In this document: in pieces, positions 1-64,000 of the stretch
How positions within the stretch are numbered: position 1 is the stretch's first letter
Layout of the letters: every line of letters begins with the position of its first letter
NCBI GenBank assembly: GCA_963663035.1
Contig: OY760074.1
Span: 1,376,001 to 1,440,000 of the forward strand
Direction: 5' to 3'
From: Acidobacteriota bacterium
GTDB taxonomy: Bacteria; Acidobacteriota; UBA6911; RPQK01; JADFOI01
DNA: 64,000 nt
Made by a program: the position numbers and the translations under genes
Notes under the pieces: generated by a model
The model's database searches: none
What the model saw: only the letters and a program-made list of their open reading frames with translations
What the model was told of the DNA's origin: nothing

Positions 1-396
1 CCCTTTGAGGGAGATCGAACGCCCTGGGTGTTCCTCAACACCCCCGCTCTGGAAGGAGGCATTGCTTTCTCCGCCGATGGACGCTGGCTGGCCTACACCT
101 CCGATGAGACCGGCCAACGTGAGGTTGTGGTCCGAGCCTTTCCCGAGGCCGAGCCAGCCCATCAGGTTTCCAGGGGTGGAGGAATCGAAGTGGTCTGGCC
201 TCCCCTCAGCAAAGACCTCTTCTACCGCAACGGGAACAAGCGGATGGCGGTAGAGATCAGCACGACTCCTACCCTGACTATGGGGACCCCTCGAGTCCTG
301 TTTGAAGGGGACTTTGTCCCCAGTTCCGGCACCCGTTCCAACTGGGACGCCACCCTCGACGGCCAGCGATTCCTCATGCTCAAGAAGGTGGAGTAG
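1..396 (+). CDS. C-terminal part of a TolB/PD40 beta-propeller protein (probably a Ser/Thr kinase-WD40 fusion); 5' end lies outside the window
   Basis: Frame open from base 1; FSADGRWLAYTSDETGQREV and WDATLDGQRFLM are typical PD40-repeat motifs. Confidence 0.75.
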   Translation, partial: PFEGDRTPWVFLNTPALEGGIAFSADGRWLAYTSDETGQREVVVRAFPEAEPAHQVSRGGGIEVVWPPLSKDLFYRNGNKRMAVEISTTPTLTMGTPRVLFEGDFVPSSGTRSNWDATLDGQRFLMLKKVE

Positions 397-443
397 GCCA
401 CAATTGGCCAAATCAAGCCGCGCCTCTCAAGGGACAGCAAGCG

Positions 444-935
444 TTGATGAGTACTTCAACAGGCAAGTCCAGCACTTCACTTGACTCTCCCAAGAAATTC
501 ACAGTCAGCACATGGGAGCTGATCGTGGCCTATGGAGTTGGAACTCCTTTTGGATGTCTATTCCTTTATTTCTTTCTCTTTCCTCCCAGAAGCGATCCTT
601 TCTGGAGCCTGGCTGGCCGGGCAATCGGTCTGTTTTTCGCCTCTTGGATTTTCCATGATCTTTTGTTGGTGGCACTGACGCTCCGAATCACCGATCACGG
701 TGTCGAGGGAAAGAGCATTCTCAATACTCGAAACATTCCATGGGAAGAGATTCAAAAGATCGATGTCAAAAGGACCTACAGCTCCTACAACAGCGTGAAG
801 CTGTATATTCATGGCCGCAAGGGAAAGATACGCTTTGACCTGGGTTCAGTTGGAGGTCCTCGCTCCACCAGGGATCTCCCTCTGATTAAGAAAATCTTTG
901 AGGGTAGAGTTCCAGAGGTGCAAGCCAACTGGTGA
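444..935 (+). CDS. Hypothetical membrane protein, two TM helices plus PH-like domain
   Basis: Two hydrophobic segments followed by ITDHGV...IPWEEIQKI. Confidence 0.6.
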   Translation: MMSTSTGKSSTSLDSPKKFTVSTWELIVAYGVGTPFGCLFLYFFLFPPRSDPFWSLAGRAIGLFFASWIFHDLLLVALTLRITDHGVEGKSILNTRNIPWEEIQKIDVKRTYSSYNSVKLYIHGRKGKIRFDLGSVGGPRSTRDLPLIKKIFEGRVPEVQANW

Positions 936-958
936 GAGCAACCGGAGCAGTCCGGAGC

Positions 959-2311
959 TCAACGAATGAAACGATCACCAATCCAATCAGCAGCGTAGTC
1001 AAAGGCCCTCTTGACCGTGTCCCCGAACTCTCCTGGGGTACTTTCGCAGGCTCGGCAGGGCGTCACGCCATGTGAGGCACCCTCAATGAAGATCAAGGTT
1101 TTGTCCTGGCTGGCGGCGTGATCATAGAAAATTTCAGTGGCCACCATCCAGTAATATCCCGTCATTCCCATAATGAGAATGGGAACATGCACACCTTCCA
1201 GGTTAGCCGGGGTGGCGGTGTTTGACGAATTCCAGTCAATACCCTCAATGTCGTCTTCCGTAATAAAGTAGTCTGAGGTGGTGCGAATGGCGTGGGTGCT
1301 GAGAAAGGCTTTGACCGAATTCACCTGGGCCCCTGAAAAAGCCTCGTTACTTTCCGGGTTCAGACTGGGAACCCTCACCGAGCGCGCAATCTCCATCTTC
1401 ACCGAACCGTCCGGCTTCAAGACTGGATGGGCTCGCTTGGTACGCGACACCAGACTGAGGTCCGCCTGCCACATTCGAGCACCGGCACGACCGATGACAA
1501 AAGGTTCGTCGTCTGAATAATCCCCTGCCCCCTTCTCAATCTTCTCGAGCCGCTCCAGGGCCAGCTGAGTCAGGCGGTCCATCCTGTCCGCCTGGGCTCT
1601 AAAAAAGCGACGCTTGAACTCCTCGCTGTAAGTAGCTCCCTTGGGATCATATCCGTTGCTGGGATCAAACAAATCCAGGGAACGATTCACTTCAGCCGGA
1701 CTTTCTTCATCCACCACACTGGGATCAAGCGCCGACAACAGAATACTCCCGTAGCCAAAATGAGGGTCCCGTAAAATGACGCCATCGGCCGCTGGCAGAT
1801 CTGCAAGCTCATCCGTGCATTGCCCAATTCTCCCCGGCACCTGACAGGCCTTGACCCCGTTCTCAGCTACATTTTGATAGAAGGACATGAGAGGACCGCC
1901 CCCACTGCCGCCCAGCAGGAGGACTGTTTCAAGCCCGGGAAGCCGGCGCATGTAAGCCACAGCCGGCTTGACATCCAGTGGAAGCCGCTCCCAGATCATG
2001 TCCTCGCGACTGGAATTGACATACTGACCAGCGATACACAGCGCTCGGAACCCACGCTTTGCAAACTCGATGCAGGCAAGACTGGTGAGACGACTGCCAT
2101 TGGGATGCATGCTGATCAGCCCCACGCTCGATTCCGGACCCATCGTGGTTGGCGTATACAACAGGCCATAGGTCTGCGCTCTGAGAGGCACGTACTCGGT
2201 TGTATATTCGGGAGCTTGGGCCAATCCCACCATCTGGGCAAAGGCAGCCAGGGCCAAGACTACAGCCAACGTTGGAGGGTTCCGCGCAGACGAATTATTT
2301 TTTTTATTCAT
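959..2311 (-). CDS. Secreted alpha/beta hydrolase
   Basis: Signal peptide, GGSGGG nucleophile elbow, C-terminal GASH; GGAGG RBS before the ATG at 2311. Confidence 0.8.
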   Translation of the reverse strand: MNKKNNSSARNPPTLAVVLALAAFAQMVGLAQAPEYTTEYVPLRAQTYGLLYTPTTMGPESSVGLISMHPNGSRLTSLACIEFAKRGFRALCIAGQYVNSSREDMIWERLPLDVKPAVAYMRRLPGLETVLLLGGSGGGPLMSFYQNVAENGVKACQVPGRIGQCTDELADLPAADGVILRDPHFGYGSILLSALDPSVVDEESPAEVNRSLDLFDPSNGYDPKGATYSEEFKRRFFRAQADRMDRLTQLALERLEKIEKGAGDYSDDEPFVIGRAGARMWQADLSLVSRTKRAHPVLKPDGSVKMEIARSVRVPSLNPESNEAFSGAQVNSVKAFLSTHAIRTTSDYFITEDDIEGIDWNSSNTATPANLEGVHVPILIMGMTGYYWMVATEIFYDHAASQDKTLIFIEGASHGVTPCRACESTPGEFGDTVKRAFDYAADWIGDRFIR

Positions 2312-2354
2312 TTCTCCTCCAAATTCCCGAAAGGGGCACAAGTGCTTCCGGCGC

Positions 2355-4748
2355 TCACGGTTCAAGGTTCATCCGCCGCAGCAGGTCAGCGAAGCGAGGG
2401 TCGTCGCGGAGGGGGTCCCAGCGGGAGTGGTTTTTAATATAAGGCAAATCTGCCACTCGTGCCTGGTAAGCTCTCTCCAACCATTCAAATGCCTGATCGG
2501 TTTCACCAAGTCCCGCGTAAATCCAGGCAAAAGTGTTTTCTGGGACATATTCTTGTTTCGCTCTTTCGGTCTCGTAAAGAAGCACCCATCGCAAAGCACT
2601 CTCTGCACCTGAGGCAGCTGCATCTGGGAGCCCTGCTAACTCTTCTGGGCTGGCTCCTCCAAGAATCCACTCCCGCTGCCACGCTGCAGCTGCTTCTTGG
2701 TACAGACCCATGTCAACATAGAGTCCCCCCAAACAGCTATAGGCCCGTTGGAAGTTCGGATCCATATCCAATGCTGACTGACAAATTTCAATTCCTTCCT
2801 CGTATCGACGTGCACTGCGAAAATAAAAACCTAACGCAACTGCAGTGGCCAGGTTGAGGGGATCAAGCTGCTGGGCGCGTTTGCCCAGAGCAATGGCCTC
2901 GTCGTGGCGTCCCATCAACGACATGAGCAAGGCGTACCCACGATTCGCCGCGTAAGAACTCGGATCGAGTTCCATGGCCAGCTTAAGTTCTCTTTCGGAT
3001 CCCGCCCAATCCCACTGGGAGAGACGCTTGACATCTCCCATTGTCGCGTGAGCTTCAGCAAGCGTGTTGTCAATCTCTAGTGCCTTCATCGCCAGCTCCT
3101 CCACTTTGGGCATGGTCTCCAGTGCGGGAAGTACTCCAATGGGGAGGATAAGCCTGTAGTAGGATCTGGACAATGCGGAATAGGCTTGAGCATAGTTTGG
3201 ATCTATCTGGATTGCTTCTTCAAAATGCTGAATCGCCTTCATGTGACTGTCTGCGCTATTCTTTGCTTGTTGAAATTTCCCCTGGAGATAGGCTTGGTGC
3301 GCTTCGCTGTTTTCGGTGTAGCGTTTGCTTAGTCTTTCCCCCTCTTCTCCCGTCAACTGGACACCCAAAGCATCGGCAATTTGCTTGCTGAGGGTTTCTT
3401 CCAGTTCAAAAACGGCAGATCGCGGTTCTGTGTAAGTTTCACCCCAGACAGTGCTGTTGTTTTCCCCATCGATCAATTCAACATTGATCCTGATGTTCTC
3501 GCCTAACTGCACCATACTTCCGATCACTACGGCTCGAACATCAACCTCCTGTGCGACCGTCTGTGGGTTGACTTCTTTGTCTTTGTAACCCCTCAACGAT
3601 GCACTGGAGATAACCTTGTTCAGACCAGACAGTTGGGAGAGTCGGTTGATTATGCCCTCGGCAATCCCGTCACTCACATATTCCAACTCAGGATCACCAC
3701 TTCGGTTCTCAAAAGGTAGCACAGCTATAGAATCGATGGGTTCTGCTGGAGGAGCGGCAGTGAAAGGCCAGAACAAGGCCAGAGGCAACAGAACAAGAAC
3801 CACGACTCCTCCAGCCACCACGGGCCATACGTAACTCCGCCTGGCGGAAGTCGCTGCCGCTACGGCTGTGGTGGCGACTGACTCCCCTGAGGTATCTCTT
3901 TTGAGCCGCTTGAGGTCGGTGAACAGATCCTTGGCGGACTGACAACGAATCTCGCTGTCTTTTTCCAGGGACTTGTTGATGATGCGCTCGAGTTCATCCG
4001 GCACATCGGGATTGAGACGCACTGGAGAAGTGGGGGCTTTGGTCAGAATCTCGGTAAACACAATCTCAGTGGTGTTTCCCTGGAAGGGCAAACTCCCCGT
4101 CGCCATCTCATACAACACCACGCCCAGCGAGAACAGATCCGTCCGGGCATCCAGTTCCTCACCCCTGGCCTGCTCAGGAGACATATAAGCCACCGTCCCC
4201 AAAGCCGTCCCTGGGCTGGTGAGAGCCTCCTCCGACACCTGAGCCGTGGGCATCTTCGAGTCCACTTCCGTTGGCTCCTGGGTCAGCTTGGCCAGTCCAA
4301 AGTCCAGCACCTTGGCGTCACCTCCCTGGGTGATGAAGATGTTGCCCGGCTTGATGTCTCTGTGGACGATGCCCTTGGAGTGAGCGGCATCCAGCGCATC
4401 GGCAATTTGAATCCCCAGGTCCAAAAGCTCATCCGTTGGCATGGAGCGGCCCTGGATGCGGTGCTTTAGCGTTTGGCCTTCCAGGAACTCCATCACAATG
4501 AAGGGCTGACCCTCGTGATCGCCGATGTCGTGGATGGTGCAGATGTTGGGATGATTGAGTGCCGATGCTGCTCTGGCCTCTCGCTGGAAACGATCCAATG
4601 CCTGTTGATTCTGGGCAAACTTCTCGGGCAGAAACTTCAGGGCCACATTGCGACCCAACCTGGTGTCCTCGGCCCTGTAGACCACACCCATCCCACCGCC
4701 GCCCAGCTTCTCCAGGATCTTGTAGTGGGATATGGTTTGGCCGATCAT
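2355..4748 (-). CDS. Hanks-type Ser/Thr protein kinase with TM helix, TolB-N-like domain and TPR repeats
   Basis: [30 protein letters not shown]; SIAVLPFEN; TPRs; DPLRDDPRF tail. Confidence 0.95.
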
Positions 4749-4918
4749 TTTTGGACTCCCCCTCAAGGCGGGTGTGATTCGTCCTAGATGTTAAGCCTTT
4801 AGGGATATGAAGGCAATGGGAGAAAGAAATCAACCTGGATCGACCAAAACTTCTGGGCAAAGAATTGGCTACCAGTGACGAAATAAGATATTAATAGGCC
4901 ACTCGCGAAAGGAGAACT

Positions 4919-7084
4919 ATGGCTTTCAGACCCTCTTTCGTGTCGGGGTTGACGCTTCTTCTGGTATGCCTGCAGTTTTGGCCTCAAGGGCTGGCTGCCG
5001 ATCGAGCGGTTCGCGCCCGCTGGATGGAGGAAACCATCACCCTGGATGGTGTTCTCAGCGAAGCCCCTTGGCAGTTGGCTGAGCCGGCCACCGACTTCAT
5101 CCAGTCTGAACCCAGCCAGGGAGAGCCCTCAAGCCAACGCACCGAGGTCCGCATCCTTTTTGATTCGGATAACCTCTATTTTGGTGTCAACTGTTTTGAC
5201 AGCAACCCTCAGGGGATCGTATCCAACAGCCTCAGACGCGATTTTTCTCCAGGAGATGAGGACACCTTTGAGATTTTGCTGGATACCTTCGCCAGCTCGC
5301 GGGATGGCTTTCTGTTCGTGTTCAATCCCCGCGGTGCCAAGAGAGACGTCCAGATCACCAATGAGGGAAGGGAGAGCAATGTCAGTTGGGACGCCATCTG
5401 GGAAATCAAAACCCACATCAATGAACAGGGCTGGACGGCTGAAATCCTGATTCCCATCAAGACGCTTCGCTACAGCAAGACCCCCCAAGGTGCCTGGCGG
5501 ATAAACTTCGGAAGGCAAATCCGTCGCAACAACGAGAGAAGCTACTGGTCTGAGCTTCCCCGCCGATTCAACATCACGCGGGTTAGTCTGGCCGGAGAGC
5601 TCCTGGGGATGACCCAAAGTGAGATCCAACCCGGTCGCAACCTCTCCCTCGTTCCTTACGTCGCGAGCAACCTGACTCACCAGGATTCCGATACCACTTC
5701 CACTTCCGATGTAGGCGTCGACCTCAAATATGGACTGACCTCCAGTCTGACCCTGGATCTGACCTACAACACAGATTTCTCGCACGTGGAAGTCGATCAA
5801 CAGCAGGTGAATCTGGATCGATTCCGAATCAGCTTCCCCGAGAAGCGAGACTTCTTTCTAGAGAACATGGGGCTTTTTGAAATCGGCAGCGTTAGACTAC
5901 AGACATCGGGAATACCGGACCCGGAGGATATAAAACTCTTTTACAGCCGACGCGTCGGACTGACACTGGCCAGGCGTCCCGTTCCCATTCTGGGCGGAGC
6001 TCGTTTGACGGGTCGAGCGGGTCCCTATGAACTGGGATTTATCAACATTCAGACGGAAGAAGCGCAAGGGCAGGGACCGGAGAATAACTCGGTCCTGAGG
6101 GTGAAGAGGGATATCCTGACGCGTTCCTGGCTGGGGGGCTTTTACCTCAATCGGCAGGGGCGCGACCGTGAAACCAATCAAGTCTACGGAGTGGATGGAC
6201 TGTATCGGCCGCGAGACGATCTCGTTTTGAATTCCTTGTTTGTGCAGACCAAGACTCCCGGCATAGAGGATGATGATTGGGCTTTTCGCGTTGAGGGGCT
6301 CTATGATGCAAGGTGGTTAAGGCTGGGAGGCACTCACGCCACGGTCCAGGATGATTATCGGGATGATCTGGGTTTTGCTGCGCGCACGGGGGTGAATATT
6401 GAACGCCTGGAAACGCGTCCTCGCATTCGTCCCTGGGAAGGCCGGATGATTCGGGAGATCAACCCGGTGCTCAACATTCGCTATATCACGGACTCGCAAG
6501 GCCGGCTCATCACCCGAAAACAGAGCATTGGGCTTGAATTTACCTTCCAGAATGGAACTCTCATACGCTACCGTCACCGCACTTATTTTGATCGGCTGGA
6601 TGAGGATTTTGAAATCCGAAACAACATCATCGTCCCCTTGGCGGATTATAATTACAGCGAAGATGGCCTCGAGTTCACCAGTGACCGAAGTCGCGCCCTC
6701 TCCGGGAGATTCACCTTTTATGATGGAAGCTTCTGGAACGGGGACAAGAAGAGCTTTCTAGCCGACGCTCGATATCGGCCCAATGGTCATGTCAGTACTT
6801 CATTCACTTTTACACGTAGTGACGTGAGCTTGCCGGGAGGAGATTTCCAGGTCGATCAACTTCGCTTCCGGCTCCAATATGCTTTCAATACCCGGACCTT
6901 CCTCGACACGTTTATTCAATACGACAGTGAAGACCGCGAAATCACCTCGAATGTGCGCTTCAACCTGATCCACCATTCTCTGAGTGATCTTTTCATCGTT
7001 TATACGGAGGAGAATCCCACTACCAGCGGGGCCAGCACCGATCGGGTTCTTTCCCTCAAGTACGCACATCTGTTGGGTTTCTAA
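4919..7084 (+). CDS. CBM9-like / DUF5916 domain protein (probable outer-membrane hydrolase-like)
   Basis: Signal peptide, LDGVLSE..W, TYNTDFSHVEVD, FPEKRDFFLE, FYSRRVG, C-terminal F. Confidence 0.85.
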   Translation: MAFRPSFVSGLTLLLVCLQFWPQGLAADRAVRARWMEETITLDGVLSEAPWQLAEPATDFIQSEPSQGEPSSQRTEVRILFDSDNLYFGVNCFDSNPQGIVSNSLRRDFSPGDEDTFEILLDTFASSRDGFLFVFNPRGAKRDVQITNEGRESNVSWDAIWEIKTHINEQGWTAEILIPIKTLRYSKTPQGAWRINFGRQIRRNNERSYWSELPRRFNITRVSLAGELLGMTQSEIQPGRNLSLVPYVASNLTHQDSDTTSTSDVGVDLKYGLTSSLTLDLTYNTDFSHVEVDQQQVNLDRFRISFPEKRDFFLENMGLFEIGSVRLQTSGIPDPEDIKLFYSRRVGLTLARRPVPILGGARLTGRAGPYELGFINIQTEEAQGQGPENNSVLRVKRDILTRSWLGGFYLNRQGRDRETNQVYGVDGLYRPRDDLVLNSLFVQTKTPGIEDDDWAFRVEGLYDARWLRLGGTHATVQDDYRDDLGFAARTGVNIERLETRPRIRPWEGRMIREINPVLNIRYITDSQGRLITRKQSIGLEFTFQNGTLIRYRHRTYFDRLDEDFEIRNNIIVPLADYNYSEDGLEFTSDRSRALSGRFTFYDGSFWNGDKKSFLADARYRPNGHVSTSFTFTRSDVSLPGGDFQVDQLRFRLQYAFNTRTFLDTFIQYDSEDREITSNVRFNLIHHSLSDLFIVYTEENPTTSGASTDRVLSLKYAHLLGF

Positions 7085-7169
7085 GCCTTGCAAAGGCTGG
7101 TTTCCCCCTCACGCTATCCGGTTTGCCTTTAACCTCCTGCAGGTTTATCATTTAGGGAGATTGAGGTTT

Positions 7170-8624
7170 ATGTCTAAAAGAATCTTAGTATCTGTTTCCA
7201 CTATGGGGATTGCTTTTCTGACCTATGGCCTTGTCACGGCCCTTGCCGTCTCCTCTCCTCTTCAAATGCCAGAAAACAGCGACCTCAACATCAGGCTTCC
7301 TGATGGCGAAGGGAAAGATAACACGGAGGCCAATTGCACGATCTGCCATGATTTAGAGCGCATCGTCAACCAGCGGAAGAGTCCAGAGGCCTGGCAAGCA
7401 ACCGTGTCGGACATGCTGGGAAGGATTGCCGCGGGAATGGACGAGGAAACCGACCTCATCTCCAAATATCTGGCCACCCACTTCGGCGTTGTCACATCGA
7501 GCACTTTGAGCCAGATTGCCTCCCTCTTGAAGCAAAGCGATAGGCTGGCGGCAGAAAGTCTGATTCGAGAAAGCGCTGAACCCCTGGGTGAGGAGTTAAA
7601 CAAGATTCTGGCCGACATGGATCGTGGCTTTGACGAGCTGGGTAGACAAAAAGCCCGTTACGATGTCTTGCTGGAAAAATTCACTCAATTCGAAGCGACA
7701 TGGATGCCCAGTGAAGAGGTGTTTCAGCTCTTCTCCAGGGTTACCGAACAACCCGGCTACTCCCAGCATTTTCAGGCCAAGCGACTGCGCATTGAAGGAG
7801 CGAAACACACGACAACGGCTGATTTTCTCTGGGATCGCCAGGAATATGAAGAAGCGCTTCAAGAGTACAGCGAGGCGATCAGAAAGTTACGATTTGCAAT
7901 TCCCTTAGCAGAAGCCGTCAGCAACCAAAAACTGGTGGCTGCCTGTTTAACCAACATCGGCTACGCTGCAATCTACTCGGGGAACGCTGCTGAAGGCCTG
8001 ACCACCTATTCCCAGGCCCTCAAGATTGCCGAAGAGAGGGAGGACGATCTTTTCAGGGGAATGTACTTGCTGAACCTGGGAACATTCCATTTGTACACGC
8101 TTCAGCCTGAGGAAGCATTGCAGTACGCACTGTCGTCCGCTGAGATGAATCGAAAAACCGGCCGCAGGACCTGGGAATCCAATGCCCTCTTGAATGTGGG
8201 AGTAGCCTATCTAGCCCTGGGTAAGCGTGAAGAGTCTCACAGCTATTTGGATAAGGCTTTACTCAAAGCACAGGAAGCCAAGGATCGCCGCAGCGAGGGA
8301 AGGATTTTGTTCAACTTGGCTCTTGTAACGACACAATCCGACCGATTGGAGGAAGCGGCAAGCTTTACTGAACGAGCCCTGGAATGGTATTCACAGTACC
8401 CTGAAGTGTACAACCAGGCCGAGCACACAATGATTCACTATCATGGCCTGCATCTTCTGAGCAGCCTACACGGGAAACTGAGAAACAGTGAAAAGGCAGC
8501 TGACTATCGGGTCCAGGCCCAAGAACTGGCCAGCAAGGATCCGCTGAAATTCGCCACTTACCTGGCCGATCCCCACCTCAATTTCGCCAAGTGGGACGAA
8601 TTCAAAAAGAAATTCATGGACTAG
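7170..8624 (+). CDS. Exported c-type cytochrome fused to TPR repeats
   Basis: N-terminal hydrophobic helix, LPDGEGK...CTICH heme motif, W..TV..M, then about five TPR repeats. Confidence 0.75.
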   Translation: MSKRILVSVSTMGIAFLTYGLVTALAVSSPLQMPENSDLNIRLPDGEGKDNTEANCTICHDLERIVNQRKSPEAWQATVSDMLGRIAAGMDEETDLISKYLATHFGVVTSSTLSQIASLLKQSDRLAAESLIRESAEPLGEELNKILADMDRGFDELGRQKARYDVLLEKFTQFEATWMPSEEVFQLFSRVTEQPGYSQHFQAKRLRIEGAKHTTTADFLWDRQEYEEALQEYSEAIRKLRFAIPLAEAVSNQKLVAACLTNIGYAAIYSGNAAEGLTTYSQALKIAEEREDDLFRGMYLLNLGTFHLYTLQPEEALQYALSSAEMNRKTGRRTWESNALLNVGVAYLALGKREESHSYLDKALLKAQEAKDRRSEGRILFNLALVTTQSDRLEEAASFTERALEWYSQYPEVYNQAEHTMIHYHGLHLLSSLHGKLRNSEKAADYRVQAQELASKDPLKFATYLADPHLNFAKWDEFKKKFMD

Positions 8625-9469
8625 CCGGAGCCTCTGACCAAGAGTTGCTGACGATTTTCGTAGTTTCCGACGCCACTGGCGAAACAGCGGAGCGGGTGGT
8701 TCGATCCGCTCTCGTCCAATTCGAAGAGGCCCACGCCACCGTCATCCGGCGTGGGCGTATTGGCACGCCAGAACAGCTCTGCGCCGTGGTTCAGGAAGCG
8801 GCCGGCCGTGATTCCCTAATTCTTCATACCTTGGTTTCGGACGAACTGCGTCACCTGATACTGGCTGAATCCCGTTCCCAGGGGGTAGATACGATGGACC
8901 TGCTGGGCCCGGTGCTGGATCGTCTGGCCACACACCTGAGGCTGACACCGCAAGAGAAGCCCGGGCTCTTCAAACAGTTGGTCGAGGCCAGGTCGAGACA
9001 GTTCGAGGCGGTGGACTTCGCCTTTCATCACGACGATGGACAGCAGGCGGACGAACTTAGCCATGCGGAAGTCGTCCTGGTCGGTATCTCCCGAACGATG
9101 AAGACGCCAACCACGCTGTACCTCGGCTACCAGGGCTGGTTTGTCGGAAACGTGCCCATTGTCCCCGAGCTCCCTCTCCCCCCGGCGCTGCTATCCTTGC
9201 CCTCCGAACGGGTCATTTGTCTTGTCATGAACCCCAGACGGCTGCTGGAACTACGGCGTGTCCGGGCTGATTACCTGGGGATTCCTGCCGAGCCGTACGC
9301 CTCACTGGAGAGCATCCAGAAAGAGCTTCGACACTCTCAGCAGGTGCGTGTCAGTCACGGCTGGCGACAGATCGACGTTACCGGTAAGTCGGTTGAGGAG
9401 CTGGCCCGAGAGATCGTGGTTCTCCTCCCGGCTGGAGACCAAAGACGCAAGCCTGGATTTCAAGGTTAG
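8591..9469 (+). CDS. ppsR: PEP synthase/pyruvate phosphate dikinase regulatory protein (kinase/pyrophosphorylase, DUF299)
   Basis: VSDATGETAE, HDDG, GISRTMKTPT, IDVTGKSVEE motifs; true start may be ~8645. Confidence 0.88.
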   Translation: MGRIQKEIHGLAGASDQELLTIFVVSDATGETAERVVRSALVQFEEAHATVIRRGRIGTPEQLCAVVQEAAGRDSLILHTLVSDELRHLILAESRSQGVDTMDLLGPVLDRLATHLRLTPQEKPGLFKQLVEARSRQFEAVDFAFHHDDGQQADELSHAEVVLVGISRTMKTPTTLYLGYQGWFVGNVPIVPELPLPPALLSLPSERVICLVMNPRRLLELRRVRADYLGIPAEPYASLESIQKELRHSQQVRVSHGWRQIDVTGKSVEELAREIVVLLPAGDQRRKPGFQG

Positions 9470-9536
9470 CCCACGGAAGGAAACGCGTGATCTGTTTTTT
9501 ATCGCTAGAGCAAATGACTAACAGTAGGAGAAAGAA

Positions 9537-9860
9537 ATGCCCCAATACATGATTTCTTACCTGGGCGGCGATAAGCCGTCTAGCCCAGAGGAAGGTAAGC
9601 AACATATGGCGAAATATAGAGCTTGGTTATCTTCATTGGGCGACTCAGCAGTGAGTCCTGCTAATCCGCTTAAGGATACGAGCACAGTAAACTCTGATGG
9701 TTCTGTTACCACTGGAAGCACAACGTCAATGTCTGGTTTCACAATCATTGAAACTGATCCTATGGAGGCGGCACTGCTGATTGCACAGGGTTGCCCTTTT
9801 CTTGATGTTGGCGGTTCACTTGAGGTGTCAGAGTTAATACAGATGCCAGGCCAAAAATAA
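9537..9860 (+). CDS. YCII-related protein
   Basis: SGFTII...A..IAQGCPFL..GGSLEVSE; AGGAG RBS. Confidence 0.75.
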   Translation: MPQYMISYLGGDKPSSPEEGKQHMAKYRAWLSSLGDSAVSPANPLKDTSTVNSDGSVTTGSTTSMSGFTIIETDPMEAALLIAQGCPFLDVGGSLEVSELIQMPGQK

Positions 9861-9882
9861 ACATACTAATAGGAGGATAGCG

Positions 9883-10188
9883 ATGAAGTACATGATCAGC
9901 TGGTTCGAACGTCCGCAAGGTTCGCCTGTGGAGTACGAGAATGCCCAAAAGCGGATACTTGAGGTGTTCGGTCAATGGAAGGCGCCCGCCGGATTCAAGA
10001 TCGAATTGTTCGTTGTGCGAGTGGGCGAGTGGGGTGGGCACATGTTAGTGGACTGCGACGATCCGTTGGCCGTTCACAAGTTCTGCTCGACGTACCCGGC
10101 CTTCGAATGCCAGGCGCGACCCGTGATTCCCGTCGAAGACGCAGTCCGGGTCGAACTCGAAGCCATCGCCTGGCGCGACGGACTGTAA
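9883..10188 (+). CDS. DUF3303-like protein
   Basis: MKYMISW...GGHMLVDCDD...PVIPVEDA; AGGAGG RBS. Confidence 0.7.
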   Translation: MKYMISWFERPQGSPVEYENAQKRILEVFGQWKAPAGFKIELFVVRVGEWGGHMLVDCDDPLAVHKFCSTYPAFECQARPVIPVEDAVRVELEAIAWRDGL

Positions 10189-10227
10189 CACAGCTAACAT
10201 CCGAGAAAATCACATCGGACAAACGTC

Positions 10228-10905
10228 ATGAGCACGAGCGTTGCGAAGCCCGTTAAGGTGGCGATCATCGGCGCCAGCGGAACCTACGGCGAGGGGATCC
10301 TCGCCCGGGCCGAGGAGATCGGTATCGAGGCGGTGGTGGTCACGCGGTCGCCGCACAAGTTCAAAGACGTGAAGCCGACGACTACAGTGGTCAACGCGCA
10401 GCTGGATGAAGAGGAGAAGTTGAAGGAGGTGCTTGCGGGCTGCGATGGCGTCATCTCGGCACTCGGCGATGACAGGAAGAAGCGTCCGAAGACGCACAAT
10501 CTTCCGCACCTCTGGAACGCCATGAAGGCTGCCGGCGTGACCAAGTATGTCGGCATGGGCTCCGGACCGATGATGATGCCGGGCGAGAAGCGTGGAGGGT
10601 TCCAGCGCACCGTGCACCCCCTGCTGAGCCTAATGAAGCTCTTTGGGGTAGACATGCTGGAACAGAACGAGTGGGAACGCGACAGCCTGCTCATGGGCAA
10701 GAACGGCGCGGACGGCATCACCTGGGTGCTCACCAGACCGGTGCGGCCGACCAAGACGCCCTTTGTCGGAGCCTACGTGCACAAGGACAGGCGCGGCCCC
10801 ATCAACTGCTCGATCTACGACCACGGCGACTTCTGCTTGTACTGCGTGGCCTCGAGCGAGTGGGACAAGCTTGCGCCCCATGTCAGCTCCGGGCCGACTC
10901 CCTAA
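10228..10905 (+). CDS. NAD(P)H-binding (flavin reductase/BVR-B-like) oxidoreductase
   Basis: IIGASGTYG Rossmann motif, DGVISALG, WVLTRP. Confidence 0.85.
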   Translation: MSTSVAKPVKVAIIGASGTYGEGILARAEEIGIEAVVVTRSPHKFKDVKPTTTVVNAQLDEEEKLKEVLAGCDGVISALGDDRKKRPKTHNLPHLWNAMKAAGVTKYVGMGSGPMMMPGEKRGGFQRTVHPLLSLMKLFGVDMLEQNEWERDSLLMGKNGADGITWVLTRPVRPTKTPFVGAYVHKDRRGPINCSIYDHGDFCLYCVASSEWDKLAPHVSSGPTP

Positions 10906-11007
10906 CAAGCCACTGGCAGGATTTTCTGCTATGTCTGCTTGCGTCTTCTGCGGACAACCAGGATATTATGCTGATCAACATCAACATTCGGGGAAGGAGA
11001 ATTCATC

Positions 11008-11653
11008 GTGTCGGAATTCTATCAACAAACGCGATTCACCGGGGTCTTTTGCGCATCGGTGGTAATGCTGGCGTCATATCCCTATTTCCACGACACCGCA
11101 ACGGGAGCCGCTCTTGGGGGGATAACGGCATTGTTGCTCTTGGGCACCGGCATTTACGCCGTTGGAGCCTGCCGAAAAATCAGGATCGTCGCTGCAGCAC
11201 TAGCATTGATTGCGCTTTCTAATAGCATCTACTCTTTGTTGGTTCAGACCCGCGGCAGCATTTGGACAGAAGCTAGCTTCACTGCCTATTATGGATTCAT
11301 CACCATTGCTATATTCCTCGAAGTCTCGGTTACGTGGCTTCCAGCGAGATTCCATTCTGGGGATCGTGAGCGTCTATCTCCTGATCGGTATAACCTTTGG
11401 ATCACTCTATGATCTTGTCGAGACGATTGAGCCCGGTTCTTTCCGACTTAACTTCGATGGCACCGACGACGCTGTGGGATTCCGACGTTTGTTGTTTTTT
11501 AGCTTCATGACCCTGACATCCATCGGATATGGCGACATCACCCCGGCTACTGATCAAGCCCAATCGCTGGCCATTCTCGAAGGAGTGGCTGGGGTTCTCT
11601 ATGTGGCGGTGCTAGTCGCACGTGTCGTGAATGTTTACCGGAATCTTGACTGA
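11008..11653 (+). pseudogene. Two-TM-pore potassium channel family protein, frameshifted near 11325
   Basis: ORF 11008-11412 supplies the N-terminal TMs; the other frame supplies FSFMTLTSIGYGDITP; span is 3n+1. Confidence 0.75.
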
Positions 11654-11672
11654 GTTGGTGAGGGGTCAGTCG

Positions 11673-12050
11673 CTAGGATGAGGCTAGTAACTCGACTAGC
11701 TCAACTTCTATGCCGTCGGAATCAAAGAAGTAAAGACGACGTCCGGGTTTGTAGTCGTGCTCTGCGTGGGTTGACACTCCTAGCTCGGCAAGCCGGGATT
11801 TCATCTCGTCGAGGCTCTCCACCACGAAGCCAAAGTGGTTGAGTCCTACCTCTGTCATATCGATCCTCACCTGCCCCGGACTGGCTGCCTCGAAGAGGGC
11901 AAGATACTGACGGTCATCACCAACATGAGCGGCGAGACGCCCATCGTCGTCGGTTCCCTTCCAGCGGACCTTGAAGCCGAAGAGGCGGGAATAGAAGTCT
12001 ATGGACCTATCAAGGTCCGAAACCGTGAAGTTGACATGCTCTAGGAACAT
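11673..12050 (-). CDS. VOC (glyoxalase/bleomycin resistance) family protein
   Basis: LEHVNFTVSDLDRSIDFY, NHFGF, YFFDSDGIEVEL. Confidence 0.9.
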   Translation of the reverse strand: MFLEHVNFTVSDLDRSIDFYSRLFGFKVRWKGTDDDGRLAAHVGDDRQYLALFEAASPGQVRIDMTEVGLNHFGFVVESLDEMKSRLAELGVSTHAEHDYKPGRRLYFFDSDGIEVELVELLASS

Positions 12051-12135
12051 ATTGCCCTCCTTATACTAATACTGGGGGAAGGTGAAGGCAATGGAAAGGC
12101 CCCTTGAGGGAGATTAGGCCGCGAGGCCCGAAGGG

Positions 12136-12513
12136 CTACAGCGGCACAAGAATAAAGCGCCCGTACGCGACAAAGGCGGCAAGAGCGCTAAGAACTAGAG
12201 GCGGGACCACCATCAGCATTTCAGATCGGCGGAGATGCGTCGCTGCAGCACCGAGCATGACCGCCACGAGCCCTAGTCCGGCGAGCGGAGTCAGAATCGG
12301 TGCGATACCGGTTAGCCCCGGCAACACCAATCCCAGAGCAGCAGCCGACTCGCTTGCACCGATGAACTTCACCAAGCCGCTCGAAAAGTCGTTTGCCCAA
12401 CCCATCTTCGGATCGGCCTTGAGAACATCGTGGCTCTTGAACAACTTCATCGAGCCAGCGCCGATGAATGCGACGGCAAGCAAGCCCTGCACGATCCAAA
12501 GTGCCGTTCCCAT
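12136..12513 (-). CDS. DoxX family membrane protein
   Basis: WIVQGLLA.AF..AG.MK, IG..E..AALGLVLP, MLGA..TH. Confidence 0.88.
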   Translation of the reverse strand: MGTALWIVQGLLAVAFIGAGSMKLFKSHDVLKADPKMGWANDFSSGLVKFIGASESAAALGLVLPGLTGIAPILTPLAGLGLVAVMLGAAATHLRRSEMLMVVPPLVLSALAAFVAYGRFILVPL

Positions 12514-12581
12514 ACTTGAGCTCCTAGACGATGCTCATGAGCAGAGAGACCTCCAAGCTACTCCGGAAGGTCGGTAGCGTC

Positions 12582-13097
12582 TTAGCCCCCGCTCGTGGGA
12601 ACCGGGCTATTGAAGTTGAATGTGTCCGAGACAACCTTCCATTGGCCGTCCTCCTGTTTCCTCCACACGGTGGTGTACTTGCCGTTTCTGGTGACAGAGT
12701 TACCTTCGGCATCATCAACTTTAAGCTCGAAGCTTCCAATGGAGTAGCCCAAATCCCCGGCCTGGGACACATCGGCGAAATTTGCACTCCAGCTCAGTGA
12801 GAAACCCGGCAGGGAGAACAACCCAGAAACCCACTTTTGAATATCCTCTCTGCTCAGTACTTCGGGTGCTTCCGGAGGAAGGAAGTGGGCGTCGTCGCTA
12901 AAAAACGAGACAAATGCCTCTACCTCTGGAGGTGTTTCAGACCAGGTTCGATCGGCGTCTAGAATAGCAGCGCGCTCCGCTTCAAGATCGATCGGCTCAC
13001 CACTCTCAGGAGCACATCCAACCAACAAAGTAGTCACAGTGAGTACAATTAGATGAAAAGTTCTTATCATTCGGTCCCCCTCCCCTGCTGGAAACAA
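12582..13097 (-). CDS. DUF4440/SnoaL-like lipoprotein
   Basis: Lipobox LVGC, GDLGY..G, GKYTTVWRKQEDGQWKV; start may be at MIRTF. Confidence 0.85.
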   Translation of the reverse strand: MFPAGEGDRMIRTFHLIVLTVTTLLVGCAPESGEPIDLEAERAAILDADRTWSETPPEVEAFVSFFSDDAHFLPPEAPEVLSREDIQKWVSGLFSLPGFSLSWSANFADVSQAGDLGYSIGSFELKVDDAEGNSVTRNGKYTTVWRKQEDGQWKVVSDTFNFNSPVPTSGG

Positions 13098-13282
13098 ACT
13101 CAGAAAAATTTTAGGTTTGTTACAGAATTATCATGTTCTGATTCTAATTAGTCCACTGGGATCAGAAAGTCAAGACGTGGAGGAAGCAGGTGTGGATGAA
13201 GACACCCGAAGGGCCGCCAACGTCACGGCCACGATAACGCCGACTCCGGGGATGGTTTACAGCCAACCGGCGGACACGGGGC

Positions 13283-13522
13283 TTACTCCCTGCTAGACTC
13301 AACCTCACGGATCCAGTCGCACGTGAGCCCTGCCTTTTCATGGTGCTTCTCGACAGCCTCCTTGTTGGGGGCATCGAGGACACACCAGATTTTGTTTGCT
13401 TCCTCACTGAAAATGATATCGTGGTGCGTTACCCCGAATTCATCCGGGGGTGCGTTCTGGGCTTCGCGAAGCTGCTGCGCAGTGAATGGTTTCATTTGAT
13501 GTTCGTCCATGAATTTTGGCAT
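13283..13522 (-). CDS. DUF4242 (SCO4226-like nickel-binding) protein
   Basis: MPKFMDEH...WCVLDAPNKEAVEKHH..AG..CDWIREV. Confidence 0.8.
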   Translation of the reverse strand: MPKFMDEHQMKPFTAQQLREAQNAPPDEFGVTHHDIIFSEEANKIWCVLDAPNKEAVEKHHEKAGLTCDWIREVESSRE

Positions 13523-13887
13523 TCAGTTTCAACTCCTTCCATACAAGGCTTTGTCATTTCTTATGCGGCCTTCATCTCCAGGCCTTTTTTCCGGAACGAG
13601 ATACTACCATCGAATAATGACGCCTGCAAGCGGGGCTTGGCCCGCCTGTGGGTGAGGAAGCCTACACGCGTATTGCCCCGTCTTTCCTGCTCAATCATCT
13701 ACGTCCTTCTTGTTAGCTGGGTTTCCCTGTTGTTTGGGCGATTCTGTGGTAGAAATGTGGTAGAAAAGCCAGATCAAGGCCGCAGCATTAGTTCGTGGAA
13801 AACTCCTTGGTGAGGTATTTTCTTCTCCTTCTAAAGGTATTACTTTCTTAACTTCCTTCACCGAATCACAGGAAAAATAAAAAAATC

Positions 13888-13919
13888 TTGACCCCGTAGT
13901 ATGGTACAGGGTGCATCAT
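13888..13919 (+). promoter_or_regulatory. MerR-type promoter/operator (-35 TTGACC, long ~20-bp spacer containing a dyad, -10-like CATCAT)
   Basis: TTGACCCCGTAgtatggTACAGGGTGCATCAT; dyad ACCCCGTA/TACAGGGT directly upstream of merR. Confidence 0.75.
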
Positions 13920-13937
13920 AAGGTACTGGAGGTGAAA

Positions 13938-14348
13938 ATGGCGTTGACCATTGGAGAAATAGCCAAACGTGCCGGGATCGGCCTCGAAACCGTCCGGTTC
14001 TATGAGCGCAAAGGACTCATTGAGGAACCACCGCGAACAGATTCGGGTTATCGCCAGTACCCAGAAGATGTGGTAGCTCGGCTCCGCTTCATCAGCCGCG
14101 CAAAGGATCTTGGATTCTCGCTGAAGGAAATTGCAGAGCTATTCTCTCTCCGGGTTGATCCGGACACAACCTGTGCCGATATTAAGAGACGAGCCGAAGC
14201 CAAGATTACAACGATCGAAGAGAAGATTCGTGACATGCAAGGGATTCAGGGTGCACTTTCCAAGTTGGCTGCTTCATGCAGCGGAAGCGGCCCGGCGGGT
14301 GATTGCCCCATCTTAGAAGCACTGGACAGCCAGGAGAAAGACTGGTGA
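13938..14348 (+). CDS. merR: Heavy-metal-responsive MerR family regulator
   Basis: TIGEIAK..G....TVRFYER.GL, SGYRQY; three Cys (TCAD, SCSG, DCPIL); GGAGG RBS. Confidence 0.88.
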   Translation: MALTIGEIAKRAGIGLETVRFYERKGLIEEPPRTDSGYRQYPEDVVARLRFISRAKDLGFSLKEIAELFSLRVDPDTTCADIKRRAEAKITTIEEKIRDMQGIQGALSKLAASCSGSGPAGDCPILEALDSQEKDW

Positions 14349-14366
14349 GAAAGGAGTAATTTAGAC

Positions 14367-14636
14367 ATGACGACAAAACGACGAATCGAAGTTTTCGGTG
14401 CGGGATGTCCCGCTTGTGAGGAAACCATCAGGCTCGTAAAAAGTGTTGCCTGTCCATCCTGTGAAGTCACAGTCCTGGACATGAATGATCCAAGCGTGGC
14501 AAGCCGAGCCAAGAGCTTGGGTATTCACTCGGTTCCATCCGTCGTTATCGACGGACAACTCGCTGATTGCTGCGCGGGTCGCAGTCCAGATGAAGCAACG
14601 CTGCGATCCGCAGGGCTGGGCCAGCCGATTACCTAA
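14367..14636 (+). CDS. Small thioredoxin-fold Cys-rich protein
   Basis: GCPAC, CPSC, SVPSVVIDG, CC. Confidence 0.85.
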   Translation: MTTKRRIEVFGAGCPACEETIRLVKSVACPSCEVTVLDMNDPSVASRAKSLGIHSVPSVVIDGQLADCCAGRSPDEATLRSAGLGQPIT

Positions 14637-14664
14637 CTCAACACATAGTTAAAGGAGGAAATCC

Positions 14665-15009
14665 ATGGAGACAATCAATATGAAGGTTTTGCTTGGCGTT
14701 GGCACCGTTGTGGCTGCGGTTGGGGCCTCGCTGTGTTGCATCGTACCAGTTGCCGTGGTTTTAGTAGGAGTGGGGTCAGCTGCTCTAGGGGCACAGTTGG
14801 AGCCGGTCCGTCCTTTCTTCCTTGGATTGACACTGCTCCTCGTAGGAATCGCCTTTTATCAAGTTTACAGGCCTGACAAGGACTGCGACCCAGGACAAAG
14901 CTGTGCAACACCCGAAGGCCAGCGGCGACAACGCATCATTGTATGGATAGCGGCAATCCTGGCGGCAGTAGTAGCGGCGTTTCCCTATTACATGGGTTGG
15001 ATCATCTGA
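14665..15009 (+). CDS. merT: MerT-family mercuric/metal transport membrane protein
   Basis: ASLCCIVP in TM1, EPVRPFF, C....C loop, FPY tail. Confidence 0.88.
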   Translation: METINMKVLLGVGTVVAAVGASLCCIVPVAVVLVGVGSAALGAQLEPVRPFFLGLTLLLVGIAFYQVYRPDKDCDPGQSCATPEGQRRQRIIVWIAAILAAVVAAFPYYMGWII

Positions 15010-15034
15010 CCAATGAAGTGAATGGATATTGTTA

Positions 15035-15382
15035 ATGGTTAAAGCAATTTTGACGGCTTTTGTATTGGGCGGTCTCGCCCTTGGTATTTGGGCCGGTTCG
15101 GACCTGTGGACTGCAACCTCGGAAATGACGATTGAGGCGATGGGGGAGCAGGAAAAGGCGGTATTTTACGTGACCGGAATGACGTGAAGTGGATGTGACG
15201 CCGCCGTGAAACTAGCGGTAAGAAAATTGGACGGGATTCACCAAGTCGAGGCTTCCTACAAAGAGGGCACAGCCGTCGTAGTTTATGAACCATCTACAGT
15301 ATGTCTGGAGGAAATCAAGGCCGCGATTGACAAAGTTGGCTTCAAGGCCGAACTGCAAAGTGAGGAAGAGCTAACTCAATGA
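15035..15382 (+). CDS. MerP/HMA-domain periplasmic metal-binding protein with in-frame UGA at the first Cys of GMTCxxC (probable selenoprotein)
   Basis: Translation MVKAILTAFVLGGLALG...VTGMT*SGCDAAVKLAVRKLDGIHQVEASYKEGTAVVVYEPSTVCLEEIKAAIDKVGF; TGA at 15185-15187; stop overlaps the next ATG (ATGA). Confidence 0.8.
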
Positions 15383-15852
15383 GTGAATCGTGCTGCTCTA
15401 CCTTGCATAGACCACCCGATACACGATCCTGTCCGGTCAGTGACTTTCGTAGTAAACCCGTAGAGTGGTCGACCGTTGCTGCGTTGGCTGCGGGACCTGT
15501 CCCGCAACGGCAATGTTTCTGGTTGTGCGAGGACTCAGATTGCGATGTCGTGTACTTCGGCGAGGACGGAACACTCCTGGGAACCAGTGATGTGCGTGTG
15601 ATCCCCAGTTTCAAGGGAAGTCCAAGCCAAAGCGATCTGGTCTGTTACTGTTTTCTCTACAGCCGCCAAGACATAGCAGACGAGTTGCAAGCAAGTGGAG
15701 ATACAACGATCTTTGACCGTGTGACCGCTGAAGTTAAAGCCGGAAATTGTGCCTGCGAGGCGCGAAATCCTTCAGGCAAATGCTGTCTAGGGGCTGTGAA
15801 AAAGGCTATTCAGGAAACTCGTGAGAAATTGCAGATGAGACAAGAAACATGA
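15379..15852 (+). CDS. CopZ-N-like Zn/[2Fe-2S] metallochaperone (BFD-like)
   Basis: CPV, C...C.VVYF, VCYCF, C.CE.RNPSGKCCLG. Confidence 0.85.
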   Translation: MSESCCSTLHRPPDTRSCPVSDFRSKPVEWSTVAALAAGPVPQRQCFWLCEDSDCDVVYFGEDGTLLGTSDVRVIPSFKGSPSQSDLVCYCFLYSRQDIADELQASGDTTIFDRVTAEVKAGNCACEARNPSGKCCLGAVKKAIQETREKLQMRQET

Positions 15853-16239
15853 AGACTAAACTGCCCTTGGACCTAGTCTTTTTGCTTATCCCTTTGGGGC
15901 CTGTATATAGGGTGGCAGCAGCATGGCGTGCAGCTACCATTCTTTCTCGGTATTTCGCAGCCTTCATTCGGTCAGCTTAGTCGTTAGGCTGGGATCGTTG
16001 GGTGAGGAACCCAACAATATGACTCTCCATTCTTGACGTTTTACCAACTTTTCAGGTCGGTTTTCCCAGATTCAGCGTCAATCGTCGAAAGTAAGCTCAT
16101 TATGGTGGGTTTTCTCCTATGTCTGCTTACATCTCATGCGGACAAACGTGACACTAGGCTGATCAGTATATTCATCGTTTGACTGCTACATGTACCATGG
16201 GTGTAGTCACCCTTATCATCCTCGAAAGGAGGTAGCGAC

Positions 16240-17118
16240 ATGATCTGCGTCACCGGAGCAGGTGGGACTGTCAGCAGCGAACTCATCAAACAGCTTGAAT
16301 CAGCAAGTGCGCCGTTCCGCGCGGCCCACTTCTCGAACGAAAAGGCGGAAGCCGCATGTGCACGAGGGATCGATGCCGTCATCATTGACTACAACAGTCC
16401 GGAAATGCTTCAAGCGGCATTTCAGGGATGTGACAAACTGTTCCTTCTCGGGCCAAACGCGCTGAACCAGTCGGAGCTTGAGCAGAACGCCATCGAAGCG
16501 GCGAAGGCGGTCGGTGTGCAGCACATCGTGAAACAGTCCGTCTTCGGAGCCGACGGAGAGGCCTTCAGCCTCGCCCTGGTTCATCGGCCCGTCGAGAAAG
16601 CGATTGAATCAAGCGGCCTGACATGGACGTTTCTCCGCCCGAACAGCTTTATGCAGAACGTCGTAACGTACATGGGCGAGACGATCCGGGCTGAAGCAGC
16701 GTTCTACAGCGCCAGCGGCGAAGCGAAGATCAGCCATGTGGATGTGCGTGACATCGCCGCGGTGGCGGTGAAAGCGCTGACCGAGCCTACCCACGCGGGA
16801 AAGGCCTACGCATTGACCGGGCCCGAGGCGCTGACCTACGACGAGTTTGCGGACGAGTTGTCGAAAGTGCTTGGGCGCCCGATCAGTCACATCAGCCTTC
16901 CCCCTTCGGACTTGAAGCAGGGTATGCTTGCGGTGGGCATGCCCGAGAAGATCGCCGATCAGATGCTTGACCTGGAGCGGTACTATCGTGAGGACCAGGC
17001 GAGTCGCACCACCAATGACATCAAGCAGGTGACAGGGCGAGAGCCGAGACGATTTGCAGACTACGTTCAGGAGACCGCCGCCACGGGAGTCTGGGATGCG
17101 GAAGAGGTCACGAGATGA
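16240..17118 (+). CDS. NmrA/SDR family oxidoreductase
   Basis: ICVTGAGGTVS, WTFLRPNSFMQN, VDVRDIAAVA, LTGPEALT. Confidence 0.9.
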   Translation: MICVTGAGGTVSSELIKQLESASAPFRAAHFSNEKAEAACARGIDAVIIDYNSPEMLQAAFQGCDKLFLLGPNALNQSELEQNAIEAAKAVGVQHIVKQSVFGADGEAFSLALVHRPVEKAIESSGLTWTFLRPNSFMQNVVTYMGETIRAEAAFYSASGEAKISHVDVRDIAAVAVKALTEPTHAGKAYALTGPEALTYDEFADELSKVLGRPISHISLPPSDLKQGMLAVGMPEKIADQMLDLERYYREDQASRTTNDIKQVTGREPRRFADYVQETAATGVWDAEEVTR

Positions 17119-17191
17119 GCGACGGAAACGACGCTACCCTATAAGTCGCGGCAGCCAACTCCAGTGGTGCGCCCCGCACTCAAGAGAGGTG

Positions 17192-17692
17192 ATGATCATG
17201 GGAATCTTTCAGATTGCACTGATGTTGGCTACACTTCTGTGTTCCCTGGTGGCAGGCTTTTGTTTTGCTTGGGCCTTAGTGGTAATGCCGGGCATAAGAA
17301 GTTTAAATGACCGGGAGTTTATCCGAGCTTTTCAGGTGATGGATCGCGTTATCCAGAATTATCAGCCGATTTTTATGTTGGTCTGGGTCGGTTCAGTTGT
17401 GGTTTTGGTGACTTCGGCTGCGCTTGGCATTGGGCAATTGGATGGAGCTGGGCGTCTGCTCATAATCTTCGCCGCACTCGCGTATCTTCTCGGCGTCCAA
17501 TTGCCGACCTTCACTATTAACGTACCGCTGAACAACAAACTACAAACTCTGGATGTCGACGCTATGAATGAAACAACGCGAAAAGCAGCTCGTAAAGACT
17601 TCGAACCGCGTTGGAACCTATGGAACTCAGTCAGGACGGCCTTTGCGAGCCTAGCATCTGCCCTGTTAATAATTCTACTATTCAGACTTTGA
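17192..17692 (+). CDS. DUF1772 (anthrone oxygenase-like) membrane protein
   Basis: LVAG..F....VMPG, NVPLNNKL, RWNLWNSVRT. Confidence 0.85.
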   Translation: MIMGIFQIALMLATLLCSLVAGFCFAWALVVMPGIRSLNDREFIRAFQVMDRVIQNYQPIFMLVWVGSVVVLVTSAALGIGQLDGAGRLLIIFAALAYLLGVQLPTFTINVPLNNKLQTLDVDAMNETTRKAARKDFEPRWNLWNSVRTAFASLASALLIILLFRL

Positions 17693-17714
17693 AGAGCGCG
17701 GTGGTGGATAGCAG

Positions 17715-17763
17715 TGGTGGCTCCCCAGGTAGGAGTCGAACCTACAACCCTCCGGTTAACAGA
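17715..17763 (-). repeat. 3' half of tRNA-Asn(GTT), att-site scar, copy 1
   Basis: Reverse complement CTGTTAACCGGAGGGTTGTAGGTTCGACTCCTACCTGGGGAGCCACCA; no 5' half. Confidence 0.85.
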
Positions 17764-18100
17764 TCGCCCAGGAAGAACATCACTAAGTGACTTAATTTCA
17801 TGTATTTATAGCTTATGTTCTTTGTAGTCAAAGCCTTACGGCCTTGTTCAATCTGTCAATTATTTCAATTATTTCAATTGTTCCTAACCAATAGTGACCG
17901 CTGAGGTGACACACCTAGTGACACACTCCCGCCGCCACTCAAAATGGCAAACTTGAAGTTGGATTCTCTCCTATTTGCTGCTTGCATCTTATACAGACAA
18001 CCGGCATAGTACGCTAATCAGCACACACATTCTTAGGCGGCGGAGTGGGTAGCTCCAGGAACTCCAGCGAGTCACAACATGCGAGTGACGAGGAAAAGAG

Positions 18101-18748
18101 ATGGCAGTCGCTGACGAGCTACAAGATTTTGTCAAAGACGGGCTGGCACGCGGCCTTTCGCGTGCAGAAATCGAGAAGGCCCTCTTACAGGCCGGCTGAC
18201 CCCAAGAGCACGTAATTGGTGCGCTCGCGGGTTTTGCTGAGATCGAGTTTCCCATTCCTCTCCCAAGACCAAAACCTTATCTCTCCGCGCGCGAGGCCTT
18301 TATGTACCTGGTGCTCTTTAGCACCCTGTACATCAGCGCGTTCAGCCTCGGAAGACTCTTGTTTCAGTTCATCAACCAAGGCTTTCCGGATCCGGCAGCA
18401 TCGCCATTCGTCGTGGAGTCCGTCCGTCGGGCCATTCGGTGGTCAATATCCTCCCTCATTGTGGCGTTTCCAGTATTTCTGTATGTATCCAGATTGACCG
18501 GTAGGGAAACCCGGCTGGACCGGAGAAAGCGCGCTTCGAAGGTCCGCCGATGGTTAACGTATCTAACCCTCTTTGTTGCTGCCAGCGTGCTCATCGGCGA
18601 CGTCACGAGTCTCGTTTACAACCTTCTCAGTGGTGAACTAACCGCCCGCTTCATCTTAAAAGTGATCACGATCGCGCTAATAGCAGGGACGATCTTCGGA
18701 TACTACCTCTGGGATCTTCGGCTGGAAGAAAAAGAGGCCAAACCGTGA
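18101..18748 (+). pseudogene. DUF5671-like membrane protein with in-frame TGA at 18197 (probable TGG->TGA)
   Basis: MAVADELQDFVKDGLARG...LLQAG*PQE...PRPKPYLSAREAFMYLVLF...RRWLTYLTLF continues in frame past the stop. Confidence 0.7.
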
Positions 18749-19170
18749 AGGTGCCAACCGGAACGCACGTCCTCATTGGCCTTGCCATCGGAGTGGTCCT
18801 CGTCGCTGTAGTAGGTGGCCTCATCGTTCTCGGTCCGCCTAGCGAGGAGCGCGCCCGACGGCTGGACAATAGACGAGTGGAAGACCTGCGTGGGATCACA
18901 GGCGTGGTGGATCTTTACTGGACGCGGCACGGGCGCCTACCCTCTTCTTTGGACGACCTCGCGCAGGAATCAGGGGTGAATATCAGCTCTCGTGATCCCG
19001 GCACTGCGCAGGTCTATGATCTCCGCGTTTTGGGCGCGGAGACGTATGAGCTGTGCGCTGATTTTCAACGTAACTCGGCCGACCCAGCCCAGGGCGTGAG
19101 TAAGGGCTTCTGGTCTCACGGCGTTGGCAAGCAGTGCTTTCAGCTGGAAGCTCAAGAGGTTCCCCGGTAG
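18745..19170 (+). CDS. Hypothetical membrane-anchored protein, partner of the DUF5671-like gene
   Basis: GTGA overlap; TM followed by GPP...R.RRLD.RR..DL, DP.T...Y, YELCA.F, W.HG.G.QCF. Confidence 0.75.
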   Translation: MKVPTGTHVLIGLAIGVVLVAVVGGLIVLGPPSEERARRLDNRRVEDLRGITGVVDLYWTRHGRLPSSLDDLAQESGVNISSRDPGTAQVYDLRVLGAETYELCADFQRNSADPAQGVSKGFWSHGVGKQCFQLEAQEVPR

Positions 19171-19266
19171 CGATGCGAAGGCAGACTGTGGATTGCGCAC
19201 CCGCCGTCTAACGCAGGGGAATAAAGGGGAGAAGTTTTCACGAAAGCTGTAAAGGATTGATTTAAT

Positions 19267-19312
19267 TGGCTCCCCAGGTAGGACTCGAACCTACAACCCT
19301 CCGGTTAACAGA
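19267..19312 (-). repeat. 3' half of tRNA-Asn(GTT), att-site scar, copy 2
   Basis: 45/46 identical direct repeat of 17718-17763. Confidence 0.85.
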
Positions 19313-19354
19313 ATAATGTATTTCTTGTATCTTGTTGGTTCTTCGTGCTTCTAG

Positions 19355-20993
19355 CCGCAATTATTCATAAGTTTGGGGTGAGTGTCGATTTTCTGCGGAA
19401 GTTCAGGGCTGAGAGTGTGTTCAGGTGCGATTACAAGGCGTCCAAGCTTGTTGAGCCGAATAGAGATGAAGCGAGAGCCCCTTCCGGAAACAGCTCGGCC
19501 CGCAGGGGGCTGTATATCTGTGTTGGCGCAGGGAGTCAGGGGACCGTCAGGTGGGACACAGACGGTGCATCAGTAATGCGAAGAGCTTTTGTTCGGGATA
19601 AGACGATGCCAGGTGCACCCAGATGCGACGAGAAGTTTCCCGAACCCGGGCACCGATTTTGAACAGGCGGCGGCGGAGCGTCTCAATCTCCAGGTTGTGC
19701 CAGGGAGTCCCGCACAGGTAATCCCGCAGGCGCAGGATTAAGACATAGGCCAGGGCGTGGATGAAGAGTCGGAACTGGTTGGCCAGGAAACGGTGGCAGC
19801 TCAAGCGATCCATGGCCAGATCTTTTTTGAAAGCTTTCACGAAGTTCTCGCACTGGCCCCGTCCGATGTAGTGGTCATACAGCTGCCCGGCCGTGAGATC
19901 CTGGCGGTTGGTGACCACAAAGCGACGGTTGAACCCGCGCTCGCTCACTTCCACCTTGGCCACCATGCGCCGCTCCCGGTCCCAACTGTCGGCCTGATAG
20001 ACGAGCTCGGTGAACTGGCGTTGCTTTTCTCCTGAGTCGTCATAGTCTGCTTGCACCTGCTCAACCAAGGGCTCGACGGTGGCCGCCAGCCGGGAGTTGC
20101 GGGCAAAGCCCACCACATACTGCAGTTTTTCCTCCTCACAGAACTCGTACAGTGCCGGCGTCGCAAAGCCACTGTCGGCTCGCACTTCGATCGGAACATC
20201 GGATCCCAGAACCTGGCGCATCCGGGCCACCACCCGTTTGAGAACCGCCACCGCGTGGGCGGCCGCCCCCTGGTTGCCGGGCCGCAGTAGCGCACATACC
20301 AGATCGCCCGTCTCGCCATCGAATAGCAGCAGCGGATGATACATGTGCTCGCGATAATAGCCGTGGTAAAAGCTGAACTCCTGCTGCCCATGCGTGACGT
20401 CATCCGTGCTGTCGATGTCCAGGATGATCTTCTCGGGCCGGCTCTTCTTGCGGTGCTTCAAGTAGGTCTCCAGCAGCCACTGTCCCAGGCGAGTGAGATC
20501 CTTCGAGTCCACCGAGTTCTCCAGTCGCGACAGCGTGGGTTGAGAAGCCAGATCCGGATCGCTTTCCGGCAGCCGATCACACACGGTCTTGAAGATGGGA
20601 TCCGAGCGCAAGCTGTCGGCATCGTTGCAGTCCTCATAGCCGGCCACGATCTGAAAGCTGCGCTGGGTGAGCAGTTCGCGAATCTGGTGGCGGACGTAGC
20701 GGCTATCTCGAGCGTCCTTCAGGCAGGAGGCAAAGCCAGCCGTCAGTCCGTGCTGTTGATCCAGGGCGTACAGACACAGCAGCCCGGCATCGGAGGAGAG
20801 CCGGCCTCCATCGAATCGAGCCACCACTTTTCTGTCAGGGTGAGATGGCAAGTTGATCTGGCAGACTGATGCATCGCTGGGCCGTACCTTTTTGGTTTGG
20901 AGTTGTTTCATAACCCCTTTTATATCAAAGAGGTACGGCATCTTTTTGTGCCCTCGATCAGACCCCTTCTTCAGAATTTATGAATAATCCGGG
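19355..20993 (-). mobile_element. IS1380-family insertion sequence flanked by CTAG
   Basis: Ends CCGCAATTATTCATAA / TTATGAATAATCCGGG, CTAG on both sides, intact transposase inside. Confidence 0.9.
19547..20941 (-). CDS. IS1380 family transposase
   Basis: FDGG.LSSDAG, GYED.ND...LR.DP, ASQPTLSRLEN, DIDST, RADSGF, Y..RG..EN. Confidence 0.95.
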   Translation of the reverse strand: MPYLFDIKGVMKQLQTKKVRPSDASVCQINLPSHPDRKVVARFDGGRLSSDAGLLCLYALDQQHGLTAGFASCLKDARDSRYVRHQIRELLTQRSFQIVAGYEDCNDADSLRSDPIFKTVCDRLPESDPDLASQPTLSRLENSVDSKDLTRLGQWLLETYLKHRKKSRPEKIILDIDSTDDVTHGQQEFSFYHGYYREHMYHPLLLFDGETGDLVCALLRPGNQGAAAHAVAVLKRVVARMRQVLGSDVPIEVRADSGFATPALYEFCEEEKLQYVVGFARNSRLAATVEPLVEQVQADYDDSGEKQRQFTELVYQADSWDRERRMVAKVEVSERGFNRRFVVTNRQDLTAGQLYDHYIGRGQCENFVKAFKKDLAMDRLSCHRFLANQFRLFIHALAYVLILRLRDYLCGTPWHNLEIETLRRRLFKIGARVRETSRRIWVHLASSYPEQKLFALLMHRLCPT

Positions 20994-21049
20994 CTAGACA
21001 CATTACATCGCCAAATCGAGTTACCGCAAGGCTGAACGTGACAATCCCC

Positions 21050-21382
21050 TCACGGATGCGCTGGCGCCTCCTCAGCGGTCGCGCGCGGACGAACATCGAT
21101 CTGTACGTCTACGTGTTGGCCGAGCTTGTTGAGCACGGTCATCAGACGGTCAATGGTGAAGCGGTCAAGCTGCACGTTGCAAATGCGGGTAAAGTCCGCA
21201 TGACTGACACTGGTGCGATCCTCGGCCCTGTGTGTCGAAAGCCCCTCATCGTCAAGAATGCCAATGATGCGGGCAGCCAGAAGCGCCTTGGTCTGCTGCA
21301 CGTCGGCGTCAGCGCGGCCGAAGTCACGGAAGACATTGCCGCTGCCGTACACCAACTCAAAATCGTCGTCTGTTTTGCTCAT
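21050..21382 (-). CDS. XRE/HTH antitoxin (HigA-like); upstream toxin reduced to a C-terminal stub at 21379-~21410
   Basis: GSGNVFRDFG, FTIDRLM..LNKLG; stub LKRLKKELQQ overlaps the start. Confidence 0.8.
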   Translation of the reverse strand: MSKTDDDFELVYGSGNVFRDFGRADADVQQTKALLAARIIGILDDEGLSTHRAEDRTSVSHADFTRICNVQLDRFTIDRLMTVLNKLGQHVDVQIDVRPRATAEEAPAHP

Positions 21383-21430
21383 TGTTGTAACTCCTTCTTC
21401 AACCGTTTAAGCCAGGATTTCCTTTTTGGG

Positions 21431-22257
21431 GGTTCTGGTGCAGACAGCCAAGGGAATTGGCGATAATGGATTATGGCGCACCGCAAAACTGAACGGAATC
21501 CTCTTTTTGCTGGACGTTGGTTCGAAGACGACATCATTCTCCTCTGCCTTCGCTGGTATTTTCGCTTCAAATTAAGTTACCAGGGCCTGGTTGCGATTTT
21601 AGGTGAGCGGGGTTTATCGATTTGGCACTCCACGATTTTGCGTTGGGTCGTTCGTTATGCGGACACGTGTGAAAAGCGCTGGCGGCGATTCGATCGACCG
21701 GTGGGCGGGAGCTGGCGGGTTGATGAAACGTTCATCAAGATTCGGGGCCAGTTGATGTATCTGTACCGCGCCGTGGATGGACAAGGCAACACCGTGGAGT
21801 TCTGTCTGAGTCGGACACGCGGCATTGCGGCGGCGAAGGCCTTCTTTCGCAAGGCACTGAAGCATCGTCGGGAGCCACACAGCATCACCTTGGATGGCCA
21901 CCGGCCGAGCCATAGCGCCCTGCGGCGCATGGGAATGAACGGTGAGTTCAACTTCCGGGGGCGGAACCCGGTGAAGATTCGTTGCTGTCAATACCTGAAC
22001 AACGTTGTGGAGCAGGACCACCGCCGGGGGAAGGGGCGATTGCGCCCGATGTTGGGATTCAAGACGTTCTACAATGCGCGACGTGTCATTATCGGCATCG
22101 AGCTGGCGCAGAAGATTCACAAACGCCAGTTCGCAATTCCGATCACCTTGCAGTCGAATCCCGCCGTGACCTGGCGTCATGTCATGGCAGCATAGTCCGC
22201 ATCGCCGCGGCGCACTCCTAGTCTTATCGCTCCGACAATCCTATCTGCACCAGAACC
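21431..22257 (+). mobile_element. IS6-family insertion sequence
   Basis: IRs GGTTCTGGTGCAGA / TCTGCACCAGAACC; no matching target duplication. Confidence 0.9.
21473..22195 (+). CDS. IS6 family transposase
   Basis: SWRVDETFIKIRG, YLYRAVD, YLNNVVEQDHR. Confidence 0.93.
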   Translation: MAHRKTERNPLFAGRWFEDDIILLCLRWYFRFKLSYQGLVAILGERGLSIWHSTILRWVVRYADTCEKRWRRFDRPVGGSWRVDETFIKIRGQLMYLYRAVDGQGNTVEFCLSRTRGIAAAKAFFRKALKHRREPHSITLDGHRPSHSALRRMGMNGEFNFRGRNPVKIRCCQYLNNVVEQDHRRGKGRLRPMLGFKTFYNARRVIIGIELAQKIHKRQFAIPITLQSNPAVTWRHVMAA

Positions 22258-22699
22258 CGATGGATTGGCTCTCCTGCATTGTCTTCGTCGGCCAATTACC
22301 GACAGGAAAATCGTCCTTGGATACGGGATTTCCAACCGCATCTTTGGTGAAATACAAGGACTTCACGTGATACCAATCAAGTGCGTCGAATATCCTCTTC
22401 CTTTTGGCGTAAGACAGGTTCGATGTCGTATGGTCCAAGGCAATCCTTAACTGCTTGATCATGAGGTTGTACTGTGCGGCCCGAAGCATATCGCCGGGGA
22501 GGGTTGCATCCATGTTGTGGTTAAAAGTTTCCTTCGCCTCCAGCACTCGCCTCCTGCCGTCCGTCAACACTTCCTGTATTTGCTTGACAGCAAGACGTTG
22601 CAAGTGTTTTTGATAAACCCATTTCGCAACGCCTAAAATAATAGTTGCCACCACCGCGGCAATCAGCCCCGCGACCGCGCTCCCTGCTATATCTTCCAT
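22258..22699 (-). pseudogene. Hypothetical membrane-anchored protein, C-terminus truncated by IS6
   Basis: AGGAG RBS, N-terminal TM; frame runs into the IS6 right end. Confidence 0.55.
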
Positions 22700-22919
22700 T
22701 GCCCTCTCTCCTTTCCTGGCTCAAAGAATCACCTCTGACGACCTCTTGGCGAGGTCCGAGTGGTCTGTGTGAGAGTGTCAAACCACTGAAAACCCCTCCC
22801 TGGACCTCTTAACGCGACAGACGCCGCTAGATTGATCCACAGAAGACCCCCCCCCAGAGCAACTATAGCCTTGTGGTGACTCGAATGAGCTACCGAGACA
22901 TCCAACAGACAATCGAGAG

Positions 22920-23051
22920 GGTGCTGTCAAGTTACGGTAGTATTCTAGGGTTTTGGGGGCGGAATCGGTCGGCGCTCGAACGTAAAATCAACAACTTATG
23001 GAGTATCCAGGGCGCTGCGTAGATCCACAAATCGGTTAACTTGACAGTACC
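22920..23051. mobile_element. 132-bp MITE-like element with IS6-like terminal inverted repeats
   Basis: GGTGCTGTCAAGTTA ... TAACTTGACAGTACC (14/15 inverted match). Confidence 0.6.
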
Positions 23052-23187
23052 TGCCTGACACTATGCGGTTCTGTTTCATGCGGCGACTTTCACCCTTGTC
23101 GGCGCAGCTCTTCGCCTATTGCGTTGAAGTACTTGATCTCGAGTGATTCTGGATCCTGGTCCAGATGGTGCTCAAGTTTATAGAGCC

Positions 23188-23395
23188 TGACCTGCCCCCA
23201 CCGAGCCCACCCTCTAAGTTAGACCCGGGACTATTTGAAGTCCACTCCAAGGGATAGGCGACCGCGACCTGGGGAGTTGGGCCTCTGGCGCCGGAGGCCG
23301 ATAGGCCAAGGTGCTGTGAGGCCGACGCTGGTTGTATTCCCTGCGCCATCTCTCGGCCAATACCTTCGCCTCCCACAGTGTGTCGAAGACCGTCT
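23188..23395 (-). mobile_element. IS3-family remnant (3' end of orfB plus terminal repeat)
   Basis: Close homolog of 42302-42510; [23 protein letters not shown]. Confidence 0.85.
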
Positions 23396-23398
23396 GAT

Positions 23399-24751
23399 TC
23401 ACTCCACCTTCGAGGGTCCCTGCCGATTGAGCTTTATCCCGAAGCCGCGGCCCTTGACGATGGCGTCGTCCCCGAATTTTTCCCGTACGGCATCCAGCGC
23501 CTTATCGACCTTGCTACCGGTCGGGCCGAATCCGCTGAAGAGGTCGCCCTGGACAACCTGGCCGATCTCGACAAGATCATGGACACCGATGCCGATCAGG
23601 CGGAAGGCCCGGCCATCGGTTTCGTGGACGAGCAGGGGTTCGGCGGCCTGGAACATCTCTTCTTCTGACTGCGTGGCGCTTTTCAGGCGGTTGTTGCGGG
23701 TGACAATGCGAAAGTCGGCGGTCTTGAGTTTTAGCGTGATGCCTTTGCCAGCGAGGTCGGCCTTTTTCAAGCGCCGAGCCACCGTCTCGGTAAGCTGCCA
23801 CAGGATGGGGCGCAGCCGGTCTAGTTCGGCAGTATCCTTGTCGAGGGTGGTTTCGGACGAGATGCTCTTGACCTTGCCCCCGGGATCGACCCGGCGATCG
23901 TCTTCACCTCGTGCGCACAACGACAACCGTCGCCCGATCTTGCCGTAACGCGCGACAAGTTCAGCTTCGTCGATGCGGGCCAACTCTCCGATCCGAATAA
24001 TGCCGTCCTTGCCGAGGCGCTCTTGCATGGCCTTGCCCACGCCCCACAACAGGCTGACTGGCTTGTCGGCGAGGAAGGTCCTGGCCTCGGCCCGGCCAAT
24101 CACGGCGAAGCCGCGCGGCTTGTCCAAGTCCGAGGCGATCTTGGCGAGGAACTTGTTGTAGCTGAGCCCAATGGAAACAGTGATAGAAAGCTCCTCCTCC
24201 ACCCGGCGAGCCAGCGCCGCCAGGGTCGCCGCCGGGCTGGCGCGATGAAGGGCCTCCGTGCCGGCGAGATCCATGAACGCCTCATCGATGGAGAGCGGTT
24301 CCACTAGAGGGGTTAGGTTCTCCATCATCGTCCGGACCTTACGGCCCACCGCGGCATACTTATTCATATCAGGCTTGATGACCGTGGCGTTGGGGCAGGC
24401 TTTCAAGGCCTTGAACATCGGCATGGCCGAGTGCACGCCATGGGCTCGGGCAATGTAACAACACGCGGCCACGACGCCCCGGTGGTGTCTGCCGACGATC
24501 ACTGGAACATCGCGCAACTCCGGCCGGCCGCGTTTCTCTATGGTGGCGTAGAAAGCGTCGCAGTCGAGATGGGCGATGGTGAGGCCATGAAGCTCCTTGT
24601 GCCGCGCGATGTGCGGCGACCCACAGGCCGGGCAGGTTTTGACATCAGGCGGTGGCTGGGAGTCGCAGTCACGGCACAGAGTTTCCACGGCACGATTATA
24701 GGACTCAATGCGTCCCGCGCGAAAAGGTCCGGGCATGGCGTCCTCCTGCAT
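23399..24751 (-). CDS. dinB: DNA polymerase IV (Y family) with N-terminal Cys4 motif
   Basis: HLDCDAFYATIE, SIDEAFMD, KIASDLDKPRG, ITLKLKTADF; CRDC...CPAC; exact start uncertain. Confidence 0.93.
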   Translation of the reverse strand: MQEDAMPGPFRAGRIESYNRAVETLCRDCDSQPPPDVKTCPACGSPHIARHKELHGLTIAHLDCDAFYATIEKRGRPELRDVPVIVGRHHRGVVAACCYIARAHGVHSAMPMFKALKACPNATVIKPDMNKYAAVGRKVRTMMENLTPLVEPLSIDEAFMDLAGTEALHRASPAATLAALARRVEEELSITVSIGLSYNKFLAKIASDLDKPRGFAVIGRAEARTFLADKPVSLLWGVGKAMQERLGKDGIIRIGELARIDEAELVARYGKIGRRLSLCARGEDDRRVDPGGKVKSISSETTLDKDTAELDRLRPILWQLTETVARRLKKADLAGKGITLKLKTADFRIVTRNNRLKSATQSEEEMFQAAEPLLVHETDGRAFRLIGIGVHDLVEIGQVVQGDLFSGFGPTGSKVDKALDAVREKFGDDAIVKGRGFGIKLNRQGPSKVE

Positions 24752-25045
24752 CCAATCTGTCAGGAAGAACTCTATGACCCTGTACAGGATATGTCAATCA
24801 ATCCAAATGAGAACTCTATTCTGACGCCTTAGCGCCCCGTCCCTGACGTTAGGCTAGGGTATGCCTCAACTGTGGACAGAAGCAAGATAATGCGGGGAAA
24901 AGGGCCGTTGTGAGCCACGAGCGGCTATTCGGAGGGTTGGCGTACAATGTTTCCGTTTTGTGAGGTGACCCCCCTTTGAGCCTGACGCCTGCCCGCTGGA
25001 TTATTGCGTAACCCTTCCTTTGCGCAACCCCTTGCCTGTGGACCC

Positions 25046-26011
25046 TCAATCCAAATAATAGCCGGAGCCGATCAGGATCGGCACCCCAAAGGTGACCACC
25101 CGCTTGACGAAGGACACCTTGCGCTGGGGCATCCCGTTGGAGGGGTTGACCGACGTGTAGTACAGAAAGGTTTCCCCGAATGCTTCCGCCACGGCCACGT
25201 CATCCCGGACGGCGATGGTGGTCAACTCCGAAGGGCTTATGCCCATCCCCCAGTTGTAGGGGTTGCCGGTAAAGAGCGTGTTGCCGTACATGTCCACGCC
25301 AAACAGGTAGATCGAGTGGCTCCTCCAGCGCGGATCGGTGGACAAAGAGACGAGGCCGAAGTATCCCGTCGTCTCCAGCTCCATGGCGGCGCAGCGGACA
25401 AATTCCTGCAGCTTTTGGTTGGACGGATGCTCGTGGATCTGGGTGGCGTTGACCTCTTCCCTCCTGCACGTGCCGGGGAGGTCGCGGCGATACACGCCCG
25501 CGCCGATCGTGGCAAGGGCCCCGTCCCAGTCGATGCTCTTGAGGTAAGAAGCCTTCGGCTCATCCCTGCCGGTCGCCGGGTTCGTGAAGGAGTAGTAGAT
25601 CCAGCCCTCGCCGACCTGGTTCACGATACGATGCTGTTCCCGAAACCAGTCATTGCCGAAGATGTCGATCAGCAGGCCCCACGGCTCCCCTTCCCTTGAG
25701 GGGTCAGGCGGGAAGACGAACACTCGAGACATGTCGGACATCGGGGTCGCTTCGGCGACGAAAACATAGATCTGGCCGCTTCTCCAGCGCGCCTCCTCGT
25801 GGAAGGCTCGGCGGGCCTCCTCAAACCCCATTTCCTGGACGAACTCGTAGGCGCATTGAACGAAGGCCTGGATATCCTCCTGTGTGCGCACGGCGCTAGC
25901 AGTGACGGACTTATCCGCGCAAGACAGGGGTTCATCGCCACCGAGAACCGGTGCGGCAATAGGCGCAGCTTCGAGGGCGGGACGAGGGGAGCTGTTCCAG
26001 AAGCCTAACAA
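25046..26011 (-). CDS. Tandem Cache-domain protein, probably N-terminally truncated
   Basis: Two repeats, each with YxF..., GW/F.YY...NP..G...PK.S.., IG.G.Y. Confidence 0.75.
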   Translation of the reverse strand: MLGFWNSSPRPALEAAPIAAPVLGGDEPLSCADKSVTASAVRTQEDIQAFVQCAYEFVQEMGFEEARRAFHEEARWRSGQIYVFVAEATPMSDMSRVFVFPPDPSREGEPWGLLIDIFGNDWFREQHRIVNQVGEGWIYYSFTNPATGRDEPKASYLKSIDWDGALATIGAGVYRRDLPGTCRREEVNATQIHEHPSNQKLQEFVRCAAMELETTGYFGLVSLSTDPRWRSHSIYLFGVDMYGNTLFTGNPYNWGMGISPSELTTIAVRDDVAVAEAFGETFLYYTSVNPSNGMPQRKVSFVKRVVTFGVPILIGSGYYLD

Positions 26012-26207
26012 ACCCTCCTTTACCTTTACGGAGCCGCGTCCATCGATATCCTTCAGACCATATTCCAGCGGCTGGTATGGCCCACAGGATCGTCCAATTT
26101 ACCGACGGTCATTTCTCCAAAGAGCTGTCGCCCTTGCCCTTGGTATAATCATTGGCGATGATCGAAGATTGCAGACTGATCGGAAATCGCCACCCTGGGA
26201 AACCTCA

Positions 26208-26639
26208 ATGACTTCACCGTTGCGAAGCGTGAATGTTGATCATGTGTCTCGGCTGATGGAAGCCGTCCGTATCGGGGGAGAATTGGACATGGAGAAATTC
26301 CTTCGGGTGGCATCCGATATCGGAGAATATGCGCCTGAAACGGATCTGCGCTACCAACCCAATGGTCTTCCGGGAGCGTCTGACGATACCGAGAGATTCG
26401 AGTGGGTTTCCCGGTGGCTAGGTTTGAAGGATCCAGAAGCCGAAGTCCTGTTCGGTCTCGGCAAACCACGGTACACGCCTTCCGGTATCACGCGTGAGCA
26501 TCTGTTGGCCGTGTTGGAGGCGATCCGCGAAGGTGAGCCGGTGGATCGGGATATCTGGGCCAGGCACGATCCGGATCGGGACCGGAAACTTTCCGGCCTG
26601 CCTCCAAAAACCACGAGCCCACAGGAGGTAGGACCATGA
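26208..26639 (+). CDS. Hypothetical protein (mobile-element-like)
   Basis: Coding-like composition; ATGA overlap with the next gene. Confidence 0.55.
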   Translation: MTSPLRSVNVDHVSRLMEAVRIGGELDMEKFLRVASDIGEYAPETDLRYQPNGLPGASDDTERFEWVSRWLGLKDPEAEVLFGLGKPRYTPSGITREHLLAVLEAIREGEPVDRDIWARHDPDRDRKLSGLPPKTTSPQEVGP

Positions 26640-26878
26640 ACATGAATATGTACGTCTACCGGGTGACTGAAAAGCCGGATTCTGAAAGCGTCGGCGAGCC
26701 GGGAGAGCCATTCGAGGCGTTCAACTTGAGCGAGGCGAAGCGCATCTCAACGCGACGGCAGAAGGTCAAGGGGAGCGTGCTCGTCCTGGAGGATCTGACC
26801 GGCAGGCCACGCGTTGTCTCAACCAAAGGTGCAAGCGGAAAATGGACGGATGAGGAAGAAGAGGAGACGTCCTACTAA
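26636..26878 (+). CDS. Small hypothetical phage/plasmid-like protein
   Basis: GGAGG/AGGA RBS, ATGA coupling, acidic tail. Confidence 0.6.
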   Translation: MNMNMYVYRVTEKPDSESVGEPGEPFEAFNLSEAKRISTRRQKVKGSVLVLEDLTGRPRVVSTKGASGKWTDEEEEETSY

Positions 26879-27021
26879 AGGGGTGTGCAGGCCACAAGGC
26901 ACCTGTTGCGACCTGCATCTCCGAGGCTCTGGACGCCACTTGGTGAGAGTCATCTGGTCGATGCTCACCCAAGAGCGAGATTATTGAGATGCGAGCCTAA
27001 AAAATGCTTGAAAATTCTCGC

Positions 27022-27142
27022 GGGATGTTCAAGTTAACTGGTTGCCGAGGGATCAATCCACCATATAGAGTATCCAGGCGTGGTTTTACTACCGATATTT
27101 CGTAGTTGTCTCAGCTTATGATGCGTTAACTTGGCAATGCCC
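27022..27142. repeat. IS6-like MITE/remnant, copy 2
   Basis: CAAGTTAAC ... GTTAACTTGGCAATGCC; ~100 bp similar to 38849-38950. Confidence 0.6.
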
Positions 27143-27477
27143 CGGCGAACCGCCACTTTTTGGGTGGGAAGGTTCTCAACCAGTAGCCCAGGTTGGCCAC
27201 CTGGCATGCCGCCTTCACTTCATTCAATCCGCACCCTCACACCAGCACTCCGTGGAGGTCCAGAATGGAAAACTCGAATTCCTTTCCCTTATCCCAGAGT
27301 CCCGTCTGTCTCACCACCCACTCAGTCGCTTCAGCTGGTTCATAGGTACTCCCGCACCAGGGCATCCAGGGATGGAGACAATCGATCGATTCCCGAATGG
27401 CCTCTACCAATTCCGGGGGTGTCCTCCTCCCGGTATCGCTGTAGATTGATCAGGTCGGTGTGCAGTTCTTCAATCAT
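27143..27477 (-). pseudogene. RimJ/RimL-type GNAT acetyltransferase pseudogene
   Basis: MIEELHTDLINLQRY.../ELVEAIRESIDCLHPWMPW...EFSILD..G.LV*GCGLN...ANLGYWLR; frameshift, stop and truncation at the MITE. Confidence 0.7.
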
Positions 27478-28867
27478 TCAAGCGGGTTCCGCAACCATCA
27501 AAATCACTGTTCTCCCGTCCCTGCCGTCTTCGGGTCATCGAGAAGACGGCACCGCCGGCAACGACGGTCATCAGGGCCAAGGTCGACTCCAGAGGCCGTC
27601 CCTGAAAGGCCCAGTACATCATCCAGACAGAAACAGACAGAAAAAGTACGGGGGTGAAAGGATACCCCCAGGCACGAAAGGGCCGCTCCAGGTGGGGGTC
27701 TCTGAGACGCAGAACAATAACACAAGAGACGGCCAAACTGGAGAACAAGACCAGCGTGAACCCGGTATACTGTTGAATCTGATCCACCCGGCCCGCCAGG
27801 ATGATCGCCGAGGTGATGATTCCCTGCAGGCAAAGGGCCGTAACCGGCGCGCCGTTGCTTCTGGTTCGAGCCAAAAATGAAAACTGGTGGAAATCAATAC
27901 CCAGAGCATAGTAAACCCTGGGCCCGGCCACCGTCATGGCCGAGACCGCGGCCAGAAGGGAGACAGAGAGAACGACGTTGACCAGTGTGACCCCCGCCGC
28001 TCCGAATAGCGCTCGAGAGGCCACCAGTCCGACCTCCACCTTGCCAGCCAACTCATCCACGTTGGCACCGTACAGATAGACGGCATTCAAACCCAGATAG
28101 AGGACCAGCACAATACCCGTCCCCATCAGAAGCGCCCGCGGAAGATTCCGTTGAGGATCTTTCATTTCTCCAGCCACATAGGCGGCTGCATTCCAGCCCG
28201 AATAACAGAACATGACGAAGATGAAGGATGTTCCGAGGGCAGTCAGGGTCTCCGTTCTACTCAGCTCATAGAACGAGTCGGAGACTCGGGTCAGATTGGA
28301 AAGGTTCCCATTCCCGACCGCTGCGGCTCCCAGCAGGATGATCAGAATGCCAGCAACCTTGAAAAGGGTTACGGCATCATTAAACCCGAGTCCAGATCGG
28401 ACTCCACCTATATGAACAGAGATCAGAAACCAGACAATCGCTATGGCGATCAGGTCGTTCAAAGAGAGACCAAGGCCCAACACCAACTCCTCGCCCAGGA
28501 CCGGGAAGAAATAGGCCAGGTAGCGGACCAGAGCCTTGGCGGCCGAAGCGATCGGCGCCGAAAACCCCGCAATTAATGACACAAAGGCGCTCATGAACCC
28601 CAGGGCCGGTCCGTAGGTTCTGCGCAAATAGACGTATTCACCTCCGGCCTGCGGCATCAGGGCACCCAGCTCCGCATAACAGAGCGCTCCGAAGAGAGCC
28701 AGTACTCCTCCGCAGATCCACAACACGAATATGTAGACGGGATGTCCCAGATCGGCAGCCTGGAAGCCGGTGGTGGTGAAGATTCCGGCGCCGATCATGT
28801 TGGCCACCACTAGCGCCGTGGCCGACCGGAGTCGAATCTGCCTGAAGAGGCTGTGAGTGTCTGACAT
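27470..28867 (-). CDS. APC-family amino acid permease
   Basis: NMIGAGIFTT, YAELG..MPQAGGEY.Y, YSGWNAA.Y.AGE..DP, ~12 TMs. Confidence 0.93.
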   Translation of the reverse strand: MSDTHSLFRQIRLRSATALVVANMIGAGIFTTTGFQAADLGHPVYIFVLWICGGVLALFGALCYAELGALMPQAGGEYVYLRRTYGPALGFMSAFVSLIAGFSAPIASAAKALVRYLAYFFPVLGEELVLGLGLSLNDLIAIAIVWFLISVHIGGVRSGLGFNDAVTLFKVAGILIILLGAAAVGNGNLSNLTRVSDSFYELSRTETLTALGTSFIFVMFCYSGWNAAAYVAGEMKDPQRNLPRALLMGTGIVLVLYLGLNAVYLYGANVDELAGKVEVGLVASRALFGAAGVTLVNVVLSVSLLAAVSAMTVAGPRVYYALGIDFHQFSFLARTRSNGAPVTALCLQGIITSAIILAGRVDQIQQYTGFTLVLFSSLAVSCVIVLRLRDPHLERPFRAWGYPFTPVLFLSVSVWMMYWAFQGRPLESTLALMTVVAGGAVFSMTRRRQGRENSDFDGCGTRLND

Positions 28868-28955
28868 GGACAGACCGTTCCCTTTGCTGCTCACGGGCCA
28901 AGCTCAAACGGGCTGAATGACTGCCTTCGGTCTGTTCCGCCTGGGGCTGCCCTGC

Positions 28956-29618
28956 CTAGCGTCGTCCGAAGACTAGGAAGAATTTGTCCTCGAAAAGATC
29001 GACCTCTTCGATCAGGGTGAGACCAGCGTCCTTCATCCAAGCCTCCACCTCGTCCTGCGAGATATGCATCTCCGGCTGGTCCTTGTGACCGGCATCGGGA
29101 TGATCCCTGATCATATCGATCACTACTATTCGGCCCTCCGGATTCAGGTAGGAGGCCGTTGCCTTCAGGTAATCCTGCCGGTTCTCGATGTGATGAAGGA
29201 CATCATGAAAAAAGGCGACGTCGAGATCTCTTGTCGGAAGCTTCGGATCTTCATACTCTCCCAGGACTGTACTAATGTTTCCAAGATTTTCCTTGGCCGC
29301 CCGCTCGGCGATGATATCGAGAAGGTCCTGATCCACTTCGACGGCAAAGAGAGTACCCGAGGATCCGATAGCCTTGGCGAATGGTCTCGAGAACACGCCC
29401 GTTCCCGCCCCGATATCCGCAACTGTGTCACCCGGCTTTAGACTTAACCCGGCCACCACCTCCTCGATCTTCAGGCCCTGGACCCGCTCTTCTCTTTCGA
29501 GCCTATCGGCCCACTCCTCGGCCGTGCGGCTTCCCAGTTGAAACGCCCACACCGCTGTCACGGAAGTCAGTACTATCCCAACCACCACCAGATTTCTCTT
29601 TAGCTTTGACATCGTCAT
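28956..29618 (-). CDS. Class I SAM-dependent methyltransferase with signal peptide
   Basis: VADIGAGTG.F, DVLHHI, L.PEGRIVVID. Confidence 0.9.
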   Translation of the reverse strand: MTMSKLKRNLVVVGIVLTSVTAVWAFQLGSRTAEEWADRLEREERVQGLKIEEVVAGLSLKPGDTVADIGAGTGVFSRPFAKAIGSSGTLFAVEVDQDLLDIIAERAAKENLGNISTVLGEYEDPKLPTRDLDVAFFHDVLHHIENRQDYLKATASYLNPEGRIVVIDMIRDHPDAGHKDQPEMHISQDEVEAWMKDAGLTLIEEVDLFEDKFFLVFGRR

Positions 29619-29845
29619 CCTCCCTGCTCAGCCAAGAACCAAACACTCACTACTCTCGATTCTGTTAATCCTATTGTGGCAGAGCCTCGTCCCTTTTTAA
29701 AGTCCAGATCTGATTCAAAGACGGATTGCTATCACTGGCGGAAGGATGATCGGCTGACCTGCTCTTGACCGGCTCCAATACCCCAAACTCCGGGTCGATT
29801 TGCCGGCCGCCATGGAACCTGCTACAGGAATATCTAGTCTGCCTG

Positions 29846-30949
29846 GACCTTGTTGCATGGATCATCCCGAAGGATGTCTAATCATGGTTTTTTTCAACAC
29901 TGGGGATAACTTAGATGCCACATAAGTTCAACGCATCCCGACGGCACAAGTTCGATAAGGCGCAGTATCGGGTGATCGACTGGGCGGAATATAACGAGAG
30001 CCTGCGCCAGCGGGGTGATCTGACGATCTGGGTCAGTGAGGAGGCGCAAAGTGTGTGGAGCGCGCCGCGCCGCACGTCACGGGGTGGCCAGTGGAGATAC
30101 TCGGATTTGGCGATCGAGACATGCCTGACGCTGCGCACGACGTATCGGCTTGCGTTGCGGCAAACGCAGGGACTTATGGGCTCCATCGGCACGCTCATGG
30201 GGCTGGATATACGGGTGCCGGATTACTCCACACTGTCGCGTCGCGCAAACGGCTTGAGCATCGCTCAGGCGATGAGGCAAGCCGGGTCTGTGGCTGTCCA
30301 TCTGGTGGTGGACAGTACCGGCCTCAAGATCTTCGGCGAGGGGGAATGGCTCGCCCAGAAGCATAAAATCAAGGGAATACGCAGCCGCTGGCGCAAACTC
30401 CACCTCGGACTGGACCTGGCCAGCGGTGCGATTGTTTGCGCCGATCTGACTCACGATGAGGTTGGAGACAGCACCGCCTTACCCGGGCTCCTGGATCAAC
30501 TCGATGCTCCTGTCACGGGCTTTCTGGCTGACGGCGCCTATGATGGAGCGTCTATACGGGATATGCTGAGGCCGCGGTATGGGGAGACCCTGGATGTGGT
30601 TATACCGCCGCCGAAGAACGCAGTGATCCGACCGCAATCGGCGCGGGATCCAACCGTTCGGGATCGCCATATTGCCCAGATCCGCAGCAACGGCCGCATG
30701 GCCTGGCAAGTGGCCACAGGGTACAACCAACGCAGCCGGATAGAAACGCAGATCGGTCGTTGGAAGAGCGCGATCGGCCCCAAGCTCAAATCTCGCAGCT
30801 TCTCCAGGCAAATCACGGAGATCCAGGTCGGCCAGAAAGTTCTGAACACAATGACCGCACTCGGGCGGCCTGTGTTCCAACGCATCGCCTGACGCTACCG
30901 CTTGGGAAAGGGCGAATTCCATCTCCGCCCCGATCCATGCAACAACGCT
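29846..30949 (+). mobile_element. IS5-family (IS903-like) element, copy 1
   Basis: 18-bp IRs GACCTTGTTGCATGGATC / GATCCATGCAACAACGCT; 1104 bp. Confidence 0.92.
29915..30892 (+). CDS. IS5 family transposase
   Basis: W.EYNESLRQRG, DSTGLK..GEGEW, ADGAYD, GY.QRS..ET. Confidence 0.95.
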   Translation: MPHKFNASRRHKFDKAQYRVIDWAEYNESLRQRGDLTIWVSEEAQSVWSAPRRTSRGGQWRYSDLAIETCLTLRTTYRLALRQTQGLMGSIGTLMGLDIRVPDYSTLSRRANGLSIAQAMRQAGSVAVHLVVDSTGLKIFGEGEWLAQKHKIKGIRSRWRKLHLGLDLASGAIVCADLTHDEVGDSTALPGLLDQLDAPVTGFLADGAYDGASIRDMLRPRYGETLDVVIPPPKNAVIRPQSARDPTVRDRHIAQIRSNGRMAWQVATGYNQRSRIETQIGRWKSAIGPKLKSRSFSRQITEIQVGQKVLNTMTALGRPVFQRIA

Positions 30950-31085
30950 GTAAAACTGAAAGCCCGGATAAGCGATCGTTGGCCGCCTAACACGTCAGGC
31001 ATGTAGTCCTTGGAGAGCCCGCTACCGAGAGTTTATTTGGAAGAAAATGGCCGGGGATTCAGCGAGCTGCTGTTCCAGGTTAGGT

Positions 31086-31119
31086 GATGGTACTTAAAGT
31101 CCGTGGACTTTAAGTCATC
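31086..31119 (+). promoter_or_regulatory. C-box double operator for an R-M controller protein
   Basis: TACT-TAA-AGTC-CGTG-GACT-TTA-AGTC; perfect palindrome ACTTAAAGTCC-GT-GGACTTTAAGT, 21 bp before the XRE gene. Confidence 0.8.
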
Positions 31120-31140
31120 AATGGTGATGATATTGGCTCG

Positions 31141-31359
31141 ATGGACAAACAGGCGGAACAGAGTGTCAAAGAGTTGTTTGGCGCCAGACTGCGGCACGTT
31201 CGCCAGGAAAACGGCTTGTCGCAGGAAGCGCTGGCCTTGACTTGTGGCCTGGACAGAACGTACATCGGCGGAGTCGAGCGGGGTGAAAGAAACATCAGTC
31301 TCGTCAACATTCACAAAATCGCGAGGGCTCTGGGCGTATCGGCAAAAGAGTTCTTCTAA
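31141..31359 (+). CDS. XRE-family controller (C) protein
   Basis: FG.RLR..R...GLSQE.LA...GLDRTYIGGVERGERNISLVNI.KIA.AL; C-box upstream. Confidence 0.88.
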   Translation: MDKQAEQSVKELFGARLRHVRQENGLSQEALALTCGLDRTYIGGVERGERNISLVNIHKIARALGVSAKEFF

Positions 31360-34083
31360 ATGGCTGACGTTCCCATGGAAGATTGGATCTCCGCCGCGAT
31401 TTCGGAAGAACAGAAGCGCCCTTTCGCTGGCACGAGGGATCGGTCGTCAATCTTGGCTGGCGCGGGTTCAGGAAAGACGAGAACGCTGACTCACCTGCTT
31501 GCCCACGATCTGTGCTCAGGAATTCCTGCATCGGGCATCGTGGCCTTCACATTCACGGAGAAAGCAGCTGAGGAGTTTCTTGCACGGATTCATGTCCTGC
31601 GGAACCAGAAGATGCCGACAGTTGACTTATCGGGTATCTTCATCGGAACGATACATTCGTGGTGCCTTCAGTACATCTACTCGCAGCCGGATTTCTATAA
31701 CATCATGCCTATTGACGAGTTGCATTGTGATGCGCTTGTAGGGCGCCTATACGACGTCTTCAAGCTGGAAGAGATCTACAAGAAACCGTTTCCCAAGGCC
31801 ATTGAGCCGTTTCTGGCGGATATCGAAGTCTTCTACAACGAGCATCTGCCGTTGGGAAAAATCCCTCCGGCTGTTGGGCCAGCACTGACCTCGTTCATAG
31901 GGGTTCTTTCGGCGAATCGGCTTTTGACGTTCGGAGGGATGATCCGATCTGCAACCGAACACCTGGAAGTGAACGGGCCACTCGCAGAGCTGCAATCGCT
32001 GTATGTGGACGAGTATCAGGACGTCAATCCGGCGCAAACGGCCCTGATTAAAGCGATGGTTCCGCCCAACGGGAAACTGCGGGTTGTCGGGGACGACCTT
32101 CAGAGCATCTACAACTGGCGAGGCAGCGACGTGACCAGGATTCTTGAATTCTCTAATGAGTTCGAGCCGGCCGAAGTGTTCCGTCTGTCCACGAATTACC
32201 GATCGAGGCCTGAAGTGGTCACGGTTGCCAACGGCGTTGCGGAAGACATCGTTTTGAAGGACCCCCAGAAAGTGATGCAGCCCGGCCGAGAGAAGTGTGG
32301 CCGAAAGGTTATTCACTGGCTTTCGACGAACAACGAGACGGATCAGGCGGAGACGATTGTTGAGATAGTTAAGCGGTTCCACAGCGCCGGTGTGCCGCAT
32401 TCAAAGATCGCGATCTTGCTTCGTTCGGTTACCGGGGCAGGGAGGCCGATATACGAAGCCCTTAAGGCGGAGAGCATTCCCGTGGAATGTCCGATGCTCA
32501 GTCGCGGCGGGGCTTTCATCAATACGTTTCTGCTCCCGGTTCTGAAGTGGCTGCGCACGGAACAGCTGGAGTCGAGAAACAGGCAGGAAGAGGAAGAGCA
32601 AGAGGCAGACGCGCATTCGCTGTGGTTGTCGGTGGCTCCTTGGTTGTCGGTGGAAAACGCCGAGGACGTTTTTTGGAGTGGTCTGAATCACTGGTACGAC
32701 CTCGTGCGGGGAGGCAAGAGCAGTGCATACAACGTAAGAAGCTGCCTTTACGATTTCCTGGACGAGTGTGGGGTCCGAGTAGCGCCCTCAGACACAGACC
32801 TGATGGTCGGAATCGGCATAGCATCCCAGATCATTCGGAGGGTGGAAGAGATTCACCGAAGACGAATCAAAGGCCAAAACAGGCGTTCGGCTGCCGGGGT
32901 TATCAGTGAGGTGTACTACGCGCTTATCCGCAATCAGGGAAACTTCGGTGAGAGCTTGCCGGTCAATCTAAAGGCCGAAGGGGTCGTTCTGACGACAGTG
33001 CATCAAGCCAAAGGCCTGGAGTGGCCGGTTGTATGCCTGCCGATGCTGAATAGAAGGCGCTTTCCGTTAGTAAACCGGCCAGCCAAAAGCAGCTTTCCAC
33101 CACTCATCTCCGACAGGTATGGGACCAAGTTGGACGATGAACGGCGCCTGTTCTACGTAGCGGTCACGAGAGCTCGTGAACGGCTTTTCATGCTGGATAC
33201 GGCGGCGGCGGACCCACGGGTAAGGTCGGCCTTCCTGACAGACCTAAAGCAGAGGGGAGTGCTCCCTCAAGAGGGTTTATCAGAACCGTCGGATTTAACT
33301 TGGTCGATTGCGGCGAAAGACTTGCGAAGCGACAGCCAGCCGCCAATCAGGGTGAGCCTTTCTGACCTCTTGCTGTACCTCGAATGCCCATATCAATTTG
33401 GCCTTCGCAGAGTCACCGGCCTCCAACCAGCAGTGGGCGATGAATTGGGTTTCGGGAAAGGACTCCATGAGCTGTTACAGCGGCGGGCGGAAAGCGATCA
33501 CGCATGGAACCAAGAGGAAGTGACGACCCAAGTAGAGAGCCACGTCCATCTGCCGCTGAGTTCGGATAAAGAAGAACAGCGCGCGAAACGTGCGATCGCT
33601 CAGAGGATTACCGAGCTTGACAAGCTCGGTGCATTCACGAGCGAACTCCGGCAGGAGCTGCCAGTGGAAGTATTCCTGAGTAGTGGCGTTGTGACTGGCG
33701 TCATCGACTTCGTCTATACGCAGCCGGATGGCTCCCTGGCCGTTCGCGATTGGAAAGCCAACGTCCATGACGAGTTCATCGCGCGATACGCCCGCCAACT
33801 GCAGGTCTATGTACACGCCTTGCGAATGCAGGGGCAGACTGTCAGCAGGGCAGAACTCGTTGACGTTGGCGCATCGATGAAAGCAAAGAAGCTCGTCACG
33901 ACCGCTGTTGATATTAGCGAAGCCACGATTTCCCGGTTGATGGAGGACTGCCAGCAAGCGTTGCAAGCAATACGGGAAGGCACGTTTAAGCCAAAACCTA
34001 GTGTCAGCGTATGTGGGAGTTGCGACGTGCGGCGGATATGCGCTGTGCGCGAGGGAGAAGAACGTGCGGAAACTGAAAACTAG
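31360..34083 (+). CDS. UvrD/REP-type SF1 helicase fused to a C-terminal PD-(D/E)XK nuclease with four-Cys (Fe-S staple-like) motif
   Basis: AGAGSGKT, FTEKAA, TIHS, DEYQD, GDDLQSIYNWRG, NYRS, TVHQAKGLEW, ERRLFYVAVTRA; CPY...GVID...DWK...QLQVY...CGSC....C. Confidence 0.93.
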   Translation: MADVPMEDWISAAISEEQKRPFAGTRDRSSILAGAGSGKTRTLTHLLAHDLCSGIPASGIVAFTFTEKAAEEFLARIHVLRNQKMPTVDLSGIFIGTIHSWCLQYIYSQPDFYNIMPIDELHCDALVGRLYDVFKLEEIYKKPFPKAIEPFLADIEVFYNEHLPLGKIPPAVGPALTSFIGVLSANRLLTFGGMIRSATEHLEVNGPLAELQSLYVDEYQDVNPAQTALIKAMVPPNGKLRVVGDDLQSIYNWRGSDVTRILEFSNEFEPAEVFRLSTNYRSRPEVVTVANGVAEDIVLKDPQKVMQPGREKCGRKVIHWLSTNNETDQAETIVEIVKRFHSAGVPHSKIAILLRSVTGAGRPIYEALKAESIPVECPMLSRGGAFINTFLLPVLKWLRTEQLESRNRQEEEEQEADAHSLWLSVAPWLSVENAEDVFWSGLNHWYDLVRGGKSSAYNVRSCLYDFLDECGVRVAPSDTDLMVGIGIASQIIRRVEEIHRRRIKGQNRRSAAGVISEVYYALIRNQGNFGESLPVNLKAEGVVLTTVHQAKGLEWPVVCLPMLNRRRFPLVNRPAKSSFPPLISDRYGTKLDDERRLFYVAVTRARERLFMLDTAAADPRVRSAFLTDLKQRGVLPQEGLSEPSDLTWSIAAKDLRSDSQPPIRVSLSDLLLYLECPYQFGLRRVTGLQPAVGDELGFGKGLHELLQRRAESDHAWNQEEVTTQVESHVHLPLSSDKEEQRAKRAIAQRITELDKLGAFTSELRQELPVEVFLSSGVVTGVIDFVYTQPDGSLAVRDWKANVHDEFIARYARQLQVYVHALRMQGQTVSRAELVDVGASMKAKKLVTTAVDISEATISRLMEDCQQALQAIREGTFKPKPSVSVCGSCDVRRICAVREGEERAETEN

Positions 34084-35359
34084 AGAGGATATCTGGGTTT
34101 TGACCCCGAGCGCTGATGACCTGAAGGCGGGAGCGTACTATGCCGCCGTCAGCCTTCCTTGGACATTCAACCGCATGATGCTCAACACGACTTCGGCCGG
34201 CCAACGGCATCGAGCCCTGAACATTGCGAAGGGCATCGTTGGGCAAGAAATACTCAAGCGCGAGATGGAACGGGTTGGAATAAAGGCTCAGATGCAGCGA
34301 AAAAGCTATCGCGATGAAGACCTGTTCGATTTTAACGTCGAAATCGGTGGCACTCTAACAAAGCTCGATTTGAAGAGCGTCAATTACTTTACGGACTACG
34401 CACCTATCGGACGCGAACCGTTTTCGGCAGATTTGCTCATGAAGTACACGGGATATGCTGACGCTGACTGGAGAACCTTCTTCCCGATGCTCGTGCCACA
34501 TACGCAAATCGAGCAGAGCAAGGAAGGTTACTGCTTCGCAATCGCGAGCAGTATCGACCTGAGAAAAGACATAGCGACCAAACGGACGGGCTACGCGCTG
34601 ACAGCGTTCCCTTATGGGGAACATCTAGGGTTTCTGAGTTCCAAGAAGCTCTGTCTGCTGCGGGAAGAAGCCAACAAGGGCTTCTACGTCGAATTCCTGT
34701 ACAAAGCGGACTCTCTTTTCGGCTCCGAAGTGACCCTGTCGGCGATAGGGGAGTGGGACGGTGAGCCTAGTATGATTGAGGTGAAGCTGCGTTCCGGCGT
34801 GGCAAAGCAAGTTGGGCCGTTCTCGTGCATCTCATCTTTCCAGGTGGACAAGGACAGCTATGACCAGCTTTCCGGATCGGTCGAAATATCGGTGAAGAAG
34901 AACGGCTTCAAGACGCCGGTTCTTAACACGCAAAAACGGAACACCAATAGGGTTCCCAAGGGATCTTTCAAGCTGGCGAGGCCCGACTTCTGCAATTTGT
35001 TCTTGCCGACGGACTACACGTTGTACGTGATCGGGTGGACGTACAAGGACGAGTTTCTTCAGGCATGCCGGCAGTACACGGGCTGGGTGTGGCCTAAGGA
35101 CAGCATCGACAAGTTCAAGAACCAAGCCTGGACCCAAATCACTGAGAAGGACCGGAAAAATCTAGGAAAAAAAGGGTTCGGGAGTTCTATACCAGACCCG
35201 CCGCGTATACTAAGAGCAGGGTGGCTCAAGACGACAGGCCATGGCGGAGGCGCCTGCTGCTACGTGTTTCCGAACATCGGAGCAAACGGAGGAGTGAAGG
35301 AGACAAATCTTTATATCCTGCCTCGGGATTTGTACACTATGGGCACCCTGGAACAGTAG
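34064..35359 (+). CDS. Unknown protein, putative PD-(D/E)XK restriction-endonuclease-like
   Basis: GTG start with GAGGGAG RBS overlapping the helicase end; KGIVGQE...DLFD...LDLKS pattern. Confidence 0.7.
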   Translation: MRKLKTREDIWVLTPSADDLKAGAYYAAVSLPWTFNRMMLNTTSAGQRHRALNIAKGIVGQEILKREMERVGIKAQMQRKSYRDEDLFDFNVEIGGTLTKLDLKSVNYFTDYAPIGREPFSADLLMKYTGYADADWRTFFPMLVPHTQIEQSKEGYCFAIASSIDLRKDIATKRTGYALTAFPYGEHLGFLSSKKLCLLREEANKGFYVEFLYKADSLFGSEVTLSAIGEWDGEPSMIEVKLRSGVAKQVGPFSCISSFQVDKDSYDQLSGSVEISVKKNGFKTPVLNTQKRNTNRVPKGSFKLARPDFCNLFLPTDYTLYVIGWTYKDEFLQACRQYTGWVWPKDSIDKFKNQAWTQITEKDRKNLGKKGFGSSIPDPPRILRAGWLKTTGHGGGACCYVFPNIGANGGVKETNLYILPRDLYTMGTLEQ

Positions 35360-35372
35360 GGAACGGTTTTAG

Positions 35373-36905
35373 ATGAGCGGAAATATGGCAATTGGTAAAC
35401 AAGACAGGTTGACCTTCGACCCTTCCTCTGCCGCAAAGAGGCAGAAGGGCAATCGCGGCGGGCCACCGAATCGAATGAACGATTTGGTATACCGCGACTG
35501 GATGAAGTTCCAGAAGAGTTTCTTCCGGTTCGCATCAGATCAGGCGCTCATCGAAGAATGCGTGTACTTCTTCACGAAGGCGATCTGGGACGACGGAACC
35601 GCATCGCGGACCTTGATCGTGGGAGCAGAGGAGTTCTCCCAAGCGGCAATCCCCTCCCCTCGAGTCGTCACGCACGTCTGCGGGCACAAGTCGTTCGAGA
35701 CGGTTAACAACACCCTTTGCGGCCAGACCAGGAAGACCAGAGAGCACGACTTCGTGCTTGTGGACCTGCGCGCTCTCATCACAGAACAAGCCGAGCTGGA
35801 TGATTTCATCAACCGATACGCCGAGGGATTTTTCGAGGGTATCCGGGCGGCACTTAGAGATGATCGCTACTGCTGCGTGATGGTGGGACTTCCACAGACC
35901 GGTGGTGGTGGATTTCCGTTTCCGTGGGCAGTGGCCCTCGCGGCGCGCGCTCATCTGAGGCTGCGGGATGAGAAAATAGGCCTGATCGAGGACGAAGGGC
36001 GTGCATTCTACTGCCTGTTCATGCAAGCGAACGAGGATGGCCGGCCGCGAGAGAGTATGACCAAGAAAAGCTTCCATCTCTCGGATGCGGAGTTCTGCCG
36101 GGATGTACCTGCATGGATCATTCCAAGGCCTCCCCCTAGGAGGAAGAATGAAATTCTTCATCCTGCTAAGTTCCCGGAGACGTTAATCGAACAGCTTATT
36201 AAGATTCACTCTTCGGAGATGGATAACGTCTTCGACCCGATGGTGGGAACGGGTAGCACAGTGATTGCTGCGTTGCGGACGAAGAGAAACGGGTTCGGGA
36301 TCGATCTCTCAAAGGAATTCATCCAGACCGCGCAGGATCGAATAGCGCAAGAACAGGCACCATCGTTATTCCCCGGTGTTGAGCTAGAGGGGCGGGTTTT
36401 TGTTGGTGATGCCACTAGGCTCGATGAGATACACGAACTTGATGGGATTGAATTCCAGTACGCGGTGACGAGCCCGCCGTACTGGTCAATGCTGAAGAAT
36501 CCCGGCAGCGAGAATCAGAAGGCCAGGCGCAGCCGCAATCTTCCCCTGGTGTATTCCGATGATGTACAGGACTTGGGAAACATTGCCGACTACGACGAAT
36601 TTCTGAATGTCCTAGAGAGCATATACAACGATGTTGCCGTGCGACTAGCGGACGATGGAATGCTCACAGTTGTGGTGAAGAACGTAAAGCGGCATCATAC
36701 CCTCCATCCGCTGGCCTGGAATCTGACCAGCAGACTCTGCGGTCCGAAAGGTTCCTTCAATTACGTAGGTACAACGCTGTGGTGCCAAGACGATGTTGGA
36801 ATCAAACCTTTTGCAGTCGGAATCCTCTGGGTGAGCAACATCCTGCATACGTACTGCCTGCATTTTCAAAAACGGAAAGTCCCCGAAGAACCGCGCAAGA
36901 ACTGA
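35373..36905 (+). CDS. DNA amino-methyltransferase (N4-C/N6-A) with degenerate N-terminal MTase-like half
   Basis: HPAKFPE, FDPMVGTGS (motif I), TSPPYW (motif IV). Confidence 0.9.
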   Translation: MSGNMAIGKQDRLTFDPSSAAKRQKGNRGGPPNRMNDLVYRDWMKFQKSFFRFASDQALIEECVYFFTKAIWDDGTASRTLIVGAEEFSQAAIPSPRVVTHVCGHKSFETVNNTLCGQTRKTREHDFVLVDLRALITEQAELDDFINRYAEGFFEGIRAALRDDRYCCVMVGLPQTGGGGFPFPWAVALAARAHLRLRDEKIGLIEDEGRAFYCLFMQANEDGRPRESMTKKSFHLSDAEFCRDVPAWIIPRPPPRRKNEILHPAKFPETLIEQLIKIHSSEMDNVFDPMVGTGSTVIAALRTKRNGFGIDLSKEFIQTAQDRIAQEQAPSLFPGVELEGRVFVGDATRLDEIHELDGIEFQYAVTSPPYWSMLKNPGSENQKARRSRNLPLVYSDDVQDLGNIADYDEFLNVLESIYNDVAVRLADDGMLTVVVKNVKRHHTLHPLAWNLTSRLCGPKGSFNYVGTTLWCQDDVGIKPFAVGILWVSNILHTYCLHFQKRKVPEEPRKN

Positions 36906-37036
36906 GCAGGTCAGAACATGGGAGTTCGCTTCCTCGCAGTCGTTCCAAAGCGTCTGTAAGGGCTCGGAGACAAACGAAGGGTTGGAGTCTGATAAGGCGC
37001 TGCAAGAGAGCTGTGGCTGACAGTTGGTGACTGGCG

Positions 37037-38773
37037 TCACGTCAGCAGCGTCGTGATCTCGGATTTGAGACTTTCCCTCCTCGCCGAGTGAAAGGATTTG
37101 AACTCTAAAAGGTCGTCGGGCACATTGCCGAGCAGGTGCAGATTCAGGTACTCGGTCCGTTTCTCATCGGACTCGAAAGTGGAGAGCCATTCGGTCGGCA
37201 GTTTCGAGCGCTTCTCCTGGTTTTCGACACCCGCCAGGAGCTGGAGGTTCGGCAGGCTGTTCATCATCTCACGTAGGTCCGCTACCTCCTCTTCCGAGAA
37301 ACCTTTCGACTTCAACAGCGCCGCCGCGAATTGAGATTTGGGGAAGAAGTGGTCCACGTGAAAGTGATGCCTAAGATCGAGGTGTCTGAATATCAGCGAC
37401 AGTAGACAGAACGTACGTTTGTCCCCGTAGCGCATGTCGGTCAATTCGTCGATTTCCTCGCTGTTGAACACGAGGGACTTGCCGCGCGTGCTCATTGCTT
37501 TGCGCAATTCTTCAACCGGAAATCCGTTACCTTGATTGTCCTTTATTACTTGCCGGAGTAACGTTAGGAATGAGTCTAGCCCGCTTCCCCAGATACCTGA
37601 CTTCAGTAGACCAGAAACCAGCCACTTCCGAATTATCTCTCTGTCGGCGTTGGACTGCGCCTGGGTTAAATATCCGTCTTCCGCCCCAGTTCCATAAAAG
37701 TAGTAGGCTATTGGCAAGAGGGCGCTGTCTGTCCTGAGGGTTTCCGACTTGAAGCCGAAGTTCGAAGCCAGATGGACTGTAAGCGTCAGCGACCGTTTGA
37801 TTTTTTCCCACTTGCTCTCCAGTATCTCCATATTCTTTCGGTTGAAATTCTCCACTTTGAAACCAACGCTGCCAATGTCGCTGAGCATCAGACCGGCCTT
37901 GAGTACCCAATCCTTGGAAAATTCGAACCCGTTGCCGATCTTGTTGATATCGTCGACTAGCTGGTGAATCACCTCGCGGGCGTCGTACTTCGACCACTGG
38001 GCCACGGCGACGGATAGCAGCAGATCGGAGTAGGACAGAACGGTTCCTCCGCTGTTTGTCCGAATGAATATCTGAAGGACCTCCTCCAGTTCTTGGCTAG
38101 CCTCTTCGTAGAAGCACACCAGTAATCTCTCTCGAATGACAGTGTACAATTGGTGAAGCACCTTGTGGGCCTCCGCAACGGGGCGGTTGGGTAGTCGGTT
38201 CTCAAGCCACTCAGTCATGGCTGGTCCGCTGTCGGCCAGTTTCAAGATGTCCTTGACCTCAAACCAGCACGACGCACTGTTATCGACTTCCTCTCGAGTA
38301 CGAAAATCAAACCGATATTGAACGCCGACGTCGTCATCGTCATCGGGGGTCCAAAGCAGGTCGATGTAGAGGTGCTTTTGTGGGTATGCGTCGGGGTTGG
38401 TGCGCCGCTTCCAAGGGAGTTTCTTCGCCATCGAGCCGCGAGGACCGATGTTGAACGCGGTTAGGCGCTGCTGACCGTCGAGGACGGCGATCACATCCCG
38501 ATTCGGCATCTCGCCCAAGCGGTGGCAATGTGGATCATCTCTTTCGTGATACTCGCGGACAAAGTCGTAGAACTGGTAGCGGGTGTTGTGCTCCTGGCTA
38601 ACCTTCCAGTAAAGGAAGGTGCCGAAGGGGTAGCCTCGCATGAGGCTGTCAAACAGAGTGCAGATTTGCGCTGGCTCCCATACAAACTCGCGCTGGATGG
38701 CCGGCAGCACGAGTTGATGGCATTCGATTTGGTGGAGTGTCTGCTCGATCGTTACAGCCGTCTGGTACATCAC
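37037..38773 (-). CDS. GmrSD-like DUF262 + DUF1524/HNH protein (type IV restriction-like)
   Basis: LPAIQREFVW, LFDSLMRGYPFG, LDGQQRLT, F.R.NSGG..L, HVDHFFPKS, NLQLL...N. Confidence 0.88.
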   Translation of the reverse strand: MMYQTAVTIEQTLHQIECHQLVLPAIQREFVWEPAQICTLFDSLMRGYPFGTFLYWKVSQEHNTRYQFYDFVREYHERDDPHCHRLGEMPNRDVIAVLDGQQRLTAFNIGPRGSMAKKLPWKRRTNPDAYPQKHLYIDLLWTPDDDDDVGVQYRFDFRTREEVDNSASCWFEVKDILKLADSGPAMTEWLENRLPNRPVAEAHKVLHQLYTVIRERLLVCFYEEASQELEEVLQIFIRTNSGGTVLSYSDLLLSVAVAQWSKYDAREVIHQLVDDINKIGNGFEFSKDWVLKAGLMLSDIGSVGFKVENFNRKNMEILESKWEKIKRSLTLTVHLASNFGFKSETLRTDSALLPIAYYFYGTGAEDGYLTQAQSNADREIIRKWLVSGLLKSGIWGSGLDSFLTLLRQVIKDNQGNGFPVEELRKAMSTRGKSLVFNSEEIDELTDMRYGDKRTFCLLSLIFRHLDLRHHFHVDHFFPKSQFAAALLKSKGFSEEEVADLREMMNSLPNLQLLAGVENQEKRSKLPTEWLSTFESDEKRTEYLNLHLLGNVPDDLLEFKSFHSARRESLKSEITTLLT

Positions 38774-38848
38774 AAATCTTTCTACGGGCCGAGTCTCGGA
38801 AAGGTACTTTGTCTGGGTGAGTTCGTCAAGCCGTGTCGAGATCGGGTC

Positions 38849-38950
38849 GGTTGCCGAGAGACCAAGCCATCATATCGAGTATTCAGGCGTGGTCTTACTA
38901 CCGATATCTTTGGGCTGTATCAGCTCGTGATGCGTTAACTTGACAACGCC
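38849..38950. repeat. IS6-like MITE/remnant, copy 3
   Basis: Diverged direct repeat of 27040-27141 ending GTTAACTTGACAACGCC. Confidence 0.6.
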
Positions 38951-38961
38951 TTCCCGAAGGG

Positions 38962-39327
38962 TCATGTGACGATGTCTTCGTAGGTCTTTTTTTGTTCTGT
39001 AGTTCCCTCTTTCTCGATCAAAGCCAGTACCGCACGTTCAAAGGTCGTATGGTCATACACGTCAAGGTGCGCGCCCATTTCTTGGAAAAGCTCGCGCATT
39101 GCAGGCCTGACCTTTAAGCCGAGTTGCATTGTATACGGCGATTTCTTACGGCGGCGGAGTGTTTTCCGGACGTTTTCCCTGCTCGGAAATCCAGACTGTT
39201 CCGCAACTCTTTGGAGGGTTTCAGGGTCTACGACATTTTTCCCCTTCCGGCTCTTCCCTGCTAATTCTTCAATATCCACGGTTTCACTATCACTAGTAAA
39301 GTCTAATGCGGCCCGTTGCTTGCCCAT
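38962..39327 (-). CDS. Plasmid stability/partition determinant (ParA partner)
   Basis: Directly downstream of a parA fragment; VAEQSGFPSRE...RRR...QL.LKV. Confidence 0.65.
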   Translation of the reverse strand: MGKQRAALDFTSDSETVDIEELAGKSRKGKNVVDPETLQRVAEQSGFPSRENVRKTLRRRKKSPYTMQLGLKVRPAMRELFQEMGAHLDVYDHTTFERAVLALIEKEGTTEQKKTYEDIVT

Positions 39328-39329
39328 GG

Positions 39330-39642
39330 CTAGCGCTCCTTATCTTCAGCGTGTTGTGATGCTTTGATTTTCCGCAAAACTTCGTCGGTATAGGCTTCTG
39401 CATTCGCTATCGCGTTATCGACGCCAGAGACTTGGGACGGGTTCAGATCGTGCAACACGCCACCAAATGAGCGCATAGCCCGGAAGGCTTCACGGTCAAT
39501 CAATGAAATCTTAAAGAGATCAACTCCCGCCCCTTCAAACTGCTCGACAATATGGCGCAGGGTCCGCGGCTGTATTGCTGGACTCGTCCGCGTAAAGAGC
39601 ACAGAGAAAGGAATAACGCGCTTTAGAAGCTTCGATTGGTTC
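39330..39642 (-). pseudogene. C-terminal fragment of plasmid-type ParA, truncated by IS5
   Basis: LFTRTSPAI.PR...L.DREAFR....GG.L..L....VSGV..A..NA. Confidence 0.7.
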
Positions 39643-40746
39643 AGCGTTGTTGCATGGATCGGGGCGGAGATGGAATTCGCCCTTTCCCAAGCGGTAGCGT
39701 CAGGCGCTGCGTTGGAACACAGGCCGCCCGAGTGCGGTCATTGTGTTCAGAACTTTCTGGCCGACCTGGATCTCCGTGATTTGCCTGGAGAAGCTGCGAG
39801 ATTTGAGCTTGGGGCCGATCGCGCTCTTCCAACGACCGATCTGCGTTTCTATCCGGCTGCGTTGGTTGTACCCTGTGGCCACTTGCCAGGCCATGCGGCC
39901 GTTGCTGCGGATCTGGGCAATATGGCGATCCCGAACGGTTGGATTCCGCGCCGATTGCGGTCGGATCACTGCGTTTTTCGGCGGCGGTATAACCACATCC
40001 AGGGTCTCCCCATACCTCTGCCTCAGCATATCCCGTATAGACGCTCCATCATAGGCGCCGTCAGCCAGAAAGCCCGTGACAGGAGCATCGAGTTGATCCA
40101 GGAGCCCGGGTAAGGCGGTGCTGTCTCCAACCTCATCGTGAGTCAGATCGGCGCAAACAATCGCACCGCTGGCCAGGTCCAGTCCGAGGTGGAGTTTGCG
40201 CCAGCGGCGGCGTATTCCCTTGATTTTATGCTTCTGGGCGAGCCATTCCCCCTCGCCGAAGATCTTGAGGCCGGTACTGTCCACCACCAGATGGACAGCC
40301 ACAGACCCGGCTTGCCTCATCGCCTGAGCGATGTTCAAGCCGTTTGCGCGACGCGACAGTGTGGAGTAATCCGGCACCCGTATATCCAGCCCCATGAGCG
40401 TGCCGATGGAGCCCATAAGTCCCTGCGTTTGCCGCAACGCAAGCCGATACGTCGTGCGCAGCGTCAGGCAGGTCTCGATCGCCAAATCCGAGTGTCTCCA
40501 CTGGCCACCCCGTGACGTGCGCCGCGCCGCGCTCCACACACTTTGCGCCTCCTCACTGACCCAGATCGTCAGATCGCCCCGCTGGCGCAGGCTCTCGTTA
40601 TATTCCGCCCAGTCGATCACCCGATACTGCGCCTTATCGAACTTGTGCCGTCGGGATGCGTTGAACTTATGTGGCATCTAAGTTATCCCCAGTGTTGAAA
40701 AACACCATGATTAGACATCCTTCGGGATGATCCATGCAACAAGGTC
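39643..40746 (-). mobile_element. IS5-family element, copy 2 (inverted, near-identical to copy 1; transposase 39700-40677)
   Basis: Same 1104-bp length and IRs; transposase differs from copy 1 at a few residues. Confidence 0.92.
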
Positions 40747-40888
40747 TGTAATATCGAGGATGCTTACCGCGACCACTTTCTATTCTTCTGAAGCTTCAAG
40801 TTCCGTACTGCGACGGGAGATGAACTGGCGGATTTCATCATTCATTTTCGTGCCCGCCACCGCAACGTGGAGTTGCCCGCCGGCCTTA

Positions 40889-40920
40889 GCATGACTGCAT
40901 GTGTGCATGCAATCATGCTC
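40889..40920. repeat. GCATG-N3 array, 8-bp period (centromere-like), downstream of the par operon
   Basis: gcatgact gcatgtgt gcatgcaa tcatgctc. Confidence 0.55.
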
Positions 40921-40922
40921 CA

Positions 40923-41156
40923 TCAGGAGTGGTGTTCCTTGTAGTACTCCCAGACTTTTAGAAATAAGTGGCTGGAATGGAGATTCCGGGCTGCGGCGTA
41001 GGCCTTAAACTCGCACTTGGCTGCGGGAGGTATTCGCACCTGAAAAGGCACATTCTCCCCTGTCACGGGGCGCAGAAGATTGTCAGGCGTCGCGGCAGGT
41101 ATGGGAGGAGCTCCTTTGGGATTTGGCTTTTGGAGTGCGGCGTTGATTTTGGTCAT
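40923..41156 (-). CDS. ParG-like ribbon-helix-helix partition protein
   Basis: Coupled to parA; disordered N-terminus then VPFQVRIP...EFKAYAA. Confidence 0.65.
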   Translation of the reverse strand: MTKINAALQKPNPKGAPPIPAATPDNLLRPVTGENVPFQVRIPPAAKCEFKAYAAARNLHSSHLFLKVWEYYKEHHS

Positions 41157-41812
41157 TAGGAGGCCTTTCTGTTAGTGATCTTGGTTATGGCGTCGATGAT
41201 GCTCTGTGCGGTGGTGTCGGCACGGCGGTTGAGGGTCTGGTAGTTGGTTTCGGTGGCGGTGCGGCCTGCATCGCTTGCACGCCGGTAGGCGATGCGCTCC
41301 GGTACCTCACCCGCTATCATTTGGTATCCTGCCGCTTTGATGTATTCCTTTGCGTGCTGTATCTCGATCTTGCTGTCGCCAACACGCCAAAGGACAAAGG
41401 CGAGCCGTTCCGGATCTACGCCGTGCTGGTGACTCAGTTCGTGGGCAAGGCCCACTTGCGGGTGAAGATCGTCAACGGCAAGGCCCGTGGGGAGTATCAC
41501 GAAATCGGATGCGCGGGCCATGTCGCGGGTAGCCCTACTGGCATGGGGGGCACCGTCAAAAATAAACAGGTCGAACTTATCCGCAGCGGTCAAAGCGGTG
41601 CTGACACTCGTGAAGGTTTCGGTGTGAATTTCCGGCATGACTTGGTTTGCAGCTCGGCGCTTGAACCAGTGGTAGCTGGTGGCCTGCTGCACATCCATAT
41701 CAGCGATGTTGACGAGCCATCCGTTGTCAGCGAACTCGCGGGCGATCAGGCGGGCGATGCTACTTTTCCCAACACCGCCTTTTTGTGAGACGACGGCTAC
41801 TTTGATTGCCAT
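41156..41812 (-). CDS. parA: ParA family ATPase (short type Ib-like)
   Basis: SQKGGVGKS, ADMDVQQ, FDGAP, ILPTG...DL. Confidence 0.88.
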   Translation of the reverse strand: MAIKVAVVSQKGGVGKSSIARLIAREFADNGWLVNIADMDVQQATSYHWFKRRAANQVMPEIHTETFTSVSTALTAADKFDLFIFDGAPHASRATRDMARASDFVILPTGLAVDDLHPQVGLAHELSHQHGVDPERLAFVLWRVGDSKIEIQHAKEYIKAAGYQMIAGEVPERIAYRRASDAGRTATETNYQTLNRRADTTAQSIIDAITKITNRKAS

Positions 41813-41863
41813 GGATGAAAGGATGAGGTTTGGGCAGAGCCAGTTCGGGCTTTGGGTAGCCTA

Positions 41864-41903
41864 GCATGTTCGCATGCACGCATAGATGCATGATAGCATG
41901 CAC
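41864..41903. repeat. GCATG-N3 array, 8-bp period (centromere/operator-like), upstream of parA
   Basis: gcatgttc gcatgcac gcatagat gcatgata gcatgcac. Confidence 0.6.
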
Positions 41904-42025
41904 GGAGAAAGGGGTCAACGATTGGGATTCGGTGGGTGAGGTGTGTGTCTTTTGAGTAGGATGCTACATGGTTGTAGAGGCAGGGCTGACTAAGCTTATG
42001 AAGATCATCGGCACCTCCTCGATAA

Positions 42026-42301
<276 letters not shown>

Positions 42302-43568
42302 TGACCTGCCCCCACGAACGAGTCCACCCTCTATGCTAGACCCGGGACCATTTGAAGTCCACTCCAAGGGATTGGATCCAGTGCCTGCGACCTAGGTAGT
42401 TTGGCCTCTGGCGCCGGCGGCCGATAGGCCAAGGCGCTGTGAGGCCGGATCTGATTGTAATCCCTCCGCCAGCGTTCTACCAACACCTTGGCTTCCCCCA
42501 GCGTGTCGAAGATCTCCATGTTCAGCAGCTCATCCCGTAGTTTCCCGTTGAAACTCTCAATGTACCCATTCTCCCAGGGGCTGCCCGGCTCGATGTACAA
42601 GGTCCTTACCCCAACAGCCTGCAGCCAGTCCCGGACCGCCTGTGCCGTAAACTCCGATCCGTTATCGGACCGGATAAACTCAGGCACTCCCCGATCAACG
42701 AATAACTCCGCCAGCCGGTCCAACACGTCTTGGTGATTCATCTGCCGTTTCACATCAATGGCGAGGCACTCTCTGGTGTACTCATCCAGGATCGTCAATA
42801 GCCGAAAGGCTCGCCCATCATGGGTCCGTTCATGCACGAAATCATAGCTCCAGACGTGGTTCTTGCGAGCCGCTCGTAACCGAACACAGGAACCGTCATT
42901 AAGCCACAGCCTCCTTCGTTTCGGCTGTCTGGACGGGACTTTCAGCCCTTCTTGTCTCCACAGCCTCTCCATCCGCTTAGGATTCCCCTTCCACCCTTCC
43001 CCATGAAGTATCGCCGTGACCCGCCGGTAGCCATAACGCCCGTATTGCGTAGCCAACTCCACCATCCGGGCCACCAATCGGGCCTCATCATCGGGAATTT
43101 GCCTTTCCCTTCGCTGGGTCGATCGAACCTGTCCCAGCACTTGGCAGGCCCGACGTTCGGAGACTCGCTCTGCTCCTAATCGCTCTCGTACCCACATCAC
43201 CGCTCGTCTCCTGTTCGCCGGGCCTAGAAGTTTCCCGAGGACACTTCCTTCAGGATCTGCTTGTCCAAAGACAGATCCGCCACCAGCTTCTTCAACCGGG
43301 TATTCTCCTTCTCCAACACCTTCAACCTCTTGGCCTGGTCCAACCGGAGCCCTCCGTACTCTTTGCGCCACCGGTAGTAGGTCTGCTCGCTCACCCCCAT
43401 CTGCTTCGACACCTGTCCCACCCTCTGTCCTTGGGCCAGACCCACCTCTGCCTCACGCAGCTTCATGATGATCTGTTCTGCCCTAAACCGCTTCCCTGCC
43501 ATCCTTGCCTCCTTCCTAAACCGGAAATCCTAACATTCAAACTGGACTCGTTTTAGGGGGCAAGGTCA
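42302..43568 (-). mobile_element. IS3-family element (orfA 43224-43502; orfB ~42331-43230 via -1 frameshift)
   Basis: TGACCTGCCCC / GGGGCAAGGTCA ends; [25 protein letters not shown]; GGGAAAC slippery site. Confidence 0.93.
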
Positions 43569-43582
43569 GTGTCGCCTGGATC

Positions 43583-44974
43583 TTGAGGCTATGGACCACA
43601 GAAGGAAGCGCTTTGATGCACTATGGCTGGCTTTTGACCCTGGGGTATGGCTCGCACATCCTGGTGGATACCTTAAACAAAAGCGGAGTGGAACTTTTCT
43701 GGCCTTGCAAAGTGCGCTGTGTGTTTTTTTACAACGAGCACTATCGCATCGCCTCGGCCGGGGGCGGGGACTACTGGTTCATGACGGTTTGTTTGATCTT
43801 GAATCTGGGAATGTACCCGCTGGCCCGGGATGGATTCACGTTCTCTTTGCACCAAGCGTTTGGGGACATCTACTCCGTCTCGATGGATTTTAAACAGTAC
43901 GGCGACCAGAAGCGAATCTGGCTGGATCTGGAAGGCGTGGAGGCGATCTCCAATCAAAAAGTACAGGGCCGCTTTGAGATCCTGGCCGCCATGGACAACG
44001 CCTCGGTCCTGATCGAGCGCGACCGGGTCAAGCAAATTGTGTCGCGAACCAAACCGTTTCAGATCTTTCCCGACCGGGTGCGGATCTGGATCGACCAGGA
44101 GCAGCAGATCACGACCCAGGAGATCGAGATGGCGGGTCGAACCCTGGGGGAGATCCCGCATTATGCGGATGCACAGCGGGTGCTCTTTTACGGCTACCTC
44201 ACTCCGGCTAGGTTCACTCCGGTAAGCGTTTATGAAAATCGCTACAACCCGATTTCCCTTCGACTCGACAAACTCAAGTTCGAGCATGCGGATTACGAAG
44301 ACATTCAGGAACAGGAACTGGAACATGTGGCCATCCGCGAAGGAATCTTGATTGTAAAGATCTATCGGCTGGCGGATGCCACTGAAGAGCCTGCTAGCGG
44401 GCCGACTCTGGGCGTCCCCATCCATCATGTAGAACTTCGGTTTGATCCGACCGATGAAATCCTGTTTGCCGAAGGCGATGTGATCCAGGCAGGACAGGTG
44501 ATTGCTCGCGAGGATATCTCAATCCAGGTGGAAAAGCTGGAGGGAGACTACCGGCGGGACGTGGAGCGACTGAACCAGCAGCTCAGCCAGGTCCAGATCC
44601 AGCTTCTGGCGGCTCGGGAGGACTTGAGGGAAACAGAAAGTGAGAGAGAGGAACTCGAGAGTGAGCTGGGTAGGTTGGAGTTTCAGTCGCTGTTCGCAAG
44701 GGAGTATCTCCGTTTGCAGGATTCTCTGGCTTCGGCAAGCGCTCGAGCTGAGGACGACAGTGAAAAGATCGCGATGCTCGAGCAAAGGCAAAAGCAACAA
44801 AACAAACAGGTTGAGGCCCGGTCGGAACAACTGGCCGAGAGCCTTGCTCTTTTACGAAAAGGTGCGGAAATTGTTGCCAGTTTTAGCGGCGAAGTGTTGC
44901 GAATTGAGCGCAAACCCGAAAACAAGACTGTCGTGTATTCGGTGTTCTATCGGGAACGGGCTGAAAAGCAGTAA
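43583..44974 (+). CDS. YdjM-like membrane metal-dependent hydrolase fused to a long coiled coil; 5' end probably removed by IS3
   Basis: GYGSHILVDTLNKSGVELFWP; E/Q/L-rich heptads in the C-terminus. Confidence 0.65.
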   Translation: MRLWTTEGSALMHYGWLLTLGYGSHILVDTLNKSGVELFWPCKVRCVFFYNEHYRIASAGGGDYWFMTVCLILNLGMYPLARDGFTFSLHQAFGDIYSVSMDFKQYGDQKRIWLDLEGVEAISNQKVQGRFEILAAMDNASVLIERDRVKQIVSRTKPFQIFPDRVRIWIDQEQQITTQEIEMAGRTLGEIPHYADAQRVLFYGYLTPARFTPVSVYENRYNPISLRLDKLKFEHADYEDIQEQELEHVAIREGILIVKIYRLADATEEPASGPTLGVPIHHVELRFDPTDEILFAEGDVIQAGQVIAREDISIQVEKLEGDYRRDVERLNQQLSQVQIQLLAAREDLRETESEREELESELGRLEFQSLFAREYLRLQDSLASASARAEDDSEKIAMLEQRQKQQNKQVEARSEQLAESLALLRKGAEIVASFSGEVLRIERKPENKTVVYSVFYRERAEKQ

Positions 44975-45467
44975 ACACAGGGCTTTGCGGCCTAAGATTT
45001 CCGATTTATGGTGGTTAGAATGGATAGGACTGTTCTTCCTACCAAACTACAAGTGGAGGCACTTACCTGGGAACGAGGTCCTTGGGGAGAATGACGTTTC
45101 GGAGTTGATTCAGTTTATTGGGCTTCTGCACTGCGAAGCCGAAAGACGTGCCGGTTTGGATAAGACGAATCTCCAGCTGTTCTTTAAAATTCCTCCAGTC
45201 CACAGAACCCAGCCTTCCACGATATTAGAGATGATCGTAAGGTATCCCAGGTGGATTGCACGTTGGACTCGATTCGCGCAATCTAGGACCGTCGGGACCT
45301 GCTTCTCACTCGTCAGTGAGTGAGAGTGTTCGCGCGCGGAAATGCGAATATTGGAGCAGGACATTCGCCCCAGGCTCTCGATGCCTTCAATGGACCTGAA
45401 CCGACTGTGTTCAGAATCGGAGGTATTGTAATAGATCCCATTTTCGCTGAATAGCAATTGGGCTGCC

Positions 45468-47156
45468 TTACCTTCCACTGTGCGATAGGTGTCTTAGTTT
45501 GCGCAGTGCAACCGTTTGAATCTGGCGAATTCGCTCGCGGGTAAGGGAGAACCTCTGGCCCACCTCCGTCAGTGTTTGTTCGCTTCCATCCTCGATGCCA
45601 AAGCGCATGCGGATAATCTGCTCCTCTTTAGGTGTTAATGTCTGTAACACCGCCGCCGTCTGATCCTTCAGATGGATATTGATAGCAGCCTCGGCGGGGG
45701 AAACCGCGCCCTGGTCTTCGATAAAATCGCCGAGGTGGCGATCCTCCTTTTCTCCCAGTGGAGTCTCCAGTGAGATCGGTTGCTGAGCGATTCTTAGAAT
45801 CTTGCGCGCCTTGCTCGCAGGAATGTCCATCTTCTGGGCAATCTCTTCGGAAGTGGGCTCTCGACCATACTCGTGAACCAGCGCGTGCGAGGTCCGGATT
45901 AGCTTGTTGATGGCTTCCATCATGTGCAGCGGAATACGAATGGTGCGCGCTTGATCGGCGATGGCTCGTGTGATGGCCTGGCGGATCCACCAGGTGGCAG
46001 AGGTGGAAAACTTGTAACCCCGCTGATACTCGAACTTATCGACGGCCTTCATCAAGCCGATATTTCCCTCTTGGATCAAATCGAGAAATTGCAGTCCCCG
46101 GTTGGTGTATTTTTTGGCAATCGAGACCACCAAACGAAGGTTGGCTTCCACCAGCACCTTCTTGGCGATCTCCGCTTCCAACTCACCTTGCTTAATGGCA
46201 GCCAAGGTTCGTTTGAGCTCGGCCGGTGAGGTCAACACTTCGTCTTCGATTTCCTTCATCTCTTTGTCAATGGTCCGCAGGCTCAATTTCACTTTCTTGG
46301 CCTGATCGAGCTTCAGGGGGGAGCTCTGCAACTTCTTGAGTTTCTCGGATTCTCTCTCTAGTCTGACGATTCGATCAACCGTGCTCTTGATCACATTCAC
46401 AAGTTCCCCGTAAATACCGGAAGTGGGCTCCAGATCACAGATGATGCGGGCTATTGGGATACGATAGCGAGCCAGTTGGGAAAGCAGCCTCTTGTATGTC
46501 TTGCCGGGTTTCTTGGACCTACGCAGTCGTTTTCTTACTTTCGCGGCCTCCGCTTCCAATGCAGCGATTTCATCGATACGATTTAGAAGCCACCTGCGCC
46601 GCTTTTCGAGGATCTCATCGGTTGACTCCTTCTCATTAAAGTTCATCAGGTGCTTGATATTCAGCTCGTTCTTCCTGAGCTTTTCGCCAAACTTTAAGAT
46701 CTCTCCGACCACCACTGGCGAACGGCACAGCGCTTCAATGACACTCTTTTGGCCTTTTTCAATTCTCTTGGCAATCTCGACTTCTCCCTGTCGAGCCAAA
46801 AGAGGCACAGTACCCATTTCTCTCAAATACATCCGGACAGGATCATTGGTTTTCTCCAAGCTTTCAGCGGTAGGATCGGCCTCCTGATCCTTGTCCTCTT
46901 CTGCAGCTTTGGACCGGACGTTTCGTTTGACAGCCTTTAATTGCTGCTCAGAACCAATGACTTCAATCCCGTCATTGCCAAAGAGGTCAAAAATGCTGTC
47001 TAGGTCTCTTGAAGAGTCGATGTGATCTGGAAGGGCGTCGTTAATCTCATCGTAGAGAAGATAACCTCTCTCCTTCCCCAGGCTAATTAGCTCTTTGACG
47101 CCACTATATTCTTCTTTGATACTTTCCAATTTGTCGTTAATTCTAGCCCTCCTCAA
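45468..47156 (-). CDS. rpoD: RpoD-like sigma-70 factor (divergent, probable paralog)
   Basis: Region 1.1 [60 protein letters not shown]. Confidence 0.88.
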
Positions 47157-47218
47157 AAGAGTCAGCTCTTCGTGAATCTGCCCAAGGGGGACAGATACGT
47201 ATGTGAACCGTAAGCGGC

Positions 47219-47746
47219 TCAGGCCGGTTTAGGAGAAGTGCCATCTGAAGGCTTAGCCCGGCACCGGCTTGGCGATGGATTGTCGCTGTTCCAGATGATA
47301 TTCCAATAGATCTTCCAGGAACCATCAGACTGTCTCTGCCAGATGTCAACAAACTTACCCAGATCCTGCATCTGTTCGCCACCCGCTATGGGGCTAACAG
47401 TCATCGCGAAGTTGCCTCGGCGAAAAGCCCAGTCACCTGTAACAACAACGTCTTGAGCGGAGATGTTAAAGTCCACCATCGTGAACTGATCAAAGAAGGA
47501 CTGCATCCAGGTCTGAATACCCTCGCTGCCTTTGGATACTGGCTCGTTAGGAGACATTAATACCGCATCTGCTGCATACAAGGACACGAGTTCTTCCGTG
47601 TCGTTTGCTCTGGCTGCGGCAACAAATTCCTCACTTGCCTTATTGATGTTCCCTATGTCGGCTTCGGTTGTGGCTGTCTCCTCCACAACGGACGGTGTGC
47701 AGGAAGCAAAAAAAAGTAGGAAAAGTAAAGTTAGGTGGGATCTCAT
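47219..47746 (-). CDS. DUF4440/SnoaL-like lipoprotein
   Basis: Lipobox [28 protein letters not shown]. Confidence 0.85.
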
Positions 47747-47827
47747 GGGGTGACTCCTTTGGGTATTCCCCCGTTCAGTCTAAGCCAGCACTACCTTGCA
47801 AAAACATCAAAACTTCATTACTAGGAT

Positions 47828-48148
47828 TCATTGATTTTCGTGTAAATAAATGGTCACTCTTCTAGACGCGTAGGCTCGGATTCCCCACCGGTCCATTTCC
47901 AGGATGGCGCATACCCAGTGCAAACTTCCGGGATGAGTATCATCGGAAAAGAACCACTTCAACGCATCTCGTTGCCACATCTTCGGCTCACGACTGGAAA
48001 GCACTAGATCGAGAAAAGCCCGACGAAGAATACCCAGAGCCAATCGTCTCACTGCGGCATCTGATTTCTCTGTCTCAGGATATAACCCTTCACTTGCAGG
48101 CACGAGCACTGTCATACTGTTATTCCTTGGGTGAACCTTACTGCCCAT
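47828..48148 (-). CDS. Hypothetical protein
   Basis: RRLALGILRRAFLDL...A.KWF.S....GS..WVC.IL.MD helical pattern. Confidence 0.6.
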   Translation of the reverse strand: MGSKVHPRNNSMTVLVPASEGLYPETEKSDAAVRRLALGILRRAFLDLVLSSREPKMWQRDALKWFFSDDTHPGSLHWVCAILEMDRWGIRAYASRRVTIYLHENQ

Positions 48149-48202
48149 AAAGTTTCAGCCCCACACTTCTGAGATTTGCCCTGGGTCGGATGAGAGGCGC
48201 CG

Positions 48203-48289
48203 CTACTGCACACTTTTCTCAAGGGACTTGATGGCCAAGTCTTTCTCATCCTCCGTCCATCGGTTTTTGTTTTCGATTACAGTGAACAT
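48203..48289 (-). CDS. 28-aa small ORF MFTVIENKNRWTEDEKDLAIKSLEKSVQ
   Basis: AAGGGG RBS; synonymous-type differences relative to the degenerate copy at ~59998-60082. Confidence 0.45.
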   Translation of the reverse strand: MFTVIENKNRWTEDEKDLAIKSLEKSVQ

Positions 48290-48371
48290 TGTGCTGTGTT
48301 CCCCTTACCCGCGAGCCACAACATGGTCGGGGTTAACTAAATTCTCACCAATGTACATTACGGCGAGCGCC

Positions 48372-48419
48372 TTTAAAAATAGAAAATTAAGTATAGATCT
48401 ATAGGTATTTTATATGTAT
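48372..48419 (-). promoter_or_regulatory. Putative NhaR (LysR) operator, copy 1
   Basis: TTTAAAAATAGAAAATTAAGTATAGATCTATAGGTATTTTATAT. Confidence 0.65.
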
Positions 48420-48433
48420 CATGGGGGGGGGGC

Positions 48434-48652
48434 ATGAAGTGGCTAAATTACCGTCACCTGCTCTATTTTTGGACCGTGGCAAGAGAAGGTATGATCACGG
48501 CCGCCTGCGAGAGGCTGCGTCTGGCCCAGCCGGCCATCTCCGCGCAGCTAAAGAAGCTCGACGAATCCCTTGGCCACAAGCTATTCAGGCGTGTGGGTAG
48601 CACAACCTGGCTCTGACCGAAACGGTTCGCGTGGTGTTCCGGTACGCAAACG
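48434..48652 (+). pseudogene. nhaR: Truncated, frameshifted nhaR copy
   Basis: MKWLNYRHLLYFWTVAREG... nearly identical to the intact copy; breaks after ~55 codons. Confidence 0.85.
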
Positions 48653-49133
48653 TATCACTCTAACGAGAAGCCAGCCTTACCTGTTCAACGTCAACCACTT
48701 TTTCCCATGCCTCCGTGGTCAATTTATTCGACGACCCGGTGACGGGAGACGCCTTGACGGACCATTGAAGTCCCCTCCCAAGTTGAAATGCCTTTCTTTC
48801 TAAATGAACAAGCTCCAACTGGTTTAAGGCTATGGGAATGGCCAATGTTGAAGGTGTTGAATAGTGGCGCAAGCTTGGTCAGAAAGTCCAATGCGTTAGG
48901 CGTGAGACGCAGGTCGTTTCTCTGTATGATGGTGCGCACTTGGATGTAGTCTAAGGTTCCATTTAAGCCAGCCTCGCCGTGCAGTTTGTGACATGACTCT
49001 CATGCTGGATCGGAGGATGAAACGGCAGGGGCTGAGGAGGGTTAATCCGCTGCACCGGATTTCAAGGTCAGGGATTACCAACAGAGGGGTCGGCGTCCGG
49101 CAGGAGCCCTTCGATTATTGGCCCTGTCTGCTA

Positions 49134-49181
49134 ATACATGTAAGAACTCTATAGATCTATCCTGTATTTTCTATTTTTCAA
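49134..49181 (+). promoter_or_regulatory. Putative NhaR operator, copy 2
   Basis: ATACATGTAAGAACTCTATAGATCTATCCTGTATTTTCTATTTTTCAA matches copies 1 and 3. Confidence 0.65.
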
Positions 49182-49271
49182 CACCGTCCAAGCATTATAT
49201 ATTATAAAGAAGGCGGTAACGTCAGGCCCATAAATACTCTTACAGTTTTCCTAAGAACATGGGAAAGGGTG

Positions 49272-49469
49272 ATGCCCAAAAGAAAAAAGCGCCAGACAGA
49301 GCCTCAGACGGATCTGCTTACAAAGCACCAGAAAACGAACAGAAAGGTCTCATCAACCGGAGGACAACGAGAGTTGCCCTGCCGAAGCTGCAACCTCATG
49401 GTGCCAACCTGGCGCAAAAATTGTATCCATTGTGGCGGTCCCTTGGCCACGCATTCGGCCGCATCTTGA
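49272..49469 (+). CDS. Basic zinc-ribbon microprotein
   Basis: CRSC...CIHCG; purine-rich RBS; downstream of operator copy 2. Confidence 0.5.
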   Translation: MPKRKKRQTEPQTDLLTKHQKTNRKVSSTGGQRELPCRSCNLMVPTWRKNCIHCGGPLATHSAAS

Positions 49470-49510
49470 TGACGAACATGAGGTTGTCTGACACCTCTAA
49501 TGAGTTCTAG

Positions 49511-49858
49511 CCCGGATTATGCATAAACTTTAATATTTCTCCCATTTTTTGTGGCAACCGGAGGGTCATCTTTGGAATTGGCACTGGATGGCGTGTTGGG
49601 ATGAGCAGAGTGAGGCATCAGGGGGAAAACAGGTTGATTTTGGAGACACTTCAACTGAGGTGCTCTTGAAACCCGACTGGGGGAAGCAGGACCAAAGGTC
49701 AGGTGGGACACAGTCGCTGCATCAGAAGCGAGAAGAACTCCTGCTGGGGATCAGATAAGAAGAAGCCAAATGAATCCAAATTCGGCGTGAGCTCTGCTGG
49801 ACTCGAGCCCCGATTTCAAAGAGCCTCCGACGCAGGGTCTCCACTTCCAGGGGGTGCC
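49511..49858 (-). mobile_element. IS1380 remnant (one terminal IR plus degenerate transposase C-terminus)
   Basis: CTAG-CCCGGATTATGCATAA; LEVETLRRRLFEIGARV...RRIWIHLASSY...LMQRLCPT* mirrors the end of the 19547 transposase. Confidence 0.8.
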
Positions 49859-51956
49859 AAAATTCTTGGCGAACAGAGATGCCTCTACCTTGCGAATCAC
49901 CCTTTGGCTGCTGTGTACCGGACTGACTGCACCTGCAGTGATGGCCCTTCCATCAGCCGAGGATTTCTTGCTGGATCAACCCACTTTGACTCTCCTTCAG
50001 GAGGAACTGTCGGGTGAGTTGGCCAAGGAGCATGTAGTCACCCTCGCAGCTTATAACCGAATTCAGGGCTCGCCCGGCTATTCCGAAGCTGCCCGCTATA
50101 TTCTCCAACAGCTTCAAAGCTTTGGCCTCAGAGCCTGGATCGAAAGCTTTCCAGCAGAGGGCAGAATCAGCTATCAAACCTGGCAGTCTCCTCCCGGATG
50201 GAGCATAGAATCCGCTGTACTGCGGATAGTAGAACCCGAAGATGAGTTGATTGTGAGTTACCCCGAGAGTGCCATGAGTGTTATGACCTATTCGAATCCT
50301 GGTCATGTGCGAGGCGAATTGGTGTATGTGGGAAAGGGAACCTCTGATCAGGATTATCAGGGAGTAGATGTCAGGGGCAAGCTTGTATTGGCCACAGGAC
50401 TCGATGGGACAGTGCACCGTTTGGCGGTTCTAAAATATGGTGCCGCAGCCGTAGTGTCCTATCTGGATGACGAACTGGCGACAGAGCATCCCGACATGCT
50501 TCGCTATAGGGAGTGGCGACCTAGCCCTGATGAACTGGTGCGCCTGACTTTTGGATTCAATCTGACGTCGCGGCAAGGTCAAAGGCTCAGAGATCTGCTG
50601 AATAGTGGAAGCTGTGTGGTGTTGGACGCCAAAGTGGAGGGTCGCGGAATCGAGTTTGGAAGCTTAGATGTTGTGGTGGCAGTCCTTATCGGAACCGAAA
50701 GACCCAAGCAGGAATTGCTTTACACAGCTCATTTGGACCTTCCTAAGGAGTCAGCCAATGACAATGCCAGCGGTAGCGCAGCCATCCTCGACATCGCCCG
50801 GAGCTTCCAGGCTTTAATCAGTGCGGGAAAACTAACGCCTCCCAAGCGCACCCTGCGCTTCCTTTGGGTTCCCGCGTTCTATGGGACGATGGCCTACATA
50901 GACGCCCATCCAGAAATACAGGGGCCTGAGTTGGGTGGAAACTTTCTGGGCAACCTCAACCTCGACGTGGTGGGAAGCAATCTTGAATTGCTCCACAGCC
51001 GCATGAACGTCACCTGGACTCCCCAGTCGATGTCCAGCGCCCTCACTGATGTGGTTGCCATAATGGTCGAATACGTTGACACCTTGGGAGGGGAGATCTC
51101 AACGACTCACAGTAACTTCAATTACCGGATCATTCCCTTCAAGGGAGGCAGTGACCATCTCATCTTTAACGACGGAATGATTCGAGTTCCCGCTATGAGG
51201 TTGGGACATTCGCCGGATTACACCCAGCATACCAGTGAAGACACAACTGACAAGGTTGATCCTATCGAACTGGAGCGGGCCGAACTGATTGCGGCCAGCG
51301 CCTTCTGGTATCTGGCAAACCTTTCCGAAGAGCAGAGCTTGAGTTTAACAAACCTTGTAGCGGCGAAAGCCCAGGAGCGACTGGCTTCAGATACACAGCG
51401 GGCTTCGGGCTGGCTGCTGGAGGCTCCAGCTGATCGCCTTGAAGAGATGTACAACGAAGGGCGGCGGGTCATTATGTTCGCCTTGGAGAGAGAACAGCAG
51501 GCCCTCAATAGCATTCTCTCTTTTTCCCCCTTTGGCACTACCCGGCAGTACGTCCAGATCTGGAATCAGACTCTGGACAGTCAATCTCAGGTGATTATTC
51601 GGACACTTCAGGCACTGGTCCGGCAACGGGGAGGAAAGCTTTCGTTCTCTCAAGAGCGCACTTTTGAGGAAAGGGAGGCAGCTTCTTGGATTCCCTCTCG
51701 ACTGACGCGAGGCCCGCTGGCACCCGACCTTCCCAAAGCGCGTCTCTCGGACCTAGAGCAGAGTTGGTATGAAACTTCAGAGGCCCAGTCCCTTGATCAG
51801 TATCTGTTGGTCAACTTCATCGATGGGGAGCGGACGATACTGGACATCCGCAATGCTCTGGCGGGAGTCTCTCATCCCGTCTCAGTTATAGCCGTTCATC
51901 ACTTTATTCAGGATCTGGCCAAGACCCAGCTGATCGAACTTCGCCGAGTCAACTAG
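49854..51956 (+). CDS. M28-family peptidase with PA domain (DUF4910-like); start uncertain
   Basis: TAHLD, ANDNASG, NLNLDVVG, GGSDH, HTSEDT.DKVD. Confidence 0.85.
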   Translation: MPKFLANRDASTLRITLWLLCTGLTAPAVMALPSAEDFLLDQPTLTLLQEELSGELAKEHVVTLAAYNRIQGSPGYSEAARYILQQLQSFGLRAWIESFPAEGRISYQTWQSPPGWSIESAVLRIVEPEDELIVSYPESAMSVMTYSNPGHVRGELVYVGKGTSDQDYQGVDVRGKLVLATGLDGTVHRLAVLKYGAAAVVSYLDDELATEHPDMLRYREWRPSPDELVRLTFGFNLTSRQGQRLRDLLNSGSCVVLDAKVEGRGIEFGSLDVVVAVLIGTERPKQELLYTAHLDLPKESANDNASGSAAILDIARSFQALISAGKLTPPKRTLRFLWVPAFYGTMAYIDAHPEIQGPELGGNFLGNLNLDVVGSNLELLHSRMNVTWTPQSMSSALTDVVAIMVEYVDTLGGEISTTHSNFNYRIIPFKGGSDHLIFNDGMIRVPAMRLGHSPDYTQHTSEDTTDKVDPIELERAELIAASAFWYLANLSEEQSLSLTNLVAAKAQERLASDTQRASGWLLEAPADRLEEMYNEGRRVIMFALEREQQALNSILSFSPFGTTRQYVQIWNQTLDSQSQVIIRTLQALVRQRGGKLSFSQERTFEEREAASWIPSRLTRGPLAPDLPKARLSDLEQSWYETSEAQSLDQYLLVNFIDGERTILDIRNALAGVSHPVSVIAVHHFIQDLAKTQLIELRRVN

Positions 51957-52012
51957 CCGGGACTATTCATAAACTGTCTGCTGCAGCGACGACAGCTTAT
52001 GAATAATCCGGG
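51957..52012. mobile_element. 56-bp IS1380-derived MITE flanked by CTAG
   Basis: CCGGGACTATTCATAA-24 nt-TTATGAATAATCCGGG; right end identical to the IS1380 end at 20978-20993. Confidence 0.8.
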
Positions 52013-52302
52013 CTAGAGAGAGCCACGCTCCCCAAGTTCGTCAAACTCGAAGACATAGGCTGAGCCCCGGCCACACAGGTCAGAATCGACGACTTCTCGG
52101 CCCTCAAGGATCAAGGTCGAGATCCTTTGAGCTTACCTAATCGTCCGATTTAATATAGCGATCATGAGGAGGGTTCATGCAAAAAAGCGAAGGAAACTCT
52201 CGAGTTCGCTTTCGGCGTCAGATTCTCATTATTTTTCTCTTGGGGCTCAGGAGAATCGTGCTTGAGAGTTAGATGTCTGGCCCGATATATAACTGATCTT
52301 AT

Positions 52303-54005
52303 TCACACCGTCATGGCGCCCTCAGAGGCTGAGGAGACGGCGCGGGCATATTTGGCCAGGACCCCGTTTTTGTAGCGGGGTGAGGAGACGGCGCGGGCAC
52401 CCCGTTTTTGTTGGGAGGCTTCCACTGCTTGAGCCTTTTCTTGATCTCGGCCTGGGACAATTCCACCTGCAGCAAGCGCTTGTCCACATCAAGGACGAGA
52501 GTGTCTTTGTTGCGTACGATGGCAATGGGTCCGCCATCCGCTGCTTCCGGCGCGATGTGACCCACCATAAACCCGTGGGTGGCTCCGGAGAAGCGGCCAT
52601 CGGTGATTAAAGCCACATGCTCTCCCAAACCGGCACCCTGAACAGCAGCGGTCACGGAGAGCATTTCCCGCATGCCGGGCCCTCCTTTGGGCCCCTCGTA
52701 GCGGATTACCAGGACATCGCCCGGCTTGACTTTGCCCGCCTTGATGGCCTTGAAGCAGTCCTCTTCACGCTCAAACACGCGAGCGGGACCGCGATGGAGT
52801 TTTCGTTCCTCTCCCGAGATTTTCATGACGCATCCCTCGGAAGCCAGGTTTCCGCGCAGGATCACCAGCCCTCCACTCTTCTTAAGGGGTCGGGTGATGG
52901 ATCGAATGACCTTTTGTCCCTTTTTGGCACGGCCCCGCTTGGCTTCTTCACCGATGGAGCGGCCGGTGACGGTCAGCTCATTGGAATGAAGCTTTCCGGC
53001 TTCCAGAAGATGTCGGGCCACCAGAGGCATTCCGCCTGCGCTGTACATGTCTGGAGCGGTGAAGCGACCGGCAGGTTTGAGGTCGGCCAGTACGGGTGTC
53101 TTCCGCGAGACCCGGTCAAAATCATCAAGGGAAAGTCGGACGCCCGCTTCCTTGGCCAGGGCTAGGAGATGCAGAACCGCGTTGGTTGAGCCAGCTGTGG
53201 CCATGACACCGGAAATGGCGTTTAGAAGGGCCCTGCGCGTGACGATTTGGGAGGGTTGAATTCCTTTGCGGAGCAGCTTCATCACCAGACGGCCACATTC
53301 AAAGGCCACCTGGTCTTTCTTGGGATCCATGGCGGGGACTCCATTGAAGCCCATGGGGGAGATTCCCAACATCTCCAGTGCGGTGGACATGGTATTAGCG
53401 GTAAATTGTCCTCCACAGGCTCCAGCTCCAGGACAGGCATAGCTTTCGATGCCATGAAGTTCCGTAAGGCTGATGTTACCGCTGTTGTAGGCTCCCACGG
53501 CTTCAAAGACATCCTGGACGGTCAAATCGCGTCCCTGGTACTGGCCGGGCATGATGGAGCCGCCATAGAGGATCAGCCCCGGAATATTCAAGCGCAGCAG
53601 GGCCATGGTTGAACCTGGAATGGTCTTGTCGCAGCCGGTAATGGCAACCAGACCGTCAAAAAGGTGTCCTCGGCACACGAGTTCGATGGAATCGGCAATG
53701 ACTTCCCGGCTCACCAGAGAGAACTTCATCCCTTCCGTTCCCATGGCAATGCCATCGGTCACCGTGATGGTATTGAACTCAATAGGAGTACCTCCGGCGG
53801 CGCGGATCCCTTCCTTGACCTTCTCGGCCAATCGGCGGTGATTGAAGTTGCAGGGAGCGACCTCAATCCAGCAGTGAGATACACCCACCAAAGGACGTTT
53901 CAGATCCTCGTCGCTAAATCCGATCGCTTTGAAATAGGAACGGGCTGGTGCCCGATCGGGACCGTCCAAAAGAGTGCGACTGTTGTGACGTACATCAAAG
54001 GCCAT
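52303..54005 (-). CDS. ilvD: Dihydroxy-acid dehydratase; C-terminus frameshifted by a 29-bp insertion
   Basis: [55 protein letters not shown]; native tail [17 protein letters not shown] is out of frame. Confidence 0.92.
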
Positions 54006-54563
54006 ATTCTTTTTTTCCTGTAAGTTGCTTTGCCAGTGGATGCTGATTATACCCCGGGTTGAACCAATGACTATTTTCAGGCTGACGAGCGCTGGTGGCT
54101 TTACACCTACTTAGAGGGCAGCGGCAGCCGTTACATCCGTGATTTCCACTTTGACGAAAGCGTAGACGTCTATCGTAGTGAGGTCGCTGAGCCAATCAGG
54201 GATTTCTCCACCCAAACGGTCATAGGAGTTATAAAGGTGATCGTCGACAGTCATGATATTTTCGGGATAATGGAAATTGAGGTCGGCCAGAATGGTAAGG
54301 CCGTCCTGATGCATTCTGACGGTGCGGTGATCTTCAGTCCCGTCAGCGTAGCGATAGTAGTGATCCTCTCGTTGACTTTTTCATGGCTATTATCGAAACC
54401 CGTCATTGAACCCGACCTGCACCTGGAAAGTCTGTAGCTTCCACCCGACATATTTCAGAGGTGGTTACCCGAATCAACACATTCTTGACAGGGTTCGCTA
54501 TTAGACCAAGGTGGAACGGGTCTCGGCGAAGCGTTCCAGGTAGTGAACACACTTGGTTCGACC

Positions 54564-55949
54564 TCAATTCGTGTTAGATGATGGGTGGCCTGACGTTCCC
54601 TTATGCTGAACGTGCCACAAGATGAGCCATCCGATGAAACCTGAAAACAGCGAGGCCATCAGAATGCCTAGCTTCGCTGGTTCCATGAAAGCCGTATCGG
54701 AAAAGGAAAGCTGTGCAATGAAAAGCGACATTGTAAAACCGATGCCAGCGAGGCATGCCACGCCAAGAATATGACGCCAGGTCACTCCGCTTGGCAAAGT
54801 GGCGATTCCAGCAGAGACGGACAACCAACAAAACAGCACAATGCCGATAGGTTTGCCTAACACCAATCCCAACACTACCCCAAGGGTGACGGGGCTCAGC
54901 ATAAGCTCTCCCGAATTGCCAGAAAGCGAAACACCCGCATTGGCCAAGGCAAACATCGGCACAATTGAGAAAACGACCCAAGGGTGAAGAGCGTGTTCAA
55001 CGCGTTGAAGCGGCGTTGCCACATTGCGGCTGACGCGGCGAATTGAAAAAACAGCTCCAATTAGCTTCGCATTGGCTGTCCGATCGTCACCCTCTGCCAC
55101 CCCCTGCTCAAACATATCGAGAGACTGGCGACCAATCTTCAGAAATTGCTCACCTTTCATTTTCGAGCGTGCAGGTATCGTCATTGCAAGTAATACGCCA
55201 GCAATGGTGGCATGAACACCGGAGCTGAATACCAAGAACCACAAGACACCTCCAATGAGTAGATAGGGAGGCACACTGCGGGAACCGAGCCAATTCATCA
55301 GGACAAGCAGCGCCAGGATTCCACAGGCTGCGAGGAGATAGCCAGGTCGTAGCTGCTCAGTGTAGAACATCGCGATCACCAGCAGAGCACCGATATCGTC
55401 CACAATCGCCAGCGATGCCAGGAATACCTTCAGGGACACTGGAGTCTTGCCGCCCAGCAACATCAGGACCCCTAAAGCGAACGCAATATCCGTGGCCATC
55501 GGAATCCCCCAACCTCGAAGTGTCGGTTGGCCAGCGTTGATGGCAGCAAAGATTGCAGCGGGAACAAGCATCCCTCCAATGGCCGCGGCGATAGGGAGGG
55601 CGGCTTTTTTCACTGAGGCAAGCTCCCCGACCAGGATTTCGCGCTTAATCTCCAAACCGACCAGCAAAAAGAAGACCGCCATAACAAGGTCGTTAATCCA
55701 ATGAAGGATGGACATCGAAAGAGAATAATCACCGAGTTGCAAAGAGAGATACGTTTTTTCCCAGAGGTTTGCATAGGTGTGGGACCAGGGTGAATTGGCC
55801 CAGATTAGGGCAGCAGCTGCAGAGACGATAATAAGGATTCCACCAGCTGCTTCAAGCCGGGCAAAAGTACGAAAGGGACGTAGAATCAGGTCCGCTCGGT
55901 CTGCAGATGAACCGGGCTGGCCTTCGCTGAGATGCGGGGATTCAAACAT
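54564..55949 (-). CDS. nhaA: Na+/H+ antiporter NhaA
   Basis: WINDLVMAVFF..VGLEIKRE, GWGIPMATDIAF, LAIVDD, GIGFTMSLFI. Confidence 0.96.
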   Translation of the reverse strand: MFESPHLSEGQPGSSADRADLILRPFRTFARLEAAGGILIIVSAAAALIWANSPWSHTYANLWEKTYLSLQLGDYSLSMSILHWINDLVMAVFFLLVGLEIKREILVGELASVKKAALPIAAAIGGMLVPAAIFAAINAGQPTLRGWGIPMATDIAFALGVLMLLGGKTPVSLKVFLASLAIVDDIGALLVIAMFYTEQLRPGYLLAACGILALLVLMNWLGSRSVPPYLLIGGVLWFLVFSSGVHATIAGVLLAMTIPARSKMKGEQFLKIGRQSLDMFEQGVAEGDDRTANAKLIGAVFSIRRVSRNVATPLQRVEHALHPWVVFSIVPMFALANAGVSLSGNSGELMLSPVTLGVVLGLVLGKPIGIVLFCWLSVSAGIATLPSGVTWRHILGVACLAGIGFTMSLFIAQLSFSDTAFMEPAKLGILMASLFSGFIGWLILWHVQHKGTSGHPSSNTN

Positions 55950-56179
55950 GCGGCAAGTTTAGTTCCCTCTCCGTGTGAGTGCTAGTGCCAAACTTCTATC
56001 TTCTTTCTATTCTCGGTTTGAGTAGTTGATGTGCAAAACTCCTGTGCTCCTCCTGAACGGGATGTCCAGATAGTCGAGCTGGCTATATTTTGCCTTTCAA
56101 CTCGCAGCAATCGCGTCATTAGACGCCGCAGGAAAGTGGCCAATTCGTTTAAGGTCCTGACTCTTCTTCGCTCCGGCCC

Positions 56180-57322
56180 TTAAGAGTAATCCTCTAACAG
56201 GCGGTAACGAAGCAGACAGCCGACACCGCCGAATTGCGACAACGCCTCGCTTTTATTTACCACCTCGACCATACAGCCTTGCCGTTCGGCAACCCGTACC
56301 ATCTCCTCCTTGAGATCGAAGTTCTTCAACTCAGCCGCTCCGCATTCAGAACATGTGGCGGGCCTTTCCCGTGCTGGACTGAAGAACTCGCAAACGGTGC
56401 ACGCCCAGACTAGACCAGGTGCGTAATTCTTGGCTAGCACGAGGCTATCCACCTGGCCCCGCCTTAAGGTCTGGTAGCTGGCTGTAGTCCCAGCCACCGC
56501 GAGTCCTCCGCTGCGGACCTGCTTCGAAAGGGTCTCCACAACCGCCTGTGATTCTTTTTCCTCCGCCTCAATAAAGGAGGCAATGGTGGCCTTGACCACG
56601 TCCGAATTCGGCGCTTTGCCGGACACGCGAACTATGTCGACGAGTTTCATCAGTAAGTGCTTAGGAAGCGCCTTCCGCACTTGGGTGGTGTTGGCGGGGT
56701 GACCGGCTAGGATTAGACGAGAGTATCCGCCTGCTGACATCAGTTGCTCCAGGATCTTGACCTTCTCCTTGATAAATTTCTGCCCGTGTTCCTTCCTATG
56801 CTTCTGATAGTGCTCTTTGGTCCATTCGCGGCCCACCCGATTGCGAGTCTGGGGGTTCTCTGTCCACAGTTTCTCAATCACCGCTCCTAGGTTGATCGCA
56901 AAGATGCGTACACCCTCCCTCGTGCTGATCAGCACAACGTAACGATCGTAGGTGTCCTTGAGTTCCACGAGATGATAGATGTTGGGTGTCGAATCGAGTG
57001 CAATCCAATTTGGCAATGGGACCCGGAATTGGAGCGGCAGGAAGAAGGGGTCTTCTCCGGCTCGGGAAAATATCGCAGCCCCAATCGCGTCAGGCAGCAA
57101 TTCTTCCGCCAAGTATTGGTCTACAGGATCCAGTGCATCCCTAAGATCTCGCCAGGCTTTCCCAGACCCACTCTCCTTTAAAGACCGAATCTGTTTTTCA
57201 AAGGCTATGCGATCGTCGATGCGACCTTTTTTAAGAGTCATGTAACAACTAACGACTGGGGCGTTTGTTTCCGGCAAGATGGCCAAGGTTCGAATGTGTT
57301 TTTGCAGGTTTTTCAATTCCAT
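56180..57322 (-). CDS. Bacterial archaeo-eukaryotic release-factor-like (baeRF/eRF1-like) protein with zinc ribbon
   Basis: Start MELKNLQKH; LILAG, GGLAVAG, CTVC...CSEC, GGVGCLLRY tail. Confidence 0.75.
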   Translation of the reverse strand: MELKNLQKHIRTLAILPETNAPVVSCYMTLKKGRIDDRIAFEKQIRSLKESGSGKAWRDLRDALDPVDQYLAEELLPDAIGAAIFSRAGEDPFFLPLQFRVPLPNWIALDSTPNIYHLVELKDTYDRYVVLISTREGVRIFAINLGAVIEKLWTENPQTRNRVGREWTKEHYQKHRKEHGQKFIKEKVKILEQLMSAGGYSRLILAGHPANTTQVRKALPKHLLMKLVDIVRVSGKAPNSDVVKATIASFIEAEEKESQAVVETLSKQVRSGGLAVAGTTASYQTLRRGQVDSLVLAKNYAPGLVWACTVCEFFSPARERPATCSECGAAELKNFDLKEEMVRVAERQGCMVEVVNKSEALSQFGGVGCLLRYRLLEDYS

Positions 57323-57639
57323 CGTTCTTCTCGCAACGGCCCGCCACTCTCCCTTGCCCGTCTGATCAAGGCGTCGGCTTGCATCCCGACATCCATGGCT
57401 TCCTGATAGCGTTTTTCGCTCAGCGCCTGCAGGGCCTGGGAAAGGCGACCCTCCATTTTCCGCAGCGTTCCTGAAGGAATCCCGGACTCCTCGAGTATGG
57501 TGATGCCCTGCTGCGCCACGCGGATGACCGTGATGGCGTGTCTTGCGGAGGGTGGGCGGGCAACGGCCAGGTACCCAAAACATGCCAGAAGGCAAACAAC
57601 ACAGAAAAGAAAAGATGGATAGCAGACACGGGTGGACAT
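57313..57639 (-). CDS. Small hypothetical membrane-anchored protein
   Basis: N-terminal TM then a helical domain; packed between terC and the baeRF gene. Confidence 0.55.
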   Translation of the reverse strand: MSTRVCYPSFLFCVVCLLACFGYLAVARPPSARHAITVIRVAQQGITILEESGIPSGTLRKMEGRLSQALQALSEKRYQEAMDVGMQADALIRRARESGGPLREERWN

Positions 57640-57645
57640 TTTGGC

Positions 57646-58575
57646 TCACCTTGGAACTGTTGTCTTTTGCCCTTTGAGGATCACCGAGGCCAGTATAGAG
57701 ACGGCCAGTATAGTCACCACCACCCCCAACGAGACGCCCACTGATATCGGGTAAACATCCATAAGGATCATCTTGATTCCCACAAAGCACAGGACCACGG
57801 ACACCCCGAGCTTGAGAAAACGGAACAGGCCGATTATTCCGGCCAGGAGAAAGTAAAGGGCTCGAAGTCCCAGGATGGCAAAGACGTTCGAGGTATACAC
57901 GATGAAGAGGTCCGTCGTGATGGCGAGGATGGCAGGAATCGAGTCGATAGCAAAAATGAGATCGGAAGCCTCCACAACCAGGAGTGCTGCAAAAAGCGGG
58001 GTGGCGTACCAAGCCTGGTCCTTCTTGACAAAAAAAGACTGGCCTTCAAAGCGATCCGTCACGGGCATGAACTTTATAAAGAGGCGCAGTACCGGGTTCT
58101 TGGCGGGTTCAATCTTCTGCTCTCCCGTCAGAGCCATCTTGGCTCCAATGACGATCAGAAACGCCCCGAACGGATAGACGACCCAGTGAAAGGCCTGGAT
58201 CAGAGCCACGCCAGCGAAAATCAACAGGAGTCGCATGACCAGTGCACCCAGGATGCCCCAGTGCAGGATCCGGGGCTGGTAAAGGGGCGGGATGTTGAAG
58301 TAACTGAATATCATTACGAAAACGAACATGTTGTCCACGGACAGGCTCTTCTCGATGATGTAGCCGGTCAAAAACTCCATGGCCCTTTGGGAGCCCATGG
58401 AGAAGTAAATGCCGCCGTTGAAAAGCAGGGCCAGAGAAATCCATAGCATGCTCCAAACCGCGGCTTCCCGGATGGAGACGACATGGGCGTGGCGGTGGAA
58501 GACGTAAAGGTCCAGAAAGAGAAGGCCGCCCACAACGATATTGAAAACGACCCAAAGCAGGATCTTGTCCTCCAT
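57646..58575 (-). CDS. terC: TerC/Alx family membrane protein
   Basis: EKSLSVDN.FVF, GILGALVMR, DLIFAIDSIPA, TSNVFAILGLRALYF. Confidence 0.92.
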   Translation of the reverse strand: MEDKILLWVVFNIVVGGLLFLDLYVFHRHAHVVSIREAAVWSMLWISLALLFNGGIYFSMGSQRAMEFLTGYIIEKSLSVDNMFVFVMIFSYFNIPPLYQPRILHWGILGALVMRLLLIFAGVALIQAFHWVVYPFGAFLIVIGAKMALTGEQKIEPAKNPVLRLFIKFMPVTDRFEGQSFFVKKDQAWYATPLFAALLVVEASDLIFAIDSIPAILAITTDLFIVYTSNVFAILGLRALYFLLAGIIGLFRFLKLGVSVVLCFVGIKMILMDVYPISVGVSLGVVVTILAVSILASVILKGQKTTVPR

Positions 58576-58651
58576 CACAACGTTCCCCTTTGTCTCTGGC
58601 TGATCATCGGCTTGCTCCCTCTCGTGCGAGTGTACAGCTAAATCAATAGCT

Positions 58652-58697
58652 TTTAAAAATAGAAAATATTGCACTTATTAATAGATAAAAACTAATA
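58652..58697 (-). promoter_or_regulatory. Putative NhaR operator, copy 4, and terC promoter
   Basis: TTTAAAAATAGAAAAT...ATAG in the same register; on the minus strand TTTAAA-17 bp-TACACT. Confidence 0.55.
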
Positions 58698-58957
58698 ATT
58701 TCCGCGACTTTTAGATCTGCTCCTGTTGTGTCCTGATTACTTGGAGGAAAAACTTCTTGACGTTGGTACTCACCCTTCAAAGGTGAGCCGCAAAGCAGTG
58801 ATTGTAATCTCGGATGGAATGCTCAACAGGTCTGCTGCAGCGGACCTGAACAGACCAGGTTGATTCTTAGGTTCGAGGGGAAGATTACTTCTGAAGGAGT
58901 TCTGGCCCCACTACCACTTTGCCTAGTGCCAAAGCGAAGAACCATTCCCATCATGAG

Positions 58958-59857
58958 TCAGTTGAAGATCTTGTCGTGGGCACTTTCAATAATCGCCGTC
59001 ACGGCCGGGTGTTTTAACTTTCGCTCCAGTGAGATCGCGTAATACTGTTCTCGCAGCGAGTCCAGCCTGCCAATCAGTGAAACACCATAGAACTTCTGAA
59101 TCTCTTTTTCAACAACCTTAGGTCCGGCGAACAAACCACCTCCTGTCGAAGCAAACACCTTAAGGAGCGCACTGTCCTCGAATTCCGCAACGACGAACGG
59201 ATGAATGCCCTGAGTGACGAACCAATGATCCAGTTGGCGTCGTATTGACGTGTTCTCAGTAGGTAAGTAGAAAGGAGCACCGTGGAGCGATTGAGGGAAC
59301 CCCCGGCGGTAACTAGAAGCTAAGTCGTTGGTGCCGAATATTGAGACGGAACACTCGCCGAGGTGATGATTGTAGGCGCGAAGCTTGGCTTCCGGACTCA
59401 TCGGTGAGTCAGACAAAACCAGATCCAGTTGGTGAACGGAAAGTTTTGCTAGGAGTGCTGTCGGTTTGCCCTCATAACATGTGAGATAGATCGACTCGGG
59501 AGAGCAAAGAGCCGGTTTGAGCAATCGGTGCACAATCACTTTGGGCAGGACGTCGGCTATACCGACTCTGAACCGTGTGCGTCTGCCCGAGGGGTGGCCT
59601 TCTAAGCTATCCATGAGCTCCTGACCGAGGGAAAAAATATCGTTTGCGTACCGGAACACCACGCGACCCGTTTCGGTCAGAGCCAGGTTGCGACCCACAT
59701 GCCTGAATAGCTTGTGGCCCAGGGATTCTTCGAGCTTCTTTAGCTGCGCGGAGATGGTCGGCTGAGCCAGCCGCAGCTTCTCGCAGGCGGCCGTGATCGT
59801 ACCTTCTCTTGCCACGGTCCAAAAATAGAGCAGGTGATGGTAATTTAGCCACTTCAT
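58958..59857 (-). CDS. nhaR: LysR-family activator NhaR
   Basis: LNYHHLLYFW.VAREG, VGIADVLPK, EFEDSALLKVF, ERKLKHPAV; near nhaA. Confidence 0.92.
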   Translation of the reverse strand: MKWLNYHHLLYFWTVAREGTITAACEKLRLAQPTISAQLKKLEESLGHKLFRHVGRNLALTETGRVVFRYANDIFSLGQELMDSLEGHPSGRRTRFRVGIADVLPKVIVHRLLKPALCSPESIYLTCYEGKPTALLAKLSVHQLDLVLSDSPMSPEAKLRAYNHHLGECSVSIFGTNDLASSYRRGFPQSLHGAPFYLPTENTSIRRQLDHWFVTQGIHPFVVAEFEDSALLKVFASTGGGLFAGPKVVEKEIQKFYGVSLIGRLDSLREQYYAISLERKLKHPAVTAIIESAHDKIFN

Positions 59858-59867
59858 GCCCCCCATG

Positions 59868-59915
59868 ATACATATAAAATACCTATAGATCTATCCTTAA
59901 TTTTCTATTTTTAAA
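59868..59915 (+). promoter_or_regulatory. Putative NhaR operator, copy 3 (divergent nhaR promoter)
   Basis: ATACATATAAAATACCTATAGATCTATCCTTAATTTTCTATTTTTAAA. Confidence 0.65.
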
Positions 59916-60587
59916 GGCGCTCGCCGTAATGTACATTGGTGAGAGTTTAGTTAACCCCAACCGTCTTGTGGCTCGCGGGTAAGGGGAACAAAGCACAACG
60001 TTCGTAGTAATAGAAAGTCAAACCGGTCGACGCAGGACGAAAAAGACTGGGCCATCAAGGCCCTTGAGGAAATGAGAAGTAGCGGCGCCTCTCATCCGAT
60101 CCAGGACAAATCTCAGAAGTGTCGGGCTGAAACTTTATGGCCAGTGAGGTTGTAGCGCAGGAGAAGTCACTTTTACCAATGCTCTTCGAAGACACCCACG
60201 AGAGCGGAAGGATTGGGCCCATAGTGGGAGAAACTGTCTTTTTCCGCTTCCAATATCGCAGCACTTTCTATGGTCTTTGTACATTTACGGCCAAGATTGT
60301 CGAAGGAACAAACCAACCTCTTAGGCTGGATAGGTATTCCATTTCTCTGGAAACTTACGAGTTAAAGAAAGGAAAATGTTCTAGGCTTATGAGTGTCGCG
60401 GAAGTCTTTTTTACGGCGATGTTAGTGGCCTATTCCTCCCTTAGTCAGTTGCGAGCTGATCCGCGGTTTGAAGAATGACGATGCAGCAGTGTCCAAGCAA
60501 AAGCCATCATCCCTCCCGGCATGAAGGTCGGCTGCTCTGGACATTTCTGTTGGATGCTGAGAGAGATCCAAACCAGGAGGTTATCGA

Positions 60588-61463
60588 GTGACTAAGCCTG
60601 AAGCCGCAGTCGATCAGATGACCTACTTTGACGACATTGCACAAGATTATGAGCGGGTCCGTAGGACTGATGAGACACCCGACAACCTTATGGGTCGGTT
60701 GAGAGTTTTTTACTGTTTAGATCCTATGCAGCTAGTACTCTCTCCAATTTGTTCCAATCGGTACCTCCCGTGCCTTTGGCGTTTATCGACTGCTGGTTGT
60801 TGCCTTTATTTTTGTTTGGTTAGTTCTTTGATCGTCAATCTGAGTGCACAAAATCGAGAAGAGGAAAAGCTGCCTCCAACTAATCAAAATCCAATTCTTA
60901 GGGACTATTTTCGAAAAGACTTCACTTACATGGGAGACTCTACTGACTCACGGGATTCACCGACCGATCCCCGCGCCGAGGAGTTTATTGACCAACAGAT
61001 TGATGGTTATGTGTCGGAACTGAGTGAAAGGCTTGCTCTTTTGAAAGCCCACTTTGCCGAGGTCGAGCGAGAAAGAGAAGCAATCCTCGAGTTGACAGGC
61101 AGTCAGGAAAGTCGAGAGGCCAGGGTTCGCTTGAAGGATGCTCTCGAGCAGGTTGGAGACCAAGCAAAGGATCTTTGGAACATGCTTCGTCACGTTTTCA
61201 CGGAGCTGAAAGACAGAAGTGGTTTCAAACACCCGATCGACAACCAAGGCAAGGGCCTTGTGTTCCAAAAAGAGATCAAATTTATGCGTGAGCAGATCAG
61301 GAGAAGCGAGGCGAGAATCATTGAATACTTTTTCGAGCCAAACAACACAATCAAGGCCGAAGATCTCAGAGGCGGAAACATGCTGGTCCATTTATACCAG
61401 GTGCATCGAATGACCAGGGAATTGAGAGAGCATCTGAGGTCCTCCGAATTGGAGTGCTTTTGA
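60588..61463 (+). CDS. Hypothetical exported helical protein; start uncertain (possibly ~60726)
   Basis: Hydrophobic signal-like segment ending LSAQ, then a charged helical domain. Confidence 0.55.
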   Translation: MTKPEAAVDQMTYFDDIAQDYERVRRTDETPDNLMGRLRVFYCLDPMQLVLSPICSNRYLPCLWRLSTAGCCLYFCLVSSLIVNLSAQNREEEKLPPTNQNPILRDYFRKDFTYMGDSTDSRDSPTDPRAEEFIDQQIDGYVSELSERLALLKAHFAEVEREREAILELTGSQESREARVRLKDALEQVGDQAKDLWNMLRHVFTELKDRSGFKHPIDNQGKGLVFQKEIKFMREQIRRSEARIIEYFFEPNNTIKAEDLRGGNMLVHLYQVHRMTRELREHLRSSELECF

Positions 61464-61470
61464 GGCTAAC

Positions 61471-61761
61471 ATGACGAAGAAACTCTATGTTGGCGGCTTG
61501 CACCATCACGTAACAGGCGAGATACTCGACAACTTTTTCTCAGCTTACGGGACTGTAAAATCAGCTACTGTCACTACCGACAAAATAACCAATCTGTCAC
61601 GAGGCTTCGGTTTTGTCGAAATGAGTTCTGAGTCTGAGGCTCATGAAGCAATGGAGAACTTGGACGGCATTCAGTTTGAGGGACGGACTGTTAGGGTGTA
61701 TGAGGCACGGCCTAGGCCAGTTCAACGTCGTGGGAAGGTCTTCAGGCTGGATCGCTGGTAA
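61471..61761 (+). CDS. RRM RNA-binding protein
   Basis: KLYVGGL (RNP2), SRGFGFVEM (RNP1), V.EARPR. Confidence 0.92.
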   Translation: MTKKLYVGGLHHHVTGEILDNFFSAYGTVKSATVTTDKITNLSRGFGFVEMSSESEAHEAMENLDGIQFEGRTVRVYEARPRPVQRRGKVFRLDRW

Positions 61762-61892
61762 AGTCTCCCTGCGCTTGCGATGCTCAAATACTTCATTACG
61801 GCTGCACTTGACATGACAGTCTCCTCCTCGAATAGAGGGATGTCATTGGATACACCGAAAAACGCCGAGTGATTTTACGAGAGGAGAACCAA

Positions 61893-62393
61893 ATGATGCC
61901 AAAGGAGCCAACTATTAGGGTGAAAAAGGGGGTGGAATTCGCCGTTTCTCTCCGTAATCGTCCCCTCGCAGAGTTACTTGAAAAACTCGCCGCCATACAG
62001 GTAAACATCAAGGCCTTTATGTTGTACACGGGCTTTATCAGTAATATCCCGAATGTGTGCCTGGCTGGCGGGGCATGCAAGATGCTGATGGATAACGACG
62101 AGGTGGCCCGTAAAGCGTTTCGTGACCTCAATGTCGAGTTCTGGGAAGAAGAGGTTCTCCTGCTGAGAGCACTACAGCAGCCTGGGCTATTCGCGACTGT
62201 CCTGGGAAGTCTGGCCGAAGCCGGCCTCAACGTGAAAGATGGCTACGCAAGCGTTCCCTCTGGTCGAGAAGACGTGCTCATGGTTTTCTCCGTTTACGAC
62301 ATTGAAGGGAGCCTTTCGGTTTTCTCAACTGCTCTAAATAAATCGAGCGAACAGCCGTTCCATCTGGGGACAGCTGTTCCCCCATTTCGCTGA
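61893..62393 (+). CDS. ACT-domain protein
   Basis: V.L.NRP.LA..L..LA...VNI; PG..A.VL..LAEAG.N. Confidence 0.7.
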   Translation: MMPKEPTIRVKKGVEFAVSLRNRPLAELLEKLAAIQVNIKAFMLYTGFISNIPNVCLAGGACKMLMDNDEVARKAFRDLNVEFWEEEVLLLRALQQPGLFATVLGSLAEAGLNVKDGYASVPSGREDVLMVFSVYDIEGSLSVFSTALNKSSEQPFHLGTAVPPFR

Positions 62394-62712
62394 GAAGGAG
62401 ACCCGCCTGTACGACCCGGAGGATTTCCAAAGGCTGGAAGGAGAGTTTCCGGAATTGGCACTGGGGTCCTGAGATGAACTGTCGTTCGAGAAGCCGCTTT
62501 CCCGCGATCGTCTTCTGCACACCACGCGCCAGCGCAAATGCTCAACTTTTGCGTTCTATGGTGAGGAGGAGTTTTGGCGGGCCTATGCAACCTTTCGCTC
62601 GCGTCTGGGGTTCTGGAGTGACAGTTCTTACTTGGCCGAAATCGGGCTTATCGTCTTCCGACGCGGATGAAGGACTGAGTGGCTAAGAAAGACCGGCTGA
62701 GGTTCGGGCCGA

Positions 62713-63652
62713 ATGCACAGAAAAGGTACCGACATCTCAAAAGATCAATTGCCCAACCTTTCTCCCAAAATCATCTTCATCGCCATAGCCGTCCTTCTCG
62801 GGGTGGTGGTGGTTCTGGACAGTTTTTACCAGGTTCAGCCTGAAGAGGTGGGCGTCATCAGGCGTTTTGGCCAATACCAGGCGCCCCCCAGGCCTCCGGG
62901 TTTGCAGTTCAAGTTGTCCTTTATCGACACCGTGGTCAAAGTGCCGGTGCAAAGGCAACTCAAACAGGAGTTTGGATTTCGTACGCAAACGCCGGGTCGG
63001 CGCACCCTCTATTCTCCCCAGGACTATTTGGGGGAATCCCTGATGCTGACCGGCGACCTGAACGTGGCGGTGGTGGAATGGATTGTGCAATACCGGGTCT
63101 CGGATCCCTATGAGTATCTCTTTAAAGTGCGCAACGTGGAGGACACCTTTCGTGACCTGACTGAGGCGGTGATGCGAAAAGTTGTCGGGGATCGAACGGT
63201 CACCGAGGTTCTGACAGTGGGTCGTCAGGAGATCGAAACCACCGTAAAAGTGCAATAGCAGGAACTGTGCAATCAGTACGAAACGGGCATTACCATTGAT
63301 CAGGTGGTCTTACAGGATGTGAATCTGCCCGATCCTGTGTAAACCCTCCTGGAATGAGGTCAATCAGGCCCAGCAGACCATTTTGCAGGCCCAAGGGTAC
63401 GCGCTGGACCGAGTCAATCGTGCCCAAGGGGATGCCACCCGTTTCAAGGCGCTTTACGAAGCCTATCGTCGGGCCCCTCAGGTCACCCGCCGGCGCATGT
63501 ATCTGGAAACCATGGCCAAGGTGCTGCCGAGGATGGGCGGCAAGCTTTACATCGACAAAGATGTCGAGGGAGTGATGCCGCTGCTTCCCATGGAGACTTT
63601 GCGGGGCCTAACCACAGGAGATGGAGCAGCCAACAGGGGGTTTGATCAATAA
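62713..63652 (+). pseudogene. hflK: HflK (FtsH modulator) pseudogene
   Basis: V.PEE.GV..RFG, MLTGDLN...VEW.VQYR, Y.RAP.VTRRRMYLETM; TAG at 63256, frameshift and internal deletion. Confidence 0.85.
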
Positions 63653-63745
63653 GCAGGAGACTTCTTCCGGCTCTTTTTGCGGGACTGATTTTTTTTGGGC
63701 GCTGCCTGTTCGTGTATGAAACCAAACAGCTGATTATCACCGCAG
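63649..63745 (+). pseudogene. Short degenerate 5' remnant of hflC
   Basis: Hydrophobic stretch plus FVYETKQLIIT directly after hflK. Confidence 0.45.
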
Positions 63746-64000
63746 GATTACAGTTGACAGGGCCCAAAAGCGGACAGACATTCACCTCAGGTCGAAGGGG
63801 TGAAAGACAAACCTAATGAGCAATCAGTTATAGCGTGTCTCCGTATAAGGATTCTGTCGTCGGAATCAAGTTTCAGGGAAGGAGAGCGTTCCATGCGTGT
63901 GCAAACTGCACCAACCGACTCAGCGTCCACCTTGAAGAGGCGATTGTACTTCCAAATCAGCTTATGCATAATCCCAGCCAACCGGGCTTTGCCCAGAGTT

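Follow-up and report, generated by a model that had tools for sequence, protein, structure and literature searches.

Within the stretch of 64,000 nucleotides of an Acidobacteriota contig analysed here (the window), a reading frame for a small heavy-metal-associated (HMA) protein is interrupted by an in-frame TGA at the codon that would specify the first metal-binding cysteine of a GMTCxxC motif. The question raised by this locus is whether the TGA is read as selenocysteine (Sec), is read as another residue, ends a genuine short protein or marks a decayed gene. That Sec stands in for the first Cys of the metal site in an HMA/MerP-like protein encoded by an Hg-type operon, as proposed in the initial annotation, is the reading best supported by the clade-wide presence of the stop, the purifying selection around it and the Cys of distant homologues. 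Most probably, the locus is one gene for a 115-residue exported or membrane-anchored HMA protein, a MerP-like partner of MerT, in which UGA-51 is read as Sec to form a UxxC site.

The interrupted frame and its gene cluster

The frame and its elements are as follows.

15035..15382, plus strand: gene for a MerP-like HMA protein of 115 amino acids when TGA-51 is read through, with a hydrophobic signal or anchor at the N terminus and residues 40-107 forming a beta-alpha-beta-beta-alpha-beta domain
15044..15094, plus strand: N-terminal hydrophobic segment, residues 4-20, a putative signal peptide or membrane anchor judged from sequence, of low pLDDT
15185..15187, plus strand: TGA within the frame, proposed as Sec codon 51, where GMT-C-xx-C has its first ligand
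15194..15196, plus strand: Cys54 codon TGT, second metal ligand, read from the sequence and invariant as a column in the alignments

From ATG 15035 the frame comprises 115 sense codons, the TGA at 15185-15187 being codon 51 in the context V-T-G-M-T-[TGA]-S-G-C, and its terminal TGA (15380-15382) overlaps, in an ATGA, the ATG that starts the open reading frame (ORF) at 15379-15852. The initial annotation had placed the TGA exactly at the first Cys codon of the motif in an ORF starting at ATG 15035, which is borne out by the sequence, and had described an intact HMA domain beyond it and the ATGA overlap with the next gene, which agree with the Pfam match and the coordinates, respectively. Under translation table 11, the same frame yields two ORFs, one of 52 amino acids (15029-15187) and one of 58 amino acids (15206-15382). 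Residues 4-20 are hydrophobic and follow Lys3, an arrangement that fits a putative signal peptide or signal anchor, and an acidic linker is also present.

Read-through of the frame gives a full-length match to Pfam HMA (PF00403) that spans the TGA: residues 43-104 align with profile positions 1-62 of 62 (E 1.2e-14), and the score is 54.8 bits against a gathering cutoff of 24.8. The AlphaFold2 model, for which U was entered as C, has pLDDT of at least 90 for about residues 41-110 (means of 94-97 over residues 41-100) and consists of strands 40-47, 68-74, 79-84 and 104-107 and helices 52-63 and 91-100, residue 51 being placed in the loop that joins strand 40-47 to helix 52-63. Foldseek gave 75 PDB matches at E<=0.001, the top ones among the matches listed all being HMA domains; the target TM-score against MerP (1osd) is 0.94, with an rmsd of 0.8. 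In sequence, the HMA domain resembles domains of Cu-ATPases and of CopZ equally closely.

A general reading of TGA as a sense codon is rejected, because TGA is the stop of 21 of the 40 Pfam-supported ORFs in the window. There are 89 pairs of frames in the window joined by a single TGA. A Pfam scan of 40 of them, chosen because they do not run evidently antisense to real genes, shows no other domain across the TGA.

The gene lies in a cluster of co-directional genes in the order merR, thioredoxin-like, merT, merP(U) and CopZ-N-terminal-type, with the following features besides the frame itself.

13888..13924, plus strand: putative MerR-type promoter/operator upstream of merR, with TTGACC at 13888-13893 overlapping the imperfect dyad ACCCCGTA-N6-TACAGGGT (13891-13912)
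13911..14348, plus strand: merR-family metal-responsive regulator (Pfam MerR-DNA-bind 2.3e-20, MerR_1 1.9e-18)
14367..14636, plus strand: small thioredoxin-fold protein with a CPAC motif (Pfam Thioredoxin_3 1.5e-09)
14665..15009, plus strand: merT-like inner-membrane metal transporter (Pfam MerT 7.2e-27, profile positions 12-115 of 116)
15379..15852, plus strand: CopZ-N-terminal-type putative Fe-S cluster-binding metallochaperone, Cys-Cys form (Pfam zf_CopZ 1.9e-09), beginning in the ATGA overlap

The dyad at 13891-13912 was flagged as an 8-pair stem by a terminator scan, and we take the putative operator to resemble the mer operator of Tn501; that the promoter is of the MerR type is something that we infer, since a sigma-70 consensus scan of 13500-16300 found no promoter. 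The true start of merR is likely to be ATG 13938, which is preceded by GGAGG. Among the NCBIfam models, the merR product scores 135.3 bits with TIGR02051 (MerR), under the cutoff of 150.85, and similarly with the ZntR and CueR models, and the thioredoxin-fold protein reaches a sub-cutoff 30.4 bits with TIGR00412 (MTH895/ArsE). The MerT-like protein, with Cys-Cys in TM1 and one further pair of Cys, scores 80.4 bits with MerT (cutoff 150) and 90.6 bits with MerT_CopZ_Se (cutoff 375). The product of ORF 15379-15852 exceeds the cutoff of 100 for NF047645 (CopZ_Nterm_CC) with 113.1 bits; its gene is translationally coupled to the MerP-like gene via the ATGA overlap, and a CopZ-N-terminal-type gene also lies downstream of merP in the Cys-form relatives L006, L010 and L012.

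With merT and merR directly upstream on the same strand, the neighbourhood is that of a MerP gene. A mercuric reductase, MerA (pyridine-nucleotide-disulfide oxidoreductase), was not found among the 54 window ORFs scanned. With no mercuric reductase adjacent, the label of an Hg-type operon is owed to MerR, MerT and what surrounds the relatives: a MerA gene lies beside Cys-form relatives in L002, L005, L009, L011 and L013, of which L002 and L013 have the gene in merT-merP-merA clusters and L009 and L011 also have MerR with MerA. In place of an adjacent merA, the operon of the window has the thioredoxin-like gene and the CopZ-N-terminal-type Fe-S gene. Several transposase genes and one transposase remnant also occur in the window.

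Conservation of the stop across relatives

The nearest genome locus, L001, comes from a different Acidobacteriota genome and has 89% nucleotide identity to the window, with 39 of 345 ORF positions differing. It has a TGA at the same codon 51, with the same frame and the same end, and in both DNA sequences the stretch from the TGA to GTG 15206, Cys54 included, is in frame. A search of short proteins gave 94 clusters with 71 to 98% identity to the query. Among them are 36 clusters of 50-residue N-terminal pieces, every one of which (36/36) ends immediately before codon 51, with GMT as the last residues in 31, GMA in 2, and GMS, GMG and GMV in 1 each. The other 58 are C-terminal pieces, one being the window's own and 57 being others, and 53 of them are exactly 58 amino acids long. 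The identity of the stop was read as TGA in the window and L001, the database fragments giving its position alone. Equal sizes of the longest contigs suggest that several of the N- and C-terminal fragments are pairs on shared contigs.

A search for proteins near the full length gave 4 proteins among 8 candidates. Because the best of these has only 64% identity, the clade has no unsplit form in the protein database searched, that is, nothing unsplit and full-length at more than 64% identity. Codon 51 specifies Cys in homologues of 36-64% identity, and in a 10-sequence alignment, where L001 carries TGA, that column is Cys in P0002, P0003, P0004, P0015, P0106, P0136, L002 and L013; the Sec/Cys-pair criteria of the Zhang and Gladyshev surveys call for at least two such homologues. 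TGC or TGT was found at the matched site in 79 of the 80 loci of a genome scan, a biased figure in that one of the two scan patterns demanded Cys or Arg there. These loci do not include the window's own genome. The phmmer search (6725 matches) was unable to reveal split fragments, because multi-HMA proteins predominate among the 150 matches listed; the single-domain Cys homologues among those listed are P0015, P0106 and P0136 only.

Conservation beyond the stop equals or exceeds that ahead of it. Mean pairwise identity across the fragment clusters is 0.84 after the stop and 0.76 before, and the best-conserved part of the N-terminal piece is its last 10 residues, strand 1 and GMT (mean identity 0.875). 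In the comparison of the window with L001, dN/dS amounts to 0.18 ahead of the TGA and 0.27 beyond it, where 10 of the 20 changes are non-synonymous (binomial p 0.009 against neutrality). The density of mismatches is lower just after the TGA (6/90 vs 33/255), but not significantly so (p 0.12). The stop thus recurs in other sequences, with purifying selection on both sides of it, and its conservation in further genomes and contigs places the TGA at the Cys codon beyond chance.

These results bear directly on whether the gene is a pseudogene or a sequencing error, that is, a nonsense mutation in a decaying mer-like operon within a transposon-rich region. The transposase genes and the remnant in the window would suit such decay, as would the adjacent merT of L001, which is without roughly its first 40 codons; homology to the window stops there, and the operon of the L001 copy is disrupted or mis-assembled. 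The stop position, however, is identical in L001 and the 36 N-terminal fragment clusters, frameshifts are absent and the 53 C-terminal pieces are all 58 amino acids long, dN/dS after the stop is as low as stated above, and the database searched holds no intact Cys form of the clade. The identity spread of 71-98% argues against the fragments being redundant copies of one sequence. Decay or error is therefore extremely unlikely, and a nonsense mutation set against close homologues that all have TGC or TGT, which the initial annotation had named as the alternative, fails on the TGA of L001, on the 36 clusters and on the lack of a Cys form above 64% identity.

A stop conserved throughout a clade could also be a true one. 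The product would then be a 50-residue membrane peptide, perhaps with a separate 58-residue product from GTG 15206, or termination would be dominant and the full-length protein rare or conditional. Gene callers predict precisely these two ORFs in the window and on many contigs, and the candidate SECIS described below is weak. Against this, the split cuts the HMA fold after strand 1 and ahead of helix 1, and neither piece would keep both ligands or the fold; the high conservation of strand 1 and GMT is sensible only as part of a whole domain; and Cys54 and the residues from TGA to GTG stay in frame in both DNA sequences. A genuine stop is accordingly considered very unlikely, and translation through codon 51 is preferred.

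The candidate SECIS hairpin and the inserted residue

Bacterial SECIS elements lie directly 3' of the UGA, and the hairpin below may act as one.

15200..15219, plus strand: candidate bacterial SECIS hairpin, 5-bp stem in two registers, loop G 15208 at 20 nt after the UGA

In the first register, 15200-15204 pairs with 15215-15219, with 2 further bp and a GAA loop (-5.9 kcal/mol); in the second, of equal energy and identical to the register in the minimum-free-energy (MFE) fold, 15203-15207 pairs with 15215-15219 around the loop GAAACUA. G 15208 lies in the loop 20 nt past the UGA in both. Constraints given for bacterial SECIS elements in the available text of a 2026 review are a loop of 3-9 nt with G within its initial two positions, an upper stem of 4-16 bp, a distance of 16-37 nt from the UGA and an MFE of -7.5 kcal/mol or lower (PMC13188914). 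The window and L001 fit these limits (5 bp, spacing 20, 61-nt MFE -12.9/-15.6), as do 10-14% of controls, namely 77 of 555 sampled TGA trinucleotides of the window and 8 of 79 Cys-homologue loci under the loose criteria. Taken alone, the hairpin has an energy of -5.9 to -6.4 kcal/mol, with z from -0.5 to +0.8 against shuffles. The pairing and the loop G at 20 nt reported in the initial annotation are thus possible, but the energy and the shuffle z-scores are no better than chance, and on the bSECIS check that it had suggested both sequences fit the formal limits, as do the control sites just mentioned.

Over the stretch 4 to 35 nt past the UGA, the window and L001 have identical DNA, and because these are the two TGA-bearing DNA sequences the hairpin has no covariation. 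An AGT-to-ACC change in L001 disrupts 2 of the 6 pairs that make up the lower stem in the 61-nt fold of the window, so that this stem is not preserved there. Conservation of the hairpin could be explained by protein constraint, because its stem falls in Ala and Val codons that are conserved in Cys homologues as well. The hairpin is weak evidence for Sec.

Genes for the Sec machinery were sought nearby, and neither selA, selB and selD (Pfam, 54 ORFs) nor tRNA-Sec was found in the 64-kb window, where ARAGORN gave 0 tRNAs and Rfam at gathering thresholds gave 0 matches, including none to a SECIS family. ARAGORN likewise found no tRNA-Sec in 27 acidobacterial-type loci.

The comparative evidence shows that codon 51 is translated, not which residue is inserted, and UGA-51 might instead be read through as Cys or Ser by an opal suppressor, for instance a tRNA-Cys(UCA) of the selC* type or an allo-tRNA of Acidobacteria, to give an ordinary CxxC or SxxC HMA protein. 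tRNA-Sec-like tRNA-Cys(UCA) opal suppressors are described in deltaproteobacteria, and allo-tRNAs in Acidobacteria are considered possible nonsense suppressors (available portion of PMC5389517). The selC* genes in that portion, however, are from Firmicutes, Thermodesulfobacteria, Nitrospirae and Proteobacteria and not from Acidobacteria. The 64-kb window contains no tRNA gene, and general suppression would be costly because so many of the supported ORFs (21/40) end in TGA. A TGA fixed at a metal-ligand Cys, with Cys in distant homologues, is moreover the classic Sec/Cys pattern, of the kind used for defining selenoprotein families (as described in the accessible part of PMC1088965). Suppression is therefore judged very improbable, and Sec, rather than another residue, is the predicted occupant of position 51.

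In the proposed mechanism, the small hairpin that lies 20 nt downstream of the UGA would be the target of SelB and tRNA-Sec. Decoding of UGA-51 as Sec would place a metal site of the form U-x-x-C in the loop that links strand 1 to helix 1. The protein is presumed to be periplasmic, and the Sec51/Cys54 pair may capture a soft metal ion outside the cytoplasm, most likely Hg(II) by analogy with MerP and MerT. The captured metal would then be handed from Sec51/Cys54 to the Cys pair of MerT.

Relation to known metal-binding selenoproteins

Sec has been catalogued in the NF041115 family (UxxU), in cation-transporting ATPases (UxxC) and in MerT (the table in the available part of the 2026 review, PMC13188914), and Acidobacteria are credited with three selenoprotein families. 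The best NCBIfam match of the protein is NF041115 (E 2.4e-19, residues 39-108 on positions 3-72 of 74), a UxxU metal-binding (seleno)protein that is likewise a small HMA-type metal binder with Sec as its CxxC ligands. The window protein differs in being UxxC, with Sec as the first ligand only and Cys (TGT) as the second, in its hydrophobic export or anchor segment and in its place after merT, and it is not a member of NF041115 because it scores 69.2 bits against a cutoff of 95. In selenoproteins of the E1-E2 cation-transporting P-type ATPase family, as described in the accessible parts of PMC2398784 and PMC13188914, the first Cys of the motif is also replaced by Sec to give UxxC, probably in an HMA-type N-terminal domain. 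Those ATPases are large and have cytoplasmic domains, whereas the window protein stands alone with 115 residues, is putatively exported and is paired with MerT.

The likeness to MerP (TIGR02052; 1afi, 1osd) extends to the fold, the GMTCxxC-type site, the hydrophobic leader and the place directly after merT. It differs from MerP in having Sec for Cys, in the lack of an adjacent merA and in its score with the MerP equivalog model TIGR02052 (35.5 bits, below the cutoff of 92.55). Two fusion models join such proteins in one polypeptide. On the MerT/CopZ fusion-like selenoprotein NF045683 (235 positions), the MerT of the window covers positions 9-117 and the MerP-like protein 142-229; on the MerTP fusion NF033556 (186 positions), they cover 2-101 and, with MerP-like residues 5-105, 85-185. 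Because together they cover NF045683 and NF033556, the pair looks like a split form of these fusions, from which it differs in consisting of two genes 25 nt apart and in scores far below the cutoffs (34.5/90.6 vs 375 for NF045683; 66.7/74.2 vs 180 for NF033556). The MerT-family selenoproteins of a 2022 preprint have a CU motif, whereas the MerT of the window has Cys-Cys.

A selenoprotein named 'Mercuric transport protein MerP' appears in the available part of the GOS survey, with 0 Cys homologues tabulated (PMC2398784), and thus shares both the name and the claim of Sec in MerP. It consists, however, of two identical 33-residue reads with the context ..GTUCQSG.., has no GMT-U-xx-C and has no evident similarity to the window protein; because this 33-amino-acid fragment looks unrelated, it is rejected as an earlier description of the present family. 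Among the literature matches listed, 'selenoprotein' is never paired with PF00403, 'HMA domain' or 'heavy-metal-associated domain', and MerP, HMA and mercury go unmentioned in the accessible portions of the BSepDB and deep-Sep main texts. In NCBI records, one C-terminal piece is a 'heavy-metal-associated domain-containing protein' and one N-terminal piece a 'hypothetical protein'. Most likely, the split-annotated gene is a new, unannotated member of the already known metal-site selenoproteins.

Annotation renders this gene, and about ninety related database entries, as two short ORFs, so that a recurrent selenoprotein is being missed. The general picture of Sec biology is unchanged, substitution of Sec for Cys at metal-binding CxxC sites, HMA-type ones included, having already been documented. 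To the few metal-handling selenoproteins the locus adds a stand-alone, putatively exported, single-Sec (UxxC) MerP-like form, and it offers a natural Sec/Cys pair for probing what selenium contributes to the capture of Hg(II) or Cu(I) and its hand-off to MerT. A more speculative and rather unlikely extension is that an Acidobacteriota clade has fixed Sec in an exported MerP-like partner of MerT, with no Cys form left, for a role as a trap or switch. Since an Hg-Se bond would be much stronger than an Hg-S bond, such a protein may be no simple hand-off chaperone and might instead be a high-affinity extracytoplasmic trap or a selenium-dependent soft-metal switch; if so, the availability of selenium would be coupled to the handling of mercury.

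An HMA domain encoded across an in-frame TGA

Five tightly spaced genes run in the same direction, and the HMA gene comes fourth among them.

Genes of the operon
13911-14348, plus strand: MerR-family regulator (likely true start ATG 13938, with GGAGG ahead of it)
14367-14636, plus strand: small thioredoxin-fold protein
14665-15009, plus strand: MerT (Pfam MerT, 7.2e-27)
15035-15382, plus strand: HMA gene (Pfam HMA, 1.2e-14 across the TGA)
15379-15852, plus strand: putative Fe-S metallochaperone of the CopZ-N-terminal type (NF047645, 113.1 bits; cutoff 100)

As read from the sequence, the frame of the HMA gene extends from ATG 15035 to TGA 15380-15382 with 115 sense codons and a single interruption, the TGA at 15185-15187 (codon 51), in the context V-T-G-M-T-[TGA]-S-G-C, in which Cys54 is encoded by TGT (15194-15196). 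The terminal TGA overlaps the ATG of the following ORF (15379-15852) in an ATGA. Under translation table 11 the frame is broken into ORFs of 52 and 58 aa. Residues 4-20, which follow Lys3 and precede an acidic linker, are hydrophobic and fit a candidate signal peptide or signal anchor. When the frame is read through the TGA, residues 43-104 match positions 1-62 of the 62 in the Pfam HMA profile (PF00403; E 1.2e-14; 54.8 bits, gathering score 24.8), and the stop therefore lies within one complete HMA domain. Thus, the start, the TGA at codon 51, the GMT-TGA-SG-C motif, the ATGA overlap and the HMA domain continuing intact beyond the TGA, all described in the initial annotation, are borne out. 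An AlphaFold2 model, for which 10 sequences were aligned and U was replaced by C, has the beta-alpha-beta-beta-alpha-beta fold (block pLDDT means of 94-97 over residues 41-100) and places residue 51 in the loop that joins strand 40-47 to helix 52-63; its Foldseek matches are HMA domains, including MerP 1osd (target TM-score 0.94, rmsd 0.8).

Ahead of merR, TTGACC overlaps an imperfect dyad, ACCCCGTA-N6-TACAGGGT (13888-13912), which is a putative MerR-type operator; a consensus promoter scan reported no promoter within 13500-16300. In the stretch 13888-13940, the listed GTG start of merR (13911) falls inside the dyad of the putative operator, and ATG 13938, behind GGAGG, is the more likely start. 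The regulator gene seems to head the operon under its own control. Neither mercuric reductase nor Sec machinery was found among the 54 ORFs of the 64-kb window scanned against Pfam, and the window contains no tRNA genes and no Rfam families. Because 21 of its 40 Pfam-supported ORFs end in TGA, this codon is an ordinary stop in the genome, and none of 40 frame pairs scanned with Pfam, out of 89 joined by one TGA, carries another domain across a TGA.

Mobile elements abound downstream of the operon (19547-22195, 29915-30892, 39700-40677, 42331-43371 and 49569-49952), with DDE transposases of three types, the DDE_Tnp_1_5 element being in two copies, and an rve integrase. ParA, GmrSD, a UvrD/PD-(D/E)XK helicase-nuclease and a DNA methylase are encoded there as well. 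A short minus-strand DDE_Tnp_1_4 remnant (49569-49952) may be among the other nonsense mutations mentioned in the initial annotation. About 2.1 kb (47746-49854) is without an ORF of at least 110 aa and has a lower G+C content (0.49-0.50).

Conservation of the stop position and mer-type relatives

A scan of genome contigs returned 80 loci, the nearest of which is L001, from an Acidobacteriota MAG. Over the 345 positions of the ORF it has 39 differences from the window, and it shares the TGA codon, the frame and the ATGA end. At the remaining 79 loci the site reads TGC or TGT, a count that is skewed, as one of the two patterns in the search demanded Cys or Arg there. Homology of L001 (9451-9978) to window 14560-15040 begins only at about 14786, and unrelated sequence stands in place of the first ~40 merT codons, which include the Cys-Cys motif, and of all that precedes them, the thioredoxin-like gene and merR; either the operon is rearranged in this MAG or the contig is chimeric. 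The L001 HMA gene and its TGA are intact despite this break.

A database search restricted to proteins of 30-63 aa gave 94 clusters (identity 71-98%), of which 36 are 50-residue N-terminal pieces that all stop directly before codon 51 (ending in GMT in 31, GMA in 2, and GMS, GMG and GMV in 1 each) and 58 are C-terminal pieces, 53 of them, including that of the window, exactly 58 aa long. A search at 64-205 aa yielded, from 8 candidates, only four proteins, with a top identity of 64% and with Cys (3) or Arg (1) at the site. On the basis of these two length-restricted searches, all database entries of the clade above ~70% identity are split at codon 51 and the Cys form is absent; the stop is read as TGA only in the window and L001, the fragments giving its position alone. 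The Arg-containing protein, P0005 from a Luteitalea sp. MAG (108 aa), reads GMT-R-AG-C, and TGA is one step away from the Arg codons CGA and AGA. In another Acidobacteriota MAG (L013:20170-20325), a second HMA-like ORF, 10 kb from a Cys-form merP, begins with a segment resembling a signal peptide and carries TGA in frame at the first-ligand position (G-L-T-[TGA]-Q-S-C); the locus ends ~65 nt past the TGA, within the domain.

Mean pairwise identity among the fragment clusters is 0.84 after the stop versus 0.76 before it, and 0.875 over the final ten residues of the N-terminal pieces. Comparison of the window with L001 gives dN/dS values of 0.18 ahead of the TGA and 0.27 beyond it, where non-synonymous changes make up 10 of 20 (binomial test against neutrality, p 0.009). 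This pattern is the usual comparative hallmark of a UGA that is translated at a Sec/Cys position (criteria in PMC1088965), and the HMA gene is likely a genuine selenoprotein gene. The initial annotation had also considered a private nonsense mutation, with TGC or TGT in all close homologues; this is not the case, because the stop position recurs in L001 and in the 36 N-terminal clusters. A pseudogene or sequencing error is highly improbable, being contradicted by the TGA of L001, the recurring split clusters, the conservation after the stop and the dN/dS values. A true, conserved stop that gives two products, or mostly termination, is unlikely, since the split falls inside the HMA fold and the conservation pattern speaks against it too.

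Gene contexts of Cys-form relatives
L002: CsoR-like repressor, MerT, MerP, MerA
L009, L011: MerR ahead of the matched MerP-like gene and, after it, MerA bearing an N-terminal HMA domain
L013: MerA, MerT, MerP
L006, L010, L012: MerP, then a zf_CopZ protein, the order seen in the window
L004, L014: MerT-HMA-type fusions

These contexts assign the lineage of the HMA gene to mer-type systems. In sequence, Cu-ATPase and CopZ domains are at least as close to the domain of the HMA gene as canonical MerP is, and its product scores below the cutoff of TIGR02052 MerP (35.5 against 92.55 bits); "MerP-like" therefore denotes position and architecture, not equivalog membership.

A candidate SECIS hairpin and decoding of UGA-51

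The hairpin proposed in the initial annotation, with a loop G about 20 nt from the UGA, is present: the loop G (15208) lies 20 nt after the UGA both in the original pairing (-5.9 kcal/mol) and in a shifted 5-bp register of equal energy with the loop GAAACUA, which is that of the minimum-free-energy folds. The bacterial SECIS consensus in the Figure 2 legend of a 2026 review (PMC13188914) comprises a loop of 3-9 nt, a stem of 4-16 bp, a spacing of 16-37 nt, a G in the first two loop positions and an MFE of at most -7.5 kcal/mol, applied here to a 61-nt fold. The element conforms to it in both TGA-bearing genes, but so do 77 of 555 sampled window TGA trinucleotides and 8 of 79 Cys-form loci. Folding z-scores are -0.5 to +0.8, covariation is absent because the window and L001 are identical over the hairpin, and the stem is formed by Ala and Val codons whose conservation extends to Cys homologues. 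Mismatches between the window and L001 are less dense after the TGA, though not significantly so (p 0.12). The hairpin is thus compatible with a SECIS element, with a likelihood ratio below about ten, which is not decisive. A suppressor tRNA that reads UGA-51 as Cys or Ser is a quite improbable alternative to Sec; such tRNAs, allo-tRNAs in Acidobacteria among them, are described in PMC5389517.

Relation to known selenoproteins and proposed function

The top NCBIfam match of the HMA-gene product is NF041115, the UxxU "metal-binding (seleno)protein" model, with 69.2 bits, below the cutoff of 95. A table of the 2026 review lists three relevant selenoprotein types, namely NF041115 (UxxU, 2 Sec), cation-transporting ATPases (UxxC) and MerT, and CU-motif MerT selenoproteins are described in a 2022 preprint. 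NF047645, matched by the 15379-15852 product, is of the Cys-Cys form, and its sister model NF045877 covers a CU-motif selenoprotein (Csac_0668 family); the HMA gene and the gene after it thus both belong to families with known Sec variants. A "MerP" selenoprotein is named in the GOS survey (PMC2398784); the two reads deposited for it are 33-aa fragments of identical sequence without resemblance to the HMA-gene product, and it was rejected as the same protein. Among the literature matches listed, none pairs "selenoprotein" with HMA terms, and MerP and HMA go unmentioned in the main texts of BSepDB and deep-Sep. In at least one NCBI record, the two halves carry separate annotations. The HMA gene is so far unannotated and, because Sec-for-Cys selenoproteins at HMA-type metal sites are already known, it is not a new kind of system.

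The initial proposal of a Sec-containing metal-binding protein in a Hg-type operon is supported by the TGA kept in L001, the constraint after the stop and the mer contexts of the relatives. In such an operon, probably under MerR control, UGA-51 would be decoded by SelB and Sec-tRNA-Sec with assistance from the downstream hairpin, and the HMA domain, probably exported, may hold a soft metal ion between Se-51 and S-54. Sec might make the protein a trap for that ion; as a shuttle, it would hand the ion to the Cys pair of MerT.

Follow-up and report, generated by a model that had tools for sequence, protein, structure and literature searches.

A helicase-nuclease, a predicted PD-(D/E)XK endonuclease and a tandem-fold methyltransferase form a conserved module, putatively a three-component restriction-modification system

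The window is a 64,000-nucleotide stretch of an Acidobacteriota bacterium genome (contig OY760074.1). Its segment 31089-36905 carries a C-box followed by four genes on the plus strand, encoding a small controller (C) protein, a helicase-nuclease (HelNuc), a protein of an unnamed family (Unk) and an N4/N6 DNA methyltransferase (MTase; Table 1). The C and HelNuc genes are separated by 0 bp, the GTG start of Unk lies inside the end of HelNuc, creating a 20-bp overlap, and 13 bp separate Unk from the MTase. The tightly spaced four-gene set described in an earlier note on this DNA is therefore borne out. The database copy of Unk has the identical GTG start, 431 aa and 100% identity. In keeping with the earlier view that the locus is not a named system, PADLOC recognises only the C protein as a controller, HelNuc as a generic UvrD helicase and the MTase as Type II/orphan, with no match for Unk. 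An Rfam search of 26000-42000 gave no match. A sigma-70/terminator scan of 30900-39700, which may not suit this organism, found no plus-strand promoter, with counts below the shuffled expectation.

Table 1 Features of the module and its surroundings in the window.
Feature	Coordinates	Strand	Basis
IS5-family insertion sequence, left copy	29846..30963	+	transposase 29915-30892; DDE_Tnp_1_5, DDE_Tnp_1
C-box-like operator	31089..31119	+	sequence reading, pattern search, conservation
C (controller) protein, 72 aa, HTH_3	31141..31359	+	Pfam HTH_3 1.4e-15; PADLOC Control_protein 3.2e-26
HelNuc, 907 aa	31360..34083	+	Pfam, NCBIfam, PDB sequence matches, motif alignment
Unk, 431 aa, predicted PD-(D/E)XK endonuclease, unnamed family	34064..35359	+	conserved residues, AF2 model, structural matches
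DNA N4/N6 methyltransferase, 510 aa	35373..36905	+	Pfam, PDB matches, alignments, AF2 model
GmrSD-type Type IV restriction gene (PADLOC HEC-05)	37037..38773	-	GmrSD_N 2.1e-26; HEC-05 1.8e-215 full length
IS5-family insertion sequence, right copy, inverted	39629..40746	-	transposase 39700-40677

The whole segment is bracketed by two IS5-family copies, which form an inverted repeat of 1118 nt with 98% identity; four full copies of the element are present in the genome. No target-site duplication convincing by eye was found at the IS ends, whether read as single insertions or as a composite, and 'composite transposon' describes the layout here, not a demonstrated event. The adjacency of gmrSD, to which attention had been drawn earlier, is real but incidental, as a homologue occurs in 0 of 42 related loci and GmrSD is ruled out as a component of the system. 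These related loci are the loci encoding an Unk relative, and they are not independent of one another (L006 and L025, for example, give identical values). The GmrSD_C domain (DUF1524) matches in the neighbour gene at 0.0014, under its cut-off; GmrSD_N corresponds to DUF262.

The C-box-like operator consists of two inverted 11-bp half-sites (31091-31101 and 31106-31116) around the spacer CGTG, 24 nt 5' of the C start. The count of C-box pattern matches is within chance, at least three matches occurring in 8 of 100 shuffles. Positions 31089 to 31119 are kept in all four of the C-bearing loci, in contrast to the DNA further upstream, so that a C-box ahead of the operon, as first proposed, is upheld by block conservation and not by the pattern count. 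C homologues occur only in L001, L011 and L012, three of the 42 related loci, placing the C gene, earlier counted with the other three, outside the conserved core. A C protein with a conserved C-box, as predicted here, is a usual sign of control in Type II restriction-modification (R-M), and a putative C-protein/C-box switch would govern the module in the source genome and its closest relatives.

HelNuc consists of a UvrD/PcrA-type SF1 helicase (residues about 1-620) and a Cas4/AddB-like four-cysteine PD-(D/E)XK nuclease (about 664-895). Pfam matches are UvrD-helicase (4.3e-38), UvrD_C (4.8e-28) and PDDEXK_1 (2.6e-26), and among PDB sequences PcrA and UvrD match at E of about 8e-37. NCBIfam matches to pcrA, uvrD and cas4 (TIGR00372 cas4, 1.1e-8) all lie far under their cut-offs. 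The helicase motifs (Walker A, DEYQD and later motifs), the nuclease motifs (D783, D797-W-K799 and QxxxY) and the four cysteines C676, C885, C888 and C894 are invariant in ten of ten aligned HelNuc proteins. This invariance confirms the intact SF1 helicase and nuclease motifs reported earlier and is the basis on which HelNuc is predicted to be an active motor-nuclease. The four cysteines, presumably an Fe-S signature, resemble those of AddB.

Like AddAB, AdnAB and RecBCD, HelNuc joins a UvrD-like SF1 motor to a RecB/Cas4-type nuclease; unlike them, it is a single polypeptide, and its gene is linked to those for a methylase and a restriction-like nuclease. Membership of AddAB/RecBCD was rejected on scores of 88 bits for addA against a cut-off of 708 and 87 for recB against 696, and Pfam found no AddB, RecC or RecD gene in the operon. 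AddAB/RecBCD-type processing of DNA ends is its likely mode of action, by prediction. The best PADLOC match of HelNuc is GajB (1.4e-50), the UvrD-family helicase of the Gabija defence system. GajB differs in having no fused nuclease and Gabija in having no methylase, and a Gabija assignment was discarded, with no match to GajA (OLD/Toprim) among the seven proteins scanned with PADLOC.

Unk has no match in Pfam, PADLOC or NCBIfam. Its homologues amount to at least 227 protein clusters, those closest to it in the ESM Atlas being unnamed hypothetical proteins, and no relative was found in phage records. The 42 Unk sequences share D89, D102 and K104 without exception, and at least 90% of them keep E62. 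In the AF2 model (pLDDT 86.6), this E...D...DxK motif lies on the canonical helix-strand-strand-strand frame (helix 44-70, strands 89-94 and 97-109), with a beta-sandwich inserted at about residues 170-290. All seven best VIA matches of the model are PD-(D/E)XK nucleases. The best structural matches, DpnI, Hjc, I-Ssp6803I, D212, MspI and NhoI, are weak (Z 4.4-5.3), the top value of 5.3 being lower than the best matches that noise usually yields with this tool, and those to restriction-enzyme folds (DpnI, MspI, NhoI and PvuII, Z 3.5-5.3) are weak as well. The model appears nearest, weakly (Z about 5), to restriction enzymes and Holliday-junction resolvases. The REase-like character once proposed for this protein is tentatively supported by the conserved D/DxK residues, the frame of the model and these weak structural matches.

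Searched against the PDB with Foldseek, the Unk model gave nothing at E <= 0.001, the Unk profile gave chance-level matches only (E of at least 0.32) against PDB sequences, and Pfam run on the 42 aligned members at E <= 1 gave no common family. Couple_hipA is the commonest Pfam match yet appears in 5 of the 42 members (best E 0.017) and was taken as noise. The mean column identity of Unk is 60%, and all three module proteins are unusually well conserved across phyla. Such conservation is atypical for Type II restriction enzymes, so Unk could be something other than the specificity determinant. Extra Unk paralogues are present in nine of the 42 loci, as expected for an oligomer-forming subunit.

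The MTase matches Pfam N6_N4_Mtase at 4.5e-22 and, among PDB sequences, 2zie and N4-cytosine methyltransferases. In its catalytic domain (about 245-510), motif I, DPMVGTGS (288-295), precedes motif IV, SPPY (367-370), and both are invariant in 44 MTase sequences. N-terminal to it, residues about 50-220 form a further Rossmann/MTase-like domain, which is degenerate. The AF2 model (pLDDT 82) has RsmC, PMT2 and RlmG as its top Foldseek matches. The protein is an unusual tandem-fold, permuted methyltransferase, and its SPPY motif suggests that the modified base is probably m4C.

At the 42 related loci, HelNuc is present in 38, the MTase in 34 and all three genes in 32; three of the four HelNuc misses and seven of the eight MTase misses lie at contig ends. 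HelNuc and Unk overlap or abut in most loci. Over 24 complete loci, the identities to the window's three proteins co-vary (r = 0.92, 0.97 and 0.87). HelNuc, Unk and the MTase are kept together across many phyla, in agreement with the earlier proposal as regards these three genes, and constitute a conserved module. Nine named loci are found in the species-genome collection, labelled Bryobacterales, Planococcus, Salirhabdus, Phycisphaerales, Chloroflexi, Flavisolibacter, Eisenbacteria, Nanopelagicaceae and Porisulfidus, and a Haloferax plasmid carries a distant version with MTase, helicase-nuclease and Unk. Unk was found in none of 40 relatives of the source genome. The rare, patchy distribution of the module is consistent with horizontal spread, and the absence of Unk from these relatives, together with the position of the segment between the two IS copies, characterises it as an accessory gene set.

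In C-controlled Type II R-M systems of the PvuII, BamHI and AhdI type, the gene of a small HTH controller is preceded by an inverted-repeat C-box, the restriction gene follows the controller, the MTase is separate and the nuclease is of the PD-(D/E)XK type. The locus in the window shares with them the controller with its C-box operator, a separate MTase bearing AdoMet-binding and SPPY motifs, and, putatively, a nuclease of the PD-(D/E)XK type. It differs in the 907-aa HelNuc placed between C and the candidate restriction gene, and in a controller confined to the closest relatives. In Type III R-M, the Res subunit carries an SF2 (ResIII) helicase domain and the Mod methylase supplies specificity; by Pfam, ResIII is absent from all four proteins, and it occurs beside distant HelNuc relatives. 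Among 29 distant full-length relatives of HelNuc, an N6_N4 MTase is nearby in 13, five of them with ResIII, and a C5 MTase in three, one of them with Vsr; Unk is near none of the 29. Type III-like and Dcm/Vsr contexts of this kind surround full-length HelNuc relatives at 25-38% identity.

The earlier proposal of a putatively new system has a forerunner, a link between UvrD-Cas4 fusions and R-M having been predicted in 2017 (Hudaiberdiev et al. 2017, PMC5704561). The available text of this computational study describes the fusions as monophyletic, situated next to R-M genes and of predicted ancillary role in defence, gives Type III Mod/Res and Dcm/Vsr as two contexts, and mentions solo uvrD-cas4 genes and a possible overlap with RecB-type functions. 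HelNuc resembles these fusions in its SF1 UvrD helicase, its C-terminal four-cysteine Cas4-like PD-(D/E)XK nuclease and its place beside DNA methylase genes. Its partners here are different, namely the unnamed 431-aa predicted PD-(D/E)XK protein and the tandem-fold permuted N4/N6 MTase, without a Res helicase. A literature search found no paper naming the HelNuc-Unk-MTase module, and the figure and supplements of PMC5704561 may draw its context. The position of its distant relatives next to modules of the Type III-like and Dcm/Vsr kinds that are complete in themselves makes HelNuc look like an accessory, which agrees with the prediction in the available text of PMC5704561. The assignment of HelNuc to the R position is therefore not borne out as such, and Unk is the better candidate for R.

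The observation underlying the earlier note is confirmed and its interpretation partly supported. The best explanation, held with moderate confidence, is that the module is a three-component R-M system in which HelNuc (H) acts after the cut made by Unk (R), here under a C/C-box switch. What each protein does, the sequence of steps and the role in defence are inferred. The tandem-fold N4/N6 methyltransferase (M) would mark host sites, and R would nick or cut unmethylated ones. H, translated together with R, would load at the nick or break made by R, unwind the DNA in the 3' to 5' direction and degrade it processively. Restriction would then be irreversible, with no need for host RecBCD or AddAB. 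The one-direction order C, H, R, M counts against this explanation, as it leaves the first expression of M to be explained, and so do the weak structural matches of Unk and its conservation across phyla. If the scheme is true, the coupling of a restriction-type nuclease and a methylase to an SF1 UvrD helicase that carries a Cas4/AddB-like nuclease would represent a new way to finish off restricted DNA, the widespread UvrD-Cas4 fusions, so far the subject of prediction only, would gain a function, and a family of at least 227 protein clusters without a Pfam model would be a new restriction-nuclease family. Should HelNuc free restriction from RecBCD, this would presumably bear on the control of RecBCD-inhibiting phages. 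With three genes, or four with the controller, in less than 6 kb, the module is easily cloned and tested.

A lesser but real possibility is that Unk and HelNuc form an obligate ATP-dependent restriction enzyme, in which the cut, by Unk or by the HelNuc nuclease, would come only after SF1 translocation. By analogy, such an enzyme would resemble CglI/NgoAVII (R + H) or Type III/ISP, with an SF1 motor in place of SF2. In CglI/NgoAVII the R protein combines a PLD-type nuclease and a B3-like domain, and Unk gave no match to either. The available part of the literature on CglI/NgoAVII describes ATP-dependent, Type II-like systems made up of a site-specific nuclease, a methylase and a separate helicase-like protein, the last being an SF2 DEAD-Z1 ATPase that lacks a nuclease. 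This precedent of an R protein working with a helicase-like H in a three-gene R-M system favours the obligate complex, with the differences that the helicase of HelNuc is of the SF1 UvrD type and fused to a nuclease and that Unk is PD-(D/E)XK-like. The complex is also favoured by the overlap of the two genes, by their identity co-variation (r = 0.92), by their continued pairing in L032, L033 and L036, where the MTase lies on the opposite strand, and by the occurrence of Unk only alongside a HelNuc subfamily whose members share 37% identity or more. Neither the overlap nor the tight co-variation distinguishes an obligate complex from action in sequence. A predicted complex of HelNuc residues 380-907 with Unk reached a best score of 0.31 against a mark of 0.32, which speaks neither way on binding. 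Against the complex, distant relatives of HelNuc lie beside Type III-like systems already equipped with a motor, which suggests a modular add-on, and the complete nuclease of HelNuc would be superfluous for a mere motor. The ATP-dependent restriction enzymes characterised so far are, to our knowledge, all powered by SF2 or McrB-type motors. The module may, tentatively, hold the first restriction enzyme driven by an SF1 (UvrD-type) motor, an obligate Unk/HelNuc complex in which Unk, from a new restriction-nuclease family, would recognise unmethylated sites and the SF1 helicase-Fe-S nuclease would then reel in and shred the DNA. On this reading the complex would restrict and destroy by itself, independently of the host's RecBCD, and would stand as an R-M type of its own, present in Bacteria and Archaea.

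It is improbable that the module is primarily a methyl-directed nick-and-excise machinery, serving repair, recombination control or post-segregational killing by a selfish mobile element in place of phage defence. MutH, UvrD and Dam are the methyl-directed analogue, and the combination of a methylase, a PD-(D/E)XK endonuclease and a UvrD-type helicase parallels mismatch repair of this kind. The mobile, IS-flanked setting and the possible RecB-type overlap point the same way. A MutS/MutL partner was not found in the conserved unit, and the C-protein control, the Type IV restriction neighbour and a distribution too patchy and rare for a repair pathway count against this reading. Least probable is an ordinary Type II pair of Unk and MTase beside an unrelated helicase-nuclease gene for defence or repair: the PADLOC scores of HelNuc resemble those of stand-alone UvrD helicases such as GajB, and solo uvrD-cas4 genes exist according to PMC5704561, but this reading is disfavoured by synteny, HelNuc being adjacent in 38 of the 42 loci across many phyla and also on the Haloferax plasmid, by the overlap of start and stop and by the way the proteins diverge in step.

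The locus opens with an inverted-repeat operator, followed by the genes of C (a 72-aa controller protein), HelNuc (a UvrD-type SF1 helicase fused to a four-cysteine Cas4/AddB-like PD-(D/E)XK nuclease), Unk (a predicted PD-(D/E)XK endonuclease and candidate restriction subunit) and MTase (an N4/N6 DNA methyltransferase). The earlier note had proposed a new restriction-modification (R-M)-like defence system here. Its genes and layout are borne out, with exactly the spacing claimed (C/HelNuc gap 0 bp, HelNuc/Unk overlap 20 bp, Unk/MTase gap 13 bp), and its interpretation as a novel defence system is supported only in part. The HelNuc-Unk-MTase module is best read as an R-M system to which a UvrD-Cas4 accessory has been added, as a 2017 prediction had it for this class; its new elements are an unnamed family of putative restriction nucleases and a methyltransferase of unusual build.

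Features of the module, its surroundings and related loci (window positions unless a locus is named)
Feature	Position	Strand	Remark
DDE_Tnp_1_4 transposase	19547-20941	-	
IS240-type transposase	21473-22195	+	
Y-family (ImpB/DinB) polymerase	23399-24751	-	
Direct repeat, 102 nt	27040-27141 and 38849-38950		82% identical
IS5-family copies, ~1.1 kb	29846-30963 and 39629-40746		inverted to each other, 98% identical
Inverted-repeat operator	from 31089	+	first element of the 31089-36905 set
C, 72-aa HTH gene	31141-31359	+	Pfam HTH_3 1.4e-15; PADLOC Control_protein 3.2e-26
HelNuc, 907 aa	31360-34083	+	Pfam UvrD helicase N-domain 4.3e-38, C-domain 4.8e-28, PDDEXK_1 2.6e-26
Unk, 431 aa	GTG 34064 to 35359	+	no family match
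MTase, 510 aa	35373-36905	+	Pfam N6_N4 DNA methylase 4.5e-22
GmrSD-type Type IV restriction gene	37037-38773	-	PADLOC HEC-05 full-length, 1.8e-215
Putative small ORFs, 121 and 90 aa	38962-39327 and 39330-39602	-	between GmrSD and right IS copy
ParA-like ATPase	41156-41812	-	
rve integrase	42331-43371	-	
Short Unk paralogues	L002:8311-9222, L004:8310-9233, L026:1551-2480, L028:6302-7231		between Unk and MTase
Haloferax MTase, 294 aa	L123:2374-3258		
L086: distant HelNuc relative adjoining RadC and C5 methylase	423-2117 (-), 8730-9446, 9597-10655		

The operator consists of an 11-bp half-site present twice, flanking CGTG, with the start of C 24 nt further on, and presumably resembles published C-boxes. 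The count of the pattern is not significant, its three matches being reached in 8 of 100 shuffles. Unlike the DNA upstream, the block is kept in all four C-bearing loci, and this conservation footprint makes the operator credible. The GTG start of Unk is also that of the database copy.

A set of 5.8 billion proteins contains 227 Unk relatives at E <= 0.001, the best 120 of which are 41-100% identical over at least 91% of the Unk length. Gene presence was scored by tblastn (E <= 1e-5) in 42 related loci, 9 from one-genome-per-species contigs and 33 from metagenomes, which are partly non-independent (L006 and L025, for example, give identical values). HelNuc is found in 38, MTase in 34 and all three genes in 32. 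In the HelNuc-negative L030, L031 and L039 the contig ends 105-851 nt upstream of Unk, the space being taken in two of them by a second Unk paralogue; L016 lacks HelNuc despite 1238 nt upstream. Among the MTase misses, seven contigs stop inside Unk or at most 176 nt past it, and L030 has no MTase in the 600 nt downstream. In L032, L033 and L036 the MTase lies on the opposite strand, with HelNuc and Unk still paired. The C gene occurs only in L001, L011 and L012 of the 42, and L003 carries a divergent HTH gene different from C. The nine genome loci are labelled Bryobacterales, Planococcus, Salirhabdus, Phycisphaerales, Chloroflexi, Flavisolibacter, Eisenbacteria, Nanopelagicaceae and Porisulfidus. 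On a Haloferax lucentense plasmid, a distant version starts with an MTase of 294 aa, followed by a helicase-nuclease of 898 aa and an Unk homologue of 462 aa. In 24 complete loci, the three proteins co-vary in their identity to the window copies (r = 0.92, 0.97 and 0.87, values inflated by relatedness), consistent with transfer as one unit. A search of 40 relatives of the source genome found no Unk; 6 of them belong to its genus, a further 8 to its family and another 26 to its order.

Unk itself has no match in Pfam, PADLOC or NCBIfam, and neither do its 42 aligned family members. All of 42 sequences share D89, D102 and K104 (motif LDLKS), and at least 90% keep E62. In the AlphaFold model (pLDDT 86.6, pTM 0.87), E62 sits on a long helix, D89 starts one strand and D102-x-K104 lies in the following strand, a predicted arrangement that is the canonical PD-(D/E)XK layout; a beta-sandwich is inserted at residues ~170-290. 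Foldseek returned no PDB match at E <= 0.001 for this model. An exhaustive VIA search ranks DpnI (Z 5.3), Hjc (5.2), I-Ssp6803I (4.9), D212 (4.7), Hjc (4.6), MspI (4.4) and NhoI (4.4) first, with PvuII, SwaI and NaeI lower. Since these Z values lie under what the tool quotes as noise for a top match, the argument for a nuclease is carried by the single superfamily filling all seven top rows, together with the motif. Extra Unk-family genes occur in 9 of the 42 loci, which suggests that Unk acts as an oligomer, in some cases a hetero-oligomer, comparable to heterodimeric Type II enzymes. Full-length paralogues are present in L003, L031, L034 (three copies), L036 and L039; a short one of 303-309 aa (hhalign probability 90%, E 1.4e-6) occurs in four others.

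The nearest solved structures to HelNuc are PcrA and UvrD (E ~8e-37), the AddA, RecB and Cas4 models scoring far under their cut-offs. Walker A, DEYQD, GDxxQ and the later helicase motifs are invariant in 10 of 10 aligned proteins. The same holds for D783, D797-W-K799 and QxxxY of the nuclease and for four cysteines (C676, C885, C888 and C894), together indicating an intact SF1 motor and an intact Fe-S-type nuclease.

In the catalytic half of MTase, motif I precedes SPPY. Compared with the beta-class enzyme 2zie this order is permuted, and the alignment between them consists of two swapped pieces. The next-best solved sequence matches include N4-cytosine methyltransferases (1.8e-9); such a match together with SPPY is a pointer to m4C, so the predicted product leans that way. 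The N-terminal 220 residues equal the remainder in conservation and fold, in the predicted model, as a second, degenerate Rossmann-like domain. The top Foldseek matches are RsmC, phosphoethanolamine methyltransferase 2, RlmKL and RlmG, which we take to be tandem-methyltransferase-fold proteins. The Haloferax MTase is a catalytic domain without the extra N-terminal domain; it retains a short N-terminal NDL...W.KF.KS motif.

A HelNuc profile scan kept 80 of 590 confirmed loci, with Unk in none of the 78 non-duplicates. Twenty-nine of the 80, in which the match extends into the nuclease domain and which do not duplicate L007 or L009, were inspected, Pfam being run on the 75 nearest of the 120 ORFs around them. 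Thirteen loci have an N6_N4 methylase (612-1029 aa) close by, accompanied in 5 by a ResIII helicase, and 3 have a C5 methylase, accompanied in one by Vsr; 13 have neither class at E <= 1e-10 among the ORFs sent to Pfam. The survey reproduces the description by Hudaiberdiev et al. 2017 (PMC5704561), where UvrD-Cas4 fusions are monophyletic, adjoin Type III Mod/Res or Dcm/Vsr genes and are probably ancillary to several defence systems. In L086 (an Aminicenantes record), a weak GmrSD-like match (E 2e-15) lies upstream; RadC stands beside the helicase in L074 and L082 too.

In the likeliest course, held with middling confidence and built on predicted activities throughout, MTase would mark host sites and Unk would nick or cut unmethylated ones; HelNuc, co-produced with Unk, would then load at the lesion, unwinding and degrading the DNA in a RecB/AddA-like manner. 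An accessory role for HelNuc is favoured because relatives of it are found next to R-M systems that are already complete in themselves. A less likely alternative is an obligate restriction complex driven by the SF1 motor; the overlap between the HelNuc and Unk genes and the confinement of Unk to this HelNuc subfamily speak for it. The known precedent for a Type II-like nuclease that has a helicase-like protein as its own subunit is CglI/NgoAVII, where that subunit is SF2, whereas HelNuc is SF1. A repair-like or purely selfish role is improbable beside this marking and degradation course, and mere adjacency of the genes is very improbable. No paper turned up by literature searches on UvrD-Cas4, helicase-nuclease, R-M and anti-phage topics names or tests the module.

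The region around the module is rich in mobile-element genes. In an arrangement like that of a composite transposon, the module lies between two IS5-family copies together with GmrSD/HEC-05 and two small ORFs; four complete copies of the element exist in the genome, and no clear target-site duplication is seen at the enclosing copies. GmrSD, whose adjacency the earlier note had remarked on, is an independent neighbour, being absent from all 42 related loci, whose remaining flanks are unrelated too. The two small ORFs have no match in Pfam, PADLOC or NCBIfam. Within the surrounding 19-44 kb there are three further transposase/integrase genes and a ParA-like gene. The 102-nt repeat occurs five times in the genome, whole or in part; three of these occurrences cluster near 2.81-2.82 Mb beside IS fragments, and the repeat may mark one end of a further mobile element.
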